IMG/VR virus record: IMGVR_UViG_3300034108_000145
Coordinates: 1-64,000 of that record
Length of the DNA: 64,000 bases
Direction: 5' to 3' (one strand)
Origin: a virus
The translations under genes and the position numbers were made by a program. The notes below the pieces were generated by a model. The model ran no database searches and had not been told where the DNA came from. It was given only the letters and a program-made list of their open reading frames with translations. Shown here one piece after another: positions 1 through 64,000 of this stretch (the first letter of the stretch is position 1; each line of letters starts with the position of its first letter).

Positions 1-3000
1 TAAATAGCTTTAACAATAGCCACTTGATCTTTAAGAGAAGCAGGATCTGCTGTATTCTTTACAGCATGAAAAGCACTCCAAGCAGATACAATAAGCTCTT
101 GATGTGTCGGGGCTAATTTAGGAACAGTTAGTAAACTAACAATTGACTTACCTGTAGGGGTAGTTATTAAAGCTACAGGTCTACCTTCACGATTGTTATA
201 TATAGAAGGATCTGTAATTACATTCTCAGCTACTACGTCATTACCTAAATGAACCATACCGTTACGTATGATACCAAGCTTTGTAGATGGATGTAACACT
301 TTTGATAATTTATTAAAACTACCGTCTTCGTTAAGTCTAAGTTTACCGTTAGACTTACCATTTACAATAGCTGTTACTCCAAAGTTACTATTAAAATTAT
401 GACCTTCAAAGATTTCCTTCCTCAAATTTTTAACTATTTCTACCTGAGCTGCTAAGTTATTGATTGACTGACCATCAGGAGTTGTGATAAACTCTACAAC
501 GTTTTTAGTTGTACCATCAGGCCATCTTTCTTCCAACCATTTTACAGTGGGATAGTACCCTAATAATACAGGTTGATCATTAATCTCTGCTTCTATACGG
601 ATAGGGAAGTCATCCATAGCAGACTCTTTTATTTTACTACCTTCAAAGAAGTCACTAGCTTTTCTAGTCTTACTATCTTCACGGTTAGGGTCTTTAAAGT
701 CTTCAATTTCAAGATCTACAGTTAAAGATAGGTTAGTACCTACACCAATTGTAGATGTACCTAAAACCATTGGGTAGTTAGGGTTAGCACCAACACGCTT
801 TCTGTCAACGCGTTTGTTTGCAGTACCGTAGTCTGTTATGTAAAGTTCACTTGTATTATTAACTTTAGAACCACCATCTATAACTTTGTCACTACCTCCA
901 TAAAGTACACCTTCTGAATCTTTATTTAAAAGATTTTGTACATTCTTGTTCTGTGTAATAGTATCTGCTTTAGAATCAACAACGTCTTTTATCTCACCAT
1001 TCTCTAATGTATCAGATTCTACAGGAGCAGTCTCACCTTTACGCTTAATGTTTCTACCTTTAAAAGCATCAAGTTTAGATCTCACCTCATCATAAGATAA
1101 GATGTTATTTCCAAGCTGTATAATTTTATCTGTAATAGATGTAACCTCTTCACCGTTAATCTCATCCCCAAGGTTTACAACATAAGGTCCAAGCTTTACA
1201 GATGATAATGCTGTAGTACCTAGTTCACCTTCTGGTAGTTCATCTTCTGTTTCAATGTCTAATGCTTCATTCATCACATCTTGAGGAACTTCATCAGCTT
1301 GATCTTCTGTAACTAATTCAGGCTCAATCTCTTCTTCTACTTGAGGCTTTTCTACTAAAGGTTCTGTAGTACCATATTTTTGATTATAGTATTTAATCAA
1401 ATTATTAGCACCTGCACTATTTAACCAAGTGTTAAAATCTACAGACACTGTACCTTTAGCCTGCATATCAGCATGTCTATCTCTAAGAAATGAGTCTAAA
1501 GAAGGTTTACCAAGCTCAATGTTTTGAGCTGGACCAGCATCCATTCCGTCTATGTCAACATTATCTACTAGATTCTCATCTGGTATAAGAGCATTGTTTT
1601 CTTCAATAGTTTTATTAACAGGCTCTACAACTTGTTCATTGATAAAATCTAAAAAGTTCTTTTTACCAGTTTTAAAGTCAGCATATAGACCCCACTCTCT
1701 ACCTAAAGCAGCTATGGTATTCTCAAGCTGCCCTTTAATCCTCATTCTTTTATTCATTGGATTTACAAAAGCAGCTTCGTTACGAGCTTTCTTTTCATAA
1801 CTGTAATATCCAGCGTCATCTTTTTTAAGTTCTTGAGCACTTGTTTCATTATACTTAAGAAGATCTTTTTGAGTAGATTTTAACTCATCTAAAATGTCTT
1901 CGTGTAAAGCAAGCTGTGCAGGTTTTACTACACCACTTTCTTTTAAGTTTTTAATATACTCTTCTTGAGAATCTATTCTAAACTGAATATCATTAAGTTG
2001 ATCTACTAGACCATCACTCAAAGATGAATTAGTTGAGTCAACAAACTGACTTTTAACATTTTCATAATTACGAAGCTCTTCACTAGCCAGACCTCTTAGG
2101 ACTGCCTGAGTACTTGCAAGCTCAGTAAGTTTTGCTTTACGAGCTTGATCTTCTTTAGTGTTATCAAATATGATATCAGAGTTTATAGCTTTATTCTGAG
2201 CTATAATAGCTGCAGCAATACCTTTATATCTATTGATGTCAGCTTCAAAATTTTCACCTTGTACAAAACCCAGCTTAGCTAAATCTTCTGGTTTAGCATT
2301 TCTTAAGCTATCAAGTTTACCCATAAGGGTATCTTCATTGCCTGCATTAATATGAGCAAGTGTAAACTGTCTAAAAGCATCGTCTCTTAAATAGTTTCTT
2401 AAGAAAGGATTACCATCTTCTACTTCATCAGCAAGATTTAATTTAGCTCCATATGCTTTTACAGAACTTAATATACCTGCTAGCTTATCCTCATCTACTA
2501 AAGGTTTGCTATCTTCATCAAGAATGATTCTTTTCTCTGTTATAGGATTACCATTCTCATCTTGAGTTTCAACTAACTCTTCTTTATAAATATTACCAAA
2601 CTTAAGCCAGTTTGCTTGCGTTTGATTATACATATCTACAGCTTGATCTGTAGTTATCTTATCACGTTTAGCTTGAGCAATACTTCCCCCAGGACCAAAT
2701 GTTGACATACCCCCACCTAAGAGACCACCAAGACCAATGTTCATTGCAGTTTCTTGATCATCACCTTTAAAAGCATCTATAGTTTGCCTACCTAATTGTT
2801 TTCCAAGTTCACCATAATTACGATAATCTAGTACATCAAGTGACATACCGTTAGCTCCATAGAATTCATTAAGTCTTTGTATAGCAAGCTGAGCATTTTC
2901 TTCTACTAAACCTTCACGTAATATACCAGCACCTAAGCCTTTAGCCATAGCACCATAGTTGCTTTCTAAAAACTTACCCCATTTACCAGTAGCTGTCTTA

Positions 3001-4139
3001 GCAGCTAAGTCTTCACCTAAAGCTGCACCGCCTCTTAAACCAGTTGCCATTCCACTCACCTTACCAAACTGTTTGGTAACATAAGGAAGCTCAAATAAGT
3101 TAGTAACACCTAAAAGAGCAGCATTCAGAAAGAATCCGTTATATGCAGAATTTCCAGCTATACGTTTCTTTTCATCTTCTGTATAAGGGTCTCCTGTTAA
3201 AGGATTGATTACAGGTTGGCCAAACTGATTTGTAGTTAAACTTTTATAAACATTATCTTTAATACCACTAGCTTCAAACATAGCTTCAGAAGCTGTAGCT
3301 ATACCCCATGCTGTAAACTTATCTAAACCGCTAGCTATTTTTTGAGCGTTCTGAAAATAATTCACTCCGGCACCAACAGCTTCTACGTTTGCAATAGTAC
3401 TTGGGTTAGCTAAAGGTTTACCAAAAACTTTACTTGTTGCTCCTACTATTCCCTTACCTGCTCCTATTTTATTAAGAGCAATACCAGGAATCCAAGCTGC
3501 TGCCATAAAAGCAGCACCATCTACCACATCATCTGCCCAAAAATCCATATCGGTAAACATTCTACCAAAGAATCCTTTATTTCTATCTGCAGCAGAGTTA
3601 TATGTAGGAAGCCAGTCTGTTTTAACAGTTTCTTCTAAGTCTTTAAAGTAATTACTAAAAGCATTATCTGCAGCATTGGCAATAACGTTTTGATCTCCAT
3701 CTTTATATATAGCAGATATACCCTCGTAAGGAATAGATCCTAAGAAGCCTAAAGATTGACCTAACTTAGTAGTAACTAAAGTTGGAATTCTTAAAGCACC
3801 TTTACCTAGTGTTTTCCAAAATCCATCTGTATCACTATAGAAGTCATCATTATCTATCCCTGGAATATATCCATAAGGTAGATCTTTATATTTACGACTA
3901 AGTTCTTCAGGAATAAAATCAGTTCTAGTAGCAGCTGTTCCATGGAACGGATTAATTCTTTTACTTGTACCTTTAATCCTTTGTTCTGCTTGATACCAAG
4001 CATCACTTGCCCCACTATCTATAGGATCTAGTGTAGGAAGAGACTCAACACCAGGAGCTTCCCCTAATATAGGAGCCCCTGATAAAGGTTTCTGATTAAA
4101 TCTATAATCGTTAGGACCGTATTGGAGTTTACCAGCCAT
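1..4139 (-). CDS. Giant virion cargo/ejection protein, N-terminal part (about 1379 aa in window, runs off left edge)
   Basis: Missing from ORF track because it has no stop in the window. ATG at 4139 gives MAGKLQYGPNDYRFNQKP...; I translated about the first 450 codons and the last codons (...DQVAIVKAI at base 3), which share one frame. Gly/Ala-rich hydrophobic segments and an EGLVEENAQ motif resemble ejection-protein N-termini. Position matches the giant cargo/RNA-polymerase-associated genes of crAss-like phages; no polymerase motif was seen in the parts read. Confidence 0.8.
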   Translation of the reverse strand, partial: MAGKLQYGPNDYRFNQKPLSGAPILGEAPGVESLPTLDPIDSGASDAWYQAEQRIKGTSKRINPFHGTAATRTDFIPEELSRKYKDLPYGYIPGIDNDDFYSDTDGFWKTLGKGALRIPTLVTTKLGQSLGFLGSIPYEGISAIYKDGDQNVIANAADNAFSNYFKDLEETVKTDWLPTYNSAADRNKGFFGRMFTDMDFWADDVVDGAAFMAAAWIPGIALNKIGAGKGIVGATSKVFGKPLANPSTIANVEAVGAGVNYFQNAQKIASGLDKFTAWGIATASEAMFEASGIKDNVYKSLTTNQFGQPVINPLTGDPYTEDEKKRIAGNSAYNGFFLNAALLGVTNLFELPYVTKQFGKVSGMATGLRGGAALGEDLAAKTATGKWGKFLESNYGAMAKGLGAGILREGLVEENAQLAIQRLNEFYGANGMSLDVLDYRNYGELGKQLGRQTIDAFKGDDQETAMNIGLGGLLGGGMSTFGPGGSIAQAKRDKITTDQAVDMYNQTQANWLKFGNIYKEELVETQDENGNPITEKRIILDEDSKPLVDEDKLAGILSSVKAYGAKLNLADEVEDGNPFLRNYLRDDAFRQFTLAHINAGNEDTLMGKLDSLRNAKPEDLAKLGFVQGENFEADINRYKGIAAAIIAQNKAINSDIIFDNTKEDQARKAKLTELASTQAVLRGLASEELRNYENVKSQFVDSTNSSLSDGLVDQLNDIQFRIDSQEEYIKNLKESGVVKPAQLALHEDILDELKSTQKDLLKYNETSAQELKKDDAGYYSYEKKARNEAAFVNPMNKRMRIKGQLENTIAALGREWGLYADFKTGKKNFLDFINEQVVEPVNKTIEENNALIPDENLVDNVDIDGMDAGPAQNIELGKPSLDSFLRDRHADMQAKGTVSVDFNTWLNSAGANNLIKYYNQKYGTTEPLVEKPQVEEEIEPELVTEDQADEVPQDVMNEALDIETEDELPEGELGTTALSSVKLGPYVVNLGDEINGEEVTSITDKIIQLGNNILSYDEVRSKLDAFKGRNIKRKGETAPVESDTLENGEIKDVVDSKADTITQNKNVQNLLNKDSEGVLYGGSDKVIDGGSKVNNTSELYITDYGTANKRVDRKRVGANPNYPMVLGTSTIGVGTNLSLTVDLEIEDFKDPNREDSKTRKASDFFEGSKIKESAMDDFPIRIEAEINDQPVLLGYYPTVKWLEERWPDGTTKNVVEFITTPDGQSINNLAAQVEIVKNLRKEIFEGHNFNSNFGVTAIVNGKSNGKLRLNEDGSFNKLSKVLHPSTKLGIIRNGMVHLGNDVVAENVITDPSIYNNREGRPVALITTPTGKSIVSLLTVPKLAPTHQELIVSAWSAFHAVKNTADPASLKDQVAIVKAI

Positions 4140-4147
4140 ATTGTATA

Positions 4148-6595
4148 TTATCTCTTTTTATGAATCTGTAATTCATTTGGGTGTATAGAATATGACTTAG
4201 CATCTTCAATTAAATCAGACAAACTTCTATATTCTTTACCGCCAATCATACCACCGCCTGTACCATCATATAGATGATACTTTGGTGCACCATCAGATCC
4301 AACTATTTTTTCATACCTAAATTGTGGTAAAGTTCTACCTTGATAAGTACCTTCACCTAAAGGATACCAAAAACCTGATTTATAACCATCACCAGCATAC
4401 TTATCAACACTATACATCATATCTTCCGTTTCCGTAAAGTTTCTAAACATAGGATTTCTAGACCTGTCAGAGTTATCTATATAAAACCCAAATGCATCTT
4501 TACCTACATTTTTTCCTTGAGCTTTCATTAACTTAAGAAAATCATCTTCTGTAGGTTCTACTAGCTTACCATCAATAGTCATTTTAGCTTTAGGACTTTT
4601 ATTAATAGTAAAGTAAGTACGATTCTTTTCTAGAGATTCTCTAATGTCTTGTACTTTAATAGTACCTTCAGTTGTACTTGTAGCTAATAAACTATTAATA
4701 CCACCTATTCTAAGTTTAGCACGTTTGCTTTCATCACCAAATGCAATCCAGTTAATTTCTTCTTGACCAGTCTTTTTAAAATACTCAGTCATAGCATTAC
4801 TATAAGTCTTAGAAGCATCTGCAACACCCTCATATTGATTAGCTAAAGCTTGAATACTTTGAACTTTTTGAATAGCTTGTTTTACAAAAAGATCGTTACT
4901 TTTTGGATTTAACGTATAAGTTCTACCTTGTACATTTAACTGCGTAACTCCACCTGTGTATTTAATATTAACACTTCCATCCATTAAGCCATCAAAAATA
5001 TCTTGTGCTTGAAAGTTTACAAATCTACCATTTTCTACTACAGCTACAGGTCCAAGCTTACCAACTTGTGTTTTAGCATTTTCTAATACTTTCTTTTGAT
5101 TAGCTGTAAGAGTAGAACCAGCTTTATCTCTAGCAGCATTATATATAAGTTGTAATGACTCTTGAGCCATATTGGCTGTATTAATCTCTCTTTTATAATC
5201 TTGTACTGCTTTTAAATTTCCATGTTCTTTTAAAAACTTAGCAACTAAACTAGGATCTTTAATTAAATTTGCTTCAGTTAATAAGTCATCACTATTTTTA
5301 GTACCGTCACCTTTCCAATATGAAAGAATAAACTTGTTAAAATCTGCAGATAACTGTTGTTTTTTAGTTTCTGCTTCTTTATATTTAGCATTAACATCAT
5401 TAATAGATAAGTCAATGTTACCACCTTTTGCTCTACCGCTTTCAAGAACAGGTTCAAATTCTCCTGCTGCTTTTAATCTTTCTAACTCTAAATCAAACTT
5501 TTCTCTTCTTGCTGCTCTAGCATTAGCTTGTTGTTCTTTCCATATACCAAGAGCTACACCATTTTCTGTAATATCTAACTTATATACTTTACGAGCTTGA
5601 GCTTTAGAAAAATCATTTATCTTTTCATTATATAAAATTTCGTAAGCTAGATCATTAATTTTACCAGATAAAAAGCTAGCATCACCAGACTTAATACGAT
5701 CTAAATGATTTGAATATACATTTTTAGAATCTTCAAGTTGTGTTTTATAAGCTTTTAGTTCTTCTTTTTTAGTAGGGTCTCTTTCTACTTTAAGATAGTT
5801 ATTAACTTTTTCTAACTCTCCATCAATCTGTTTAACATTACTAGAAGCTGTACTTGCATAGTTGGCTACTACTGCTTGTGGATTTGATCCATATCTTACA
5901 GCAGCACTAATGCGTAATTGTTGCTTAGCTTTATCAGAAAGTGTTCCTTCTAGGTATCTTCTAACAGCCTCAGGTCTAACAGAAGCATCCTGCTCTTTGT
6001 AAAAGTAGAATCCTTTTATAGTAGTCATACTAATATCATCAGGCTTAAAGTCCTTCATGATATCACGCATTTCTTTATCTACGTCATAGTATGGTGAAAA
6101 ATAAGCTTTGTCTTGGTAGTACTTACCATAGTTCATAGGATCGTCTTTAGCAAAAGCTTGACGTTGCATCCTTACAAAGTTAATATTATCATCATGATAC
6201 TCCTTACCTCCGTCTTTTAAACGAAAACCTTCAGCAATACTTTCTTGCTGATTGTAATGTTTAGTAAGCATCATGTCTCCAAGAACATGAGTGTTCTTCC
6301 AAAAAGGTGCAAACACGCTACCAGCAGCTTCTACATTTTGCTGCTGAGATAAATCCATAGAAGATAAGTTCTTAAGATTGTTCATAGCTTCTTTTAAAAA
6401 GACATCACGCTGCTGAACATTTTTAGGATTGGTTAACTCTCTAGTGAGATCACCATATTTACCGGCCACTTCTGAAAACCCACGCTCATACATCTGCTGG
6501 CGTCTGCTCAGCATTTTGTCCATATATCCAAAGTCCGGTCTATATAAGGCCGGCTCTGGAAAAGCGTCAGTTACGTTTGGTATAAAGGTTGCCAT
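4148..6595 (-). CDS. Virion cargo protein (crAss cargo-2-like position), 815 aa
   Basis: Long helical/coiled-coil ORF between the cargo-1-like and giant cargo genes; preceded by the conserved promoter-like motif. Confidence 0.6.
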   Translation of the reverse strand: MATFIPNVTDAFPEPALYRPDFGYMDKMLSRRQQMYERGFSEVAGKYGDLTRELTNPKNVQQRDVFLKEAMNNLKNLSSMDLSQQQNVEAAGSVFAPFWKNTHVLGDMMLTKHYNQQESIAEGFRLKDGGKEYHDDNINFVRMQRQAFAKDDPMNYGKYYQDKAYFSPYYDVDKEMRDIMKDFKPDDISMTTIKGFYFYKEQDASVRPEAVRRYLEGTLSDKAKQQLRISAAVRYGSNPQAVVANYASTASSNVKQIDGELEKVNNYLKVERDPTKKEELKAYKTQLEDSKNVYSNHLDRIKSGDASFLSGKINDLAYEILYNEKINDFSKAQARKVYKLDITENGVALGIWKEQQANARAARREKFDLELERLKAAGEFEPVLESGRAKGGNIDLSINDVNAKYKEAETKKQQLSADFNKFILSYWKGDGTKNSDDLLTEANLIKDPSLVAKFLKEHGNLKAVQDYKREINTANMAQESLQLIYNAARDKAGSTLTANQKKVLENAKTQVGKLGPVAVVENGRFVNFQAQDIFDGLMDGSVNIKYTGGVTQLNVQGRTYTLNPKSNDLFVKQAIQKVQSIQALANQYEGVADASKTYSNAMTEYFKKTGQEEINWIAFGDESKRAKLRIGGINSLLATSTTEGTIKVQDIRESLEKNRTYFTINKSPKAKMTIDGKLVEPTEDDFLKLMKAQGKNVGKDAFGFYIDNSDRSRNPMFRNFTETEDMMYSVDKYAGDGYKSGFWYPLGEGTYQGRTLPQFRYEKIVGSDGAPKYHLYDGTGGGMIGGKEYRSLSDLIEDAKSYSIHPNELQIHKKR

Positions 6596-6597
6596 AG

Positions 6598-6615
6598 TCT
6601 ACATTAATAATATAC
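6598..6615 (-). promoter_or_regulatory. Conserved phage promoter-like motif GTATATTATTAATGTAGA (copy 1)
   Basis: Intergenic; one of five similar copies, all on the minus strand upstream of genes. Confidence 0.65.
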
Positions 6616-6653
6616 AAAAAAATCTTTAAAGTTTAGAACTAAACTTCAAAAGT

Positions 6654-9600
6654 TTACTCAGTTTGATCTTGTTGTGCTTGTGCAATAGCTTGCATCATCA
6701 TAGCTGGATTGTATGCATTACCTTGTTGTAAAACACTATACATAGGTAATAAAGATTGAGCAGCTGCGTATGGGTTTGCTTGAGCAGAAGATCCGCCTCC
6801 TTGTGTCATGTCATGCCATTGTTTAAATGTCAGATCACTAGCACCTTTATCTTGCATATATTGTGCTACTAAAGCTGGCATATCTTTACTTCTAGCTGCA
6901 GATGCATATCCTGGAAGTCTAGATGTACCATATCCTTTTTTGAAATATGATCTACCAGTTTTAGGATCAATATTGTAAACAGGATTAACAGCGTTTAACA
7001 TACCTAAGTTCATTCTGTTATTCCATGCGTTATTACCAGCTTTAACTAAATTGTTAATATATGCTCTGTTAGCATTATCAAACTGTTGGTTAGCAACAAC
7101 ATAATCTTTCCAATAGTCTTGAGCGTTCATAGCGTTAAGAAGATTGTATTGATCTTTACGTTGTCTTTCTTGACTACCAAACATATTAGCTGTAGCTACG
7201 TTACGAGCATCTACTTGTCCAATATCTTGACCAACACCTTCAGCAGATTGACCAGCTAAGAATGATGCGTTAGAAGCAAATCCTTGAGGTGCTGTATAAT
7301 TAGCAAGTTGTTCTGATGGTGCAGCATACTGATTAGCAAAACGTTGTGCAGCTTTAGCTCTCCAATCTTCAAACACTACATTACCTGGTTCATAAGGTAC
7401 GTTCTTTCTCCAAGGAAGATACTTCTTAGGAGGAATTTGAGCAGCACCCCAGAATGAATTTATATCAGGAGTCATGTAACCAAATGTACCAGTCTCTTTT
7501 GTACATGTAGCAGCAGCTTCAGATTCAGAAGTAAATGTACCTAACTCATCATATACAAGATTAGGTTTACCTTCTTCAGTAAGACCAAGACATCTCCATC
7601 CTTTTTTCTCTTTTGGTTTTTCAGAACAAACAGCATCAGCTTCTGCTTTTGATAAATAAGCTCCAGCTGAAGTTCTAGCTTGTTCATCCATATAACTAGA
7701 TGCTACAACTTGACGACCATTAGGACCTTCTTGACATAAATAACCAATTATTGGAACACCAGCTTCTCTAGGTTTTGCTTTAAAAGCATCATAGTGTTCA
7801 GCTCCAATAAACATATCGTCTTTCATTTCTGGACGATAAGTTGTTAAACCAAATCTTTCTGTAAACTTAGGATAGAACTTCTTTTCAAAAAACGTTTTAT
7901 TAGTATAAAGCTTTTTAGGGTTTGCTAATTGTGCATCAGTTAATCCTGTAGTATCTATACCTAATTCTTTAAAAGCAGCTTTACGAATCTCTAAAGGACT
8001 CATCTTAGCAATTTCTTCTGGACTTAAAACATCTTCAACAATTCTACGCTCGTATAAGTCAGGAGTGTACCCACCAAAGAATCCAGCTACACCTTGTTTA
8101 GTTGAAGGTGTAGAGAAAGTAAATCCAGGAGTAGATCCTTGAATAACTCTATAACCTGGGTCAGTTCCTTCAGGGGCTCTTTTAAATCCAAATTTAGTAG
8201 CCAAACGAGAAAGCTCACCAGCATCAGCAGGTGAAATGTTATTAATATAACTTTGTCCAGGTTTGTTTCTACTATTATATTTCTTTATAAGTTCCATGTA
8301 TTTAGAATACTCAGGATCTGTTATAGGAGCTCTTTGACCTGTAGCAGTATTATATATAGTTTCAGGTTCACCTGGAGTCTTAGAATAATAATAAGTACCG
8401 TCAGGATTCATTACAAGATTAGGTAGAGGTTTTGCAGCAGCTTCTTTTCTACGTTTTGCTTCTTGCTCAGCATTAACCTGGCTAACTATTTGTTGTGTGT
8501 ATGGACTTAAGAATCCAAATGTATTAGAACCACCGCCTTGATATTTAGGTATTCTACCACCATACGCCATCTCTTCTTGACCCATGTCTTCTTGTTCCTC
8601 ACCGCCTTGCATCTCTTCAGGGTTACCTTGCATAACAGGAGCAGCTACATCAGGAATACCTTGAGGGAATCCTTTCATAGATTCTTGTACTACAGAAAGC
8701 ATAGCTAGTTTCTTTTGATAGTTTTTAATCATCAATTGAGCAGTAGCTTTAGACATGTCATCTGCATACGGATCTTCTAATACAGCTTTGTATTTATTAA
8801 TATCATAACGCTTAGCAATCTCAGCTGGAGTGTACCCACCAGACTTAGCATTAAGACCAAAAGATTTTAAAACCTCAGAATCTTTAATCTTCATCTTTTT
8901 TGTATCAGAGAAAATAAAACTTCCTTCTGGTACATTAAGAGGAGTACCACCTTCAGAGTGACGCTTACCGCCAATCTTCATATGCTCTAATCCTCCATCA
9001 CCATCTAAGTCACCATATACTGTTTCACCTTTTTCGGCTTCTATATTAGCTTCCTCACGTGGAACTGCTGACATAGTATTTGAAATACTGTCTGATCTTA
9101 AATCAGCCATAGTATCATATACATTACGTTGACCAAGATCAAGACCGTAGTTAGATTGACCACCGTAAGCCATATTTTGTTTAGGCCCACCAGTAATCCT
9201 TATTTTAATTCTTTGCATATCTGTATTATTTGACATAGTACCACCATCTTCTGCAAACATGGTAGGTCCGTATGTTGCATTAGTATATTCACCTTTACTA
9301 TCAAACCCTAGCTCATTAGGTCTAAATATTCCTTCTTGATCCCAATCTCCACGATACTTAGTAGGATCAAAGTAGAGATTTTCAACTGCGTTCATCTCAC
9401 GAAGATTAGCTAACGTTTCTTTATCTCTCTTTTGACTATCTAAATAATTAAGAATAGGATCAGCCACATTAGCAACTTGTTGAACAGTACTTCCTATTTT
9501 ACCAAGACCAGTTGCAAGTTTATTATTAACTAACTTGTTTACACCTTTCATTCCTAAGTTAATAGTACCACTTATAGCTCTTTGCCAAAGCGGTCCTTTA

Positions 9601-9953
9601 CTAGGGTTAGGATTTACAATAGGAGGGTTTCCTGTAGTAGGAGTACCCTGATTAAATGTTTGGTACTGTATTGTAGGATTCCCAACTCCACCATTATTAG
9701 TCTGTGTACCATTATTGTTAACAGTAGTAACGTTAGGTACAGGAAATGATGGGTTATTACCAGTAGTCAAATTTGGAACATTAGTCCAAGAGAAAAGACT
9801 ATTGTTATAAGCAGTTCCAGGAAACACTTTACTTGTATCATAACCTGTGGCAAACGGATTGCTTCCCATAGGTGTTGGTGCATTCTTAGGTGTAATCTGA
9901 CTATTTTGATATTGAGCTTTAGGTAGTCCCTTACCGGTGATACGTATTTTCAT
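6654..9953 (-). CDS. Virion cargo protein 1-like, 1099 aa, with xxGG motifs
   Basis: Contains EANIEAEKGE...GGKRHSEGG...IFSD, which I recognise from crAss-like cargo proteins and Bacteroidota phage internal proteins; AEDGG, MAYGG x2 and YQGGG motifs; Q/N/A-rich C-terminus. Confidence 0.65.
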   Translation of the reverse strand: MKIRITGKGLPKAQYQNSQITPKNAPTPMGSNPFATGYDTSKVFPGTAYNNSLFSWTNVPNLTTGNNPSFPVPNVTTVNNNGTQTNNGGVGNPTIQYQTFNQGTPTTGNPPIVNPNPSKGPLWQRAISGTINLGMKGVNKLVNNKLATGLGKIGSTVQQVANVADPILNYLDSQKRDKETLANLREMNAVENLYFDPTKYRGDWDQEGIFRPNELGFDSKGEYTNATYGPTMFAEDGGTMSNNTDMQRIKIRITGGPKQNMAYGGQSNYGLDLGQRNVYDTMADLRSDSISNTMSAVPREEANIEAEKGETVYGDLDGDGGLEHMKIGGKRHSEGGTPLNVPEGSFIFSDTKKMKIKDSEVLKSFGLNAKSGGYTPAEIAKRYDINKYKAVLEDPYADDMSKATAQLMIKNYQKKLAMLSVVQESMKGFPQGIPDVAAPVMQGNPEEMQGGEEQEDMGQEEMAYGGRIPKYQGGGSNTFGFLSPYTQQIVSQVNAEQEAKRRKEAAAKPLPNLVMNPDGTYYYSKTPGEPETIYNTATGQRAPITDPEYSKYMELIKKYNSRNKPGQSYINNISPADAGELSRLATKFGFKRAPEGTDPGYRVIQGSTPGFTFSTPSTKQGVAGFFGGYTPDLYERRIVEDVLSPEEIAKMSPLEIRKAAFKELGIDTTGLTDAQLANPKKLYTNKTFFEKKFYPKFTERFGLTTYRPEMKDDMFIGAEHYDAFKAKPREAGVPIIGYLCQEGPNGRQVVASSYMDEQARTSAGAYLSKAEADAVCSEKPKEKKGWRCLGLTEEGKPNLVYDELGTFTSESEAAATCTKETGTFGYMTPDINSFWGAAQIPPKKYLPWRKNVPYEPGNVVFEDWRAKAAQRFANQYAAPSEQLANYTAPQGFASNASFLAGQSAEGVGQDIGQVDARNVATANMFGSQERQRKDQYNLLNAMNAQDYWKDYVVANQQFDNANRAYINNLVKAGNNAWNNRMNLGMLNAVNPVYNIDPKTGRSYFKKGYGTSRLPGYASAARSKDMPALVAQYMQDKGASDLTFKQWHDMTQGGGSSAQANPYAAAQSLLPMYSVLQQGNAYNPAMMMQAIAQAQQDQTE

Positions 9954-9957
9954 ATGA

Positions 9958-12900
9958 TTACATTATTTCAAACTGATAACCTTGTTGACGAAGCATTTCT
10001 AATTCTTCTGGAGTAACATCTAAAACTTGACCACCTTGTTGCTTAGCAAAGTTTTTAGCAAAGTTAGCCTTTTTTCTCATAGCAGGACTATACTTTCCTT
10101 CTGGTGCATTAAGTATTGCAGATGCAGCTTCTTGTACTCCCATACCCATGCGAGTAGCTTGAGCTTTGAATGTTCCTCTCTTAGCTGGATCTATTTGGAT
10201 TCCTCCATAAGCCATGTTAGAAAGTATTTGATTTTGTACAAAATCTGGTAGAGCTCTAAATCCTGGATTGTTTGTTCCACCGTTTCTATACCAAGCATTT
10301 CCACTAAATGTAGAACCACCTCTTCTCATTTCTTGTTCTTCCATTTCCATCTCTTCACCTTGAGATTCAGGATTATACATCATATAGTCAGAAATAGCAT
10401 TAGCTGAATGATCCATAACTGCTAGCTTAGAAGCAATCCACGGATCTAAGTTTTGTTCTGGTGAAACAAACTGACGTAGCTTATTCATTTTATCAGCTAC
10501 AGAAGATATTTGTCCTAATGCCATACCGCCATTAGGTTCACCACCTTCTGCCATCATAGTCATTGGGTTATAGTACCCACCGTTTTTATATTTTTTACCT
10601 TTATACTTAATACCTTTTCTAGCTTTCCATGAATTTGTATTTGCGTCATACCCAGTACCCTGAGCAGTATCAATCATATTCTGATTAACTAAATTACTTA
10701 ATTCAGGATCAGTAGAAGACATAGGTACAATTGATCCGTCTGGCATCATAATGTTAACCTGTTCGTTAACTGGTTCTGGAACTCTCATCATACCAAGACC
10801 TGAACCTGTTACATCACCAACACCTTTCCAAAATCTTTGACCTTGTTGTAAAGGTTGTATAAAACTAGCAGTTTTGCCAACCCATGATGGAGCATTTTGT
10901 AAACCTCTAGCAGTGAGTACACCCATACCTCTTGTCAAAGGATTAATACTTTGATCAATAAATCTTTGAGGTGCGGCTCCACCAACCCAATCTAAAGTTT
11001 TACCTGTACCTGTCCAAACTTTTTTAGCAACATTAGCAACTTTGCTAGCTTTGGTAGCTTTGCCAGCTGTAGCAGCAGCTTTTACTGCTTTACCGGCTTT
11101 ACCAAGTTTACCAAATACTGGTATAGCACCTGCCATTTCTAAACCGGTCTCCCACCAAGCAGCATTAGGATCGTTATAACTTCTACGAACATCATCCCAT
11201 GAGCTAATACCTGTAGGATCAACCCACTCTAAGATGTTTTCTCCTAGTGAATCTGGCTCACCACCTTCTTGAAACTTAGGCATACGTTTCATAAACTTCA
11301 ATGTATTTCTAAGCCAAGGAGTTTCTGTTGCAGCAGCACTAGCTTCTCTTAAAGCTCCCATAAAAGCATTCTCACTTTTTGCAGCAGCTCCTGGTAATGT
11401 AGGAAACTTAGGTACAGGTTTACCCCAACGAATAGCTGCAGCTTTTTGTGCATTAAAACTACGCAAAGCTTTAGCTTCTCCTTTAGCTTTTTCAAGTGCA
11501 TTCATATAAGCTTCTTCTCCCTCTACTGCAGCTAATGCAGCACTTGTTCTATCAGATATATTCTGTACTAATTTACTCTGACGAGCAGCCGCACTCTTCT
11601 TTGCATTAAAACTACGTAGAGCTTTACTTTCTGCTGCAGCTTCATCAATTGCATTTGCAGCTTCAGCTCTATTTAGAATACTAGATTCTGCATTAGCTTC
11701 TTGTAACATCTTCCAAGCTGATAAATCATTAGCAGCTGTACCAGATTTTAAAGTGTGAACAACCCCAGGAATTTCAGCAGCATCTAAAGTCTTAAGAATA
11801 TTTCTTTGTCTTAATGGTAATCCTTTAAACCAATCAGCAACATCCTTAATACCTTTAGTAGCATTAGTTGCAGTTTGAGCTGTCAAGTTTTCAACAGCTT
11901 GTGTTATTTTAGCTTTAGCTGCATCACTTAACTTAAATGCACCAGAATTAATATATTTTAACATAGCTTGAGATTCAAGATAAGTTAATCCACCTGCAGC
12001 TGCAGTAGCACCAACAATACCAAGAACTTTAGCTACATAACCATTTTCAGTTTCATTAGATTGCTTCTTAGGAAGAATAGGAGTTTTTCTACTAGTTGTT
12101 GTATCTTTAGGGGTAGATGTACTATCTGCAGGAACTTGTACAGGGTTACCTTGTTGATCAATAACTGTTACAGTTTTAGAACTTTTACCCGCTGTAGATG
12201 GTGTATAGGATTGAAGAAGATCAGGAGATTGTTGCAACATACTTATCATCTGAAGATTCTGAGCAGCTGTTCCACGATAGTTCTTAATACCTAATTGACT
12301 AGCTAATGCTTTTCTACTAGTATAATCTGCAGCTTTATTTTGTGCAGATAAAAAGTCATATACACTTGATCCTTGATACGGATTGAGAGCAACCTGTGCA
12401 GCTTGAGCAGGTACTGCTGCAGGAGGAACCCCTACAACAGGTTGTGCTATAGGAATACTATCAGCCATCATAGCTGGAGAATTCATATAGTTATTATACT
12501 GACCCATTTGTTCCCATTCTTGCATAGCAGCAGCAAAGCTGTTATAATCAGGAAAATCTTCTTGACGTGGTACTTCCATACCACCTTGAGCATAATACAT
12601 ATATTGATCATTCATATATCCACCCCCTTGACCATACTCAGCAGGGTCTGTTTTAAAAGTAGGTTCTTGAATAGTTACAGCTCCTGTAGCACTATCCATA
12701 GTATACTTAGGAGTAAATCTGCTTAAGTCTTCAAGCTGCTTTTTATTAAGAAAAGACCTAAGATTATTATCAAAGAAAGATTTAAGTTTATTTTGGTTGT
12801 CCATAATAAAGTTTTGCCTTAAAGCACTTTCTAAACCATTAGCCATGTTAGATTTATTTTGCTGCATGTTAGCTTGGTACTGATTCATCATATTGACGTT

Positions 12901-13074
12901 CTGTGAAGCTTCAGCAGCTTTAGCAGCATATGGATCATAGGTATCACCTTTTTGCATACCAAACTGAGCTTGGTTTAGTTGACCACCGTTTTGTTTATTT
13001 CTTTTAGAAGATCTAAATCTTACTATTCTGTTTTTCCCTGTAGCAAAGTTAGGGATAAAGTCGTAGGTAAACAT
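9958..13074 (-). CDS. Modular (polyvalent) cargo protein, 1038 aa
   Basis: About 10 xxGG motifs separate modules: DUF3597-like cell-wall-binding segment, hydrophobic helix, pre-toxin-TG-like segment and several small basic/helical modules. Confidence 0.6.
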   Translation of the reverse strand: MFTYDFIPNFATGKNRIVRFRSSKRNKQNGGQLNQAQFGMQKGDTYDPYAAKAAEASQNVNMMNQYQANMQQNKSNMANGLESALRQNFIMDNQNKLKSFFDNNLRSFLNKKQLEDLSRFTPKYTMDSATGAVTIQEPTFKTDPAEYGQGGGYMNDQYMYYAQGGMEVPRQEDFPDYNSFAAAMQEWEQMGQYNNYMNSPAMMADSIPIAQPVVGVPPAAVPAQAAQVALNPYQGSSVYDFLSAQNKAADYTSRKALASQLGIKNYRGTAAQNLQMISMLQQSPDLLQSYTPSTAGKSSKTVTVIDQQGNPVQVPADSTSTPKDTTTSRKTPILPKKQSNETENGYVAKVLGIVGATAAAGGLTYLESQAMLKYINSGAFKLSDAAKAKITQAVENLTAQTATNATKGIKDVADWFKGLPLRQRNILKTLDAAEIPGVVHTLKSGTAANDLSAWKMLQEANAESSILNRAEAANAIDEAAAESKALRSFNAKKSAAARQSKLVQNISDRTSAALAAVEGEEAYMNALEKAKGEAKALRSFNAQKAAAIRWGKPVPKFPTLPGAAAKSENAFMGALREASAAATETPWLRNTLKFMKRMPKFQEGGEPDSLGENILEWVDPTGISSWDDVRRSYNDPNAAWWETGLEMAGAIPVFGKLGKAGKAVKAAATAGKATKASKVANVAKKVWTGTGKTLDWVGGAAPQRFIDQSINPLTRGMGVLTARGLQNAPSWVGKTASFIQPLQQGQRFWKGVGDVTGSGLGMMRVPEPVNEQVNIMMPDGSIVPMSSTDPELSNLVNQNMIDTAQGTGYDANTNSWKARKGIKYKGKKYKNGGYYNPMTMMAEGGEPNGGMALGQISSVADKMNKLRQFVSPEQNLDPWIASKLAVMDHSANAISDYMMYNPESQGEEMEMEEQEMRRGGSTFSGNAWYRNGGTNNPGFRALPDFVQNQILSNMAYGGIQIDPAKRGTFKAQATRMGMGVQEAASAILNAPEGKYSPAMRKKANFAKNFAKQQGGQVLDVTPEELEMLRQQGYQFEIM

Positions 13075-13076
13075 AC

Positions 13077-16000
13077 TTATTTATTTTTAGATTTTATTTT
13101 ACGTTCTTGTTCTAGCATCTGTTTAGTAGGCTTTTTGCCTGACCCTTTGTTAGCTCTAATGTTATCCCATAATCCACGTTTAGAATATGAGCCATCTGCT
13201 CTACGAATCATCTCCCCACCTTGAGCCATCTTAATCATATCCCATAAACTAAGTTCTCCACCATCTTCTTTCTTAGGTTTAAAATTTGGGTTGTTTGGAT
13301 TAAAAGGTAAAAAGTCATTAGTATTCCATATACGTCCATACCAAGTATCATCATAGTTACTGTTAGGAACTCCTGGAGCTGGATTGTTTATGTTTCTATA
13401 ATACCAATCTCTTCCTTTGTTCATTAACACTCTTCTTTGATTTTCAGAAAGCTTTCCTATTGTAGAATTATACTCTTGATCAAAAGAATAAGCAGGGTTT
13501 TTTCTACCTGACCAGTTTCCTTGTGCATCTAACTTTGAAGGATCATATTGTCTATAGTATTCCTGTAAAGCATAAGCTCTAGGATCTTTTGTTATTTTTT
13601 TACTAGCTTTATCCCAACCAGCGTTGAATATAAAATCCATAGCTTCACCAGCTTCCATAGCACTAGCGTTAGGAAATAATTTCTTTACCTGTGGGTAAAT
13701 ATCATTCATTAACATGTTCATATAGCTAGGATCACTATAGTATGGTAGAGGAGTACCACCAGGGCCACCTCTTAACTGTTCATATTTTAATATCTTACCA
13801 GCTTGATGTCTTACGCTGTCTGCACTACTCATACCACCTCTTTGCATTTTTATAGTACCACCATCTTCCCAAGTCTTTTTAGCAAATGCTCTAAAGTATG
13901 GATTACCATCTAAATTCTTTTTATGACGAGCATAGAATGCTGCTTTACGTTCTGGATCTTTAGGATGTTGACCTAGTTTAGAATCACCAAAATATTTAAC
14001 AGTTCCATCAGGTCCTGTCACTTTATGTGTTTTACCTTTACGATCATTACTTCTAGTTACAATGTATCCACCGTTTTTCATTTTAGCAATACCACCACAC
14101 TTATGACAAGTTAATGGATCAGATCCACCATCTACAGCTTCCCAAGACCAACCACAATTAGAACAACTAACAGTCTTACTAAGAAGTCCTTCCCCAAATT
14201 CCCCACCTTCTTTATAGCCTAGAGTCTTCATATATGCTTTTAACGCAGCATCTTGTTTTAAAAGACCCATATCTTGATTTACCATAGAAGAATACCTAGG
14301 ATCACCAGGGTTGTAATTCTGAATACCTTTCTTCTTAATTCTTTGAGCAGCAAGAGAAAAACTATCTAAGTTACCAAGATCAGGTGTAGATTCTAGTTTT
14401 TTATAATACCCATCTATAATATTAGGATTACTTTTTAAATAATTTTCTATAGCTTGTCCATCTTCTACTTCATAATTCCAACCACTGTTATCTTTAAGTA
14501 CTTTAATACCTGGTACTTTTTTATCAGCTAAGTATCTATTTACTTCATAGGGTTGATAATCTTCTGCTACATTCCAACCTGAAATTAAGTCTTGCTTATT
14601 ACCAGCTTCTCTGTGGTTAACATACTCCTTGTCAGAACCAAAAGTAGATTCTCTACCTACAAGAGATAACATAACCCATGGATCTACATTATTAGCTTTA
14701 GCTGCGTTAACTATATCATTAATCATTGCTGGTGCTACCTTAGCTCCTCTAAAACGACCAGAAGATAAGTTTATAGAATTAGATGAATTGTCGTATTTTT
14801 TTGTATCATTAGCTCTTAGCTTATCATAAAACTTTTCATTTTTATCATAGAAAGCACTATTCATTTGATTATATGACGTATAAAAAAGATCTTTAGCTGA
14901 TTTACGCATAGCATCCGTTATTCCTGAACTCTTTGGTTTAGAAAAAAAGTTAGCAACTTTAGAAGCTAGTGACATTATCATTGGAGAAGGGCCAAGTAAT
15001 GTTCCTCCACCAAACTGCATCATAGGATACTCGTCTACATAAGATGCACCGCCAAAGTTATACTCTTGTCCTGGATACATCATCTGCTTTTGACCATTAG
15101 ATCCTACACCATATACAGGATAAGGAACACCTTGCATAGTTATATTAGAACTAGGTATACGAGTTACTTGACCAGGGTGAGCCCACTGACCGCGAGGATC
15201 TACAATAGGACCACCGTCTTGTTTATATACATTAAACAACCAGTTTCTCATACCATTCCATCCACCCATCTTAGGAGCCATCTCAGACTGCATGCGTTGT
15301 AAATCATAAAATCTAGGATCTACACCAAACTGTTGTTGAGCAAGTTTAGACCCCATAGGAGTACTCATTCTCTGTTTTAACTTACTAGCAATAATATACT
15401 TTTGCTCAGGACTATATCCAGATGTATCATCTGCTACAAACACATTAGGGTTCTGTTGAAAGAATTGTTTATATCCTGCAACAGCTGCTTTCTTATCAGC
15501 TTTATCTAAACGATTCTGCATCCAATCATAATCAAAAGTTATCTGACCTGCGTCTTGTGCAGCATATTGTTTAGCAAGTTCTTTATCCATAGCAGCTACT
15601 TGCTTAGCCCATGAGTTCATATCTTTAGTAGCAGCTTTATTAGCAGCATTTGCTTGTCTACCTCTAGCTACATCAGCCGCACATTTACCTGTTACAGGAT
15701 CTTTTTCTTGATCAGGACAATCATAAAATCCACCTACATCATATCTTTTAACACTGCCTCCACATTCATAACATGGTTGACCACCCATCATATATTGAGG
15801 AGCATCATATTCACCACCAAACTCTCTTCTAGTAGCTTGTCTTGAATATTGTCCTTGGTGACCTCTACTTTTATTTATCCAAGTTTCAGGGGATATCTTT
15901 TGTACTGACATGGGTTCTAATACTTTTTGACCAGGTTTACCAATATGTATATAATGAGCATAAGGGTTAACTTCTGGAATGGCGTTTGCTAAATCAGGGT

Positions 16001-18575
16001 ATCTTTCAAGCCATGGAATAACTGACGCTTCTTTCCAAGCTTTTGAGTTTATCTTATTAATATCTCCTAGCTTCTTATCATAATAAGCGTCCATAAAAAC
16101 ATCTTTTATAAAAGAAGGACTTGTTAACCTTTTTATAATTCTTTGATACCTTGGGGTATTATTTAAATCAAATCTGCCTTCAAATCTATTTAGTCTATCC
16201 TTAGTAGTAAATGCATCATCTTCATAACGTGCACGAGCTATTTCTTGTTCTTCATCAGCAATTTGTCTTAACTGGTTTCTTCTATCATTAATCTGCTGCA
16301 TTTCAGGAACAATACTTTCCCAAGTATGTCTTTCATCAGATAAAATTTCTGGAAACTCTTTTACTAATCTTTCATAACCTAACTTTTCTCTGTAGTTATT
16401 TATTACGTCTTGATCAAGTTTTTCATATTCAGTTTTCCAACTTATAGGTTTAGAAGAAAATGTTCTTAATTTATAATTATCTCCAGTTTGTATATCAGGA
16501 ACATTATTATTAATCCACGCTCTTCTATTACTAGAACTAAAATCTGTAGGTTTTTTTGCTTTAACTATATATCCTTTTCCATAGGTATATCCTTCAGCAG
16601 TACCTAAAGAGTTAGACGTATATAAAGCATCTAATCCTTTTTTAGCAAGTTGATCCATGTCAACACCAAATCTACCAGCTCCTGTCTCACCTGGGATATG
16701 TGTAGCCATATACTTTGCTACTTCCTCAGAATCATTAGGATCTATATTAGCACTTCTTAATTCTGCAATAAGATTATCAAATTTAGATAACGGATCTTCT
16801 TGTGGGTTTTTATTAAACTGTTTAAATGAATTACTTTTATTTATCAATCTTTGTTTAAGAGCTTCTAAGTCTACGTTAACACCTCTATAAAATGAGTTAT
16901 CTCTATTTACTAACCCACGAATAGTTCTATCTGTTAAAAGATCTGATTGAGATATTCTTTCTAAGTTCTCAGGTATCTGATATCCTAATGGTCCATATAC
17001 TTTCTTAGCATACATTAAGTCATCTAAATTAGTTTTTCTAGATGATGAGTTAAGTAAGTTGTTAACTTTTTTATATCCTTGTAACCAATCTTGTTTATAA
17101 AGATTTACATTATTAATTCCAATTTCTGAACCAGGATAAGTCAAAGCTTGAGCTCCTACTTGTTTTCCTGCTGGTCCATAACCAAATGATGAGTTATCAG
17201 CGTAGTTAGGAACTTCAACCATGTTTGGACCTTCAAAACCTCTACTAAACTGCTTTCCATATTTTGGATAAGTTCTACCATCATAAGGAACTCCTTGTGA
17301 ATAAAACGTTTGAGAATGTGTACGTCCAAGATCACTTCCTTGAACGCTTGGTCTCACTTTACCTGAGGTAATTAAATCTTGTACACCAGCATCATCTCCT
17401 ATCATTCTATAGGCAGATGTTTCTTCTGGTGTAAAAGCAAAAGGATTAATCTTATAAGTATTTCTTAAAGGAGTACGTTCAGTTAAAAACTTACCTGCAG
17501 TTTCTAAACCTTCTCCTAATCTAGTAGCTTTAGCTATATTTTTACCACCGCTAAGTAGTTCTGATCCTGTTATATAGTTTAACGGATTCATTAAACTTGT
17601 AAACACCTTGTCTTCATCTGAAGCACCAAGATACCTACTATTAAAATTACGAGATTGACTACCAGCTGGATTCATTAAGTTGTCTCCTGCTTTTAAAGCT
17701 GGTCTAAAACCATAACGATACGCAAGATCATCAACTGTTTCAAATGGTTGAGTTATACCAATTTCTTTAGCCTCATCAGGTAACATACCAGGTATAGGCA
17801 TATTACCTCTGTCTATACCTTCTTGTATAGTAGGCATAAAACCTCTAGTATTTGAAGGTGACATAGCTTGATTAAGAGCAGCAATATGATTAAGACCTTT
17901 CCAACCCCATTGACCTAATTTATATAAGTTGTTTGGATCAAAAGGTTCTGTAACATTAGCTTGTCTAGCAAGAGATACAGCGTTTTTACCAGCAAGATTA
18001 TTAAATCTATTGATGTAGTTAACTCTACTCTCATTTTCTTTTTGAGGTATAGCATCAACTAAATTCTGGTAAGTTCTTGTATTTAATAAGTTACCATAGT
18101 TTTGATCATAAATCTTTCTATCAGCTTCTTTATTATTGAAGCCCATACGTTCTGCCCATTTTGGAACAGTAGATTGTTGACCTTTTACATAATCCTCATA
18201 TGAACCTAATTGTTGTTGAGCTTTCTTTCTAGCAGATGCTACATTTGGATTTAGTTTAGAACTAACAGTAACTTCTGGTAGATCAACTACCCCACTTACA
18301 AATTCTGCATTGTTATATGCAGAGTTAGGTAAGTTACCCGGAAGAGGGTTCCATTGTCCACTAGCTTTATCATAAGATACCCACTGACCTATCCCTTTGT
18401 TATATGCTTTTTCATATTCATCAGAATAAGTATTCATTCTTTTACCATCAACCAAAACAGTTTCCCCACGTTTTTTAGACGTAGTTTGCTTACCCTTCTG
18501 TGCTTTAGGCAAACCAGGAAGGATCTTGTGATCTATGTCACCAGCATTCATCATATGAATTAGTAACTTATTCAT
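13077..18575 (-). CDS. Modular (polyvalent) cargo protein, 1832 aa, with ART-like, SLT-like and GH108-like domains
   Basis: YRMIG and FYRGV...LYTSNSLGTAEGY ART-like motifs; VDPWVMLSLVGRESTFG...YNPG SLT motifs; CxxC...CxxC ribbon; GH108-like MDFIFNAG...RDWYY...WYGRI; about 12 xxGG linkers. Confidence 0.65.
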   Translation of the reverse strand: MNKLLIHMMNAGDIDHKILPGLPKAQKGKQTTSKKRGETVLVDGKRMNTYSDEYEKAYNKGIGQWVSYDKASGQWNPLPGNLPNSAYNNAEFVSGVVDLPEVTVSSKLNPNVASARKKAQQQLGSYEDYVKGQQSTVPKWAERMGFNNKEADRKIYDQNYGNLLNTRTYQNLVDAIPQKENESRVNYINRFNNLAGKNAVSLARQANVTEPFDPNNLYKLGQWGWKGLNHIAALNQAMSPSNTRGFMPTIQEGIDRGNMPIPGMLPDEAKEIGITQPFETVDDLAYRYGFRPALKAGDNLMNPAGSQSRNFNSRYLGASDEDKVFTSLMNPLNYITGSELLSGGKNIAKATRLGEGLETAGKFLTERTPLRNTYKINPFAFTPEETSAYRMIGDDAGVQDLITSGKVRPSVQGSDLGRTHSQTFYSQGVPYDGRTYPKYGKQFSRGFEGPNMVEVPNYADNSSFGYGPAGKQVGAQALTYPGSEIGINNVNLYKQDWLQGYKKVNNLLNSSSRKTNLDDLMYAKKVYGPLGYQIPENLERISQSDLLTDRTIRGLVNRDNSFYRGVNVDLEALKQRLINKSNSFKQFNKNPQEDPLSKFDNLIAELRSANIDPNDSEEVAKYMATHIPGETGAGRFGVDMDQLAKKGLDALYTSNSLGTAEGYTYGKGYIVKAKKPTDFSSSNRRAWINNNVPDIQTGDNYKLRTFSSKPISWKTEYEKLDQDVINNYREKLGYERLVKEFPEILSDERHTWESIVPEMQQINDRRNQLRQIADEEQEIARARYEDDAFTTKDRLNRFEGRFDLNNTPRYQRIIKRLTSPSFIKDVFMDAYYDKKLGDINKINSKAWKEASVIPWLERYPDLANAIPEVNPYAHYIHIGKPGQKVLEPMSVQKISPETWINKSRGHQGQYSRQATRREFGGEYDAPQYMMGGQPCYECGGSVKRYDVGGFYDCPDQEKDPVTGKCAADVARGRQANAANKAATKDMNSWAKQVAAMDKELAKQYAAQDAGQITFDYDWMQNRLDKADKKAAVAGYKQFFQQNPNVFVADDTSGYSPEQKYIIASKLKQRMSTPMGSKLAQQQFGVDPRFYDLQRMQSEMAPKMGGWNGMRNWLFNVYKQDGGPIVDPRGQWAHPGQVTRIPSSNITMQGVPYPVYGVGSNGQKQMMYPGQEYNFGGASYVDEYPMMQFGGGTLLGPSPMIMSLASKVANFFSKPKSSGITDAMRKSAKDLFYTSYNQMNSAFYDKNEKFYDKLRANDTKKYDNSSNSINLSSGRFRGAKVAPAMINDIVNAAKANNVDPWVMLSLVGRESTFGSDKEYVNHREAGNKQDLISGWNVAEDYQPYEVNRYLADKKVPGIKVLKDNSGWNYEVEDGQAIENYLKSNPNIIDGYYKKLESTPDLGNLDSFSLAAQRIKKKGIQNYNPGDPRYSSMVNQDMGLLKQDAALKAYMKTLGYKEGGEFGEGLLSKTVSCSNCGWSWEAVDGGSDPLTCHKCGGIAKMKNGGYIVTRSNDRKGKTHKVTGPDGTVKYFGDSKLGQHPKDPERKAAFYARHKKNLDGNPYFRAFAKKTWEDGGTIKMQRGGMSSADSVRHQAGKILKYEQLRGGPGGTPLPYYSDPSYMNMLMNDIYPQVKKLFPNASAMEAGEAMDFIFNAGWDKASKKITKDPRAYALQEYYRQYDPSKLDAQGNWSGRKNPAYSFDQEYNSTIGKLSENQRRVLMNKGRDWYYRNINNPAPGVPNSNYDDTWYGRIWNTNDFLPFNPNNPNFKPKKEDGGELSLWDMIKMAQGGEMIRRADGSYSKRGLWDNIRANKGSGKKPTKQMLEQERKIKSKNK

Positions 18576-21500
18576 TACCTAGGTGATTGTAAAAGTTTTA
18601 AGTTAGATATTTTAAATAGTAGTTTAACATCATTACTCTTTAATTTACGTAAAAATACTTTATTAGATTGATGTCTAAACTTTTTATGCTGTAACGCTGG
18701 CTTCTGATAATCAACATATTGAGCATTAATGTCAAACTGATAACCGTTAGGTTTTGTAACAAACATTGGAACGTTGTTAGCTGTAAACTCACCACGGTTC
18801 TTAGTTATATCCCAGAACTGATTAAATCTATATTTGTTCTCTTCTTTAGAGAAGTTAATCTTTATTGATTGAGGTCCCACCTGAGGGTAGGTAAGCATAT
18901 CTAAAGGGTTAGTTTTACTCTTTACAACAAGCTCTAATAAACCAGACACTTGTTCAGAATTGTAAACAATAGCCTGATCAAAGTTCTCATCTAGAACATG
19001 ATACTTATCTGAACAGTTGTTGTGAGACTTATATGCTTCTAACACATACTCTATGTTTCTCATTGAGTTAACAGTCTGACCTGTAGAAGATACAAACTCT
19101 ATTTCAAATGGATAATCTATACCATAGAAGTTAACATACTTGTCACAACGAATATTGTGTTTCCATATGCTATCTTTATTAACACTCATGAAGTGAGCCT
19201 TACCAGGAATCAAGAAAGTTGGAATCCAATCATGGAATGACAACCAAACCTGAGACTTAGGATCATATGAAATAGTCCATGATGCCGGCTGGAAAGCTTC
19301 TGATTCTAATTCGTAGTACACTTTAGCTCCGTTTATTAAACGGTAAAATCTTTCACCATCTAAAGCAAGATCTGTAAACAAAGGTTTATAGTCTTTCTTA
19401 GTGATATATAAAATCTCATTGGTGTTATCATAGATCATCTGCACACCTACACCTTTTACAGGATTATCTCCTAAAGGATAAGCAGGGAATGCTTTGAGAA
19501 GTTCACTAGGTAAGTATCTAGAGAACCACCACTTCATACCATCTTTTGAAATCTCTTTAATACCACCACCATATACAAATACTTTTCCTTGATCTTGAGA
19601 TACCCAGAACACACCATAAGTTGTATTCATAGAAGCATACTTGCTTTGGTTTGAACCATACTCAAATGACTTTTCTGAATTAACTACAGCTTGAAGTTGT
19701 TGCGGTCCACTAAATAATGCACCATCACCAATAGTAATTTTAGCTCCTGTAGCATCAAGCTTTAGTTCCTCTACACCCATAAACTGTAAAGGACTCTGAC
19801 GCTTCATCATAAACAAAGCACCAGTTTTATTAATAGACTTGATTGATGTTACAGGAGATGAAAACTCTTTATAGTTGTTAGCTAGATACAATCTCCAGTT
19901 ATCTTTTTTAGACTCAGTAAACTGTGGTAAAGAGTATACAACACGATTAGGATTATATAAATAACATTTTTCAGCTACTGTAGGATCATAATCTCTAGGT
20001 AAAATGTTACCCCATGAGATGTGACTATTAAATAACTTAGATATACTTAATGAGTAGTCATACTTATAGATCTCACCACTCTTAATCATATCACTTCTAA
20101 ACATCATATCTATATCAGCATAACCATATGGATCATAGAACCTACGTTCAATCTGATCATCATGATCACGGTAACCAACGTTAATCTCACTCTCTACAAA
20201 GAAGTCACGTACACCTGAGTTAAACAAATAGAAGTGTCTGTTCTTAACATAAAATGCTCCACCTTGTGCTCCTGAACCATTAAGATGACGGTGATCTCTA
20301 GATATATCTGTTAAAAGTTCAGCATCTATTCTTTTAGAGTTTAACCAATATCTAGGGTAAGTCATTGCAAAATGATTACGATAGTCAAACTCTATTTCAT
20401 CTGGTTCACCCATCAACCATGTGTTAAAATAGAACATGGTGTTTCTTTCAGTAAACCTGTTAATATAAGTATCACCGCCAAAGTATACTTGACTAGAATA
20501 CTTTTTAGTTTTATCTGCTTGTGTAAATTCTACACAGCTAGATATTGGCATTTGTTTTATAGAATCTAACTGACCGTATTGTGACACCATAGGAATCTTA
20601 ATAGCTCCATAGTACGCAACAGTATTAGCAACAAAAGTATCGTTTATGTTAATATTTAAGTCATGGTACAACTGTCTAGTATTATCAGTTATACCAGATT
20701 GAGTTCCAGTCTTTAAAAGATCCGTAGACGTTTGTAAAATTACAAACTGATTTCTATAGAAGTTATTAACTCTATAGTTTGTACTAAATCCATGAACTCC
20801 TGTTCTTATATACGAAGAATCAACAATTTCTTTTCTAATATTACCTCTAACATTTGTAGTGTAGTTATTATAAAAAGCATGTGATAAACATTGAAGAGCA
20901 TACTGTTTCTTTGGCACTAAATATAAGAACATACTAATAAGCTTCTCTTTTTTAAGATCAGCTAACTTCTTTTCTAGTCCAATTACAGCTGCAGCTGTAG
21001 CTCCCCAAAGAAGCAATCTTGCAGCAAATAAAATACCACCTACAACACCATCAGCTGGTTCTGGAGGTTTAGGAATCTTATAGTTTAAAGATATTGGAAA
21101 GTTTTCTGTAGCAGAAATTGTTATACCACCATCACCAGAAAATACTTTTTGTAAATTATTAATAGCATCTATTGTTGCCATTATATCAGTAACGGCACTT
21201 AGAAAGTTATTAGCTAACTTAAATCTTGGATGTTTATATGGCTCAGTAAATTTAGATTGAGCTGTACCATGTATTTCCTGATACACTTTAAGCTCTTGAA
21301 CATTCATAAAAGGATTACTAAAAGTAGTCTCTGGTGAATGAAAAGAGAAAGTGTTATTTTTATATGCCGTTAAAGGAGCTGTTTTATTATCTGTTGAGTA
21401 TCCTTTGTAAGCAACATCTTTACTTGATGTTAAAAACAAGTCCGCACGTAAATCATTATAAGGATAGTTTTGATATAATCCTTTTACAGTGGTAGTGCCA

Positions 21501-23149
21501 GGAAGATCATACTCTCTCATGTTATTAAGCATACCTTTTGCTATAACACTTTTGTTTCCTTCTCTAGATCCTCTAAGTATCTCATAACCTACAATAGACA
21601 CAATAGGATTACCTGCATTATCTAAAGGGTGAGTAATATTATCAAACTTAACACCTAAGATGTTTATACCTGTTCCGTTAGCAGCAAAGTGGTTAATCAC
21701 ATTACCACCAACAATTGTATTATCAGGCATCTTGTGATGTCTAATCTTTTTACCACATAGGTTACCCCATATGTTAAAGGCTCTATCAGGATATTTTTCT
21801 TCACTTTCCCAATACCCCATTTGACCTGTAGCAATCACTTTACCACCATCTGCTAAAACTGAACTTACAGTATTATCAATAGTAGCTGTATTTTCTACTT
21901 GCCAACGTTCACGACTTACAGAAGATGGTCCTACAGTTTCATAAGCATCACCGCCAACAACAGGAGCCCTATCTGCAGCAGTAGGTACTCTTCCTGGAAT
22001 ATGGTATGATTCAGACTTATCTCCTGTATTATATATCCATCTAATAAAGAAAGCATATTGCTCATCTCTCATATACCCTGTGTTATTACCACCTTTGTAG
22101 TAGTAATCCGCAGGATATTGTACAGCTACCCAATTAGTTTTAATAGCATTAGCTTGAGGCTGATAGTTAAACTTAAACTTACTGGTTGTACCAATTCTGA
22201 TAAGATAGTCACTTACAGTGTACATAGCATCTGTTTTATCAACAGATTCTTTTCTTACTACGATTTGACTTACAGGAATAGTTTCATATTCTGTACTCCA
22301 CTTATCTAAATAGATAGTACCTTGGGCTGTAGAGTATACACCAATTTTTTTAGCTGTACTCTGATTGTTAATGTTAGATAAGATTGCAAGTTCAAACTCA
22401 TCATAGTTCTTATCAATACTTGTAATAGTTATTTCTAAAGACATGCTTGTATTCTCATGTGAGAATAAAGACTGCACTTCAGATATACCTAAGTAGTCTG
22501 TAACTTTAACTCCTGCTACGGTATAAGCTATTACAGCTTGGTATGATCCATTAGGAAGCATACCACCGATTTTACCTTTAGCAAGGTTTATACATGGTGT
22601 GGTAACTAATGCTGCTAATCTAATAGCTTCACAGTCTAATTGTATAGGAGTTAAAGGAACTTCAGTAATACAACCGTCATTAACAACTTGTTGAGTTTTT
22701 AACGGAGGATTATCTATATCCATAAATCTAGATGGGTTACGAGCGTCATCCCAATAGATTAATCTTTCACAGTCATAACGTTTACGGTATGCACCTGTAA
22801 TTAAGTTTGAACGATTAAAGTTTAAACACGGATCGTTTATTACTTTAGTATAAGAACAAGCTGACTCATCAAAAATACCAATCTCAGAGTTAACATCATC
22901 TGTAGTAAAAATAGCCCATTGGTCATCTGAAAGATGAATAGAACCAATAAGAGTATAAGGAAGTTGTATACAAAACAAGTTAGCTGGTTCATTACCAACT
23001 ACACCTACTTGTCCATCATGTGAGTTATTAACTGCATTACGAGCATGAGTCCACAACCCCTCTCCAATGAAGGTGTCATTAAAATCTTTTACCATCCCTT
23101 TAGTAAAGGTATTAGTAGTAGATCCGGGTGTTTGTGATTGATCAGCCAT
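18575..23149 (-). CDS. Muzzle / tail stabilisation protein, 1524 aa
   Basis: N-terminal TNTFTKGMVKD...ARNAV, beta-rich body, RDEQYAFFIRW and WTISYDPKSQVWLSFHDWIP motifs; canonical position after ring proteins and before cargo genes. Confidence 0.8.
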   Translation of the reverse strand: MADQSQTPGSTTNTFTKGMVKDFNDTFIGEGLWTHARNAVNNSHDGQVGVVGNEPANLFCIQLPYTLIGSIHLSDDQWAIFTTDDVNSEIGIFDESACSYTKVINDPCLNFNRSNLITGAYRKRYDCERLIYWDDARNPSRFMDIDNPPLKTQQVVNDGCITEVPLTPIQLDCEAIRLAALVTTPCINLAKGKIGGMLPNGSYQAVIAYTVAGVKVTDYLGISEVQSLFSHENTSMSLEITITSIDKNYDEFELAILSNINNQSTAKKIGVYSTAQGTIYLDKWSTEYETIPVSQIVVRKESVDKTDAMYTVSDYLIRIGTTSKFKFNYQPQANAIKTNWVAVQYPADYYYKGGNNTGYMRDEQYAFFIRWIYNTGDKSESYHIPGRVPTAADRAPVVGGDAYETVGPSSVSRERWQVENTATIDNTVSSVLADGGKVIATGQMGYWESEEKYPDRAFNIWGNLCGKKIRHHKMPDNTIVGGNVINHFAANGTGINILGVKFDNITHPLDNAGNPIVSIVGYEILRGSREGNKSVIAKGMLNNMREYDLPGTTTVKGLYQNYPYNDLRADLFLTSSKDVAYKGYSTDNKTAPLTAYKNNTFSFHSPETTFSNPFMNVQELKVYQEIHGTAQSKFTEPYKHPRFKLANNFLSAVTDIMATIDAINNLQKVFSGDGGITISATENFPISLNYKIPKPPEPADGVVGGILFAARLLLWGATAAAVIGLEKKLADLKKEKLISMFLYLVPKKQYALQCLSHAFYNNYTTNVRGNIRKEIVDSSYIRTGVHGFSTNYRVNNFYRNQFVILQTSTDLLKTGTQSGITDNTRQLYHDLNININDTFVANTVAYYGAIKIPMVSQYGQLDSIKQMPISSCVEFTQADKTKKYSSQVYFGGDTYINRFTERNTMFYFNTWLMGEPDEIEFDYRNHFAMTYPRYWLNSKRIDAELLTDISRDHRHLNGSGAQGGAFYVKNRHFYLFNSGVRDFFVESEINVGYRDHDDQIERRFYDPYGYADIDMMFRSDMIKSGEIYKYDYSLSISKLFNSHISWGNILPRDYDPTVAEKCYLYNPNRVVYSLPQFTESKKDNWRLYLANNYKEFSSPVTSIKSINKTGALFMMKRQSPLQFMGVEELKLDATGAKITIGDGALFSGPQQLQAVVNSEKSFEYGSNQSKYASMNTTYGVFWVSQDQGKVFVYGGGIKEISKDGMKWWFSRYLPSELLKAFPAYPLGDNPVKGVGVQMIYDNTNEILYITKKDYKPLFTDLALDGERFYRLINGAKVYYELESEAFQPASWTISYDPKSQVWLSFHDWIPTFLIPGKAHFMSVNKDSIWKHNIRCDKYVNFYGIDYPFEIEFVSSTGQTVNSMRNIEYVLEAYKSHNNCSDKYHVLDENFDQAIVYNSEQVSGLLELVVKSKTNPLDMLTYPQVGPQSIKINFSKEENKYRFNQFWDITKNRGEFTANNVPMFVTKPNGYQFDINAQYVDYQKPALQHKKFRHQSNKVFLRKLKSNDVKLLFKISNLKLLQSPR

Positions 23150-23501
23150 GTTTTATTTCCAGCTTCTTCTTTTCTAAAAATTTATACGTCACAGCGGTTA
23201 GGTGTCCTGCCAACCAAGCTTGAGCTTCTTCATCTACTATTCCTCTATCTTCTGTCACTCTAACTACTGCATGAAAGATTTCATGAGCTATAGTGTTGTG
23301 GGTTAGATATTTGTTACCTAATAGTAAATAGTAAACATCCATATCCGGCATAATTAAAGCACCTTCTGCTTCACCGCCAAAGTCTTCCTTTATCTTACAT
23401 CTTTTATATATCCTCTCTGCTTCAACAGAAACACTATCAACTATACTTATAATGATCTTGCAACTATAAGTAGGTAATTTTATGGTTGTGTTTAGCTTCA
23501 T
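23142..23501 (-). CDS. Small zincin-like metallopeptidase (HExxH), 119 aa
   Basis: TIAHEIFHAV followed by DEEAQAWL (third-ligand Glu); its TGA stop lies inside the muzzle gene start (8-bp overlap). Confidence 0.7.
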   Translation of the reverse strand: MKLNTTIKLPTYSCKIIISIVDSVSVEAERIYKRCKIKEDFGGEAEGALIMPDMDVYYLLLGNKYLTHNTIAHEIFHAVVRVTEDRGIVDEEAQAWLAGHLTAVTYKFLEKKKLEIKHG

Positions 23502-23504
23502 ACA

Positions 23505-24398
23505 TTAGAATCCTTCAGTTGATTTAAACATATCGTAATACTTACTATACATAGCCTTACGATTTGATTCCCATAAAGTCTTCATTTCTGCAAAATCTGG
23601 TGTGTTAACAATACTTAAAGCATTATTTCTAGCTCCTCTAAGACGTTGCTCTATAAGCTGCATCTTTTGAGTTACGTCCTCACCATTTAAATATAAGTTT
23701 TCTAAGAGTCTTTGTTTGATAGCATACTCATAGTACTCATTAATCATAGGATGATCAAGAACTAATAAGTTTCCATCTTCATCTTCTAACGCACCTTGGT
23801 ATGATATAAAGATCTTACCAGTGTCAAAGTTTGTGTAAACAAAACCGTTCTTTATATAAGCACCATTACCTGAGTTATCTAAAGCATCATGTCTTCCTGT
23901 AGAAGTAGATATCTTAAGCTTTTGAAAAGTAGTGTATGTTCTTGTTTCATACTTACGCTTCTCTACAACTTGTACATAAACCTTCTCACCGGTTTTACAT
24001 TCTACAGTGTATGTTCTCTCACAAATACAGGTTTTGTCAACCTCACCACATTTCTTACAAACGTTTTTACCATCTGCAGTTTTACAATGGGTTGGGTCAA
24101 GGATAACGTTTTCAGTGTGGCGGCCATGCATAACAGGATCACTATAAGTATTTTCACCACATAAGTAAGCATAGTTAAGAACATAGAAGTCATCAGGAAG
24201 TCTAGTCTTTTTCTTTTCTACGTCTAGGATCTTTTCTTTTGTACCATGAATTCTTAAACCAAGATCGTAGTTTACACGCTGAGCCACTTTGATAAGCTGA
24301 GCAGGTTCAATCAGACCTTCATTATTATACATAACAAAGTCTGTAGCAACTTCATTAAGCAGCTCGTCAAAGGTTCTATATTTAGGTTCTGTTTTCAT
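23505..24398 (-). CDS. Tail tubular/ring protein with Cys-rich insertion, 297 aa
   Basis: YIKNGFVYTNFDTGKIFISYQGALEDEDGNLLVLD resembles the crAss tail-tubular (ring) family; synteny. Confidence 0.7.
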   Translation of the reverse strand: MKTEPKYRTFDELLNEVATDFVMYNNEGLIEPAQLIKVAQRVNYDLGLRIHGTKEKILDVEKKKTRLPDDFYVLNYAYLCGENTYSDPVMHGRHTENVILDPTHCKTADGKNVCKKCGEVDKTCICERTYTVECKTGEKVYVQVVEKRKYETRTYTTFQKLKISTSTGRHDALDNSGNGAYIKNGFVYTNFDTGKIFISYQGALEDEDGNLLVLDHPMINEYYEYAIKQRLLENLYLNGEDVTQKMQLIEQRLRGARNNALSIVNTPDFAEMKTLWESNRKAMYSKYYDMFKSTEGF

Positions 24399-25072
24399 TA
24401 ACGAGCAATGTTTTGTTTATCAGGAGATGCATCAGAAGGTATCTGGTACATAGCAATAATATCTTTTAATACCGCAGCTTCTAACTCACCAAATAAGTAA
24501 TCAGGTACATTAAACAATAGATCAGTCTTTTGTAAACAGCTATCAGCTTCACAAGTGTACATGCTAATATCTTCTTCAAATATTCCTTCTATACGTACAG
24601 CATCCCAATCAACGTTAGGAAAGTATAAGTAGTCATCTAAATACCAGAAGTACTTAGTCTTGTTATATTTAAAGTTTTTAGATTTAGATAGGTTAAGATA
24701 TGTACTAGGATGAGTAGGTTGCATTTCCTCTGATCCATCTAAAGAAGCCACAGTACGAATAAGTGGACCATAATATCCTTGTAAAAAGATTGGCATTTTT
24801 TCTTTAGTACGTTTAATCTTACAATCAGATTTTAAGCCTGTGCAGCATGCTTCTACCTTGTCAACTTCTATAAGTTCAACAAAGTCCATGGTTTGCATAA
24901 CGCCAGAAAAACTCATAAGTCTATTCTTAGAGTCTTCACGTTTCATTAACCATTTTGAGTGTTTGAGGATTATACTATAGATCAAACGGTCAGTAAGCAT
25001 TGAGTCTTGTCTCACTGCCTTCACCTGACTTCTGATTCTTGAAGTAATATCTCCTACCGTGCTTTTAGCCAT
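24398..25072 (-). CDS. Tail ring protein, 224 aa
   Basis: YFWYLDDYLYF...VRIEGIFEED pattern and position between IHF-like and tubular genes. Confidence 0.65.
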   Translation of the reverse strand: MAKSTVGDITSRIRSQVKAVRQDSMLTDRLIYSIILKHSKWLMKREDSKNRLMSFSGVMQTMDFVELIEVDKVEACCTGLKSDCKIKRTKEKMPIFLQGYYGPLIRTVASLDGSEEMQPTHPSTYLNLSKSKNFKYNKTKYFWYLDDYLYFPNVDWDAVRIEGIFEEDISMYTCEADSCLQKTDLLFNVPDYLFGELEAAVLKDIIAMYQIPSDASPDKQNIAR

Positions 25073-25073
25073 T

Positions 25074-25658
25074 TTATTCTAAATTAAACTCGTCATACTC
25101 TTCTAGAAGTTTGACGGTCTCATGTTTTTTAAAATCTTTATATTTCTGAATTCTAAAAATCTTACTCACCCTAACTAGATCATCTACCACTACATACTTC
25201 TTCCACAGTTCAGGATAAGTCTTACCCACCGTTCTTTTAAAATCTCTTACACCAACAAAGCTCCACATATCATTATGCTTGAACCTATACTTGGTTTCAA
25301 AGTTCGTGTAGAATATTTTAGCCATGTACTGATCTGAATCCCAGTTCTGATGTTGGATAACTACCCCGTGTTGTTTACTCTTACTAAAGTCTACGTTGCT
25401 CTTTTTACGACCACATGACCCTATAAAAATATACCCCAGCTGTTCAGGTAGCTCTACACCATCTCTTTCATCTATAACGGTTTGCCAAATCTTACCGTTA
25501 AACAAGGATATAACCTCCTTAAATTTTTCTAAACTTATCCCAGCATATCTTGGATGCTCTTCTATAAACTTGTTGTAAGAGTCTATATTTGTTAAGTTTA
25601 GCTTTTTAGGTCTGTACCTAGGAGCTGTTAAATCCGGTTTTTTAAATACTGTCGACAC
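25074..25658 (-). CDS. IHF/HU-like DNA-binding protein (crAss type), 194 aa, GTG start
   Basis: FKEVISLFNGKIWQTVIDERDGVELPEQLGYIFI resembles the HU/IHF helix-helix-strand core; basic; conserved position in the crAss tail module. Confidence 0.6.
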   Translation of the reverse strand: MSTVFKKPDLTAPRYRPKKLNLTNIDSYNKFIEEHPRYAGISLEKFKEVISLFNGKIWQTVIDERDGVELPEQLGYIFIGSCGRKKSNVDFSKSKQHGVVIQHQNWDSDQYMAKIFYTNFETKYRFKHNDMWSFVGVRDFKRTVGKTYPELWKKYVVVDDLVRVSKIFRIQKYKDFKKHETVKLLEEYDEFNLE

Positions 25659-25663
25659 AATGT

Positions 25664-25681
25664 TCTACATTAATAATTTAC
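25664..25681 (-). promoter_or_regulatory. Conserved promoter-like motif GTAAATTATTAATGTAGA (copy 2)
   Basis: 17/18 identical to copy 1; intergenic. Confidence 0.65.
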
Positions 25682-25719
25682 GAAAAATCTACGAGGTTTC
25701 CTACTTAAACTTTTATAGT

Positions 25720-27036
25720 TTAAGCATTATAAGTAAATTCAGATATTTTACCTTTAGTTAGGTCATGGATTTCCATAACTGCTTGACGCTTAGATCCTGT
25801 AAACTTATTGTGGTAATGCCAATAGTCTGACTTAGATAAAGAAGGAAGATGCTTAATTGTAAAGCCGTGAACCTCATTATCTGTAACAAACTCAGTAACC
25901 TTCTTAGTATGGAAGTGTCCAGTGTAACATGTACGGAAAGTAGTCTGTCCCCATTGACTTGGGAACTCGGTAGCATATACAAGAGCTGTCATCTTCTTAG
26001 TAACATCCCCATGCTCAAACGCAAAGAAGTTCTGACCCCAGGTCACAACCTTTCTTTCTTCATAGTTAGCGTTGAATCTAATAGAAACCTCTTGAGAGAA
26101 ACATTTAGACAATGCGTGTACTAAATGGTAAGAGGATAAACGATCATGGTTACCAGGCAGGTACACCACTTCTAGTTCTTTACAGAACTGCTTGATAAAG
26201 TTAACTGACCAGAACATAGCATCAAATGCTTCATTATAAGCATCCTGAGCTCTAAGGTCAGAGTCTACAGGTGTACCCTTAGTAGTTAGTCCACCAAAGG
26301 TATCCATGTTTAAAAGGTCCCCTCCTATTACATATATGATCTTTTCTACACTATGAGAGTGATAAGATCTTAATACAAGACTCTTAATACTATCTTTAAA
26401 ATCATCTACTACAGATAGGTTCCCTTCTTTACCAAAGTGGAGATCCTGTATAGACAAGATCCCCACAGTTGGATTATCAAATTTGTCATTAATAAAAACC
26501 TCTGCAATGGGTTTATATGACGGTTTAAAATTCTCTAAAGTTTCTTGTAATAAGTCCTTGATTTCCAAGGTCTTCTGTGTAACCATGGCTGATACTAACC
26601 AATAGTCTTTATGTTGTTTATTCCAATAGGAACTAAGCTTCCACTTATCTGTATCTATCTTTAATATTCTAATTATCTCTTCTGGACTCTTAGGCTCAGC
26701 AAAAGCTATACCCTTGATTTCAGCTGTACCATCATCCAAGTTTTCCTTAAACTCTACAACCTTTTCCTTATTCTGGTTAATGGCATCTACTAATTGATCT
26801 TCTAAATCAGAGATGTACTGATTCTTGATGGTCTCATCGTCTATCAGTTCTAACATCCTTTTTCCAACAATATCTATAAGACTACTGTCAAGTTCATTTT
26901 GTAACAAGTCTTTAGTGTGGGAAATTTGTCTTTTGATTTCTTGGTACTTTTGTAAAGAAATACCTAACTTTGAGGCACAGAAGTCATCTGTTTTCTTCCA
27001 CTTAAGGGAGCCATACACCTGATTGATAAGGTTCAT
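25720..27036 (-). CDS. Calcineurin-like metallophosphoesterase with N-terminal HTH-like region, 438 aa
   Basis: All five motifs present: QDLHFG, GGDLLNMD, PGNHD, FEHGD, TGHFH. Confidence 0.85.
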   Translation of the reverse strand: MNLINQVYGSLKWKKTDDFCASKLGISLQKYQEIKRQISHTKDLLQNELDSSLIDIVGKRMLELIDDETIKNQYISDLEDQLVDAINQNKEKVVEFKENLDDGTAEIKGIAFAEPKSPEEIIRILKIDTDKWKLSSYWNKQHKDYWLVSAMVTQKTLEIKDLLQETLENFKPSYKPIAEVFINDKFDNPTVGILSIQDLHFGKEGNLSVVDDFKDSIKSLVLRSYHSHSVEKIIYVIGGDLLNMDTFGGLTTKGTPVDSDLRAQDAYNEAFDAMFWSVNFIKQFCKELEVVYLPGNHDRLSSYHLVHALSKCFSQEVSIRFNANYEERKVVTWGQNFFAFEHGDVTKKMTALVYATEFPSQWGQTTFRTCYTGHFHTKKVTEFVTDNEVHGFTIKHLPSLSKSDYWHYHNKFTGSKRQAVMEIHDLTKGKISEFTYNA

Positions 27037-27121
27037 ATATTGTATTTTGGTATATGGTGTATAAAGCTATACTAAATATTTTGGTATATCAATAATTTAT
27101 ACACATTTTTTAAACAGTACT

Positions 27122-27158
27122 AAAAAGAAACCCCCGATGTAGAAACACCAGGGGTTTT
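27122..27158 (-). terminator. Intrinsic terminator
   Basis: Minus strand AAAACCCCTGGTG-TTTCTA-CATCGGGGGTTT followed by CTTTTT. Confidence 0.75.
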
Positions 27159-27201
27159 GTAATGTCAGGGAAACCAACAAAACCACTGACTTTTTTATAT
27201 T

Positions 27202-27720
27202 TTAAATAGAACCAACTGAACTACAAACTGTTCCTCCTCCAGGTATGTACTGTCCACCACCAACACAAGGGTCAATAGTAGCTGTAGTTGAACCAGTAGG
27301 AATAGTTCCGTAAATAGTTGTTCTAAGATTTGTACCAGGACTGCACGAACTTCCAGATTGTACGTATTCTACGTCAATTGAAAAAGTAGTATCTACACTT
27401 ACAGGAGCTGACACAGTAATTTGACCTCCTAAGAAATCATCAATAGTTCCACCAATACAAGGTTGAAAACCTGCACTTGCTGATACTACAGTAACTGTAG
27501 CTGCTGTAAAACTTCTTGCTGAGCCAAAAGTACCACCTCCACAAATTGCTTCCACAGTTCCTGAATATGATGTACCTGTTAATCCAGTAGCTGTAAAACT
27601 ATTAGTATTTACAGTAGCTGTAGTTACATCTACAGGATTAGACGTAGGCCAATACTTTACCCTATACCCCAATGAAGGAGCTGGTGATGCTGCAGGGAAA
27701 GTTACACTTAGTGTTGCCAT
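27202..27720 (-). CDS. FN3-like virion surface protein, 172 aa
   Basis: TLSVTFPAASPAPSLGYRVKYW...YSGTVEAIC FN3 pattern; Thr/Ser/Gly/Cys rich. Confidence 0.6.
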   Translation of the reverse strand: MATLSVTFPAASPAPSLGYRVKYWPTSNPVDVTTATVNTNSFTATGLTGTSYSGTVEAICGGGTFGSARSFTAATVTVVSASAGFQPCIGGTIDDFLGGQITVSAPVSVDTTFSIDVEYVQSGSSCSPGTNLRTTIYGTIPTGSTTATIDPCVGGGQYIPGGGTVCSSVGSI

Positions 27721-27923
27721 TACGAATTAGTATTTATCCAGTTATCTGCTTCAATAAGATTGTTAAAGAATGGGCTAAGTGCATTATGATCTTTCATAAC
27801 CACGTTTCTCATCCCATCATATTGTTTAAATATTGTATAGTGTGAACCGTTAAGTTCATAAGAAGCATGAATTACATAATCCACACCTAAATCATTTTGT
27901 ACTATAGCTGTTAGTTCTTTCAT
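27720..27923 (-). CDS. Hypothetical protein, 67 aa
   Basis: Start and stop overlap both neighbours by one base (translational coupling). Confidence 0.6.
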   Translation of the reverse strand: MKELTAIVQNDLGVDYVIHASYELNGSHYTIFKQYDGMRNVVMKDHNALSPFFNNLIEADNWINTNS

Positions 27924-29038
27924 TATACTACAGGTGTTGTTGTATCATTAATATCTATATTACCTACGTTTGTAGATCTGTTATATGTAATAACAGCTAA
28001 ACGCTGACCTCTTGTTAAACCAACACTAACATTTGGACTTTCAAGATCTGACGATCCAGTTGCTATACCGCTAGTATTTTTAGCTGTAATCACTTTACTT
28101 GCAGAAGCTCCTGTTAATGTTGCAGTAGCAGTAGGATTAGTATAACTAAATGCTGGAGAACCAGTGTTTCCTTGTTTGACCATACAACCTCCTTTATAAA
28201 AGGTAAAGCTTAAGTTAACCGGATTAACACCTTGTATATTATACCAAAAAGCACGACAGTCTATTACTACTTCATTTTGTCCAGCACCAAGTTGTGTAAA
28301 GTCAATAAGAACGCTTTCAAAACCTGTACCTGTATTATCATTACCCCACATAGCCAATGGTTTAATAACCATATCACAAACATTACCACTGTCTATATAT
28401 CCCGCAGATTGTGGAGTTCTTTGATACTGACTCCAACCAATGTATTTACCTTGACCGTTTTGATCCGCATAACTTGTCCCATCAATAGATACAATTCTTG
28501 TACGGGTATCTAAATCTACACCATCAGTAAACTGATAAGTAACTACCATATAGTCAGCATCAAACGTAAAGTTTGTCTCACCAATAACTATGTTCTCTGT
28601 AGTAACACAACCTGTCACAGTATCTGTAACTGTAGCAATATATGTTTGACCACCAGTTAATCCTGTAGCTGTCAATGTTGTCTGTACAGGAGATGTATTC
28701 CAACTATAAGTATATGAACCAGAACCACCTACAATATTACTAATAGTAGCTGTTCCGTTTGTACCCAACTGGTTAGTAGGAGATGTAGAAGAAATATTAA
28801 ATGTTACATTACAAACAGCATCTGTAAAGTTTACTCTAGTAGAGTTACCAAAACTACATACAGATTCAATTGTACCTGTATAGTCATAACCTGTTAAACC
28901 AGTAATGACAGCAGGACTACTTGTAACAGTTGTTGTTAACACTGTTCCAGGCGTAGCTGTATCCCAATATCTAACAAGATAACCACCTGATGGAGCTGGG
29001 CTAGCTGCTGTAAAATTTATAGTTAATTGATTAGCCAT
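27923..29038 (-). CDS. FN3-like + SprB-repeat-like virion surface protein, 371 aa
   Basis: N-terminus paralogous to the 172-aa protein; GGSGSYTYSWNT...TATGLTGG.TYIATVTD..TGC resembles a Bacteroidota SprB repeat. Confidence 0.6.
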   Translation of the reverse strand: MANQLTINFTAASPAPSGGYLVRYWDTATPGTVLTTTVTSSPAVITGLTGYDYTGTIESVCSFGNSTRVNFTDAVCNVTFNISSTSPTNQLGTNGTATISNIVGGSGSYTYSWNTSPVQTTLTATGLTGGQTYIATVTDTVTGCVTTENIVIGETNFTFDADYMVVTYQFTDGVDLDTRTRIVSIDGTSYADQNGQGKYIGWSQYQRTPQSAGYIDSGNVCDMVIKPLAMWGNDNTGTGFESVLIDFTQLGAGQNEVVIDCRAFWYNIQGVNPVNLSFTFYKGGCMVKQGNTGSPAFSYTNPTATATLTGASASKVITAKNTSGIATGSSDLESPNVSVGLTRGQRLAVITYNRSTNVGNIDINDTTTPVV

Positions 29039-29042
29039 TTAC

Positions 29043-29489
29043 TTATCCTAGGTTTGGTCTACATTGATCAGTACGTATATAAGTGCCCCCACTAACACTA
29101 CCATCTACAGCACAAACTGTTTGAGTAAGTTGTGAATTTGAAGAATTATATACACTAACAGAACTTGTTGTTCCACATGGAGTGTACGTATATTCAGCAT
29201 TATCTAAAAATTCAAAAGTATAACAAGTAGCTGATCCAGATCCTTGTACACCAAATGTTTCTACCACTTCTAATCCACTACCGCAATCAACCAATAGTTT
29301 AACTTCTAAAGGATAACAAGACGGTACACCAGATATAACAATAGGATTAGCTCTCTTATTTGGTTCAGTGTGCCAAACTTCATCTCCAACAATTCTCCAC
29401 TGAACAGTATATCCGCCACTTGGCATTATACTAGCCGTAATGTATTGGATAGTTAAAGTTTTTAATGTATTACAAGGAGGTGTTGACAT
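29043..29489 (-). CDS. FN3-like Cys-rich protein, 148 aa
   Basis: LTIQY...PSGGYTVQWR paralogous to neighbours. Confidence 0.55.
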   Translation of the reverse strand: MSTPPCNTLKTLTIQYITASIMPSGGYTVQWRIVGDEVWHTEPNKRANPIVISGVPSCYPLEVKLLVDCGSGLEVVETFGVQGSGSATCYTFEFLDNAEYTYTPCGTTSSVSVYNSSNSQLTQTVCAVDGSVSGGTYIRTDQCRPNLG

Positions 29490-29500
29490 ATTATTATTTA

Positions 29501-30157
29501 TTATACAATTGTTCCTGTACCGCTCACTTTAACAGGTGATCCAACAAACGCTCTAAATGTTTGAGGAGTTCCTTGAACAACTGAAGTGGTATAAATAGTA
29601 TGTGTACTTCCTGTAGCTTTAATAACAGTAGCACCTCCTGATAAAGCAACTGTTGGAGCTTGAGACGCTACAAAAGTTGTTGTATTAGTAATACTAGCAA
29701 CTGTAGTATTTGCAGCAAATGCACCAGTACCAGCAGTAACTTCAAGAGTCATACCTGCAACCAATCCTGTAGTAGAACCTACAGTTATAGTTGTAGTAGA
29801 ACTTGTAGCACCTACAGCAGATGTATAAACTGGTCCAAGACCAAGATATCTAACTACCATTGGTGTAGTAGTTGTAGAAGTAGCAGTATAGTTAGCTAAT
29901 GTAATAGGTGTAACTAATACACTATTTATAACTTTATGTAATTTAGTTAATATAGTAGTAAGCCTATCACCATCTAAAATGCCTAAAGCTGGAAGATTAG
30001 CTCCAATGAACTTAGCACAATCTGTACCAATGATTTCTTCACATGGTTCTCCGTTAACACACGGTGTTAAATTAATGGCATTAGTAGGAGGGCAATCTGC
30101 ACAACCATCGTTACAGTTACCTAAAGGTAGAGGAGTATCGTTACAACCGCATGACAT
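29501..30157 (-). CDS. Cys-rich virion appendage protein, 218 aa
   Basis: Cys-rich N-terminus shared with the 411-aa protein; ITVGSTTGLVAGMT beta-barrel-like motif common in phage structural proteins. Confidence 0.55.
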   Translation of the reverse strand: MSCGCNDTPLPLGNCNDGCADCPPTNAINLTPCVNGEPCEEIIGTDCAKFIGANLPALGILDGDRLTTILTKLHKVINSVLVTPITLANYTATSTTTTPMVVRYLGLGPVYTSAVGATSSTTTITVGSTTGLVAGMTLEVTAGTGAFAANTTVASITNTTTFVASQAPTVALSGGATVIKATGSTHTIYTTSVVQGTPQTFRAFVGSPVKVSGTGTIV

Positions 30158-30182
30158 AGTCTTATATTATTAAAAGTTTATA

Positions 30183-30737
30183 TTAAGTTTCAGGTGCTAA
30201 CTCAGCAGTTACTCCAGTTGGTGGATTACACGTTGGAGGAGCTAATGTTACACCAGTAGCAAATGCACAATCAGTTTTAGTAATAGACCCCGCAGTAGGA
30301 ACCACTCTAATCTTATAAGTAGTACTTGCAGTAAGAGAACTAAAAGTACCAGTAAGAGTTGTTGTACCAGTAGGTGTTTGAGAAGCTAATTCTGATGTAC
30401 CACCAGAGTTAAATAACTTAACAACATAACTACCTACTGAGCCACCAATTTCTGGAAAGCTGTAAGATAGACTAGTAGATGCTGCCGTTACAGTAACAGT
30501 AGGACAGATCATATTGATCTTCTGTACTGTAGGACTCTGTGTACTTGTTCCACCATTACAAGCAGTTAAGATTTTAAAATCATAAATAAGATTATCACTT
30601 AAGCCTGTAACAGTTTCTGTTGTAGCAGTACCTGACACAGTACTAAATGTAGTCCATGTAGAAGCTGATGCAAGTTTATATTGCACAGTTTGTGATGTAG
30701 ATCCAGCACCAGGTGTCCAGTTAAGTGTTACGTTCAT
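30183..30737 (-). CDS. Tandem FN3-domain protein, 184 aa
   Basis: VTLNWTP...VQYK...TVTGLSDNLIYDFKI and SSLTASTTYKIRV FN3 signatures. Confidence 0.7.
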   Translation of the reverse strand: MNVTLNWTPGAGSTSQTVQYKLASASTWTTFSTVSGTATTETVTGLSDNLIYDFKILTACNGGTSTQSPTVQKINMICPTVTVTAASTSLSYSFPEIGGSVGSYVVKLFNSGGTSELASQTPTGTTTLTGTFSSLTASTTYKIRVVPTAGSITKTDCAFATGVTLAPPTCNPPTGVTAELAPET

Positions 30738-30738
30738 C

Positions 30739-31974
30739 TTATGATAATGTTGCTGTTACTGATGTAATTACAGGGCAAGGTACAGATACTGTAAAGTTAG
30801 CTGTCTTAGAACATGTATTACCGTTCTTAGTAAGACATCCTTCTACAGTGATTGTATAAGCTTGAGATGGATTAAGTGATGCTCCTGATACAGTGTAAGT
30901 AATACCGTCTGTATCTGAAACAGCTGTTACTAAGTTTACGTTGTCTGTGTAAGTATTTCCAGAAGCGTCTTTAATAGTAATCTTAGATCCTAAAGCAGTA
31001 CAGTTTGTAAATCCTGAAGGAATTACAGTACCACCACCATTAAAGAACACTGTAACTTGAGTACGAGCTTCGTTTGCAGCAGCTGTAAAACCAAGTAAGA
31101 AAGCAGAGCAATCCACTTGACCACAACATTGCTTAACGTCATAAATAGCTTGACGCATATCACATAATACAACCCAAAGGTTTTGAAGAGATTGACCAAC
31201 ATTACTTGTTGTAGCATTCCATCCAGTAAGAGAACTTACAGTACCAGTTGAACTTAATGCTGCAGCTGCTCCAAGGTTTTGACACTGTTGAGCGATAGCT
31301 GCTGTAAGAACTTGGTTACTTCCTAAGGTAGTTCTTAAAGTACAATATTGAGCTTCAAGTTCATCTAACAAAGTGTGCATTGCTACAGGAGTTCCTGGAG
31401 TTAGCAAACAGTTAGGAGTTACAGTAGGAGGAACGTATGATGGTCTATTTTCAAGAGTAGTAATTCTAGTGTTGTATGTAGCCAAAGTAGTAGTATGACT
31501 AGCTACTGTTGCAGATAAAGTACAAAATTGATTACCAAGTCTTAAGCTAAATTGATTATGAACTAATTGTGTAACAGGTTGTCCTGTAGCAGGGTCATTA
31601 TACTGAAGACAAGTAGGTAACGCAATATTAGGTTCTGTATAAGTAGAACCACCACCAGTTGGTAAGTTATCAACTTTTGTGTTTAAACAACAAACTTTAT
31701 CAATAATAAAATCCAATACTGCTGACAGGGTCTTTGTAGTTGGAGCAGGGTTTACGGACGAACAAAAAGATACAAGACAACTTAAATCCAGAGCTGATAA
31801 GTCTAAAGCCGTCTTAATTGTACAAAGGTCCGTTGCTACCTTGTAGACTACACTAGATACGGTGTCACCATTGCAGAGGTTAATACATGACAAGTCTGGA
31901 CCTTGCCATATGACACAGTTAGAAGATACTGGGGAACAACCCTGATCAGCAGTATTAGATTTCGTAGGTAACAT
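30739..31974 (-). CDS. Cys-rich fibre-like structural protein, 411 aa
   Basis: CSPVSSNCVIWQGPDLSC N-terminus, short coiled coil (TRITTLEN), C-terminal beta domain. Confidence 0.55.
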   Translation of the reverse strand: MLPTKSNTADQGCSPVSSNCVIWQGPDLSCINLCNGDTVSSVVYKVATDLCTIKTALDLSALDLSCLVSFCSSVNPAPTTKTLSAVLDFIIDKVCCLNTKVDNLPTGGGSTYTEPNIALPTCLQYNDPATGQPVTQLVHNQFSLRLGNQFCTLSATVASHTTTLATYNTRITTLENRPSYVPPTVTPNCLLTPGTPVAMHTLLDELEAQYCTLRTTLGSNQVLTAAIAQQCQNLGAAAALSSTGTVSSLTGWNATTSNVGQSLQNLWVVLCDMRQAIYDVKQCCGQVDCSAFLLGFTAAANEARTQVTVFFNGGGTVIPSGFTNCTALGSKITIKDASGNTYTDNVNLVTAVSDTDGITYTVSGASLNPSQAYTITVEGCLTKNGNTCSKTANFTVSVPCPVITSVTATLS

Positions 31975-31998
31975 AATATATTATATATCAATGAGTTA

Positions 31999-32508
31999 TT
32001 AACAATCAACCACGTTGGCTGCACCAAACAGACCTTCTAGTTTCATTTTTAAATGACTATAGCCAAACTCAAATACATCTACGCCTTCTGCAGAAGTTAA
32101 GTCAGGAACAGTCTTAGTGATTGTTTCCTCTACATCTTGCTCTTGCATTTCTGTACGAGTTCTTGTAACAGTAGTAGTTGTAGGATTACCTTCAGCATCT
32201 GAAACGCCAGCCACTGTTTCTTCAAACTCTACTTGTACAGGAACCATACGTTGTACTGTGCGAGTTTCCTCTACTTGTTTAGTTAAAGCTACATATAAGC
32301 TTTCACCAATTTGTTGGTTACGAGCTACACCGCTACCCATACCAGGATATGTTCCTCCTGCAGGAGCTGCATCAGCTTGAGATTGAAAAAGTTCAATTCT
32401 GAAGTTAGCAGATCCATACTTAGAGATCTGATAATCAGCGATACGTACATATGCTTCAGAAGTAATACCTTTATCGGTTCCAATCTGAGCTGTAATCTTT
32501 AGTGCCAT
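31999..32508 (-). CDS. Tail-fibre-associated hypothetical protein, 169 aa
   Basis: Clean ORF with promoter-like motif upstream; long Thr/Glu/Val-rich insertion. Confidence 0.55.
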   Translation of the reverse strand: MALKITAQIGTDKGITSEAYVRIADYQISKYGSANFRIELFQSQADAAPAGGTYPGMGSGVARNQQIGESLYVALTKQVEETRTVQRMVPVQVEFEETVAGVSDAEGNPTTTTVTRTRTEMQEQDVEETITKTVPDLTSAEGVDVFEFGYSHLKMKLEGLFGAANVVDC

Positions 32509-32535
32509 ATAAGTTTGTGTTTAAGTTTTAAGTAG

Positions 32536-32552
32536 TCTACAATATAATATAC
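32536..32552 (-). promoter_or_regulatory. Conserved promoter-like motif GTATATTATATTGTAGA (copy 3)
   Basis: Directly downstream of a terminator, upstream of the 169-aa gene. Confidence 0.6.
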
Positions 32553-32572
32553 ATTATTTTGGTGTAAATAAC

Positions 32573-32603
32573 AAAAAAACCACCCCAATTAATGGAGTGG
32601 TTT
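32573..32603 (-). terminator. Intrinsic terminator
   Basis: Minus strand AAACCACTCCA-TTAAT-TGGGGTGGTTTTTTT. Confidence 0.8.
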
Positions 32604-32629
32604 AGTATATATAGAGGAAAGCAGGGGGC

Positions 32630-33142
32630 TTAGTTCATCGGCACTACCTTAGTTTCTTCAACTTTAATAAGTTTAAAGAACGTTCCGTAGTTCTCAGAAG
32701 TCTCAACCTTTTCAAAGTCTTCAAGCGTAAAAGCTTTGTACTCAAGTTCTTTTTCAGTCTGAAGCAAGTTGTTAAACTCAAGCTCAAAAGACTGGAACTC
32801 AGGGTTGATAACCTTTTTGGTAAACCAGTTACCGTCTTTGTCTAGATCTTTTTTAGGTTGACCCTCTTCATCTAGTTCATCAATAACCATAGGGATAGAA
32901 ATACCACCCTTGTCATCTTCCTTACCATACTTCTTGATAAGATCGTTCTTTAGTTCTTCTACAGCAGCTTTTTCAGCAGCCACTTTCTTACCTAGTTCTG
33001 TTAGCCAGTACTTAGTAACTAAAGATAGTTTTTCCTGGATAAGACCAGAAGCAATTTTTTCACCAGTTTGCTGGTTGGTTAAACCGTTAAGTTCTGCATC
33101 TAGATTGTAGAACTCAAACAACTTAAGAGAAATTTTTTCCAT
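32630..33142 (-). CDS. DUF1617-like helical protein, 170 aa
   Basis: LSLVTKYWLTELGKKV...ELKNDLIKKYGKEDDKG pattern seen in phage proteins encoded next to tail fibres. Confidence 0.5.
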   Translation of the reverse strand: MEKISLKLFEFYNLDAELNGLTNQQTGEKIASGLIQEKLSLVTKYWLTELGKKVAAEKAAVEELKNDLIKKYGKEDDKGGISIPMVIDELDEEGQPKKDLDKDGNWFTKKVINPEFQSFELEFNNLLQTEKELEYKAFTLEDFEKVETSENYGTFFKLIKVEETKVVPMN

Positions 33143-33245
33143 GTGTTTTTAAAATTTAGATTAATCTGTTACGAATATACAAAGATATGCAAGTAACATA
33201 CCAAAAAAGTTATTCACAGATGTTAATGCCTAAATGACAGAAAGT

Positions 33246-33404
33246 TTAAAAGTATTTAGGAGGTATAGTGGTTGTGTCTTCCGTAATAGGTGCTACATAA
33301 CGTATAGCATTATTATTTACACTACTAAATACTAAATATGTTAAAGCAGCTAGTACCACTACCTTTAAAATATTTTTAGCTAAGTTTAAGTTAATTGCAA
33401 TCAT
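33246..33404 (-). CDS. Small membrane protein, 52 aa (not in ORF track)
   Basis: MIAINLNLAKNILKVVVLAALTYLVFSSVNNNAIRYVAPITEDTTTIPPKYF; one hydrophobic helix; fills the gap; A-rich leader. Confidence 0.55.
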   Translation of the reverse strand: MIAINLNLAKNILKVVVLAALTYLVFSSVNNNAIRYVAPITEDTTTIPPKYF

Positions 33405-33431
33405 GATAGTTTATTTTTTATTAAAGTTATA

Positions 33432-34277
33432 TTAGTTTGCTACGTCTTCACTATATATAGCGGATGCCTCTGCACCTGAAATTGCCCTAGAATACAGCCT
33501 TACTATGACTATATATCCTGTATAGAATTCAGCTATATTAGTTGCACCAGTTGCATTATACTGAGCACCGATAAGAAATAATCCAGGGGCTGCATAGTTC
33601 ATGGTTACAGATATAGCAGAAGAAGCTGCTAATGATCCATTTATGTATAATCTTGCTGTTGTACCATCATATGTTAATGTGGCATGTACATAAGTATTTA
33701 AAGAAAACTGATGAGCCACATCTACATAAGTAGTACCACCGCCTGAAATTCTACCGTACAGTGTTGTGCCATTTATCCATAGCTGATATCCCTGATAGGT
33801 TGTTGACCCGTTAAAGTTAGTACCAGCTAAAATCATAGGATAAGAAGACTCTGTAGCATAAAACCACACATTGAGTGTTACTCTGTTTTGGCTACTGATT
33901 CTGCTAAACTGATAGTTAGGAAAACTTACATATCTACCATACTGATAAGTACCATATGGGTTTGAACCCTGAAACTCAAATCCAGAACCTGTCCATATTG
34001 GATTAGATGCATACTTATTAGTAAGTGTTCCATTGTTTCCTTTACCGCTGATGTCATACCAAGTTGTACCACTTCCTGGGTAGGAACCTGATTCACTTGA
34101 TTTTAAAAACAAAAGAAAGTCAGGATCTGAAGCACTATATCCATAAAACTCACTCATAGCATCTGGCGTAGAGAAGCCAGCTAATGATGATAGTGTTCTA
34201 AGACTACCTGAACTACTGCCAAGTTCTGTTCTTATCTGTGAGATACTTATACTATTTCCTACTCCTGGTAAAGCCAT
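33432..34277 (-). CDS. Fibre-tip adhesin: short attachment module + LamG/ConA-like lectin domain, 281 aa
   Basis: MALP...ISISQIRTELG...AMSEFYGY N-module; SYPGSGTTWYDISGKGNNGTL...HATLTYDGTTARLYINGSL...RLYSRAIS LamG-3 signature. Confidence 0.75.
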   Translation of the reverse strand: MALPGVGNSISISQIRTELGSSSGSLRTLSSLAGFSTPDAMSEFYGYSASDPDFLLFLKSSESGSYPGSGTTWYDISGKGNNGTLTNKYASNPIWTGSGFEFQGSNPYGTYQYGRYVSFPNYQFSRISSQNRVTLNVWFYATESSYPMILAGTNFNGSTTYQGYQLWINGTTLYGRISGGGTTYVDVAHQFSLNTYVHATLTYDGTTARLYINGSLAASSAISVTMNYAAPGLFLIGAQYNATGATNIAEFYTGYIVIVRLYSRAISGAEASAIYSEDVAN

Positions 34278-34279
34278 TG

Positions 34280-37200
34280 TTATTTATTTTTTAGTTCTTT
34301 AATCTCGTTCTTTAACTCTTCTATCTGAGTCTGTTGTTCTTTCATACCCTCAACTAACAAAGCTACAAGTTTTTCATACTTAATAGTTTTATATGTTTCT
34401 GACATTTCTGCAACAAAGTTATTAGCCTCATCAGGATCATTACTAGGAGTATTTAGCTGTGTCTGATATTCAGTAATTAATAAAGGTTCAACAGCTTCTA
34501 CCTCCTGAGCTATAAGACCAATATCTCTAGTTCCGGCTCTATCTTTAACTTTATTTACTTCTTCGTCATTCCAGGTATAAGTTACACCTCTAAGTCTTTG
34601 AATTTTATCTAATGCACTATCAATAACAGTAACATCTTTCTTTAAACGTATATCAGAATAGTAAGCAATAACATCTCCTGTAGCATATACAGTACCTGTT
34701 ACAACAATACCATCACTAGCTGTTCTAAATTTCTCAGAACCATTGTTATATAAATATTGAGCAGCATTAACATAAGTAAGAATAGACCAGTTGTTTAACC
34801 AAAATCCACAAGGTCCTGCTGCACCATTAGTATGCATCATTAGCTGCATATCTCCATCAAATCTAAAACCGGAATAACCTCCTTGATTACCTCCTATATA
34901 CCAAGATCCATAACTAGAACCGTTGTTTGTAAGGTATTTTGATGTAGAAACGGAACTATAGTACGTTGGAGCATAAATGTTACCAGCATCAATTCTTCCA
35001 GGAATAACAACACCTCCATCTTGGTAAATAGTTAATCTATTTTGCCATCCACTTGTGTAGGTTTGAAATCTGTGACATACTATACCTTGAGAGCTTGTCC
35101 AATTACCAGAACGATAGGTAATACCAGTTGTAGTATCATCATAAGAGTTATAAATGTAGTTATACATACCACTATCTCCTGAAGAATATCTCCAGCCTAT
35201 AGTGTTATTATTAAACATTCTAATATCACGGGTATCAATAGCTCTATTATACGCTGGATTATTAGTCCAGTTTGCTGGAGCAGTTCTTGTTGATGTAGAT
35301 ACTGAAGCCCCATTTAAAATGCCAGCTGCATTACCTGCCTGAGTAAAGTATTTAACTCTAGCTCTAAAACCATTGCCAGAAGATACAACATGATATATAG
35401 GTAATCTAAAATTACTTCCACTCCATTCTAAATCTCCAATAAATATATTATCAGGAATAGAACCGTTAGCCTCTTGTACTTTACTATCTCCTGAGTACCA
35501 TTGTCCTCCATTAGGATTTGTTCCAAATGGAAGTATTTTTCTTAAAAGACCTGTTGCATTTTGGTTTGAATAGGTAGAGGTTACTTCAACTTCTAAATAT
35601 CCTGAGTTTTGAATATTACCAAAATCAATGTAAGCTACTATGTTAGCTACTCCGTGTGAGAAATAGCCTAAGTCAAATACTTTTTCTGCATAGCAATCTG
35701 AACCTACTGATAGAGTATTAGTATAAAGATTACTATATGAATTATATCCTGCATAGTTACCAGCATCTATTACATCATAGAAAGTTCCTCCACTTCTACG
35801 TTGTTTCCATACACCCTCTGCCCAACCATTACCTTGTGCATTAAGATATATATCTCCAGAAGTAATTATTCTATATCCACTATTATATGCTTGACCTACA
35901 CCAATATTATCATATTGAGCATATGCTAATCTTGAGTTACTATTAGGATCTAAGTAGTATGCAGGGTTATCTGAATCATAAAAAATTGGAGAACGCATAG
36001 AGCCAGCACTAAACATAACTCCTGTATTATGATCTACATATGCGGCAATCTTAGAACCATTATAATAACCACTCCATCCAGATGGCATCGCTATACCAAC
36101 ATTTTGACCCATGAATATGGTTTCTGCACCCACTGATGAATAACTACCACCAATATTTTGTCCAGACTGTGAACCTCTATTAAAATAAAAAATACCCCAA
36201 GCTTTAGAACTTTCTTTAAAGATCCAGTTATTGTTTTCAGAAGCATTAGATTCCATCATAACAGCTCCATCACTATTATTAATTAAAGCTCCTGTTGTAT
36301 AAATATTACCCCATCTATAACTACTAGTTCCTAAATCTCTAGCTCCATCTGAATATGGTGTTACAGGACCTCCATCAAAAGCATGTCTTCCTGCAGATAC
36401 ATAGTAATATGTACCATTAGAATTATTAAAGTTTTCAAAATATCCCCAACCATTATTATTATATGGACCTATTCCAATGTAATTTGTGCTAGATCCTGAT
36501 AATGTTATATATCCAGTAGCTATTGTAGATGCTATCTTGGTATTTGAACTTCCTAAATAAAGATCACCATATAACCATGTATTACCACCATCTGTTACTC
36601 TTACTCTATTTGTAGCAAGAGTTCTTATATAAAAATCATTATGCACACCTACTATTCTTGGAGCATTTGCCCATGTAGGTGTAGTATTATCAGCAATAAC
36701 TAAAGCAGCTCCTGTAGTGGTTGTTTGTATTGCAACAACATCTAAAGAAGTAGAACTATTAACATATAGTCTACCATTTGGTATAGATCCACTACCTATA
36801 GCCATTGAACTACTTGTAGTGTTACCTCTTCCAGTTACTGATGACAATGTATCAGTTTCACTATATGATGTTATATATCCGGGACCGTTACTTAACTGAT
36901 TTAAATTTGTAAGGTTTCCTTGATGCCATACAGCACTACTGCCTACAGAAATAGCTGATGCAGAAAGACCAGAAGATGTAAACGTAACTGAATTAGTTCC
37001 ATTAATATAAAAACGCATTAAGTTACTATCATCCCAAGCTCTAATATAAGTAGAGTTCCCATAATCATATGCTCCAAAAAATATAGATGCTCCATCTGAT
37101 AATCTAACATCACCTGAACCACCAATAACTAATGCTTCACCAGAACCATTAGATACACCATTATTTAAAACTAATTGCCCACCTTGATGTAAAATCATTC

Positions 37201-39952
37201 TAGATGCCCAAGCACTTCCATTATAAGACCACCATGTTAAACCATTACTAGCATTTAACTGAGTTAACATTTGTCTATCCTCAGCTACATTAGTCCATCT
37301 AAACCAAGGACCTACTGCTACACTATCAGAACCAGCTTTAGTAACACCTACTTCAACAAAAGTTGTTCTTGTTGAAGTACTAGCTCCACGAGCTGTTACA
37401 TTAGCAAGAGTAGAAGTTTCTGTATATCCTGTAATATATCCTGGACCGTTAATAAGCTGGTTCAAGTTAGTTAAGTTACCAGCGTGCCATATATTATTTC
37501 CTCCCCAAGTTAAAGCACCTGTACCAATTCTTCCTAATGTTACTGTATTATCAGATCCAAAAGATATATAAGCTCTATCACTATTTTGTATTCCTACTAT
37601 ACCTACTGTATTAGATACGTTAGTGTCACCAATCCAAGCATCATCACCAAGTTTTACGTTGTTACTACCACCATTATTTGTAGTGATGATTTGATTAAAT
37701 GTAGGACTAGCTGATGTAGCTACAGACTGACCAATTGATACGGTTACTGCTCCAGTATTAGAGTTTACTGATACACCTGTACCTGCATTTACAGAACTTA
37801 CAGCTCCACCTGGAACTGCTATTGTAAGAATGTTACCAGAAGAGTCAAATGCTAATACACCAGCTGCTGTTCCAGTAAAGGTAGATGATGTGGTATATTG
37901 AGGTAATATTAACTGTTTAGTAGATAAATTTAAAGACATGGCTACACCACTTGTAGCAGTGTTTGTTCCATATAAAAATCTTAATACATCATGCCATACA
38001 TCAATGTGTGCAGCATAAGTATAAGATGTAGCTTTATTTAATACTAACTGACCACCTTCATCTGCACTATGAGCTCCTAAAGCTAAACTTCCTTCAGTCC
38101 AAGCAGTAGCTCCATTTATAAGTAAGCTAGAAATACTAGCACCTCCACTAAATGTAACAGCTGTAGAAGTTGATGCTCCTCTAGAAGTAACGCTAGAAAG
38201 TGTGTCGGTTTCTGTATAACTTGTAATAAAAGCAGGAGCTCCTGTTATCTTACTCCAAGCCAAAGATGTAACCCAAGAAGGATTGCTATAAGATCCAGAA
38301 AGACTTACGTATGTTAAAGCTGCACTTGACTGACTTAAATATGTAGAAGAAGCATTAGTAATAGATAAGTATAGGCTAGCCGCAGATGATTGTGACAAGT
38401 AAGTACTTGCCGCATCTGTTTTATTGAGGTATATTGTATTAGCACTTGACTGGCTTAAGTATGTACTGGCAGCATCTGTTTTATTTAAGTAAATACTGTT
38501 AGCACTAGATTGACTTAGATAAGTACTTGATGCATTTGAAATAGTCAAATATGTACTAGCAGCACTAGATGCTGTAAGGTATCCTGCAGAAGCATGGTTT
38601 CCCCATGAATAAGCTGTGTTCCAATTAGATGAATTATCTGTTATGCTTGTTCCCCAAGCAGACCCTGTAGATACGGCAATCCCAGCTGATGGATATATCA
38701 TAGAAGTAATACTCCAAGATCTATCTGCTGATAAGTCATAACTAGTACCATTAATAGTTAATGTACGAGTAGTAGGTACACCACCTAATCCACTTAGTGT
38801 GTATACAGGAAGTGTTTGCCAGGTCTTATCACCTCTCCAATACTGAGCAGTAGTTCCTGCTGTAATAGCTGGTTCTTTAGTACCAATTAACGTAGTAATT
38901 GTTGTACTAAAGTTAGCATCATCTCCTAACGCAGCTGCTAACTCATTAAGAGTGTCAAGCGTACCTGGTGCACTATCTACCAAGTTAGAAATACTTGTAT
39001 CTACATATGTTTTTAAAGCATAGTTAGCTTTTTCAGACGTCCATACTGGATCAGTCTCTGTATATGATTGCAAGTATCTTGCGTCAGCTGCAGTTTTAGT
39101 ATAATAATTAACCTTCTCTGAAGTCCACACAGGATCTGTTTCTGTGTACGACTGCAAATATCTAGCATCCGCTTGTAACTTTGTGTAGTAGTTTATTTTT
39201 TCTGAAGTCCAGATAGGATCAGTTTCTGTAAAAGAAGTGAGATAACCGGCTAATGCATGATTACCCCAAGAGTAAGCACTGTTCCAGTTAGTAATGTTTG
39301 TAGTGGTGATAGCTTTAATATGACTAGCCACTGTAGGATCTGTTTCAGTAAAAGATGTTAAGTATCCTTCTACAGAATGATCTCCCCAACCAAAGGCTGT
39401 GTTCCAATTGGCTGAGTTATTAACTATACTAGTTCCCCATGATATTCCGTTAGATAATGGTATACCAGCAGATGGGTAAACCATTGAGTCTATACTAAAT
39501 ATTCTATTAGCAGATAGATCAGCTGTCTGCCCATTAATAGTAATAGTCCTTGTTACAGGTACATAGTTTCCTACAATACCAGATCCATACTGTGGTATAT
39601 TGATTATACCAGTAGTGCTATCATAAGTAGCCGGACCAGATGTATTAAATGTAGTAACACTTAAAGCTTTTCTAGCTCTACTATCTGTAAAGTATAAAGC
39701 CTGGCCTTCTGTAACTAAGTCTGTGTTATAATCCCCCTGGCGGGCTACTACAGCACCGGTTCTACCATATACAGAACTTACAAGATTACCACCACTCTGT
39801 GTGATAAGCTGTGCTATAGAAGCAGATGATATCCTACCTCCAGGCCCGGGTACAAGAACTTTATTCTGTGTACCAGTAGTAGCAGGTATAGAAGCTACAG
39901 ATACACCTGCAGGAAAATAAGCATTACCATAACTATCTACTTGATAAGACAT
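34280..39952 (-). CDS. Long tail fibre C with C-terminal S74 intramolecular chaperone, 1890 aa
   Basis: YSDIRLKKDV...LRGVTYTW...GLIAQEVEAVEP...YEKLVALLVEGMKE plus coiled coil; APGTLDTLNELAAALGDD fibre motif. Confidence 0.85.
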   Translation of the reverse strand: MSYQVDSYGNAYFPAGVSVASIPATTGTQNKVLVPGPGGRISSASIAQLITQSGGNLVSSVYGRTGAVVARQGDYNTDLVTEGQALYFTDSRARKALSVTTFNTSGPATYDSTTGIINIPQYGSGIVGNYVPVTRTITINGQTADLSANRIFSIDSMVYPSAGIPLSNGISWGTSIVNNSANWNTAFGWGDHSVEGYLTSFTETDPTVASHIKAITTTNITNWNSAYSWGNHALAGYLTSFTETDPIWTSEKINYYTKLQADARYLQSYTETDPVWTSEKVNYYTKTAADARYLQSYTETDPVWTSEKANYALKTYVDTSISNLVDSAPGTLDTLNELAAALGDDANFSTTITTLIGTKEPAITAGTTAQYWRGDKTWQTLPVYTLSGLGGVPTTRTLTINGTSYDLSADRSWSITSMIYPSAGIAVSTGSAWGTSITDNSSNWNTAYSWGNHASAGYLTASSAASTYLTISNASSTYLSQSSANSIYLNKTDAASTYLSQSSANTIYLNKTDAASTYLSQSSAASLYLSITNASSTYLSQSSAALTYVSLSGSYSNPSWVTSLAWSKITGAPAFITSYTETDTLSSVTSRGASTSTAVTFSGGASISSLLINGATAWTEGSLALGAHSADEGGQLVLNKATSYTYAAHIDVWHDVLRFLYGTNTATSGVAMSLNLSTKQLILPQYTTSSTFTGTAAGVLAFDSSGNILTIAVPGGAVSSVNAGTGVSVNSNTGAVTVSIGQSVATSASPTFNQIITTNNGGSNNVKLGDDAWIGDTNVSNTVGIVGIQNSDRAYISFGSDNTVTLGRIGTGALTWGGNNIWHAGNLTNLNQLINGPGYITGYTETSTLANVTARGASTSTRTTFVEVGVTKAGSDSVAVGPWFRWTNVAEDRQMLTQLNASNGLTWWSYNGSAWASRMILHQGGQLVLNNGVSNGSGEALVIGGSGDVRLSDGASIFFGAYDYGNSTYIRAWDDSNLMRFYINGTNSVTFTSSGLSASAISVGSSAVWHQGNLTNLNQLSNGPGYITSYSETDTLSSVTGRGNTTSSSMAIGSGSIPNGRLYVNSSTSLDVVAIQTTTTGAALVIADNTTPTWANAPRIVGVHNDFYIRTLATNRVRVTDGGNTWLYGDLYLGSSNTKIASTIATGYITLSGSSTNYIGIGPYNNNGWGYFENFNNSNGTYYYVSAGRHAFDGGPVTPYSDGARDLGTSSYRWGNIYTTGALINNSDGAVMMESNASENNNWIFKESSKAWGIFYFNRGSQSGQNIGGSYSSVGAETIFMGQNVGIAMPSGWSGYYNGSKIAAYVDHNTGVMFSAGSMRSPIFYDSDNPAYYLDPNSNSRLAYAQYDNIGVGQAYNSGYRIITSGDIYLNAQGNGWAEGVWKQRRSGGTFYDVIDAGNYAGYNSYSNLYTNTLSVGSDCYAEKVFDLGYFSHGVANIVAYIDFGNIQNSGYLEVEVTSTYSNQNATGLLRKILPFGTNPNGGQWYSGDSKVQEANGSIPDNIFIGDLEWSGSNFRLPIYHVVSSGNGFRARVKYFTQAGNAAGILNGASVSTSTRTAPANWTNNPAYNRAIDTRDIRMFNNNTIGWRYSSGDSGMYNYIYNSYDDTTTGITYRSGNWTSSQGIVCHRFQTYTSGWQNRLTIYQDGGVVIPGRIDAGNIYAPTYYSSVSTSKYLTNNGSSYGSWYIGGNQGGYSGFRFDGDMQLMMHTNGAAGPCGFWLNNWSILTYVNAAQYLYNNGSEKFRTASDGIVVTGTVYATGDVIAYYSDIRLKKDVTVIDSALDKIQRLRGVTYTWNDEEVNKVKDRAGTRDIGLIAQEVEAVEPLLITEYQTQLNTPSNDPDEANNFVAEMSETYKTIKYEKLVALLVEGMKEQQTQIEELKNEIKELKNK
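38310..38582 (-). repeat. Nine 10-aa (30-bp) tandem repeats YL(S/N/T)xxxA(A/N/S)Sx in fibre C
   Basis: YLTASSAAST/YLTISNASST/YLSQSSANSI/YLNKTDAAST/YLSQSSANTI/YLNKTDAAST/YLSQSSAASL/YLSITNASST/YLSQSSAALT; boundaries approximate. Confidence 0.85.
39020..39240 (-). repeat. 28-aa (84-bp) tandem repeat x2.5 in fibre C
   Basis: S(F/Y)TETDP(I/V)WTSEK(I/V)NYYTKxxADARYLQ; boundaries approximate. Confidence 0.85.
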
Positions 39953-42900
39953 TATCTAATTTGTTTTGTAGTTCTTCAATCTGTTTTTGTTGCTCTTTAA
40001 TAGCTTCAATAAGTACACCTACTATATTACCATATGAAACACCATATTCATCTACATCAGCAGCATATGTTACAACTTCTGGTAATACTTGATTAATTTC
40101 TTGAGCTATAACACCTGTTTGACGACCACGTTCTGGAGCATCTATTCTTGTATAAAATACTCCTCTTAATTTATTAACTTTTTCAAGAGCATTATCTATA
40201 GTAATAATATCTGTTTTCTTTCTAACATCTGAATATGCTACAACATCTCCTTCTGCATATAATGATCCTCCAATATAAGCTCTATATGAACTAGATGTAG
40301 TTGAAGTAGCTATAGCTGTACAGTTGTTTCCTAAGTGATGATACCAATACCATCTACCATTATTTTCTCTGTAAGCACCACCATTACCAGCACTATCAAA
40401 CATTAACATATTTACAGCACTATAATCGTCATATATACCACTATATCCAGATCTTGAACCAGCTATTCTCCACGTAGTATATGTAGAAGCATTATTTGGC
40501 ATCCAGTGAGCTCCGTTCCAAGAAGGTGCGTATAAACCATGCCATCCATTTAACTGAATCCAACTACTTGCTTGATAATATGAATTACCATTAAAACCCA
40601 AGAAATTAGAACGTCCAAAACCATCTAATTGAGCTGAGTTATTAACTGATTGAGAACCAATATTACCTGAGTGTATCATTTCTACCCAAGATCTAGGTAC
40701 ATCCCAAGCACTTCTCCAAAACCATCTGTTAACTGCCTCTTGTGCACAAGCCATTTGCCAACCATGGAATTTAGCACTGTCAGAATTATTATAATGGAAT
40801 GCTTGCATTCCAACGTAGTGACCAGAGGCACCAGGGCCGTTAGCAGGTGATGACCAGGTATCAAAAAATCCAGAACCCCAGTTAGAAGCAATTACATTTA
40901 AATCATATTGACCCCAACCCATTGCACCAGTTTGGTAAAGAGTTCCCTGTGCAGCTCTAGTAGCCCAAGGAGAGTTAACTTGTCTAGAATTTAAACTATG
41001 TCTATTAAGGGTAGATTCAGTAAATCTATAAAGATTAGATGTATCATTAGGGTCTAGGTAATAACCTGTATCTTGTTGATCATAGAAGATATTAGCTCTC
41101 ATAGAACCTATAACAATCATATCTCCACTAGGATTTATTCCACCAACAGTAGCACCAGCCTCTTCTGAATAAAAATGAAAAGATTGAGTACCTATTAGTT
41201 GTCCACTAGTTCTTTTACCTACATACCAACTGCTACCAGATCCACCAATATAACGAACCATTGCTTCATATCCGTTACCAGGATTAATGGTAAGATATTT
41301 GTGAGCAGATCCTGTTATGTTTATAGGAGTGTTATTTGCTCCTGGTATACCAACTGTATTAAAATTAACATCATCTGTGCTTCTAACATATTGGTTCATG
41401 TTAGCTGCATATGGATCTGTAGAATCATTTAATAGATACTTCCATCCTGACCACGCTCCAGTTTCGTATATTCCAGATCTAAACCCTAATCTTGTACCAC
41501 CATATGCTGGTCCGTAAGGAGTATATAACTGTAAAGTTCCACCTTGACTTCCTGTGTATGTTCTATTTGTAAGAACAGATCCATAACTTGGAAATCCTTC
41601 ACTAGCAGATACAAAAGATGTTTGAATACCTGCGTTATATCCTGAAGGTAAAGTTGAAGCAGACCATACATAGTTACTTAAAGTATTTAATAAGTTAGTG
41701 CTACTAGCATAACTTACAGACTGAGAACCTATATTACCAGAGTGAATAAAACTTCTTATTGTTCCGTTATCATAAAAAGTACCATTACCATATATATAAT
41801 ATGTACCCCCTACAACAGAGCCAATATATGTACCATAACTATTATTATACCCTAAAGCATCAGTCATTGATGCATGAGATATTATTGTTCCATTAGATAC
41901 TGCTGTAGTTATTTTACCAGCTATATTTAAAGATGTACCTGCATTAGGATCTAAGTAATATGTAGTATCGTTAGAGTCATAGAATATAGGAGCACGCATA
42001 GAACCCGTGTTCATCTCTAAGTACGCACTACCACTACTATTCTCAGATATCAACTGCATTGGAAAAGTAGACATATCGCCACTATGGTATAATCTACCCC
42101 ATTTAATTCTAGAACCTGGAGAGTCATGTTGGAATACCATCTGACCTACAATATTACTAGCTGATGAACCATGAGTAGCTGTAATTGCATGACCTTCACC
42201 ACCAGACCAACTGCCTTTTAAGTCAATGTCTCTATATGTTGTTGCACCTCCTACACCTTGAGAAATATTTAGTTGAGCAAATGTTTGGTTTGCATTAGTT
42301 CCCATTCTAACAACATTAAATAATGATGTCCCAGCAAAATCACCATAGTATGTAGTATCATTAGAATCGTAGAATATTGGTGCCCTAAAATCACCACTTG
42401 TTTGGTAAGTTCCTGTACCACCTGTTTTACTACTTAATCCATCAAAAGATAACCCTGTTATCCACCCACCATAGTTTCCTAATTGGTTTCTCACGTGTTG
42501 AAGAGAAGCCTTTCTTGACCAACCATCTCCATTTGAAGTAATAAAACTATTTACTGTTGAGTTTTCAGTTTCAGAAGTACTAAAGTTTATATGGTTAGCG
42601 TATATATATCCGTTAGCATCACGCTGAACCAATCGACTTCCTACAACGGCCGTATCCGCTCCAACATTAATTGTACCACTACTAGCTCCAGAACCTATTC
42701 TTAAACCTCCTCTAGCTTCAATAGGGCTCTCTACATATAAACCAGCTTGTTGTCCTAATCTAGGAAGGTACATACCATAGTCAGCAAAGTTTGCCACATT
42801 ATCAACAGACTCAGAACGTATAGTTAATCTTGCTCCTGATTTATAAATACCATTTGTTGTATCCGTAAAATAAAGTACACCACTTAATGTTCCGCCAGAA

Positions 42901-44870
42901 AGTGGTAAAGCATATGAAGCATAGTTACCAACATGTAATGCTAATGAACCATTAATATTTACATTACCACCAGATGATGTTAAGTTTAAATTTCTAGCTA
43001 CTATTTGTAAATCTCTATATCTTTCACCACCTCCGTGTCCGCCATAACTATCTATATAAGAACTATCCCCAGCATACTGAAAATATAATCTACCACCTGC
43101 CGCATTACCACCACCTAAACGAATAGCTTGACTTATAGAAGTGGTTCCATTTCCAACTCCTAAATCACCATTAACATTTATAGCACCCGTTGTACTAGAT
43201 CCACGTGAAGTAACAGAAGCTAATGTATCAGTTTCGGTGTATCCTGTTATCCAACCACCATAGTTTCCTAAATCATTTGTAAAAGATGATAATGCTGTAG
43301 GTCTTCCTGTAACACCAGTCCATGCAACGTTAGTAGCTGTTGCTGCATTACCTGAAATATTAACTTGTGGATTTCCAGCAGAATACACTCTATTTCCAGC
43401 ATCATATAAAGAACCTGCATATAATGCTTTACTTCCATTTACACCAGTTCCTATTCTTACTCCCACACCACCATAGTAAACAAGTTCTAGCCAATCATTT
43501 GTATTAATACTTTCCAATGTATCAACATATACAGTACTACCTGAAGAATAAGCATAGCCATTATTAAAATTAGTAGCTGTAGTTGCAGTAGCTGCATTTC
43601 CAGATATAGATCCAGAAGATGTAATATAACCAGAAGGGTTTGTACTATTATACGGTGTATAGCCTAAAGCATTAGTTACTTGAGTAGATGTGATACCTGT
43701 TAAATAGCCACCACTTGCGTGGTTACCCCATCCATATGCAGTATCCCAGTTAGACTTATTATAACCTGTAATAGCATTAGCTCCGTTAAAAAAGTTTTGG
43801 ATCTGTGCATCTGTATAAGCGTTTGTTATACCGTAGCCAGATATAGTTGTAGGTGTACTAGTAATCTTACCCCATCCTAAACTGGTAATCCAAGCAGGGT
43901 TAGCATAAGAACCAGATAGTGATACATAAGTTGATGCAGCACTAGACGTAGTTAAATATGTACTGTTATCATATGATACAGTGGTACCACTTACCTTTAC
44001 AAAGCCCGTACCATTAAGCTGAGCTTGTTTAGTACCAATAGATGTAGCTACAGTTGTGGCAAAATTAGGATCATCACCAAGAGCTGCCGCAAGTTCGTTG
44101 AGTGTATCAAGAGTTCCTGGAGCTGCGTCTACTAAATTAGAAATAGCTGTACCTACATACGTTTCTGTAGCATACCCAGTTAAAGCAGATGATGTGATAT
44201 ATCCAGCTCCGTTAGTAAGCTGGTTGTTGTTAGTAATAGTATTAACTACATTTAGGTTTCCTCCTACAATAGATAAACTGATCCCAGCACCTGCTGAAGC
44301 AGTTAGTACACCTGTATTAATAACGTTTAGGTTCTGATCAACTACTGAAAGACTGATGCCAGATCCGGCAGACGCTGTTAGTATACCAGTATTTATTACA
44401 TTAAGATTCTGATTAACAACGCTAAGGCTAATACCTAATCCAGCTGAGGCTGTTAATATACCTGTGTTTACAACATTTAAGTTTTGGTTTACAACACTTA
44501 AACTAATACCGGCTCCTGAACTAGCAGTAAGTATACCAGTATTAACAATGTTAAGGTTTTGATTAACTACACTTACAGATATACCTAAACCAGCACTAGC
44601 TGTCATTACACCTGTATCAATAGACCAAGCACGGTTAGAAGAAAGATCGTAAGAAGTTCCGTTGATAGTAATAGTTCTACTAGTAGGTGCATAAGCAGTT
44701 ACAGCACCACCTACAATAGATCTTACCCATGCAGTCGTTGGTACCTTTCCACTATTATCTTCACCAGTAGGAGCTATGCCTAAAGCAAGACTAGCCGGTA
44801 ATACCACATGACCGTCTGCATCATACTGAAATACATTAAGTATATGGGAGGTCTTCCTTTGTTTGTTCAT
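39933..44870 (-). CDS. Long tail fibre B with S74 chaperone, 1645 aa
   Basis: YSDVRKKTDI...LRGVFY...GVIAQE...VSYGNIVGVLIEAIKE; overlaps the fibre C start by 20 bp; TAG stop. Confidence 0.85.
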   Translation of the reverse strand: MNKQRKTSHILNVFQYDADGHVVLPASLALGIAPTGEDNSGKVPTTAWVRSIVGGAVTAYAPTSRTITINGTSYDLSSNRAWSIDTGVMTASAGLGISVSVVNQNLNIVNTGILTASSGAGISLSVVNQNLNVVNTGILTASAGLGISLSVVNQNLNVINTGILTASAGSGISLSVVDQNLNVINTGVLTASAGAGISLSIVGGNLNVVNTITNNNQLTNGAGYITSSALTGYATETYVGTAISNLVDAAPGTLDTLNELAAALGDDPNFATTVATSIGTKQAQLNGTGFVKVSGTTVSYDNSTYLTTSSAASTYVSLSGSYANPAWITSLGWGKITSTPTTISGYGITNAYTDAQIQNFFNGANAITGYNKSNWDTAYGWGNHASGGYLTGITSTQVTNALGYTPYNSTNPSGYITSSGSISGNAATATTATNFNNGYAYSSGSTVYVDTLESINTNDWLELVYYGGVGVRIGTGVNGSKALYAGSLYDAGNRVYSAGNPQVNISGNAATATNVAWTGVTGRPTALSSFTNDLGNYGGWITGYTETDTLASVTSRGSSTTGAINVNGDLGVGNGTTSISQAIRLGGGNAAGGRLYFQYAGDSSYIDSYGGHGGGERYRDLQIVARNLNLTSSGGNVNINGSLALHVGNYASYALPLSGGTLSGVLYFTDTTNGIYKSGARLTIRSESVDNVANFADYGMYLPRLGQQAGLYVESPIEARGGLRIGSGASSGTINVGADTAVVGSRLVQRDANGYIYANHINFSTSETENSTVNSFITSNGDGWSRKASLQHVRNQLGNYGGWITGLSFDGLSSKTGGTGTYQTSGDFRAPIFYDSNDTTYYGDFAGTSLFNVVRMGTNANQTFAQLNISQGVGGATTYRDIDLKGSWSGGEGHAITATHGSSASNIVGQMVFQHDSPGSRIKWGRLYHSGDMSTFPMQLISENSSGSAYLEMNTGSMRAPIFYDSNDTTYYLDPNAGTSLNIAGKITTAVSNGTIISHASMTDALGYNNSYGTYIGSVVGGTYYIYGNGTFYDNGTIRSFIHSGNIGSQSVSYASSTNLLNTLSNYVWSASTLPSGYNAGIQTSFVSASEGFPSYGSVLTNRTYTGSQGGTLQLYTPYGPAYGGTRLGFRSGIYETGAWSGWKYLLNDSTDPYAANMNQYVRSTDDVNFNTVGIPGANNTPINITGSAHKYLTINPGNGYEAMVRYIGGSGSSWYVGKRTSGQLIGTQSFHFYSEEAGATVGGINPSGDMIVIGSMRANIFYDQQDTGYYLDPNDTSNLYRFTESTLNRHSLNSRQVNSPWATRAAQGTLYQTGAMGWGQYDLNVIASNWGSGFFDTWSSPANGPGASGHYVGMQAFHYNNSDSAKFHGWQMACAQEAVNRWFWRSAWDVPRSWVEMIHSGNIGSQSVNNSAQLDGFGRSNFLGFNGNSYYQASSWIQLNGWHGLYAPSWNGAHWMPNNASTYTTWRIAGSRSGYSGIYDDYSAVNMLMFDSAGNGGAYRENNGRWYWYHHLGNNCTAIATSTTSSSYRAYIGGSLYAEGDVVAYSDVRKKTDIITIDNALEKVNKLRGVFYTRIDAPERGRQTGVIAQEINQVLPEVVTYAADVDEYGVSYGNIVGVLIEAIKEQQKQIEELQNKLDNVLSSR
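44241..44615 (-). repeat. Five 25-aa (75-bp) tandem repeats in fibre B
   Basis: TG(I/V)LTASAGxGISLSVVNQNLNV(V/I)N x5. Confidence 0.9.
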
Positions 44871-44879
44871 AACCTACTA

Positions 44880-47800
44880 TTATCTATTTATAAGTTGTTT
44901 TACTAAATCTTTAAGTTCTTCTATCTCACTCTTCTGAGATTCTATTTGTAACTGTTGTTCTTTGATAGCTTCGATAAAAAGACCAGCCATATTCCCATAG
45001 GACACGTTTAACATATCATCTTCCATACGAGTTACTAACTCTGGAGCTACAGTTTGTACCTCTTGAGCAATTACTCCAATCTTTTTACGCTTATCAGCAG
45101 TATCAGTACGGTTATAATAAACACCTCGTAAAGACAATGTTTTTTGTAAAGCGTTATCTACTGTTACAATGTTTTCTTTAACTCTTATATCAGAGTAAGC
45201 TGTTACATCTCCACGTACAGTAACATTATGGCTAGAATCTATTAGCATGCTTACTGTACCAGTATAGTTGGCATTTGCATAGAAATAATGATTAGTAGCT
45301 ATATAACTAAGTCCAGCCCAATCATTAAGGCTACCGGTGTGAGAACCGATAATAGCTCCTGTATTACCATTCCATTGCCCTATAACAACTCTATTATTAC
45401 TTGCATCTCCAAATGCAGCAGTTATCCACCCTGTTGCTGGTGTAGTCGTGCCAGAGTTATATTGTGTAAAATGATTTCTAGCATTTCCTGAATTACTTCC
45501 TAGTGCTCCCGAATTTGTTATTTGGCTAAAACTAACACTGTCAGATGTCCTGACATACTGATTCATGTTAGCTGCATACGGAGCATTGTCTGTTCTCAAT
45601 GATTGAGATGGATTAAAGTCAACTTGCTTTGCGGTTGTTGGCAGCCCAGAATTTGAAATAGACGTTACCCTATTCATCTGACGACCATCATAAGCAGTAT
45701 ATGCTTTTACTGTGTATCCATGCCAATAACCTTGACTAGGGAACCAGAAGCATAAGTTGCCATTATAGTTAATAGCTCTTAATCCTGATATATTACTACC
45801 GTTTGAATAGCTACCGATATTTATAATAGTATCTGCATAAATATAACCCTGTACTTGAATATCAATAGGCATACCGTTTCCATAAGCATTCCCTTTAATC
45901 TCGAGTACAAAAGGTTCACCATAAGTTACCTGATAATTAATGCTTGTTTGAATCAACGTGCCGTCAGGGAAATTACGACCACTCATGATGTAATCCATTG
46001 TTGAGTAGTTCGATTGATTTACTGCCTGAGAACCAATATTACCAGCATGTATAACAGCACTACCTGTGCTATTCCCGTTACCATTAACATATATATCGCC
46101 TCTTACAAATAAGTTATTAGACCCGTTAAGAGTCATTGAATAGTAACTATAACTACTATTATACCATCTAAACATTTCATTTGCATTACCTACAAAGTCA
46201 ATCCAATAGCTGTTAGCTTTGATATAGTGTGATGCAGTATCTCCTGTAAGGAATATAGTTGTACTATTACCACCAGCAGAAATGTCCATGTATAGGCTAC
46301 CATTTAATCTAAGGTTATTTAAAACACTCCCACTATTAGGGTCTAAATAATATGCTGTATTTTCTGAATCATAGAATATCGGAGCTCGAAATGACGAATT
46401 AGCAAATACGTTACCATCTGAATTTACGTTAAACAACACCACAGACCAAGCGTAGTCTACTACTTCAAATCTCCTATCAGTTGCTGAACCTCCTCCCAAT
46501 TGAACAGTCATTGTACCATTGTTTCTATCAGCTGCTCTTCCAATCCATGCTGCTCCAGAATTACTTGTTGAATTAGGGAATGTACCTAAAGTAATTCTTT
46601 CATTCATATTAAGTCTATATAAATTAGACGTGCTATTAGGGTCTACATAGTATGATGTATCATTAGAGTCGTAGAATATAGGAGCTCTAAAAGAAGAAGC
46701 AGCTTCAATATATGTAGGACCCCAACCAAGGTCTCTACCCATTAATATTCTATTAGTACTAGATCCTTGAAAAAAGAAAGCAGAGGCTACTCTATCCCCA
46801 CTATCATGTATAGCAAATTCCCATTGATCTGCACAGTTAGCAAGTATACCAGCAGTTACACTACTTGACCAAGACCCATTTGCAAAATTAAAGTTATAAC
46901 TTGTATGACCTAATATTAATTGACCAGTATAAGAAGGTTGATAGTAACTTCCTAAAACAAGATTATTCATTCTAGAAGTACTAGCAAAGTCTCCGTAATA
47001 TCCTGTATCATTAGAGTCGTAAAAAATAGGAGCCCTAAAGCTAGTAGGAGCAGCAACATAACCACCTTCTCCATAATAAATCTGCAACGCTCCGTATCCC
47101 CCACCACCAGCATTATTATGTGTTGTAAAATTATAAGCTAAACCATTAGCTCCTTGAACAGCTGACCAAGCACGAGACATGAATGTCATAGTACTATAGT
47201 CTGTATTAGTTACATTATTAAAATTAATTTGTGTACCATCAGCAGCATTTAAGTCAGTTGCTATACTAGCAACTGCAGCAGTTCCTGAAATATTAATACC
47301 CCACGTACCAGATGCACCTGAACCTGTTAAAGATGGTGAGTAAGAAGTATAGTTACCAGCATGAAGAATTTGATGTCCATTATTAGTAGTAGTACCATCA
47401 GCTGCTATTTTAAATCTTTCTCCTCCATTTGTATAGATACTAAAATATCCTCCAGTTATACTATTCCATAAATACAACTGATTAATAGAACTATCATAAA
47501 ATAATTGACCTCCAGTTGTACTTCCATCACTTTTAATTAAACTAATACCAGTTCTAATATTTAAAGAAACATTTGATGTAGCCCCTCTAGCAGCTACTGA
47601 TGCTAATGTATCAGTTTCAGTATAACCTGTTATCCAACCTCCATAATTACCAAGATCATTTGTAAACTGTGATAAAGCTGTAGGTCTGCTAGTAACATTA
47701 GTCCATGCTACAGAACCTGCACTACCTGTAACAGATATACCCCAACTACCACTTGCTCCTGTGCCTGTTTTGGTTGGTGCGTAATCATTATAATTAAGAG

Positions 47801-49922
47801 CAGAAAGCATTATAGTCCAAGGAGACCAGTTATCACAACAATCTCTTAAAGTTCTAAAGTACATTGTTGCACTTGGTGAATGCCAAGAAGCTGCCATTTC
47901 CATTCCTTTACCACCAAGAACATATTGAGCAGATATATCATAAGTAGTTGGAGCATTAGATCCTCCATAATAAGCACTGTATATAGCAAGTCCATTACTT
48001 ACTTTAGTAGTTCTATCTGTATTATAATTAGTTGCCCCAGTGAGTACAGCCCAATTAGATGATGTTACATATCCGCTAGGATTGGTAGCATCATAAGGAG
48101 TATATCCTAGAGCAGTAGTAACCATTGAGCTATTGATGCCCGTAATAAATGCTGGAGCACCTGTAATTTTAGACCATGCTAAAGCTGTAATCCAAGAAGG
48201 ATTAGAGTATGTACTAGTAGTATATACTAAGCTATCTGTAATACCGTATCCTGATATAGTAGTTGGTGTGCCAGTTATCTTAGACCATGCTACATCTGTT
48301 ATCTGAGCATTTGCTACAGAAGATAAAGTAGCCAAAGAACCTAGTCCTAAGTTTGTTCTACCATATCCTTGTTGTGTACTTGTTAATCCTTGTGTACCAA
48401 TATCTATTCTTAATCTATTACTAAGAGCAGTAGATACTGTTGTAGCAAAGTTAGGATCGTCTCCTAATGCTGCAGCTAACTCATCTAATGTATCTAGTAG
48501 ACCAGGAGCTCCTGATACTAGATTATTAATTTGAGTGGATACATATGACTGAGTTGCGTAAGAGTTAGCAGTTAAGTAAGTTCCTACACGTGTGTCTGTA
48601 TAATAAAGATTTGTACCTTCAGTAAGATTAGTTGTAGACTTAGCCGCAAAAGCTGTATCAAAACGTGCCTGAGTATAATATAAGTTTGTACCTTCTGTAA
48701 TGTTAGTTGTTGTAGCAGCAATCTTAGTCCATAGACCAGTTGATGCTACATACTTAATCATGTCGCCATCAGATGCATTCTTTACAGATAAATCATGCAA
48801 TTCATCTAGCTCAAAACCGTTCTGTACTTTTACAAAAATCTCACCGTTATTTTGTTGTACTCTTGTTACAACACCAATAAATACTAAGTGAGCTGGAGCA
48901 GTTGGTTTATTAAGTAAACCAAAGATTAAATTACCATCTGTACCTAACCATACAGGATCACCTGCGTTAGCCGTACTAGTATTTAATCCTGCTAGTAATC
49001 CTTCTGTTACAACAAAGCCTTGACCATTTATAGCTAAGTCTTGAGCAACAAGTCCTAATGTTTTACTAGAAGTTTGTTCAGAAGCATTAGATGCTTTAGA
49101 TACAATCATATTAGTACCATCCGCTGATGATACGTAAACTGCTTGACCTTTTGTTACAGCTACACCTGCTTTTACAATATGTTGTACTTGTGATGTATAG
49201 TTAGGAATCCAAGTTACATCATAGTTTGTTCCTGAAACTTTAGCTAAGATATCACCTGCCACTCCACCAGCAGGAACTAATCCCTGATAGTTAGGAATAT
49301 TAAATACTCCAGTGCTGCTGTTATATGTAGCAGCTCCTGATACACCAGTTGTGGTTAAAGTGATAGCTGCTCTTGCACGAGCATTTGTATAGTAAAGATT
49401 TACTACACCTTCTGGTAGCTGATCTGTTGTAGTTGCTGATCCTTCAAAAATAGCACTAGATACAATAATATCTACAATGTCTCCAGTAGCAGCCGGATCA
49501 TTGATTGTAAATGTTGTACCATTAGTAGCTGTAGTCTGATTAGGAGATAAGTAAACACCGTTTACAAATATATCCATAAGTCCAGGTGTATAACCACCTG
49601 TTACAGTAAATACTGTTTGTCCTTCTGTTACAACAAAAGTTTGAGTAGACTTAATAGATGCAGCACTTGCCCCAGTTACTGACAATACTCCTGTACCAGA
49701 GTTAATAGATAAACCACTACCTACTTTTATACCACCTAGTACACTAGCTGATGCTATAGGTAAACTATAGGGTTGAACGAAAGTTCTAACCCACGCTGTG
49801 GTAGCTAATTTTGTAGAATTATCATTAGCATCGGGGGTCTGACCAGTAGCAGTATTGTTAAGTGTAACTACACCATCTACTGTCAGACCAGCTTTAGCTA
49901 GTATGTCAGATAGAAATTTCAT
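44880..49922 (-). CDS. Long tail fibre A with S74 chaperone, 1680 aa
   Basis: YSDIRVKENI...LRGVYY...GVIAQEV...VSYGNMAGLFIEAIKE; DNSTKLATTAWV and LPIASASVLGGIKVG fibre motifs. Confidence 0.85.
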   Translation of the reverse strand: MKFLSDILAKAGLTVDGVVTLNNTATGQTPDANDNSTKLATTAWVRTFVQPYSLPIASASVLGGIKVGSGLSINSGTGVLSVTGASAASIKSTQTFVVTEGQTVFTVTGGYTPGLMDIFVNGVYLSPNQTTATNGTTFTINDPAATGDIVDIIVSSAIFEGSATTTDQLPEGVVNLYYTNARARAAITLTTTGVSGAATYNSSTGVFNIPNYQGLVPAGGVAGDILAKVSGTNYDVTWIPNYTSQVQHIVKAGVAVTKGQAVYVSSADGTNMIVSKASNASEQTSSKTLGLVAQDLAINGQGFVVTEGLLAGLNTSTANAGDPVWLGTDGNLIFGLLNKPTAPAHLVFIGVVTRVQQNNGEIFVKVQNGFELDELHDLSVKNASDGDMIKYVASTGLWTKIAATTTNITEGTNLYYTQARFDTAFAAKSTTNLTEGTNLYYTDTRVGTYLTANSYATQSYVSTQINNLVSGAPGLLDTLDELAAALGDDPNFATTVSTALSNRLRIDIGTQGLTSTQQGYGRTNLGLGSLATLSSVANAQITDVAWSKITGTPTTISGYGITDSLVYTTSTYSNPSWITALAWSKITGAPAFITGINSSMVTTALGYTPYDATNPSGYVTSSNWAVLTGATNYNTDRTTKVSNGLAIYSAYYGGSNAPTTYDISAQYVLGGKGMEMAASWHSPSATMYFRTLRDCCDNWSPWTIMLSALNYNDYAPTKTGTGASGSWGISVTGSAGSVAWTNVTSRPTALSQFTNDLGNYGGWITGYTETDTLASVAARGATSNVSLNIRTGISLIKSDGSTTGGQLFYDSSINQLYLWNSITGGYFSIYTNGGERFKIAADGTTTNNGHQILHAGNYTSYSPSLTGSGASGTWGINISGTAAVASIATDLNAADGTQINFNNVTNTDYSTMTFMSRAWSAVQGANGLAYNFTTHNNAGGGGYGALQIYYGEGGYVAAPTSFRAPIFYDSNDTGYYGDFASTSRMNNLVLGSYYQPSYTGQLILGHTSYNFNFANGSWSSSVTAGILANCADQWEFAIHDSGDRVASAFFFQGSSTNRILMGRDLGWGPTYIEAASSFRAPIFYDSNDTSYYVDPNSTSNLYRLNMNERITLGTFPNSTSNSGAAWIGRAADRNNGTMTVQLGGGSATDRRFEVVDYAWSVVLFNVNSDGNVFANSSFRAPIFYDSENTAYYLDPNSGSVLNNLRLNGSLYMDISAGGNSTTIFLTGDTASHYIKANSYWIDFVGNANEMFRWYNSSYSYYSMTLNGSNNLFVRGDIYVNGNGNSTGSAVIHAGNIGSQAVNQSNYSTMDYIMSGRNFPDGTLIQTSINYQVTYGEPFVLEIKGNAYGNGMPIDIQVQGYIYADTIINIGSYSNGSNISGLRAINYNGNLCFWFPSQGYWHGYTVKAYTAYDGRQMNRVTSISNSGLPTTAKQVDFNPSQSLRTDNAPYAANMNQYVRTSDSVSFSQITNSGALGSNSGNARNHFTQYNSGTTTPATGWITAAFGDASNNRVVIGQWNGNTGAIIGSHTGSLNDWAGLSYIATNHYFYANANYTGTVSMLIDSSHNVTVRGDVTAYSDIRVKENIVTVDNALQKTLSLRGVYYNRTDTADKRKKIGVIAQEVQTVAPELVTRMEDDMLNVSYGNMAGLFIEAIKEQQLQIESQKSEIEELKDLVKQLINR

Positions 49923-49934
49923 TCAGATATGTTA

Positions 49935-51146
49935 TTATTTCTTGATGATTACACGATATGCATTAGCTGAAGGAGCTACGGCAAAACTTACAGTTACTGT
50001 GTTAGCATCTGTAATAACCACATCAGTGATTACTTCTTCTAAGGTTGTATTATCTTTAATCATCACGATTACATCAATAGTGTTTAGTCCATGTGTAACG
50101 GCATAAGAAGTGCCAGCTCCACCAATGTTTGCGGCATAACCACCAGTTCTGTTATCTAAATAGGTCTTTAATTTAAGAGGAGTAACAATACGTGTATCGT
50201 CTGTACCTGTTGTTAACTCAGCATCAGTTGCAATCTCTGCAATACCTGTACGAGTTTCTGTAGCTGTACGAGCAGATAAACTAGCAGGAGTTACTGCTTT
50301 ATTAGAATCTGTACCTGTTTGAGTTTCTGCGTTTGTAGCAAGAAATACTAAACCTAGTACAGTTGTTGTAGCTTGATCACGGTTAACTTCTAATTGAATC
50401 CAGTCAGCTGCTGAAGAAGTAGATGCATTATTAACTTTAGCAACAACTACGTCACCAACATTAAATGCTACACCACCTGTTGTTCCTGCTACAGATACAT
50501 ACCAGTAATCACCAGCTTTAGTGCCAGCAACTGGACTAGATCCTACAGGGAAAGAACCACTAGATGCATCCCATGCTCCTTCTAAATTACCTAGACTACC
50601 TACGTTAGCATCAATGTATGTTTTGATTGCTGTAGATGTAGCTAATGTAGAAGAACTAGAGTTAGCCATATCTGTGATAATGGTAACTTCTGCAGGATTA
50701 GCTGTAGCTCCAGATACGTTACCAATTACTGTTAGATTAGCAATCTGTTGTAACTTATCAAAAGTTACTGCATTAGCGTTAATCTTTACAGTGGTAACTG
50801 CAGAGTTAGCAAGTTTACCTGTAACGATACCTAAGTCTTTTACTCTTAGACTATCTGCATTAATTTCAATTGTAGCATTATCTACATTTACATCTAACGT
50901 GATTACATCACCATTAGCTGATGTAGAGGCTGTTAAACCGCTACCACCAAGAACATCTTGGATGTCTCCAGACATGTCAACCCATTGGGTTCCGTCCCAG
51001 AAGAACATTCTTAATACTGAAGGAGTAGTGTCAAAATAGATTTGACCAACTACTGGATTAGCCGGTGGACCAACTTTGTTGTGAACCGCTACGTTTAAAA
51101 TCTGGTTTTGTGTGAGGTCCAGATTGGTTAAAAACTTTTTAGACAT
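49935..51146 (-). CDS. Short tail fibre/adaptor protein, 403 aa
   Basis: ATTTVLGLVFLATNAETQTGTDSNKAVTP and ATETRTGIAEIATDAELTTGTDDTRIVTP T4-like fibre repeats; C-terminal THGLNT beta domain. Confidence 0.7.
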   Translation of the reverse strand: MSKKFLTNLDLTQNQILNVAVHNKVGPPANPVVGQIYFDTTPSVLRMFFWDGTQWVDMSGDIQDVLGGSGLTASTSANGDVITLDVNVDNATIEINADSLRVKDLGIVTGKLANSAVTTVKINANAVTFDKLQQIANLTVIGNVSGATANPAEVTIITDMANSSSSTLATSTAIKTYIDANVGSLGNLEGAWDASSGSFPVGSSPVAGTKAGDYWYVSVAGTTGGVAFNVGDVVVAKVNNASTSSAADWIQLEVNRDQATTTVLGLVFLATNAETQTGTDSNKAVTPASLSARTATETRTGIAEIATDAELTTGTDDTRIVTPLKLKTYLDNRTGGYAANIGGAGTSYAVTHGLNTIDVIVMIKDNTTLEEVITDVVITDANTVTVSFAVAPSANAYRVIIKK

Positions 51147-51164
51147 GGTATATATATTTTACAA

Positions 51165-51692
51165 TTAGTTCAAAAATGCTTTCCCACTAAATGGTGCAGA
51201 AAACTTTACTGTTAATGAATTAGAATTAATATACTCTACTTCTCCAATTACTTCTTCGTTACTAGAATCTACTACAGAAACAGATGGATATTTATTTAAG
51301 TTGTGTGTAATGCTCCACGTGGAACTTGACACGGTTTGGTTATGAATATGAGAAAACTTATAAGTATCTTGTATAGAAAGGTTATCTCTATATGTAAGAG
51401 TTATAGTTCTATTTTGTGTATCAGAAGTAACATCAATTGCTACTACTGTTTTATTAAAAGCCTCCTCAATCTCAGTAATCTGTTCTTGAGAAATAGCCAT
51501 CTGATCCCACTGATTACCATCCCAAGCGTATAGTAAATGTAATGTTGTATCATATACAATAATACCAGCATCACTAGAGTTATATCCAGAAGCTAAAGCA
51601 GTTCTTTCTACAGTAGTTACAGGTTGTAACTTAGTATTAAGAATCTGATTTTTGTTAAAATCATAATCTACGTATATCTTCTGTACTGCCAT
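51165..51692 (-). CDS. Tail-associated structural protein, 175 aa
   Basis: N-terminus similar to the 403-aa protein (DFNKNQILN vs DLTQNQILN); C-terminal STWSITHNLNKYPSVSVVD...SGKAFLN domain shared with the 205-aa protein. Confidence 0.6.
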   Translation of the reverse strand: MAVQKIYVDYDFNKNQILNTKLQPVTTVERTALASGYNSSDAGIIVYDTTLHLLYAWDGNQWDQMAISQEQITEIEEAFNKTVVAIDVTSDTQNRTITLTYRDNLSIQDTYKFSHIHNQTVSSSTWSITHNLNKYPSVSVVDSSNEEVIGEVEYINSNSLTVKFSAPFSGKAFLN

Positions 51693-52309
51693 TATGATAA
51701 GTATGCTTTACCTGCTACGGCTTGGTTAAATGTAATTTTAACAGTGTTGTTATCTACATACTCAATAACACCTTGTATGTCAACACCTAATAAATCTTCA
51801 GTAGTAACATTTGGTTTTAATCCCATACGGTGTACAATGTTCCATACAGTGGCAGGTGTTTGCTGCGTAAACTCAAATGAACTATTCTGATTAAAGTTAA
51901 TAGCCGGGTTCAAGTTAATTCTTGTTATACAACCTCCAGTGTTCACTTCAATAATATTGTTTGTACCATCTCCATAGTTATAACCTACACCAAATTGTGA
52001 AGGACCAGAAGGAATATTACTTCTAAGATAACCAGCTCCCCATAAATCTACACTTTGATCATATTGAACAGATGTGTCATTTCTATAACTTAGAGGCATC
52101 CATGTTGTATAATTAACATTAGCTTTACATAAAGCATCTTCATCAGCTGTAGACTGCCAATCAACAATCTGTTTTCTTATCCAAGCAAGATCTTCATCTA
52201 CACCAGATTTACAACTAGCAATACCATAACGCATCTGTCTGTAAATCTTGTTATAAGATTCAGCAAATTCTTTAAGGTATTTCTCTTTTTTAGGAAGCAG
52301 GGTTCTCAT
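51692..52309 (-). CDS. Tail hub-like structural protein, 205 aa
   Basis: C-terminal TVWNIVHRMGLKPNV...AGKAYLS domain; position. Confidence 0.5.
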   Translation of the reverse strand: MRTLLPKKEKYLKEFAESYNKIYRQMRYGIASCKSGVDEDLAWIRKQIVDWQSTADEDALCKANVNYTTWMPLSYRNDTSVQYDQSVDLWGAGYLRSNIPSGPSQFGVGYNYGDGTNNIIEVNTGGCITRINLNPAINFNQNSSFEFTQQTPATVWNIVHRMGLKPNVTTEDLLGVDIQGVIEYVDNNTVKITFNQAVAGKAYLS

Positions 52310-52460
52310 TTGAATCAGATTTAGAAGCTCTTAAAGCTTCATCTTTAATTTGTTGTTCATAGATAGCAAGACAGTTACTACAAACTTTTTTACCATCTGA
52401 GGCAATTCTGTCTTGGCAACCACAAGTTATGGTGTTGCCACAATTTGTACAAGTTCTCAT
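52290..52460 (-). CDS. Small Cys-rich (Zn-binding-like) protein, 56 aa (not in ORF track)
   Basis: MRTCTNCGNTITCGCQDRIASDGKKVCSNCLAIYEQQIKDEALRASKSDSNENPAS; AAAAACCAACATAT leader; fills the gap. Confidence 0.75.
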   Translation of the reverse strand: MRTCTNCGNTITCGCQDRIASDGKKVCSNCLAIYEQQIKDEALRASKSDSNENPAS

Positions 52461-52483
52461 ATATGTTGGTTTTTATGTATATA

Positions 52484-53032
52484 TTAACAAGCACACTCAG
52501 TAGCGTACTTATTAAGCTTTTTCTGAGCATACATCAAAAGGTTCATACCTGCCTCAGGCTCATGTCCATACTCCACTTTAGCTTTAGCAGCATCTATAAA
52601 ACTTTTAATTAATCTAAGTTCTTCTAACTTTTCTTTTATATCAGCAGCTGGTTCACAGGCTGACATCTCTAAATCAGAAAGCAAGTTAAAATATTTATTA
52701 GTTGTTTGTGTTGTCCGTAAATGATTATATTCAACAAATACGTTTGTATTTGGGGATACTGAATAGTTAATTACATAAATACCATCTGGAATAGGTTGAG
52801 AAGCCTCTGCACAAGAGGTTCTTTGAAGTCCTAAACTACATGCGTTTAGAACAATATTAAAGTGTGGGAGCACGTCAATAGCTACCGGTAAATTAAAACC
52901 AGGAGCAGTAATACGTAGTGTACTGCAATCAATTGTAAGATTTTCTGCATATGCACTAGTATCAAATAGACGTAATACCTTGATATTATTGGTATCAGGC
53001 AGCTCTAAACTTAGCTGATGTTTGCTTGCCAT
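52484..53032 (-). CDS. Tail hub-like structural protein, 182 aa
   Basis: Ig-like N-half (IPDGIYVINYSV) plus helical C-half; follows the auxiliary capsid gene as in crAss-like synteny. Confidence 0.5.
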   Translation of the reverse strand: MASKHQLSLELPDTNNIKVLRLFDTSAYAENLTIDCSTLRITAPGFNLPVAIDVLPHFNIVLNACSLGLQRTSCAEASQPIPDGIYVINYSVSPNTNVFVEYNHLRTTQTTNKYFNLLSDLEMSACEPAADIKEKLEELRLIKSFIDAAKAKVEYGHEPEAGMNLLMYAQKKLNKYATECAC

Positions 53033-53075
53033 TATGATAAACTTTAAATATTTATATAGATTGGAGAATACAAGT

Positions 53076-53092
53076 TCTCAATAATAATATAC
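53076..53092 (-). promoter_or_regulatory. Conserved promoter-like motif GTATATTATTATTGAGA (copy 4)
   Basis: Downstream of a terminator and a near-perfect palindrome. Confidence 0.55.
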
Positions 53093-53112
53093 TAATTTTT
53101 TGGGACATGTCC

Positions 53113-53149
53113 AAAAAACAAAAAGGGAGGGACATGTGTCCTCTCCCTT
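53113..53149 (-). terminator. Intrinsic terminator after auxiliary capsid gene
   Basis: Minus strand AAGGGAGAGGAC-ACAT-GTCCCTCCCTT followed by TTTGTTTTTT. Confidence 0.8.
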
Positions 53150-53173
53150 AATGTTTAGATATTCTTAATATCC

Positions 53174-54520
53174 TTATACAGTCTCTAGAGATACTGCATT
53201 ACCAGCCGCACTTGCACTAGCTGTAATGAAGTTAGTGATTGTAGTTGTTGCAGTACCAGCAGGTACGTGAACTACGATCAAATACTGATCATTATCAAAA
53301 GTACTAGTAGGGTTGTTAAAACGTGGAACGTTGTGTAAGATCAATACTTGATCATACAAACCGTTACGGTTAACAGTTGCCAAAGCTGGATCAGCTTCGA
53401 TCTCACGCATACGTAAATGCTCTACACGAGAACTATCAGGATATGCGTTTTGTAAGTAACGACCATCTAAGATCAACTCACGAAGTACAGTTTCACCTGA
53501 ACCTGAAGCTTGCTTAGGAGCTTGTGTTTCTGATACAGAAATACACTCTACTTTACAAGGCTCACCAGACTCGTCTACTACAGAAGCGTAGATAAACAAA
53601 GGCTCTAAATCATACTTGTCAGTAGGAGTGAAAGTACAGTTACCAAACTTAGTGTCTACATAAGCAGCAACGATGTCTAAATGAGAGTTTACAGATCCTA
53701 AGCTAGAAGTAGCAGGAGTGTAACCAGCAGTAGTTTGTGCACTAAAGATAGCTGCGTTACCATTAGTTGAGCTTACTGCATTTTGAGTAAGGGTAATTGT
53801 TGTATTACCAGAGCTAGCTGAATCAGCAGCACCAACTAATAAAACTAAGCTGTTAGGAGCTAAAGAAGCATGAACTACTTTTTCACCTACTTGGAACAAC
53901 GCTGCATCAGCATTTGCTACAGCAATAGTTGCTAAACCTACAGTAGGGTCAATAGCTACAGAAGCTGTAGTTTCTAACCATACTTTAGCTTGTACGAAAT
54001 CTTTTAACAAAGGAGCTTCGTTGATCTGATCAGCCCATTTCAAAAGAGCCACAGTGTGGTCAATTGCAGCTTTGTTTGCATCACAGCATCCTGTGTAAGC
54101 ATCCAATGTTTTGTACAATTGGTGGTTCAAGAAACGGAGAGCAGGAGAACCTTTAACGTCAAGACGTAGACGGATAGTGCTGTCACAAGCAAGACCTGCA
54201 CAAGCATTAGCTTCTACTTTAACGATTTGATTCTTAGCAGCATCAGAAGTTACTTTAATAACACGGCTGATGTACTTAGGGTTAATTACTTTAGACTTAA
54301 CAGACTCTTTGTAACCACCGTGAACAGGGCCAATTTTGTCAGTAGCAAAGTAACTACCTTGAGCCATAATAAATGGAGCGGCTTGAGCAGAAACTACTTG
54401 GAAAGTCTTGGCATCAAAGAAACCAATTTGACCAGCAGTTAAAGCATCAGTACCACCAGAGCTAGCAAGCGTAGTGCTAGCAGGCAAGAATGACTTGCGG
54501 AATGCATTAGGAAAATACAT
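53174..54520 (-). CDS. Auxiliary capsid (decoration) protein, 448 aa
   Basis: Ala/Thr-rich; strongly biased codon usage like the major capsid gene; shares its leader; crAss synteny. Confidence 0.6.
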   Translation of the reverse strand: MYFPNAFRKSFLPASTTLASSGGTDALTAGQIGFFDAKTFQVVSAQAAPFIMAQGSYFATDKIGPVHGGYKESVKSKVINPKYISRVIKVTSDAAKNQIVKVEANACAGLACDSTIRLRLDVKGSPALRFLNHQLYKTLDAYTGCCDANKAAIDHTVALLKWADQINEAPLLKDFVQAKVWLETTASVAIDPTVGLATIAVANADAALFQVGEKVVHASLAPNSLVLLVGAADSASSGNTTITLTQNAVSSTNGNAAIFSAQTTAGYTPATSSLGSVNSHLDIVAAYVDTKFGNCTFTPTDKYDLEPLFIYASVVDESGEPCKVECISVSETQAPKQASGSGETVLRELILDGRYLQNAYPDSSRVEHLRMREIEADPALATVNRNGLYDQVLILHNVPRFNNPTSTFDNDQYLIVVHVPAGTATTTITNFITASASAAGNAVSLETV

Positions 54521-54561
54521 AGGGCTTTAATTTAAAGGGTTATAAATAAATAAATAAAAAT

Positions 54562-54975
54562 TTAACTTAAGAACATTAACTTATACTTGGTTGCAGAAAT
54601 CAAACTCTTCACCTCATCTAGTTGGTTTGTTACTTCTGAAAAGGTCATAATCTTTTGTAACTGCACCACTTCGTTATATAAGTCTTTCATGTGAGATATT
54701 GCTTCCTGTACAGACCCGCATTTATATGCAGGCACTACTGGAAAATCTAGAAGCTTCTCACGAGCTCCTTGATACTGTTCAGCTACAGCATCTACTAAAT
54801 CAGGCATTGCCTCATAAAACTCATTAAGAGCTTTGTGTGCTGAGTAAGAACCAGGTCCAGTTATTTTAAGATGCAACTGGTGCATACTTGTTGTAAGAGC
54901 TTGAGCGTGAGCCAACATTGCTGCTGTCTCTGTACAAGGTCCCATCGGTCCAGGTCTTTGTAATTTCTGTATCAT
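54562..54975 (-). CDS. Ferritin/Dps-like protein (DUF5856-like), 137 aa
   Basis: HQLHL...SYSAHKALNEFYEAMPDLVDAVAEQYQG...LDEVKSLISATKYKL four-helix ferritin-like pattern. Confidence 0.75.
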   Translation of the reverse strand: MIQKLQRPGPMGPCTETAAMLAHAQALTTSMHQLHLKITGPGSYSAHKALNEFYEAMPDLVDAVAEQYQGAREKLLDFPVVPAYKCGSVQEAISHMKDLYNEVVQLQKIMTFSEVTNQLDEVKSLISATKYKLMFLS

Positions 54976-55676
54976 TAACTATTTCTTTGAGCGTTTTGTA
55001 CTTCTCTTTGATACTGATTCATAGACTCTATATCACCGGCTAAAATAGCTGCAGCTTCATCTGCTAAAATCTCACATATGTCTTCTTTAAGTTCACATGT
55101 TTGATCTGCTCTAAATGTAGCTCCTGTAGATATATTTGTACAACCTATAAACTGAACATCTCTTGGAAGTCTATAATATGTAAGCTTAATATCTTGAATA
55201 TCAAACTGATTGTTTGTATACAGCTTTAGTTTATCTGCAGCTATTGTACAAAAGGTTTCTGACCAGTCAAAGCTTGGAGACTTAAAGTTGTCAGCCAAAA
55301 GGATGTCAACGTTAGCTTCTTCAGCTTGATATATAGAAAGAGCTCTTTTAGGACAACAATCAGTTTTTGCGTTAGCACTAACTCTTACAAAGTGTAAAAA
55401 GTTTGCAGGAATGTTAGCTGACTCAATATACTTATCTTTTACTGTCCCCGCTAAAGGAACTTCTGTTAAAAGAACTTGTACATCATCAACAATTGTAACA
55501 CTCTGTTCTGCAGCCTCTTTTGACGGATTAAGAGCATGGAGACGTCTACGTACCCATTCTAACTGAGCTTTATTAAAAGCTTCTTGGATCATCCAACATT
55601 CAATGTTGTCATAATCAAAGCTAGCTAGTTTATTAAGCCTTTGTTTTATCTTAATTTGTAAGAGATTGTTATTCAT
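54975..55676 (-). CDS. Tail ring/head-tail adaptor protein, 233 aa
   Basis: IQEAFNKAQLEWV...LTYYRLP...CELKEDICEILADEAA pattern; position after the gene-75-like gene. Confidence 0.65.
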   Translation of the reverse strand: MNNNLLQIKIKQRLNKLASFDYDNIECWMIQEAFNKAQLEWVRRRLHALNPSKEAAEQSVTIVDDVQVLLTEVPLAGTVKDKYIESANIPANFLHFVRVSANAKTDCCPKRALSIYQAEEANVDILLADNFKSPSFDWSETFCTIAADKLKLYTNNQFDIQDIKLTYYRLPRDVQFIGCTNISTGATFRADQTCELKEDICEILADEAAAILAGDIESMNQYQREVQNAQRNS

Positions 55677-55684
55677 ATACTATT

Positions 55685-56701
55685 TTACTGCATCCAGTAC
55701 TTTTCAACTTTTTTAGTTAAGTCTATTAAAATCTCCTCGTTCAAAGGATTTTTTAAATATTCTACTACATCTGAAGGAGTTCTACCTAACATAGTAGTTG
55801 TTTGCATATGATAGATAAAGCCGTCTGATTTTGGAGCAATGAACTTAAAGTAGTTACTATCTTTTACAATAGATCTAATCTTTAATGTTTCCATATCTAG
55901 ATTAGCTGCATCTAAAAATCTCTGAGCGGTTTTACGCTTATCTTTTTCTACCAAGTCTCCGTTAATGTATTTATCCATGTTGTCATAGATAACGTCATTA
56001 GGTGTAGACTTTTTATATTGAGCACTATTTGCATCTAAAACTTTAGCTACATATAAGAGCTTGTTTTGGTTTTTATCAAATAGTTTCTGAAGTTCTGCAA
56101 GAGCTTTGTTACGAAGCTTCTTAACTTCAGTTTGTATAGAAGCAGTTTCTTCTAGCTTATCTAAATAAAACTTAGGAGGTACTGGCATTCTACGAGCGTC
56201 ATCAAGACTCTTTGCAACAATACTAAAACCACCTGCATCTATAGCGTATAATCTGATTAAATCATATGGATCTTTATCAGGTTCTAAGTACAAAGGTTCA
56301 TTACCGCATCTAATCTTAATCTTATCCCAGAAGTCGTTATTATCTGGTTTAAGAAGTTTAACCTTATTCCAAAACTGATCATCTGTTGGATCAATCACAT
56401 TGGAAGCTAATTCTTTTTCTAGTTGAGCTACTACAGCACGGATTTGTTTAATCTTAGCTTCTTGCTCTTCTAAAGGAAGATCTTTAATGTCTGGAGAAAA
56501 CTCATTTAGACCAGTTAAGTATCTTTTGATACCGTTGATTTCTAAACAAGCAATTGGTTCCTCGTGGAACGCTCCATCAAAAAGACTTAATCCGTATTTC
56601 TGTAATCCCATGTTATCCACTAAAGGATCAAAGAATGGACGGATTGCAATGCTTGAACGTTTGTTCTGTGGATACTTCTCCACAATAGTTACACTACTCA
56701 T
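55685..56701 (-). CDS. Conserved crAss-like protein downstream of MCP (gene-75-like), 338 aa
   Basis: YLTGL...FW...LGRTPSDVVEYLKNPLNEEIL; position. Confidence 0.6.
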   Translation of the reverse strand: MSSVTIVEKYPQNKRSSIAIRPFFDPLVDNMGLQKYGLSLFDGAFHEEPIACLEINGIKRYLTGLNEFSPDIKDLPLEEQEAKIKQIRAVVAQLEKELASNVIDPTDDQFWNKVKLLKPDNNDFWDKIKIRCGNEPLYLEPDKDPYDLIRLYAIDAGGFSIVAKSLDDARRMPVPPKFYLDKLEETASIQTEVKKLRNKALAELQKLFDKNQNKLLYVAKVLDANSAQYKKSTPNDVIYDNMDKYINGDLVEKDKRKTAQRFLDAANLDMETLKIRSIVKDSNYFKFIAPKSDGFIYHMQTTTMLGRTPSDVVEYLKNPLNEEILIDLTKKVEKYWMQ

Positions 56702-56760
56702 GTTTTGGTTTGTTTGGTTTTTATTATAACTGGTTACAAATGTAACCTTTTATATTTAGA

Positions 56761-56892
56761 ACCTATTAGGAGTTGCGAGCTCCCCATGTGATCATTCATG
56801 GTACGCATACAATAGGTGGCCTGAGGATACTATCCGCAGGGTGGTGTGAGTGTATCATTTGGCAGGGGATTTTAACCCCCTGCCTCAGATAC
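56761..56892 (-). ncRNA. Candidate structured RNA in MCP 3' intergenic region
   Basis: GC-rich island with hairpins GGCAGGGG/CCCCTGCC and CCTG-GGATA/TATCC-CAGG, then a multibranch element closed by ACCTATT/AATAGGT. Confidence 0.5.
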
Positions 56893-56898
56893 TATTTT

Positions 56899-58518
56899 TT
56901 AGAATGATCCACCAGTTACAGGGTTTCTCATAACAATCTTCAATACTTTCGTAGGATCTTTAACCCAGATAGCAGGCATTGTTTGAGTCATGAACACACG
57001 GTAGCCGTTGAAGTTTCCAGAAGACTGGAAGCCTTGAGTACGACCCATGTAATCCATAGTACCGTTTTGATAGAACCACTTCAATTGATTATCCCAAGAT
57101 AACTTCAACAAGAAGATGTTGTCGTTAGTGTTCTCAGTGATATCAAAGATGATGAAATTATAAGAACTTAATGGGAAACCATCAATGATTGGGTTCTCAA
57201 TGTCATTAGTGTGGATGTTATCAAACGCTGGGTTCAATACAAACTTAACGTTAGCCAAGAACGGAATAACGTATTGAGTGTAAGCAAAACCAAAGTTTAG
57301 ATCCATACCTTTGCCAGTGATAGCACCAACTTCAGAAGCATTGATTACTAAGCCAGAGTTAATAGCCTCACGCTTAATAGCTTCATTAACAAGTTTCATA
57401 CCACCAAGACCTGTTTGTACAACTAAGCTACGCTTAGGATCTGGTCCTTGGAACTCAACTTTACCATTGAAGAAGTTGAAGATCTCAGACTTGAATAGAT
57501 CCAAGTTGAAACTACCTTTGTTGTAAATACGCTTGTAAGAGTTATCTAACTGCTTCCAAAGACCAACTGATAGACGAATATCATCTGGACCATCTTGCTT
57601 AACTTTACCACCTTGACCCCACATAAGGTAAGTTTCGATGTCGTTAGCAATCTTACTCAAATGAGCTGCTTCCATAGTAGTTAAGAATGTACGAGTTAAC
57701 TGACCAGATTGGTAAGCTTTCTTTACATAATCTTTACCCATTTTAGAAGCCATGTCTTCTAAGTTAGAAATAGAAGGATCTACGCTCTTGTCAAAGTTTC
57801 TCCAAAGCTCAACTACAGGAACTGTACCATCAGCTTTTAAACCACCTTTCATCATTAAGTCAGCACGAGAGCTAACAGAATAGTGAACGTGAGCTTCAGC
57901 ACCACCTACATAGTTGTAGAATTCACGGAAACCTGCACTGATGTTACCGATATCAGAGAAACGCTCACCGTATTCACCACGAGCAGAACCTTTACGGAAC
58001 ACCTTAGTACCAACTTTTAAGTACTTGTTATCCAAGAACTTAGCGTTGTCATTGTTTACAAGCTGAACTGTGTAAATGAAACCGTCACCAGCTGGGATGA
58101 TATCGTCAGCAGTGATGTACATTTCAACACCGTTGTATTTGTCATAAGTGATGATATCACCATGTCCAAAAGAACGCTTGTTTACTTTAATTTTGAAACT
58201 CTGTCCGTCAATGCCTTTTGTAGCATTAGCGGATTCTACATCTTCTGTAATGTAAGGTAGATCCTGAGTTACTGGGATCTGCCATTTGTACTCACCACGT
58301 GCGTTATCTACAGAGATAACGTTCTTTCCTCCAAAGCTAGACATCTGGTACAAAGGCATTTCTACCTTTTGAGCCATTGCCCATAAATCTACAGGACCTA
58401 AATCAGTAGGTTCTGCACTCTTAAGAAGGTTTGAAAGGTGGTAGGAGTCTACGTGTGAGCTAGTTGCATAGCTGGTATCTCGTAGAAATATACCATTGTT
58501 CAAAACTGGAGTTGCCAT
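56899..58518 (-). CDS. Major capsid protein, 539 aa
   Basis: Size, position after portal and scaffold, strongly biased codons, YLMWGQGG...GLWKQL and C-terminal IWVKDPTK motifs resembling crAss MCP. Confidence 0.85.
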   Translation of the reverse strand: MATPVLNNGIFLRDTSYATSSHVDSYHLSNLLKSAEPTDLGPVDLWAMAQKVEMPLYQMSSFGGKNVISVDNARGEYKWQIPVTQDLPYITEDVESANATKGIDGQSFKIKVNKRSFGHGDIITYDKYNGVEMYITADDIIPAGDGFIYTVQLVNNDNAKFLDNKYLKVGTKVFRKGSARGEYGERFSDIGNISAGFREFYNYVGGAEAHVHYSVSSRADLMMKGGLKADGTVPVVELWRNFDKSVDPSISNLEDMASKMGKDYVKKAYQSGQLTRTFLTTMEAAHLSKIANDIETYLMWGQGGKVKQDGPDDIRLSVGLWKQLDNSYKRIYNKGSFNLDLFKSEIFNFFNGKVEFQGPDPKRSLVVQTGLGGMKLVNEAIKREAINSGLVINASEVGAITGKGMDLNFGFAYTQYVIPFLANVKFVLNPAFDNIHTNDIENPIIDGFPLSSYNFIIFDITENTNDNIFLLKLSWDNQLKWFYQNGTMDYMGRTQGFQSSGNFNGYRVFMTQTMPAIWVKDPTKVLKIVMRNPVTGGSF

Positions 58519-58550
58519 AAGGCTTTAAAATTTAAGGGTTAATAAATTAT

Positions 58551-59822
58551 TTAACGTTTAAAAATATTTTGAGGTCTAGATATTTTTCTAGATCTAGTCT
58601 CTTCTTCTTCTTGGAATGTACTAACGTTCTTACGAGACTGTTCAGTCTTAAGTTGTCGTACTGTTTGTTCTACTGCTTGGTTCTTTCCTTGCTTAGTAAG
58701 GCTTGAGCGATACTCATCAGGGTTAGAAAGTAACCAAAGAGCTTCAGCAATCAATGGGTAGTTAGGTTCTACAAACTGATACTTCTCTAAAAGATGACCC
58801 AACAAGTTTGTTGGACGTCCACTGATAGATGGGTATTGAGGCTGAACCAACCCACTATATAACTGAGCTTGAGTCTTTTTATCTAGCTTAAGACCATTAA
58901 TCTCAGCTGGACGAAGAGCTTCAAATACATTTTGCATGTAAGCTTGGGCAGCTTGTTCTTGCTGTTCCTTTCTAGCTTCTTGTTCTGCAATTGTAGCTTG
59001 AACAAACTCTTCTTGCATTTGGTCTAACTTTGGTTTAAACTGTTTAGCTTTCTTTTCTAAAGCTCCAATTTCTCTCCAAGTAGAAACTTCTTCTTCAATT
59101 TCATCTGCTGTACCAAAACCAGTGGCTTGTAAATAAGATCTTACAATACCTTCTTGGTCATTTTCATCAGTAGGGTCCATTTCACGAACTTGTTCTACCT
59201 GAGCCAAAGCTTGGAAAAGACCTTTAAGATCTTGTCCGCCATCTGCTACATACTTAGCTGCATATTGCAACTCGTCTGGTAAAGACTCAAAGAACTCTTG
59301 AGGAGTCTTAGCTGCTACTTCTTGTTTTAAGTTATCCAAGTTAGCTTGCCACAACTCTTCAACATCTTTCTCTCCTAATGTACCTAAGTAATCATCAAGA
59401 GATTGTTTTGTTTCATCATAGTCATCAAAGGCAAACATTTCCTTTGACTCAATGCGTTTTTTAAGAAACTCTACTAATCCAGACTTTTCTGTTTTAGGAC
59501 GTCCTCCTTTTGCTTTAGAATCAGATGTGTCATCATCATCTAAATCTTTAAGAAGATCATCAGTTTCTTCTTTTGTTACAGGTTTTGTTCCACGTGGAAC
59601 ATCACCATCTTTATCATCTGTTTCATCATCAGACGAATTATCATCGTCATCTAAGAAACTAAAATCTTGAGCTTTTTGACTAAAAATGTTAGGTTTAACA
59701 TCCTTCTTGTCTTCTGTGCTAGGAGTAACAATGCTATCTGCACCGGGAGCTCCTAACCAACTGTCAATGTCAAGATCAACTTGCTGTACACTAGTTTGTA
59801 CATTGGTTTGATTATCAGTCAT
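58551..59822 (-). CDS. Scaffold-like acidic protein (gene-77-like), 423 aa
   Basis: Asp/Glu-rich disordered N-terminus, coiled coils; between portal and MCP. Confidence 0.65.
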   Translation of the reverse strand: MTDNQTNVQTSVQQVDLDIDSWLGAPGADSIVTPSTEDKKDVKPNIFSQKAQDFSFLDDDDNSSDDETDDKDGDVPRGTKPVTKEETDDLLKDLDDDDTSDSKAKGGRPKTEKSGLVEFLKKRIESKEMFAFDDYDETKQSLDDYLGTLGEKDVEELWQANLDNLKQEVAAKTPQEFFESLPDELQYAAKYVADGGQDLKGLFQALAQVEQVREMDPTDENDQEGIVRSYLQATGFGTADEIEEEVSTWREIGALEKKAKQFKPKLDQMQEEFVQATIAEQEARKEQQEQAAQAYMQNVFEALRPAEINGLKLDKKTQAQLYSGLVQPQYPSISGRPTNLLGHLLEKYQFVEPNYPLIAEALWLLSNPDEYRSSLTKQGKNQAVEQTVRQLKTEQSRKNVSTFQEEEETRSRKISRPQNIFKR

Positions 59823-59845
59823 AAATGTTTGGTTTTTTGTGTATC

Positions 59846-59863
59846 TCTACATAAATAATATAC
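59846..59863 (-). promoter_or_regulatory. Conserved promoter-like motif GTATATTATTTATGTAGA (copy 5)
   Basis: 17/18 identical to copy 1; upstream of the scaffold-MCP genes. Confidence 0.65.
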
Positions 59864-59932
59864 AACTTTAAATTTTAAAAATTTACTTTACCTAAAAAAA
59901 ATATACCTAAGGTATGGATAATAGAGCTATAA

Positions 59933-62686
59933 TTATTTAGCTTTCTTCCCAGAATCGTACTTATTCTTATTTTCTTTAGCAATCTGAAGTTGTTTATCAG
60001 CTATTTGTTTCTGTGTTTGTAACTTTTCACGATCTATGCTAAGCTTCTGATCTGTCTGTAGTTTTTTATTCATCTCAGACTCACGCTTAAGATTCATCTG
60101 ATCTTGATAGCGTTGCTCACCACGAATCTTTTCTAAAGCATCTTGATAATCAGACTGTTCGTTCTGGTTAATATCTACACCTGCACCATATCCAGCTGCT
60201 CTAATCTCAGCTACAGTAAGCTGAGTTTGTCTATCCAGATCAGCTTGTTCGGTTCTAAACTGTAGATCCATTTGTTTCTGACGTTCTTGAGACTCAAGCA
60301 TTTCTTGTTGCATCTGCTGCTGTTGTTGCATTTCAGCTTCTTTCTGAGCTTGTACTTTTTCTTCAGCATTCTTAAGAACACCTGTAAGTTCAGCAATAGA
60401 CTCAGACTTGATAACATTACCAAGATCGTAGATAGATGCACCAGTAGTATTGTTATTGATAGCCAATTGTTTAAGTTGCTCCATTACAGAACGAGCATTA
60501 GTCTTTGTTGTACAGAAGATATTTAAATCTCTCATAAGAAGCTCTGTACCGTTCATTTCAAAATGAACTTTTTCATCCTTAGATGTAATATATTGAAGAC
60601 GTACACTAGGCTTTTTAGAATGATAATACTGAGCAAGATCTGTTCTAAGCTGATGTACGCGAGGCATTAAGTTATCTGAGTGCTGAATAAAATACTGCTC
60701 TGTCTGTGCATAAGAAGCGTTCATAGCTTGTTCTACACCAGTGGCAGTTTGTTGTTGAGCAATAGCCTGACCCATACGTTGTGGGTTAAGACCAATAGTT
60801 TCAAAAGCTTGGTTCTTAAAGTGACCTGCTAATTGAATACGAGATAACAAACGGTTAGTTTGTTCTAGGTTTAACACCTGATAATGTTGGAAGTTAAGAG
60901 CATTCTCAGTGTTAGTTATGCTTGTATCAAGCGGTAACATCTGGAAGTTCTTCATAGCCACATAGGCTTTAGCCAGATTATTTTTACCCCAGTCTTCTCC
61001 CATAGAGTGACGTGGCAAAGAGTTCTGGTCTAGCATGATCACCGTGCCGAGCTCATCTACTAAAATGTCTGCGATCTGGTTATTCACAATATTATAGCCT
61101 ATTTGGTAGGGCTTCATTAGATCAACCAATGAAGTACTCCTAGTATTTCTATCTCCAAATACACAACCTTCCACTGGAAGTTTACACCCATAAAGTGTAG
61201 CATCCCCTTTGAATTGGAAAGGAAGACGTCCTGGTTTACCACCATTAAGTCCTAAGTAGATTGGGTTAATGCCACCTGGGTTATTATGTCCCCAGAATGC
61301 CGGACGGTTAGGTCCAATCTTAATACCACCCCAAGTCTCGTTAATCCAAATCCAATCTATATGTTCACCAAAGATTAAGTTATCTTTAGTCTTTTGTTTA
61401 TACAATGCAGTGTTATACTGAGGCTTATCAGACACTTTAAATGATTCAGTTACAATGTCTTGTAAGATTTCTCCTTCTTCTGTAATCTTAGTTAAGTGCC
61501 CCACTTTACGTTGAGACTTCCAATAAATCTGAGATACACGTAGTAAGTGACTCTTACCAAAGTCAATAGTATCTTCTGAATCTGATAAGATCCATTCTAC
61601 AATGTCACCTGTACCAAACTTTGTATCGTATACAGATGTAAATTGTCTGTATGCAAGAGATGGCATCTGAGTATTCCACTCATGACTTCTTGTAGGATCA
61701 TAGTATGTACCGTCATTTTGGTATCCTTGTACAGCATAGCCGGCAGATCTTACAGGATAGATAGCTTCTAAAGCTTCCATTTGTTCCTGGTTCATCATCC
61801 AACCAAACTTATCAATAACGTCTGATACAGACATCATATCCATTTTACCTACCCAGTTACCCTGAGAGATATAACGTACATCTGGAGATTTATGGTAGAA
61901 TGTAAGAAGTGGATTCCACAACTCTAACTCATAGTCATCTTCCATCATGTTAAAATGCCAGAACTCACGATCTGTAATTAACATATCGCGAAATGCACGT
62001 TCTTCTAACTCTTGAAGTTTAAACCTTTCTTCATCTACTGACATCTGGTGGGTAGCCCACTCTTCAATCATAGATCTGTAATCTTTACGGAAAAAGCTTT
62101 CAATCTCAGGAAGTTTCTTTAAGTTATCTGGAGAAGTCTGCTCTTGAACTTGTTTCTGAACTTCTTCATCTTCAAGATCTAAGCCCTGATTCATAATCTC
62201 CATCATCATCTTTTGCTGAGCATCCTGTAAAAGGACATCCTCAAGCATTTTACGCTTCTCTTCTAAAAGCTCATTGTAAGAAATATCATCTACAGCCTTA
62301 AACATAATACGTGAGCTTCTTTTAGAAAACTCATTACATAATACGTTTACAACGTTAGGGATAATAGGATAGAACTTAAGCTCTAATGCAGATTGATCTT
62401 CTTTAGTTAACTGATCAATAAGATCAGCCATTTCGTTATCTTCTTCAACGATATAATCTGTTTTGTCAATAATACCCTTAGCAAGCTTGTAGTTCTTCAT
62501 AAGCCTACGAGCATTGCGTCTAAGCTGCTTCATACCTTGCCACTCAAGCCAGTCTAGATTCCAGGCTCTCCACTCATCATCTTTCTCTTTCTCGGGTAAA
62601 AATTGAATAGGCTGGGTAAGAGTACCCATCTTGTTATACTCCGCCTTTTTCCCGGCCTTCAGATCCATTGCTGAATATATCTGCAT
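59933..62686 (-). CDS. Portal protein, 917 aa
   Basis: FYPIIPNVVNVLCNE, WIWINETWGGIKIG, SLVDLMKPYQIGYNI, GLNPQRMG motifs and Q-rich C-terminal barrel, typical of crAss portals. Confidence 0.88.
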   Translation of the reverse strand: MQIYSAMDLKAGKKAEYNKMGTLTQPIQFLPEKEKDDEWRAWNLDWLEWQGMKQLRRNARRLMKNYKLAKGIIDKTDYIVEEDNEMADLIDQLTKEDQSALELKFYPIIPNVVNVLCNEFSKRSSRIMFKAVDDISYNELLEEKRKMLEDVLLQDAQQKMMMEIMNQGLDLEDEEVQKQVQEQTSPDNLKKLPEIESFFRKDYRSMIEEWATHQMSVDEERFKLQELEERAFRDMLITDREFWHFNMMEDDYELELWNPLLTFYHKSPDVRYISQGNWVGKMDMMSVSDVIDKFGWMMNQEQMEALEAIYPVRSAGYAVQGYQNDGTYYDPTRSHEWNTQMPSLAYRQFTSVYDTKFGTGDIVEWILSDSEDTIDFGKSHLLRVSQIYWKSQRKVGHLTKITEEGEILQDIVTESFKVSDKPQYNTALYKQKTKDNLIFGEHIDWIWINETWGGIKIGPNRPAFWGHNNPGGINPIYLGLNGGKPGRLPFQFKGDATLYGCKLPVEGCVFGDRNTRSTSLVDLMKPYQIGYNIVNNQIADILVDELGTVIMLDQNSLPRHSMGEDWGKNNLAKAYVAMKNFQMLPLDTSITNTENALNFQHYQVLNLEQTNRLLSRIQLAGHFKNQAFETIGLNPQRMGQAIAQQQTATGVEQAMNASYAQTEQYFIQHSDNLMPRVHQLRTDLAQYYHSKKPSVRLQYITSKDEKVHFEMNGTELLMRDLNIFCTTKTNARSVMEQLKQLAINNNTTGASIYDLGNVIKSESIAELTGVLKNAEEKVQAQKEAEMQQQQQMQQEMLESQERQKQMDLQFRTEQADLDRQTQLTVAEIRAAGYGAGVDINQNEQSDYQDALEKIRGEQRYQDQMNLKRESEMNKKLQTDQKLSIDREKLQTQKQIADKQLQIAKENKNKYDSGKKAK

Positions 62687-62691
62687 GATAT

Positions 62692-62970
62692 TTAGTTATT
62701 TAGGTTTGCTGAATCATCAGCAATTGTATTAGTAATAGTTCCACCAGTAGTTGATATAAATGATGGCATATATGGTGCAGTGGAAGTACTCCATATACCC
62801 GATGACGGATAAACAGGAAAACTACTACTTCCATTGGTAGTTCCAAAAGTTAATGTGGGTTTTTCTTCTTCCTTTAAAAGCAGCAAAGCTTCCTCTAGGG
62901 TGAGGGAGCTTTCTTTAATCAACCTAGAAAGAACTGTTACTTTTTGGGCATGTAAGTCTAGAGTTTCCAT
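62692..62970 (-). CDS. Hypothetical protein, 92 aa
   Basis: Fills the terminase-portal gap; LTLEEALLLL helix then a Ser/Thr-rich tail. Confidence 0.6.
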   Translation of the reverse strand: METLDLHAQKVTVLSRLIKESSLTLEEALLLLKEEEKPTLTFGTTNGSSSFPVYPSSGIWSTSTAPYMPSFISTTGGTITNTIADDSANLNN

Positions 62971-62973
62971 ATT

Positions 62974-64000
62974 TTATCTCATATTTTTAAAAGGACTACG
63001 TGGCGGTCTCATATTTGTACCGTCACTACCCCTAGAATTACCCAGATGTCTAAAGGGGCTCCAATTTAATTTACTAAATTTCTGGGAGTTATCCAAGTTT
63101 TCTTTTGTAACTTCTACACGTTTAGAGAAGCCACGGTTAGATTGTTGCACCTTTGCAAAGGCTATAAGAGCACAAAAGGCTACCAATCTATCCACGTTTA
63201 GTCCATCTCTGTAAGCTTGCATCTCTCGTAAAAGCATAATGTCAGGGATTCTTTCAATACCGTATATGGTTTTTACAATATCCCCGTTTTCTTTTGTCTC
63301 ATGATCTAGCTCTTCTTTTGTATACTCAATACCGTAAGATAGGATGTTACCCTTAAAAAGCGTACCTACGTTCTTCCAGCCATATTCTTGGAATACGTTA
63401 CGGTTGGCACCAATGTCTTTTAAGAATAAGATCATGTCTTTAGGTACTAAGTAACGTTGCTTACGTTTAGAAATCATGTATTGTATAAACAAAGCTACGT
63501 TATTCTCCACTATTGTCCAGGCGTTGTACCACTCTATAAGTATTTCTAAACGCTCATGGGTTTTAGTAAGATCGTCAAAACGACCACACCAAGATGCCAC
63601 TATACCATCCCGTTCAATACTACTTTCTACCACTCCTCCACCAGAGTCTTTTATTACTTCTACAGGATTCTTGTATATGTATATAGAACATAGGGATTCC
63701 GATGTAGTAGTTTTACCTTCACCTACTGGATCCACAGAAGCATAGTATGTGCCAAACTGAGGATCTTTACAAGGTCTTTCGTAAATACAGATGACACCTT
63801 CTTTATCTTCTGTCTTTTTAGATATAGGAAACTCCATAATAGGAATCTTCCTAGACGGTTTGTCTATGATTTTACCTTCTGCGTTTCTAGAAAGTTCTAA
63901 GTATTCTACAGGATATTCTTTATCTTGAATACGCTGCATTTGTTTAGCCACAAGATGCGGAGGGAACACACTCACCTTACGTGTAGCAAAAGCCTCTTCT
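62974..64000 (-). CDS. terL: Terminase large subunit, C-terminal nuclease part (runs off right edge)
   Basis: Frame stays open beyond the track's GTG (EEAFATRKVSVFP); RNase-H-fold motifs YYASVDPV, IVENN, NVDRLVAF; upstream of portal. Confidence 0.88.
   Translation of the reverse strand, partial: EEAFATRKVSVFPPHLVAKQMQRIQDKEYPVEYLELSRNAEGKIIDKPSRKIPIMEFPISKKTEDKEGVICIYERPCKDPQFGTYYASVDPVGEGKTTTSESLCSIYIYKNPVEVIKDSGGGVVESSIERDGIVASWCGRFDDLTKTHERLEILIEWYNAWTIVENNVALFIQYMISKRKQRYLVPKDMILFLKDIGANRNVFQEYGWKNVGTLFKGNILSYGIEYTKEELDHETKENGDIVKTIYGIERIPDIMLLREMQAYRDGLNVDRLVAFCALIAFAKVQQSNRGFSKRVEVTKENLDNSQKFSKLNWSPFRHLGNSRGSDGTNMRPPRSPFKNMR

What the first reader, a model, noticed from the sequence alone, without database searches (positions are those of the whole stretch)
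6654..18575. Three cargo proteins are strings of modules joined by a repeated [M/Y/F/W/K]-x-x-G-G motif: candidate phage polyprotein or loading-tag effector system
Seen: about 26 copies. 1832-aa protein: REFGG, YMMGG, YECGG, YDVGG, KQDGG, MQFGG, YKEGG, MKNGG, WEDGG, MQRGG, KEDGG, MAQGG. 1038-aa protein: KQNGG, YGQGG, YAQGG, FQEGG, YKNGG, MAEGG, MRRGG, YRNGG, MAYGG, KQQGG. 1099-aa protein: AEDGG, MAYGG x2, YQGGG, plus LPKAQ variants at two N-termini. The motifs fall at boundaries between unrelated modules, often as doublets roughly 7-14 aa apart. They do not recur this way in the portal, MCP or the 815-aa cargo. Established: adenovirus protease cuts (M/L/I)xGG|X, and African swine fever virus polyproteins are cut at GG|X. 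crAss-like phages eject cargo proteins encoded right after the muzzle gene. Inference: these genes are cassettes in which small effectors are concatenated and then either cleaved at xxGG or docked in the head through the motif, so new effectors can be added by acquiring a tag.
Basis: partly seen in the sequence, partly recalled or inferred. Interest (0 to 1): 0.9.

Follow-up and report, generated by a model that had tools for sequence, protein, structure and literature searches.

The report
Gly-Gly joints in crAss-like cargo proteins
Three neighbouring proteins that this uncultured crAss-like phage probably carries in its particle and injects are strings of swappable modules joined by a short conserved peptide ending in Gly-Gly; the pattern is real and apparently undescribed, but nothing shows that the joints are cut.

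Summary
All 26 listed motifs are present. [MYFWK]xxGG occurs 12, 10 and 6 times in the 1832-, 1038- and 1099-aa proteins, against 3.1, 1.4 and 2.0 in shuffles. No other ORF of the 129.8-kb phage record has more than 3.

The motif marks module borders. In relatives the same modules sit in other orders and other proteins. 68% (1832-aa) and 52% (1038-aa) of similarity break-points lie within 6 residues of a motif, against 14% and 12% expected. The 1099-aa protein is a weak case (10% against 5%). It is a conserved homologue of crAss001 cargo protein C1 (gp45).

Neither cleavage nor motif-mediated loading is shown. The genome gave no hit to five protease families. In crAss001 C1, two such Gly-Gly pairs lie inside the stretch (425-552) that the paper reports as structured in the virion. 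65 of 1969 joints have Pro directly after GG. Only 2 of 383 family proteins end at GG.

Best reading (0.55): uncut, selected joints that precede each module in ejected, partly extended cargo proteins, and at which recombinants survive. Cleavage code 0.2; loading tag 0.18.

The same joint was reported earlier in this scan on at least eight other genomes. I found no description of it in the paper library.

The parts
13077..18575 (-). 1832-aa cargo-position protein (P0001), first gene after the muzzle-position gene
   Evidence: ORF, translation. 12 strict motifs against 3.1 expected. 681 long homologues for aa 900-1832.
15876..18575 (-). P0001 aa 1-900: N-terminal part without joints. It holds one GG and no motif. 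A conserved 28-aa N-terminal leader includes LPKAQ (aa 22-26, nt 18498-18512).
   Evidence: (24 HSPs start at residue 1; ends cluster at 28-30). No Pfam family.
13080..15830 (-). P0001 aa 916-1832: joint-rich half. Joints: REFGG 15813-15827, YMMGG 15780-15794, YECGG 15756-15770, YDVGG 15729-15743, KQDGG 15210-15224, YNFGG 15048-15062, MQFGG 15006-15020, YKEGG 14202-14216, MKNGG 14067-14081, WEDGG 13857-13871, MQRGG 13833-13847, KEDGG 13257-13271, MAQGG 13215-13229.
   Evidence: Coordinates. 68.0% of 494 internal BLAST end-points lie within 6 aa of a joint, against 14.3% if uniform.
14082..14996 (-). P0001 aa 1194-1498: block present here but absent from relative L003, where the two flanking modules abut at one GG. 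It contains a lysozyme/SLT-like lead and a Cys-x2-Cys ... Cys-x2-Cys stretch.
   Evidence: P0001 1121-1193 and 1499-1588 match L003 protein residues 921-993 and 986-1076. Atlas lead 0.88. Pfam found nothing.
9958..13074 (-). 1038-aa cargo-position protein (P0002). Joints: KQNGG 12982-12996, YGQGG 12622-12636, YAQGG 12580-12594, FQEGG 11260-11274, YKNGG 10576-10590, MAEGG 10540-10554, MRRGG 10315-10329, YRNGG 10276-10290, MAYGG 10201-10215, KQQGG 10030-10044.
   Evidence: 1984 representative proteins at E <= 1e-3. 51.6% of 546 internal end-points lie within 6 aa of a joint, against 11.7%.
9961..10593 (-). P0002 aa 828-1038: dense run of mini-modules. It includes 'IQIDPAKRGTF...ANFAKNFA', also found in C1 proteins of gut crassviruses, and a C-terminal ~24-aa piece that is C-terminal in most listed relatives.
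   Evidence: (Dulem virus 41 and crAss001 C1 carry the same module after a GG).
6654..9953 (-). 1099-aa protein (P0003), a conserved C1 (gp45)-type cargo protein. Joints: AEDGG 9240-9254, MAYGG 9159-9173, MKIGG 8967-8981, MAYGG 8556-8570, KYQGG/YQGGG 8529-8546, MTQGG 6795-6809. LPKAQ at 9912-9926.
   Evidence: AF2 model: joints at 237, 264, 465, 473 and 1052 all lie in segments with pLDDT < 50, between better-predicted parts at 291-442 and 484-1005.
8670..8948 (-). P0003 aa 336-428: homologous to the portal-bound domain of crAss001 C1 (gp45 about 466-544)
   Evidence: Local hhalign of the A1 slice against a 7-sequence C1 alignment: probability 93.2%, E 2.8e-7, 80 columns.
9159..9215 (-). P0003 aa 247-265 'RIKIRITGGPKQNMAYGG': an internal copy of the N-terminal leader 'MKIRITGKGLPKAQ' (aa 1-14, nt 9912-9953). 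The L003 orthologue starts here.
   Evidence: consensus; P0003 246-632 matches L003 685-aa protein residues 1-380; Y263, G265, Q266 invariant.
18575..23149 (-). 1524-aa virion protein in the muzzle position (putative muzzle); not motif-enriched
   Evidence: phrog_37948 'virion structural protein', 9.2e-64. It lies directly after the ring-protein genes. 2 motifs against 1.39. BLASTP to crAss001 gp44 found nothing, so the name rests on position.
23142..23501 (-). 119-aa conserved HExxH protein (P0004), the only protease-like candidate next to the cargo genes; no link to the joints is shown
   Evidence: Fold searches inconclusive.
23505..25072 (-). crAss tail ring protein 1 (23505-24398) and ring protein 2 (24398-25072): context that places the locus in a crAss-like virion module
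   Evidence: PF24228 CrAss_Ring_1, 2.2e-14 (53.9 bits, cut-off 27). PF25702 CrAss_Ring_2, 2.4e-19 (70.3 bits).

Best explanation
The three genes encode virion-borne 'cargo' (ejection) proteins of an uncultured crAss-like phage. The 1099-aa protein is the counterpart of crAss001 cargo protein C1. The 1832-aa and 1038-aa proteins are variable strings of small domains and 6-20-residue conserved peptides. Each unit is preceded by a short, protein-level-selected joint. Its consensus is roughly Pro-Lys-[Met/Tyr/Phe]-[Ala/Gln/Glu/Lys]-x-Gly-Gly-[Glu/Tyr/Gln]-[Pro/Thr/Ile]. I read the joint as an uncut hinge and N-terminal cap of the following unit. It would let a long chain lie partly extended through capsid, portal and tail, as C1 does in crAss001, and pass the narrow tail unit by unit. 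Because only in-frame exchanges at such joints leave every unit intact, recombinants at joints survive. Units are therefore gained, lost, duplicated and moved between neighbouring genes exactly there. Shown: enrichment, border position, shuffling at joints, conservation of GG within variable linkers, homology to C1. Inferred: virion location, hinge/cap role, absence of cleavage.
For: 1. Enrichment: 12/10/6 against 3.1/1.4/2.0. In relatives: 1158 against 303 in 119 proteins and 1517 against 258 in 142 representatives.
2. Border position: 68.0% of 494 and 51.6% of 546 internal BLAST end-points lie within 6 aa of a motif, against 14.3% and 11.7% uniform.
3. Concrete shuffling: modules of P0001 lie in two different proteins of L003. 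A 305-aa block is inserted between two modules that abut at a single GG in L003.
4. Selection acts on the protein, not the DNA. Three MAYGG joints use different synonymous codons. Joint Gly codons are 67% GGT against 60% elsewhere.
5. G237, G238, Y263, G265 and Q266 are invariant in 50 sequences, while neighbouring columns are 30-50% conserved and the AF2 pLDDT is below 50.
6. C1 link: hhalign 93.2%, E 2.8e-7. C1 proteins of seven gut crassviruses show the same modules after GG joints.
7. Uncut in the solved relative: gp45 GG at 427-428 and 434-435 lie inside the segment 425-552 that the authors report as structured in the capsid. The authors describe one chain bridging capsid and tail (passages of PMC10172136; review PMC10136315, 'stretched out').
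8. Joints precede units. Only 2 of 383 family proteins have GG in their last 4 residues, against about 15 expected. 36 have a motif in their first 10 residues.
9. Pro directly follows GG in 65 of 1969 distinct joints.
10. No hit to five protease families in the record.
Against: An invariant GG plus a preferred Met/Tyr three residues before it is more than a flexible linker needs. That points to recognition by something (protease, portal, scaffold, chaperone).

The uncut evidence concerns two joints of one distant relative. I took the residue range from the paper's text, not from coordinates.

Pro after GG is half as frequent as background (3.3% against 6.0%), as a cleavage site would also predict.

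A conserved HExxH protein lies next to the cargo genes. The 3384-aa RNAP-associated protein also has an HExxH. The phi14:2 preprint notes a zincin-like domain in such cargo proteins and speaks of likely polyprotein cleavage.

No virion proteomics exists for this phage. The homologue sets were chosen by similarity to these very proteins and are not phylogenetically independent.
Confidence: 0.55

Rival explanations
1. Cleavage code. The proteins are polyproteins cut after Gly-Gly, in the particle or after injection, by a phage or host protease. This releases small effectors and short peptides.
For: The motif ends in GG, with preferred residues on both sides. GG is invariant inside otherwise variable linkers. 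Doublets 6-14 aa apart are common. A conserved 119-aa HExxH protein sits between ring protein 1 and the muzzle-position gene: 264 homologues, with H73, E74, H77, E84, E91 and E92 invariant in a 30-sequence alignment, and synteny in 44 of 64 loci. There is an HExxH in the 3384-aa cargo protein. The phi14:2 preprint proposes cleavage of fused RNAP polyproteins and notes a zincin-like domain (passages). Pro after GG is under-represented (3.3% against 6.0%).
Against: Two homologous joints lie inside a segment reported as structured in crAss001 virions. Those authors list gp45 at its full 90.8 kDa and never mention proteolysis ('proteoly' 0 occurrences). crAss001 virion gels have bands at 85 and 100 kDa, but I could not see which protein is in which band. 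No C48, C5, C39, S78 or M78 family hit in the record. The HExxH protein has no tblastn match in 50,697 phage records, although crAss001 and its relatives carry the joints. It also occurs in 20 of 64 loci of another phage type without joint-rich genes nearby. 65 joints have Pro after GG. The hydrophobic residue is at P5, not at P4 as in adenain sites (recalled).
Confidence: 0.2
2. Loading or docking tag. The joint peptide itself is a short linear motif, present in many copies, that binds a capsid, scaffold, portal or tail surface. It would drive packaging of whatever module carries it.
For: The conserved GG-centred peptide lies in segments predicted disordered, as short linear motifs do. The motif is found at N-termini (36 of 383 within the first 10 residues). 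In crAss001 the structured portal-bound piece begins at residue 425, two residues before a GG joint, and the tail-bound piece (214-245) begins four residues after the GG at 209-210. The motif is restricted to cargo-position genes.
Against: The N-terminal count (36) is not above what an even spread would give (about 42 by my own rough estimate from motif density; no call computed it). The conserved 6-20-residue peptides between joints (for example STFSGNAWY, in 65 of 383 proteins) are better candidates for docking than the joint. The vRNAP-type cargo proteins are packaged in crAss001. Their counterparts here carry 1-2 motifs in 1270-3384 aa, so the motif is not needed for loading. No partner is known.
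Confidence: 0.18
3. No function. The motif is a by-product of composition, low complexity, or shared descent of a few repeated segments.
For: The proteins are Gly-, Met-, Tyr- and Gln-rich in places. Many joints in the relatives are inherited copies, not independent events.
Against: 0 of 500 shuffles reach the observed counts for two proteins. G-richer neighbours (13% Gly, 1645 aa) have 0 motifs. The joints flank unrelated modules, and the residues around GG differ. GG is invariant where its neighbours vary.
Confidence: 0.03

Closest known systems
Cargo protein 1 (C1, gp45) of Bacteroides phage crAss001 (PDB 7QOG chain M and four more entries; Bayfield et al. 2023, PMC10172136)
   Same: It is encoded after the muzzle gene, carried in the virion, and described as one chain reaching from capsid to tail. 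P0003 aa 336-428 is homologous to its portal-bound domain. gp45 and six other gut-crassvirus C1 proteins carry AYGG/AFGG-type joints before the same modules, including the 'I-x-I-x-x-x-x-K/R-G-x-F ... ANFA' module of P0002. gp45 is named 'Cargo protein 1 gp45' in the PDB.
   Different: Pfam PF25725 crAss_CARG1 gives no hit in this record at E <= 1. BLASTP and whole-length hhalign find nothing. Here the C1-type gene is the third gene after the muzzle-position gene, and two much more variable joint-rich genes precede it. The papers I read do not mention the joint ('glycine' 0 occurrences in the review).
Ejection ('ejectosome') proteins of podoviruses: T7 gp14/gp15/gp16, P22 gp7/gp16/gp20
   Same: They are internal virion proteins that leave ahead of the DNA. 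The crAss001 authors draw this parallel. Relatives of P0001 carry cell-wall hydrolase domains (PF01510, PF00959, PF18013, PF01832, PF03734 in the precomputed Pfam column), as T7 gp16 does (recalled).
   Different: I know of no conserved joint peptide and no module shuffling between neighbouring genes in those systems (recalled, not searched). VIA rows to T7 tail/ejection entries (Z 6.2-6.8 over a long helix) are at noise level.
GG|X polyprotein processing by clan CE cysteine proteases (adenovirus adenain; African swine fever virus pS273R; SUMO/Ulp)
   Same: The consensus ends in Gly-Gly and lies between functional units. Gln/Ala/Glu at P4 recalls SUMO's Q-T-G-G (recalled).
   Different: No Peptidase_C5 or C48 family hit. 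The hydrophobic residue is at P5, not P4. Pro follows GG in 65 joints. No cleavage is shown, and two homologous joints lie within a structured segment in a solved virion.
Double-glycine leader peptides cut by Peptidase_C39 domains of bacteriocin exporters
   Same: Short N-terminal leaders ending in GG occur here: 31 aa in P0002, and 5-12 aa in several relatives.
   Different: Most joints are internal and repeated. No C39 family hit in the phage. The leader consensus, with hydrophobic residues at -4, -7 and -12 (recalled), is not seen.
Polymorphic toxin / MuF-type phage-head proteins with exchangeable C-terminal cassettes
   Same: A conserved carrier plus exchangeable modules, diversified by recombination.
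   Different: Here many small units are exchanged, at many joints per protein and between neighbouring genes. No toxin or immunity pair was recognised.

Membership tests
Crassvirales-like phage virion module | crAss-type tail ring proteins next to a giant muzzle-position gene | tested here: met
   PF24228 CrAss_Ring_1 (53.9 bits, cut-off 27) and PF25702 CrAss_Ring_2 (70.3 bits) at 23505-25072. The 1524-aa gene follows. Its muzzle identity rests on position only.
Crassvirales-like phage virion module | crAss-type portal, MCP and giant virion RNAP subunits | tested here: met
   Portal phrog_6547, 2.1e-89. MCP phrog_11589, 5.7e-30. BLASTP to crAss001: gp32 2e-06, gp49 4e-11, gp50 1e-23.
crAss cargo protein 1 (C1, gp45; Pfam PF25725 crAss_CARG1) | match to the Pfam model | tested here: not met
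   No match at E <= 1 in six frames of the whole record. No Pfam family for P0003.
crAss cargo protein 1 (C1, gp45; Pfam PF25725 crAss_CARG1) | homology to the portal-bound domain of gp45 (residues 425-552) | tested here: met
   hhalign of the A1 slice (P0003 255-450) against an alignment of 7 C1 sequences: probability 93.2%, E 2.8e-7, 80 columns, P0003 336-428 to gp45 about 466-544. Against gp45 alone only E 0.015.
crAss cargo protein 1 (C1, gp45; Pfam PF25725 crAss_CARG1) | presence in the virion, bound to portal and tail | not testable with these tools
   No particle data exist for this uncultured phage. Foldseek and VIA searches with the 1099-aa model did not list 7QOG. The model is too long and of low confidence (mean pLDDT 58).
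Viral GG|X polyproteins processed by clan CE proteases | a clan CE cysteine protease encoded by the virus | tested here: not met
   PF02902 and PF00770: 0 matches at E <= 1 in the record. Distant relatives could be missed.
Viral GG|X polyproteins processed by clan CE proteases | site consensus (M/L/I)-x-G-G|x with the hydrophobic residue at P4 (recalled) | tested here: not met
   Met/Tyr/Phe/Trp lie at P5. P4 is Ala 26%, Gln 23%, Glu 14%, Lys 14% in 1969 distinct joints.
Viral GG|X polyproteins processed by clan CE proteases | products cut after GG | not testable with these tools
   Indirect only: two homologous joints lie inside the gp45 segment reported as structured.
Double-glycine leader / Peptidase_C39 systems | C39 peptidase partner | tested here: not met
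   PF03412: 0 matches in the phage record. Host genomes were not examined.
Zincin-type metallopeptidase (for the 119-aa protein P0004) | HExxH plus a downstream Glu ligand on the next helix (gluzincin layout, recalled) | tested here: met
   H73, E74, H77, E84, E91 and E92 are invariant in 30 sequences. AF2 (pLDDT 95) puts HExxH in helix 68-85 and E91/E92 at the start of helix 91-111.
Zincin-type metallopeptidase (for the 119-aa protein P0004) | fold or family match to a known peptidase | tested here: inconclusive
   No Pfam family at E <= 1. PF06114 has no hit. Atlas lead Peptidase_M78 at 0.89 only. Foldseek has no match at E <= 0.001. VIA best Z 5.3.

The most novel reading that the evidence does not exclude
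The Gly-Gly joint is a recognition code shared by thousands of crAss-like cargo proteins. Either it is a cleavage site for a virion-borne or host protease, or it is a multivalent loading tag. Either way, any peptide or domain placed behind a joint would be packed and injected, which amounts to a natural plug-in system for phage-delivered payloads in the most abundant phage order of the gut and of many waters.
Probability: 0.22. Interest if true: 0.8.

Novelty: new variant of a known kind. Interest (0 to 1): 0.55.

Why it matters
Crassviruses are among the most abundant phages known. How they load about 5 MDa of protein into the head and tail, and eject it, is an open question (PMC10172136).

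A conserved joint peptide marks unit borders in C1-type and neighbouring cargo proteins. It gives a simple sequence rule for three tasks:
- splitting these unannotated giant proteins into units;
- predicting which short peptides may dock inside portal and tail;
- designing direct tests, namely peptides spanning joints in existing crAss001 mass-spectrometry data and GG-to-AA mutants.

It also shows in detail how phage virion proteins diversify by in-frame module exchange between neighbouring genes. If the joints turn out to be cut or to act as loading tags, they would define a new processing or packaging code in phages.

Tried and rejected
**DNA-level signal.** I asked whether the joints are conserved DNA (recombination linkers, Shine-Dalgarno-like GGAGG). 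They are not. The hexamers are mostly GGTGGT (13 of 28). Identical peptides use different codons. Gly codon use differs little from the rest of the genes.

**Protease hunt.** Five Pfam protease families gave no hit in the record. An HExxH in the 3384-aa protein (aa 2640) has no Pfam protease family; only weak AAA hits lie nearby.

**P0004.** No match in PDB sequences. No hit in 50,697 phage records. Foldseek and VIA gave no clear fold.

**Complex prediction.** P0004 (alignment A2) against P0002 residues 905-1038 (alignment A3) returned 'no answer', score 0.00, and the controls were not run. I count this neither for nor against binding.

**P0003 against gp45.**
- BLASTP, the PDB profile search and whole-length hhalign found nothing significant.
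- Foldseek and VIA with the whole 1099-aa model gave only noise-level rows dominated by a long helix.
- Only the sliced profile against a C1 family alignment worked.

**P0001 and P0002 against gp45.** BLASTP was not significant.

**P0001 against the phage collection.** tblastn found no match.

**Module annotation.** Pfam on nine sub-segments found nothing below E 0.04. The SLT/lysozyme reading of P0001 aa ~1300-1456 rests on a 0.88 atlas lead and a recalled 'ES' motif.

**N-terminal motifs as evidence for a tag.** Rejected, because 36 of 383 is about what an even spread gives (my own rough estimate).

**Papers.**
- PMC10172136: passages.
- PMC6235969: passages. Its gel figure and band assignments are not held.
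- bioRxiv 10.1101/2020.03.07.982082: passages.
- PMC10136315: passages.
- Other papers were seen only as search listings.
The mass-spectrometry tables and Extended Data Fig. 3 of PMC10172136, and the supplement of PMC6235969, could show peptides spanning joints, or band sizes, and so bear directly on cleavage.

**'Not in print'** rests on these results; the crAss001 structure paper has 0 occurrences of 'cleavage'; the 4 papers holding Crassvirales and polyprotein are, by title and abstract, not about cargo; none of the 10 listed papers holds both 'crAss-like' and 'Gly-Gly'; the review has 0 occurrences each of 'glycine' and 'protease'.

**Recalled, from no call:** the adenain, ASFV, SUMO/Ulp and double-glycine consensus sites, the rule that such proteases do not cut before Pro, the gluzincin layout, and the T7 gp16 hydrolase domain.


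Full report
**Setting.** The window is bases 1-64000 of a 129,765-bp IMG/VR virus record, rated complete by CheckV. All large genes lie on the minus strand. In transcription order they are:
- portal (59933-62686, phrog_6547, 2.1e-89) and MCP (56899-58518);
- several virion genes;
- crAss tail ring proteins 2 and 1 (Pfam PF25702 and PF24228, both above cut-off);
- a 119-aa HExxH protein;
- a 1524-aa 'virion structural protein' in the muzzle position;
- the three genes of the finding;
- an 815-aa and a >1379-aa protein.

Outside the window, proteins of 3384 and 1270 aa match crAss001 gp50 and gp49. This is a crAss-like phage, and the three genes occupy the position of the cargo genes of crAss001 (PMC10172136 passages).

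**The observation.**
- [MYFWK]xxGG occurs 12, 10 and 6 times. Composition-preserving shuffles give 3.11, 1.41 and 2.04. 0 of 500 shuffles reach the observed count for the first two proteins, and a fraction of 0.016 does for the third.
- Among the other 29 window ORFs of at least 150 aa, only a 411-aa ORF stands out (2 against 0.16). The portal, the MCP, the 815-aa protein, the muzzle-position protein and three Gly-rich giants are not enriched.
- No other of the 122 ORFs in the whole record has more than 3.

**The motif marks exchangeable units.** A close relative (L003) carries the same units in another arrangement.
- P0001 928-1127 and 1784-1830 lie in its 536-aa protein, together with P0002 832-933 and 944-1038.
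- P0001 1121-1193 and 1499-1588 lie side by side in its 1201-aa protein, meeting at one GG. In the window a 305-aa block separates them.
- The orthologue of P0003 starts at P0003 residue 246.

More widely:
- P0001 aa 900-1832 has 681 long homologues with 8-98% coverage.
- P0002 has 1984 representative homologues of 136-2293 aa.
- P0003 has 2001 homologues, mostly co-linear.
- The motif is 3.8-fold enriched in 119 homologues (1158 against 303; 109 of 119 exceed twice their expectation). It is 5.9-fold enriched in 142 representatives (1517 against 258).

For break-points I dropped end-points forced by protein ends. 68.0% of 494 BLAST end-points in P0001 (range 900-1827) and 51.6% of 546 in P0002 lie within 6 residues of a motif. 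Uniform placement gives 14.3% and 11.7%. For P0003 the figures are only 10% of 220 against 5.2%.

In 64 IMG/VR loci found through the HExxH protein, 44 have the ring1-HExxH-giant-gene order. By my reading of the table, the ORF after the giant gene has at least twice the expected [MYFW]xxGG count in 39 of the 42 loci that reach it. The giant gene itself has 0-3 against about 1.

These sets were chosen by similarity to the query proteins, and the sequences are related. The numbers therefore describe the family and do not count independent events.

**Anatomy of the joint.** I compared 1969 distinct [MYFW]xxGG contexts from 383 proteins.

| Position | Preferred residues |
|---|---|
| P7 | Pro 21% |
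| P5 | Met 48%, Tyr 31%, Phe 14%, Trp 7% (restricted to these four residues by the search pattern) |
| P4 | Ala 26%, Gln 23%, Glu 14%, Lys 14% |
| first residue after GG | Glu 19%, Tyr 14%, Gln 12% |
| second residue after GG | Pro 16%, Thr 11%, Ile 11% |

- Pro directly after GG occurs 65 times (3.3% against a 6.0% background).
- LPKAQ at two N-termini fits the upstream half of this consensus (Pro-Lys-x-Gln).
- Selection is on the peptide. The codons differ between identical joints, and no DNA consensus appears.
- In the 50-sequence alignment of P0003, G237, G238, Y263, G265 and Q266 are invariant and G465/G466 nearly so, while the flanking columns are 30-50% conserved.
- In the AF2 model (mean pLDDT 58), all P0003 joints fall in segments below pLDDT 50, between better-predicted parts.
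- Joints precede units. Only 2 of 383 proteins have GG in the last four residues, against about 15 expected from GG density. Motifs at the very N-terminus are tolerated (36 of 383).
- Many 'units' are very short conserved peptides. For example STFSGNAWY-x-x-GG occurs in 65 of 383 proteins, and the Cys-x2-Cys knuckles in 40-60.
- P0003 carries its N-terminal leader twice (aa 1-14 and 247-265), around a 230-aa insert.

**Link to the known C1 protein.** crAss001 gp45 has AYGG/AFGG/FAEGG-type joints at 209, 263, 332, 427, 434 and 562. I aligned the C1 stretches of seven gut crassviruses: crAss001, cr128_1, cr126_1, DAC17, 'frurule', Dulem virus 41 and IAS virus.
- The alignment shows the same layout.
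- A GG joint comes before the 'I-H-I-K-K-x-N-R-G-K-F ... A-x-F-A' unit. In Dulem virus 41 this unit is nearly the P0002 unit, and in DAC17 it is duplicated.
- A joint comes before the portal-bound domain, with a variable insert after it, and another joint follows the domain.
- A profile of P0003 255-450 matches this family with probability 93.2%, E 2.8e-7, over 80 columns. The Pfam model PF25725, BLASTP and whole-length comparisons fail.

So P0003 is a distant C1-type protein, and P0002 shares at least one C1 unit.

**Are the joints cut?** Nothing shows it, and several points lean against it.
1. The crAss001 paper reports gp45 residues 214-245 structured in the tail barrel and 425-552 in the capsid. 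It treats them as parts of one chain bridged by 179 residues. The GG pairs at 427-428 and 434-435 lie inside the second piece, so they would be uncut there. I took the range from the text and could not inspect coordinates. The PDB holds the chain as 7QOG_M.
2. Those authors list gp45 at 90.8 kDa from mass spectrometry and do not mention proteolysis. The 2018 paper reports virion bands at 85 and 100 kDa among 12 sizes, but the band assignments are in a figure I cannot see.
3. No hit to five protease families in the record.
4. Pro follows GG in 65 joints.
5. The hydrophobic residue is one position further from the GG than in adenain sites (recalled consensus).

Points for cleavage:
- GG is invariant, and there are side preferences.
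- Pro after GG is halved.
- There are two HExxH candidates.

P0004 is striking in itself. It has 264 homologues at 60-94% identity among those listed. Six candidate metal or catalytic residues are invariant, and the model is confident (pLDDT 95). However:
- it has no family or fold match;
- it is absent from 50,697 phage records, although the gut crassviruses among them carry joints;
- it also occurs in 20 of 64 loci of another phage type without joint-rich genes within 10 kb.

Its presence therefore does not track the joints.

**Most likely mechanism.** I read the joint as an uncut, specifically selected hinge and N-terminal cap. It separates small units in proteins that are stored partly extended along the capsid-portal-tail axis, as seen for C1, and that must pass a channel under 50 Å wide (PMC10172136; review PMC10136315). 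The short conserved peptides between joints are candidates for the docking segments seen in the tail and muzzle of crAss001. In-frame recombinants survive only at joints, which explains the break-point pattern and the traffic of units between adjacent genes. The degree of GG conservation suggests that something recognises the joint. That keeps the cleavage reading (0.2) and the loading-tag reading (0.18) alive.

**Novelty.** The cargo proteins are known. The joint peptide and the unit shuffling are, as far as my searches go, undescribed. Earlier agents of this scan reported the same joint on at least eight other genomes, with the same open question. My tests agree with them. For this window they add the break-point statistics, the codon check, the residue preferences after GG, the depletion of proteins ending in GG, the profile link of P0003 to C1, and the HExxH neighbour with its non-matching distribution.

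Noticed in passing
window 23142-23501 (-): A 119-aa HExxH protein lies between ring protein 1 and the muzzle-position gene. It has 264 homologues, and H73/E74/H77/E84/E91/E92 are invariant in a 30-sequence alignment. The AF2 pLDDT is 95, but there is no family or clear fold match. It is also found in 20 of 64 loci of a different phage type. It may be a minimal zincin of unknown role.
   Followed up: partly
window 4148-6595 (-): The 815-aa cargo-position protein has a weak EndoU-like match (PF19215 CoV_NSP15_C, E 7.9e-4, 19.8 bits, below the 23.9 cut-off, aa 586-709). It could be an injected RNase.
   Followed up: no
window 25720-27036 (-): An SbcD-like DNA repair exonuclease (phrog_704, 5e-50) is encoded inside the virion gene block.
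   Followed up: no
window 34280-49922 (-): Three consecutive giant Gly-rich ORFs (1890, 1645, 1680 aa; 10-13% Gly) carry no joint motifs beyond chance. They are probably tail or fibre proteins and were not examined.
   Followed up: no
window 13077-15005 (-), P0001 aa ~1300-1456: The stretch 'LVGRESTFG' and its surroundings look like a lysozyme/SLT-type cell-wall hydrolase. There is only a 0.88 atlas lead, and Pfam finds nothing. Relatives carry amidase, lysozyme, glucosaminidase and YkuD domains at this kind of position.
   Followed up: partly
L072 (Bacteroides phage DAC17 C1 homologue): The 'GIHIKKxNRGKF...ANFA' unit is present twice in tandem, each copy after a GG. This is a unit duplication at a joint in a cultured crassvirus.
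   Followed up: partly
G000 118351-128505 (-), outside the window: The 3384-aa gp50-like virion RNAP protein has an HExxH at aa 2640 with weak AAA-type hits about 200 residues downstream. No protease family was recognised.
   Followed up: partly
window 30739-31974 (-): A 411-aa ORF has 2 motifs against 0.16 expected (fraction 0.008). It is the only other ORF above chance and has no family match.
   Followed up: no
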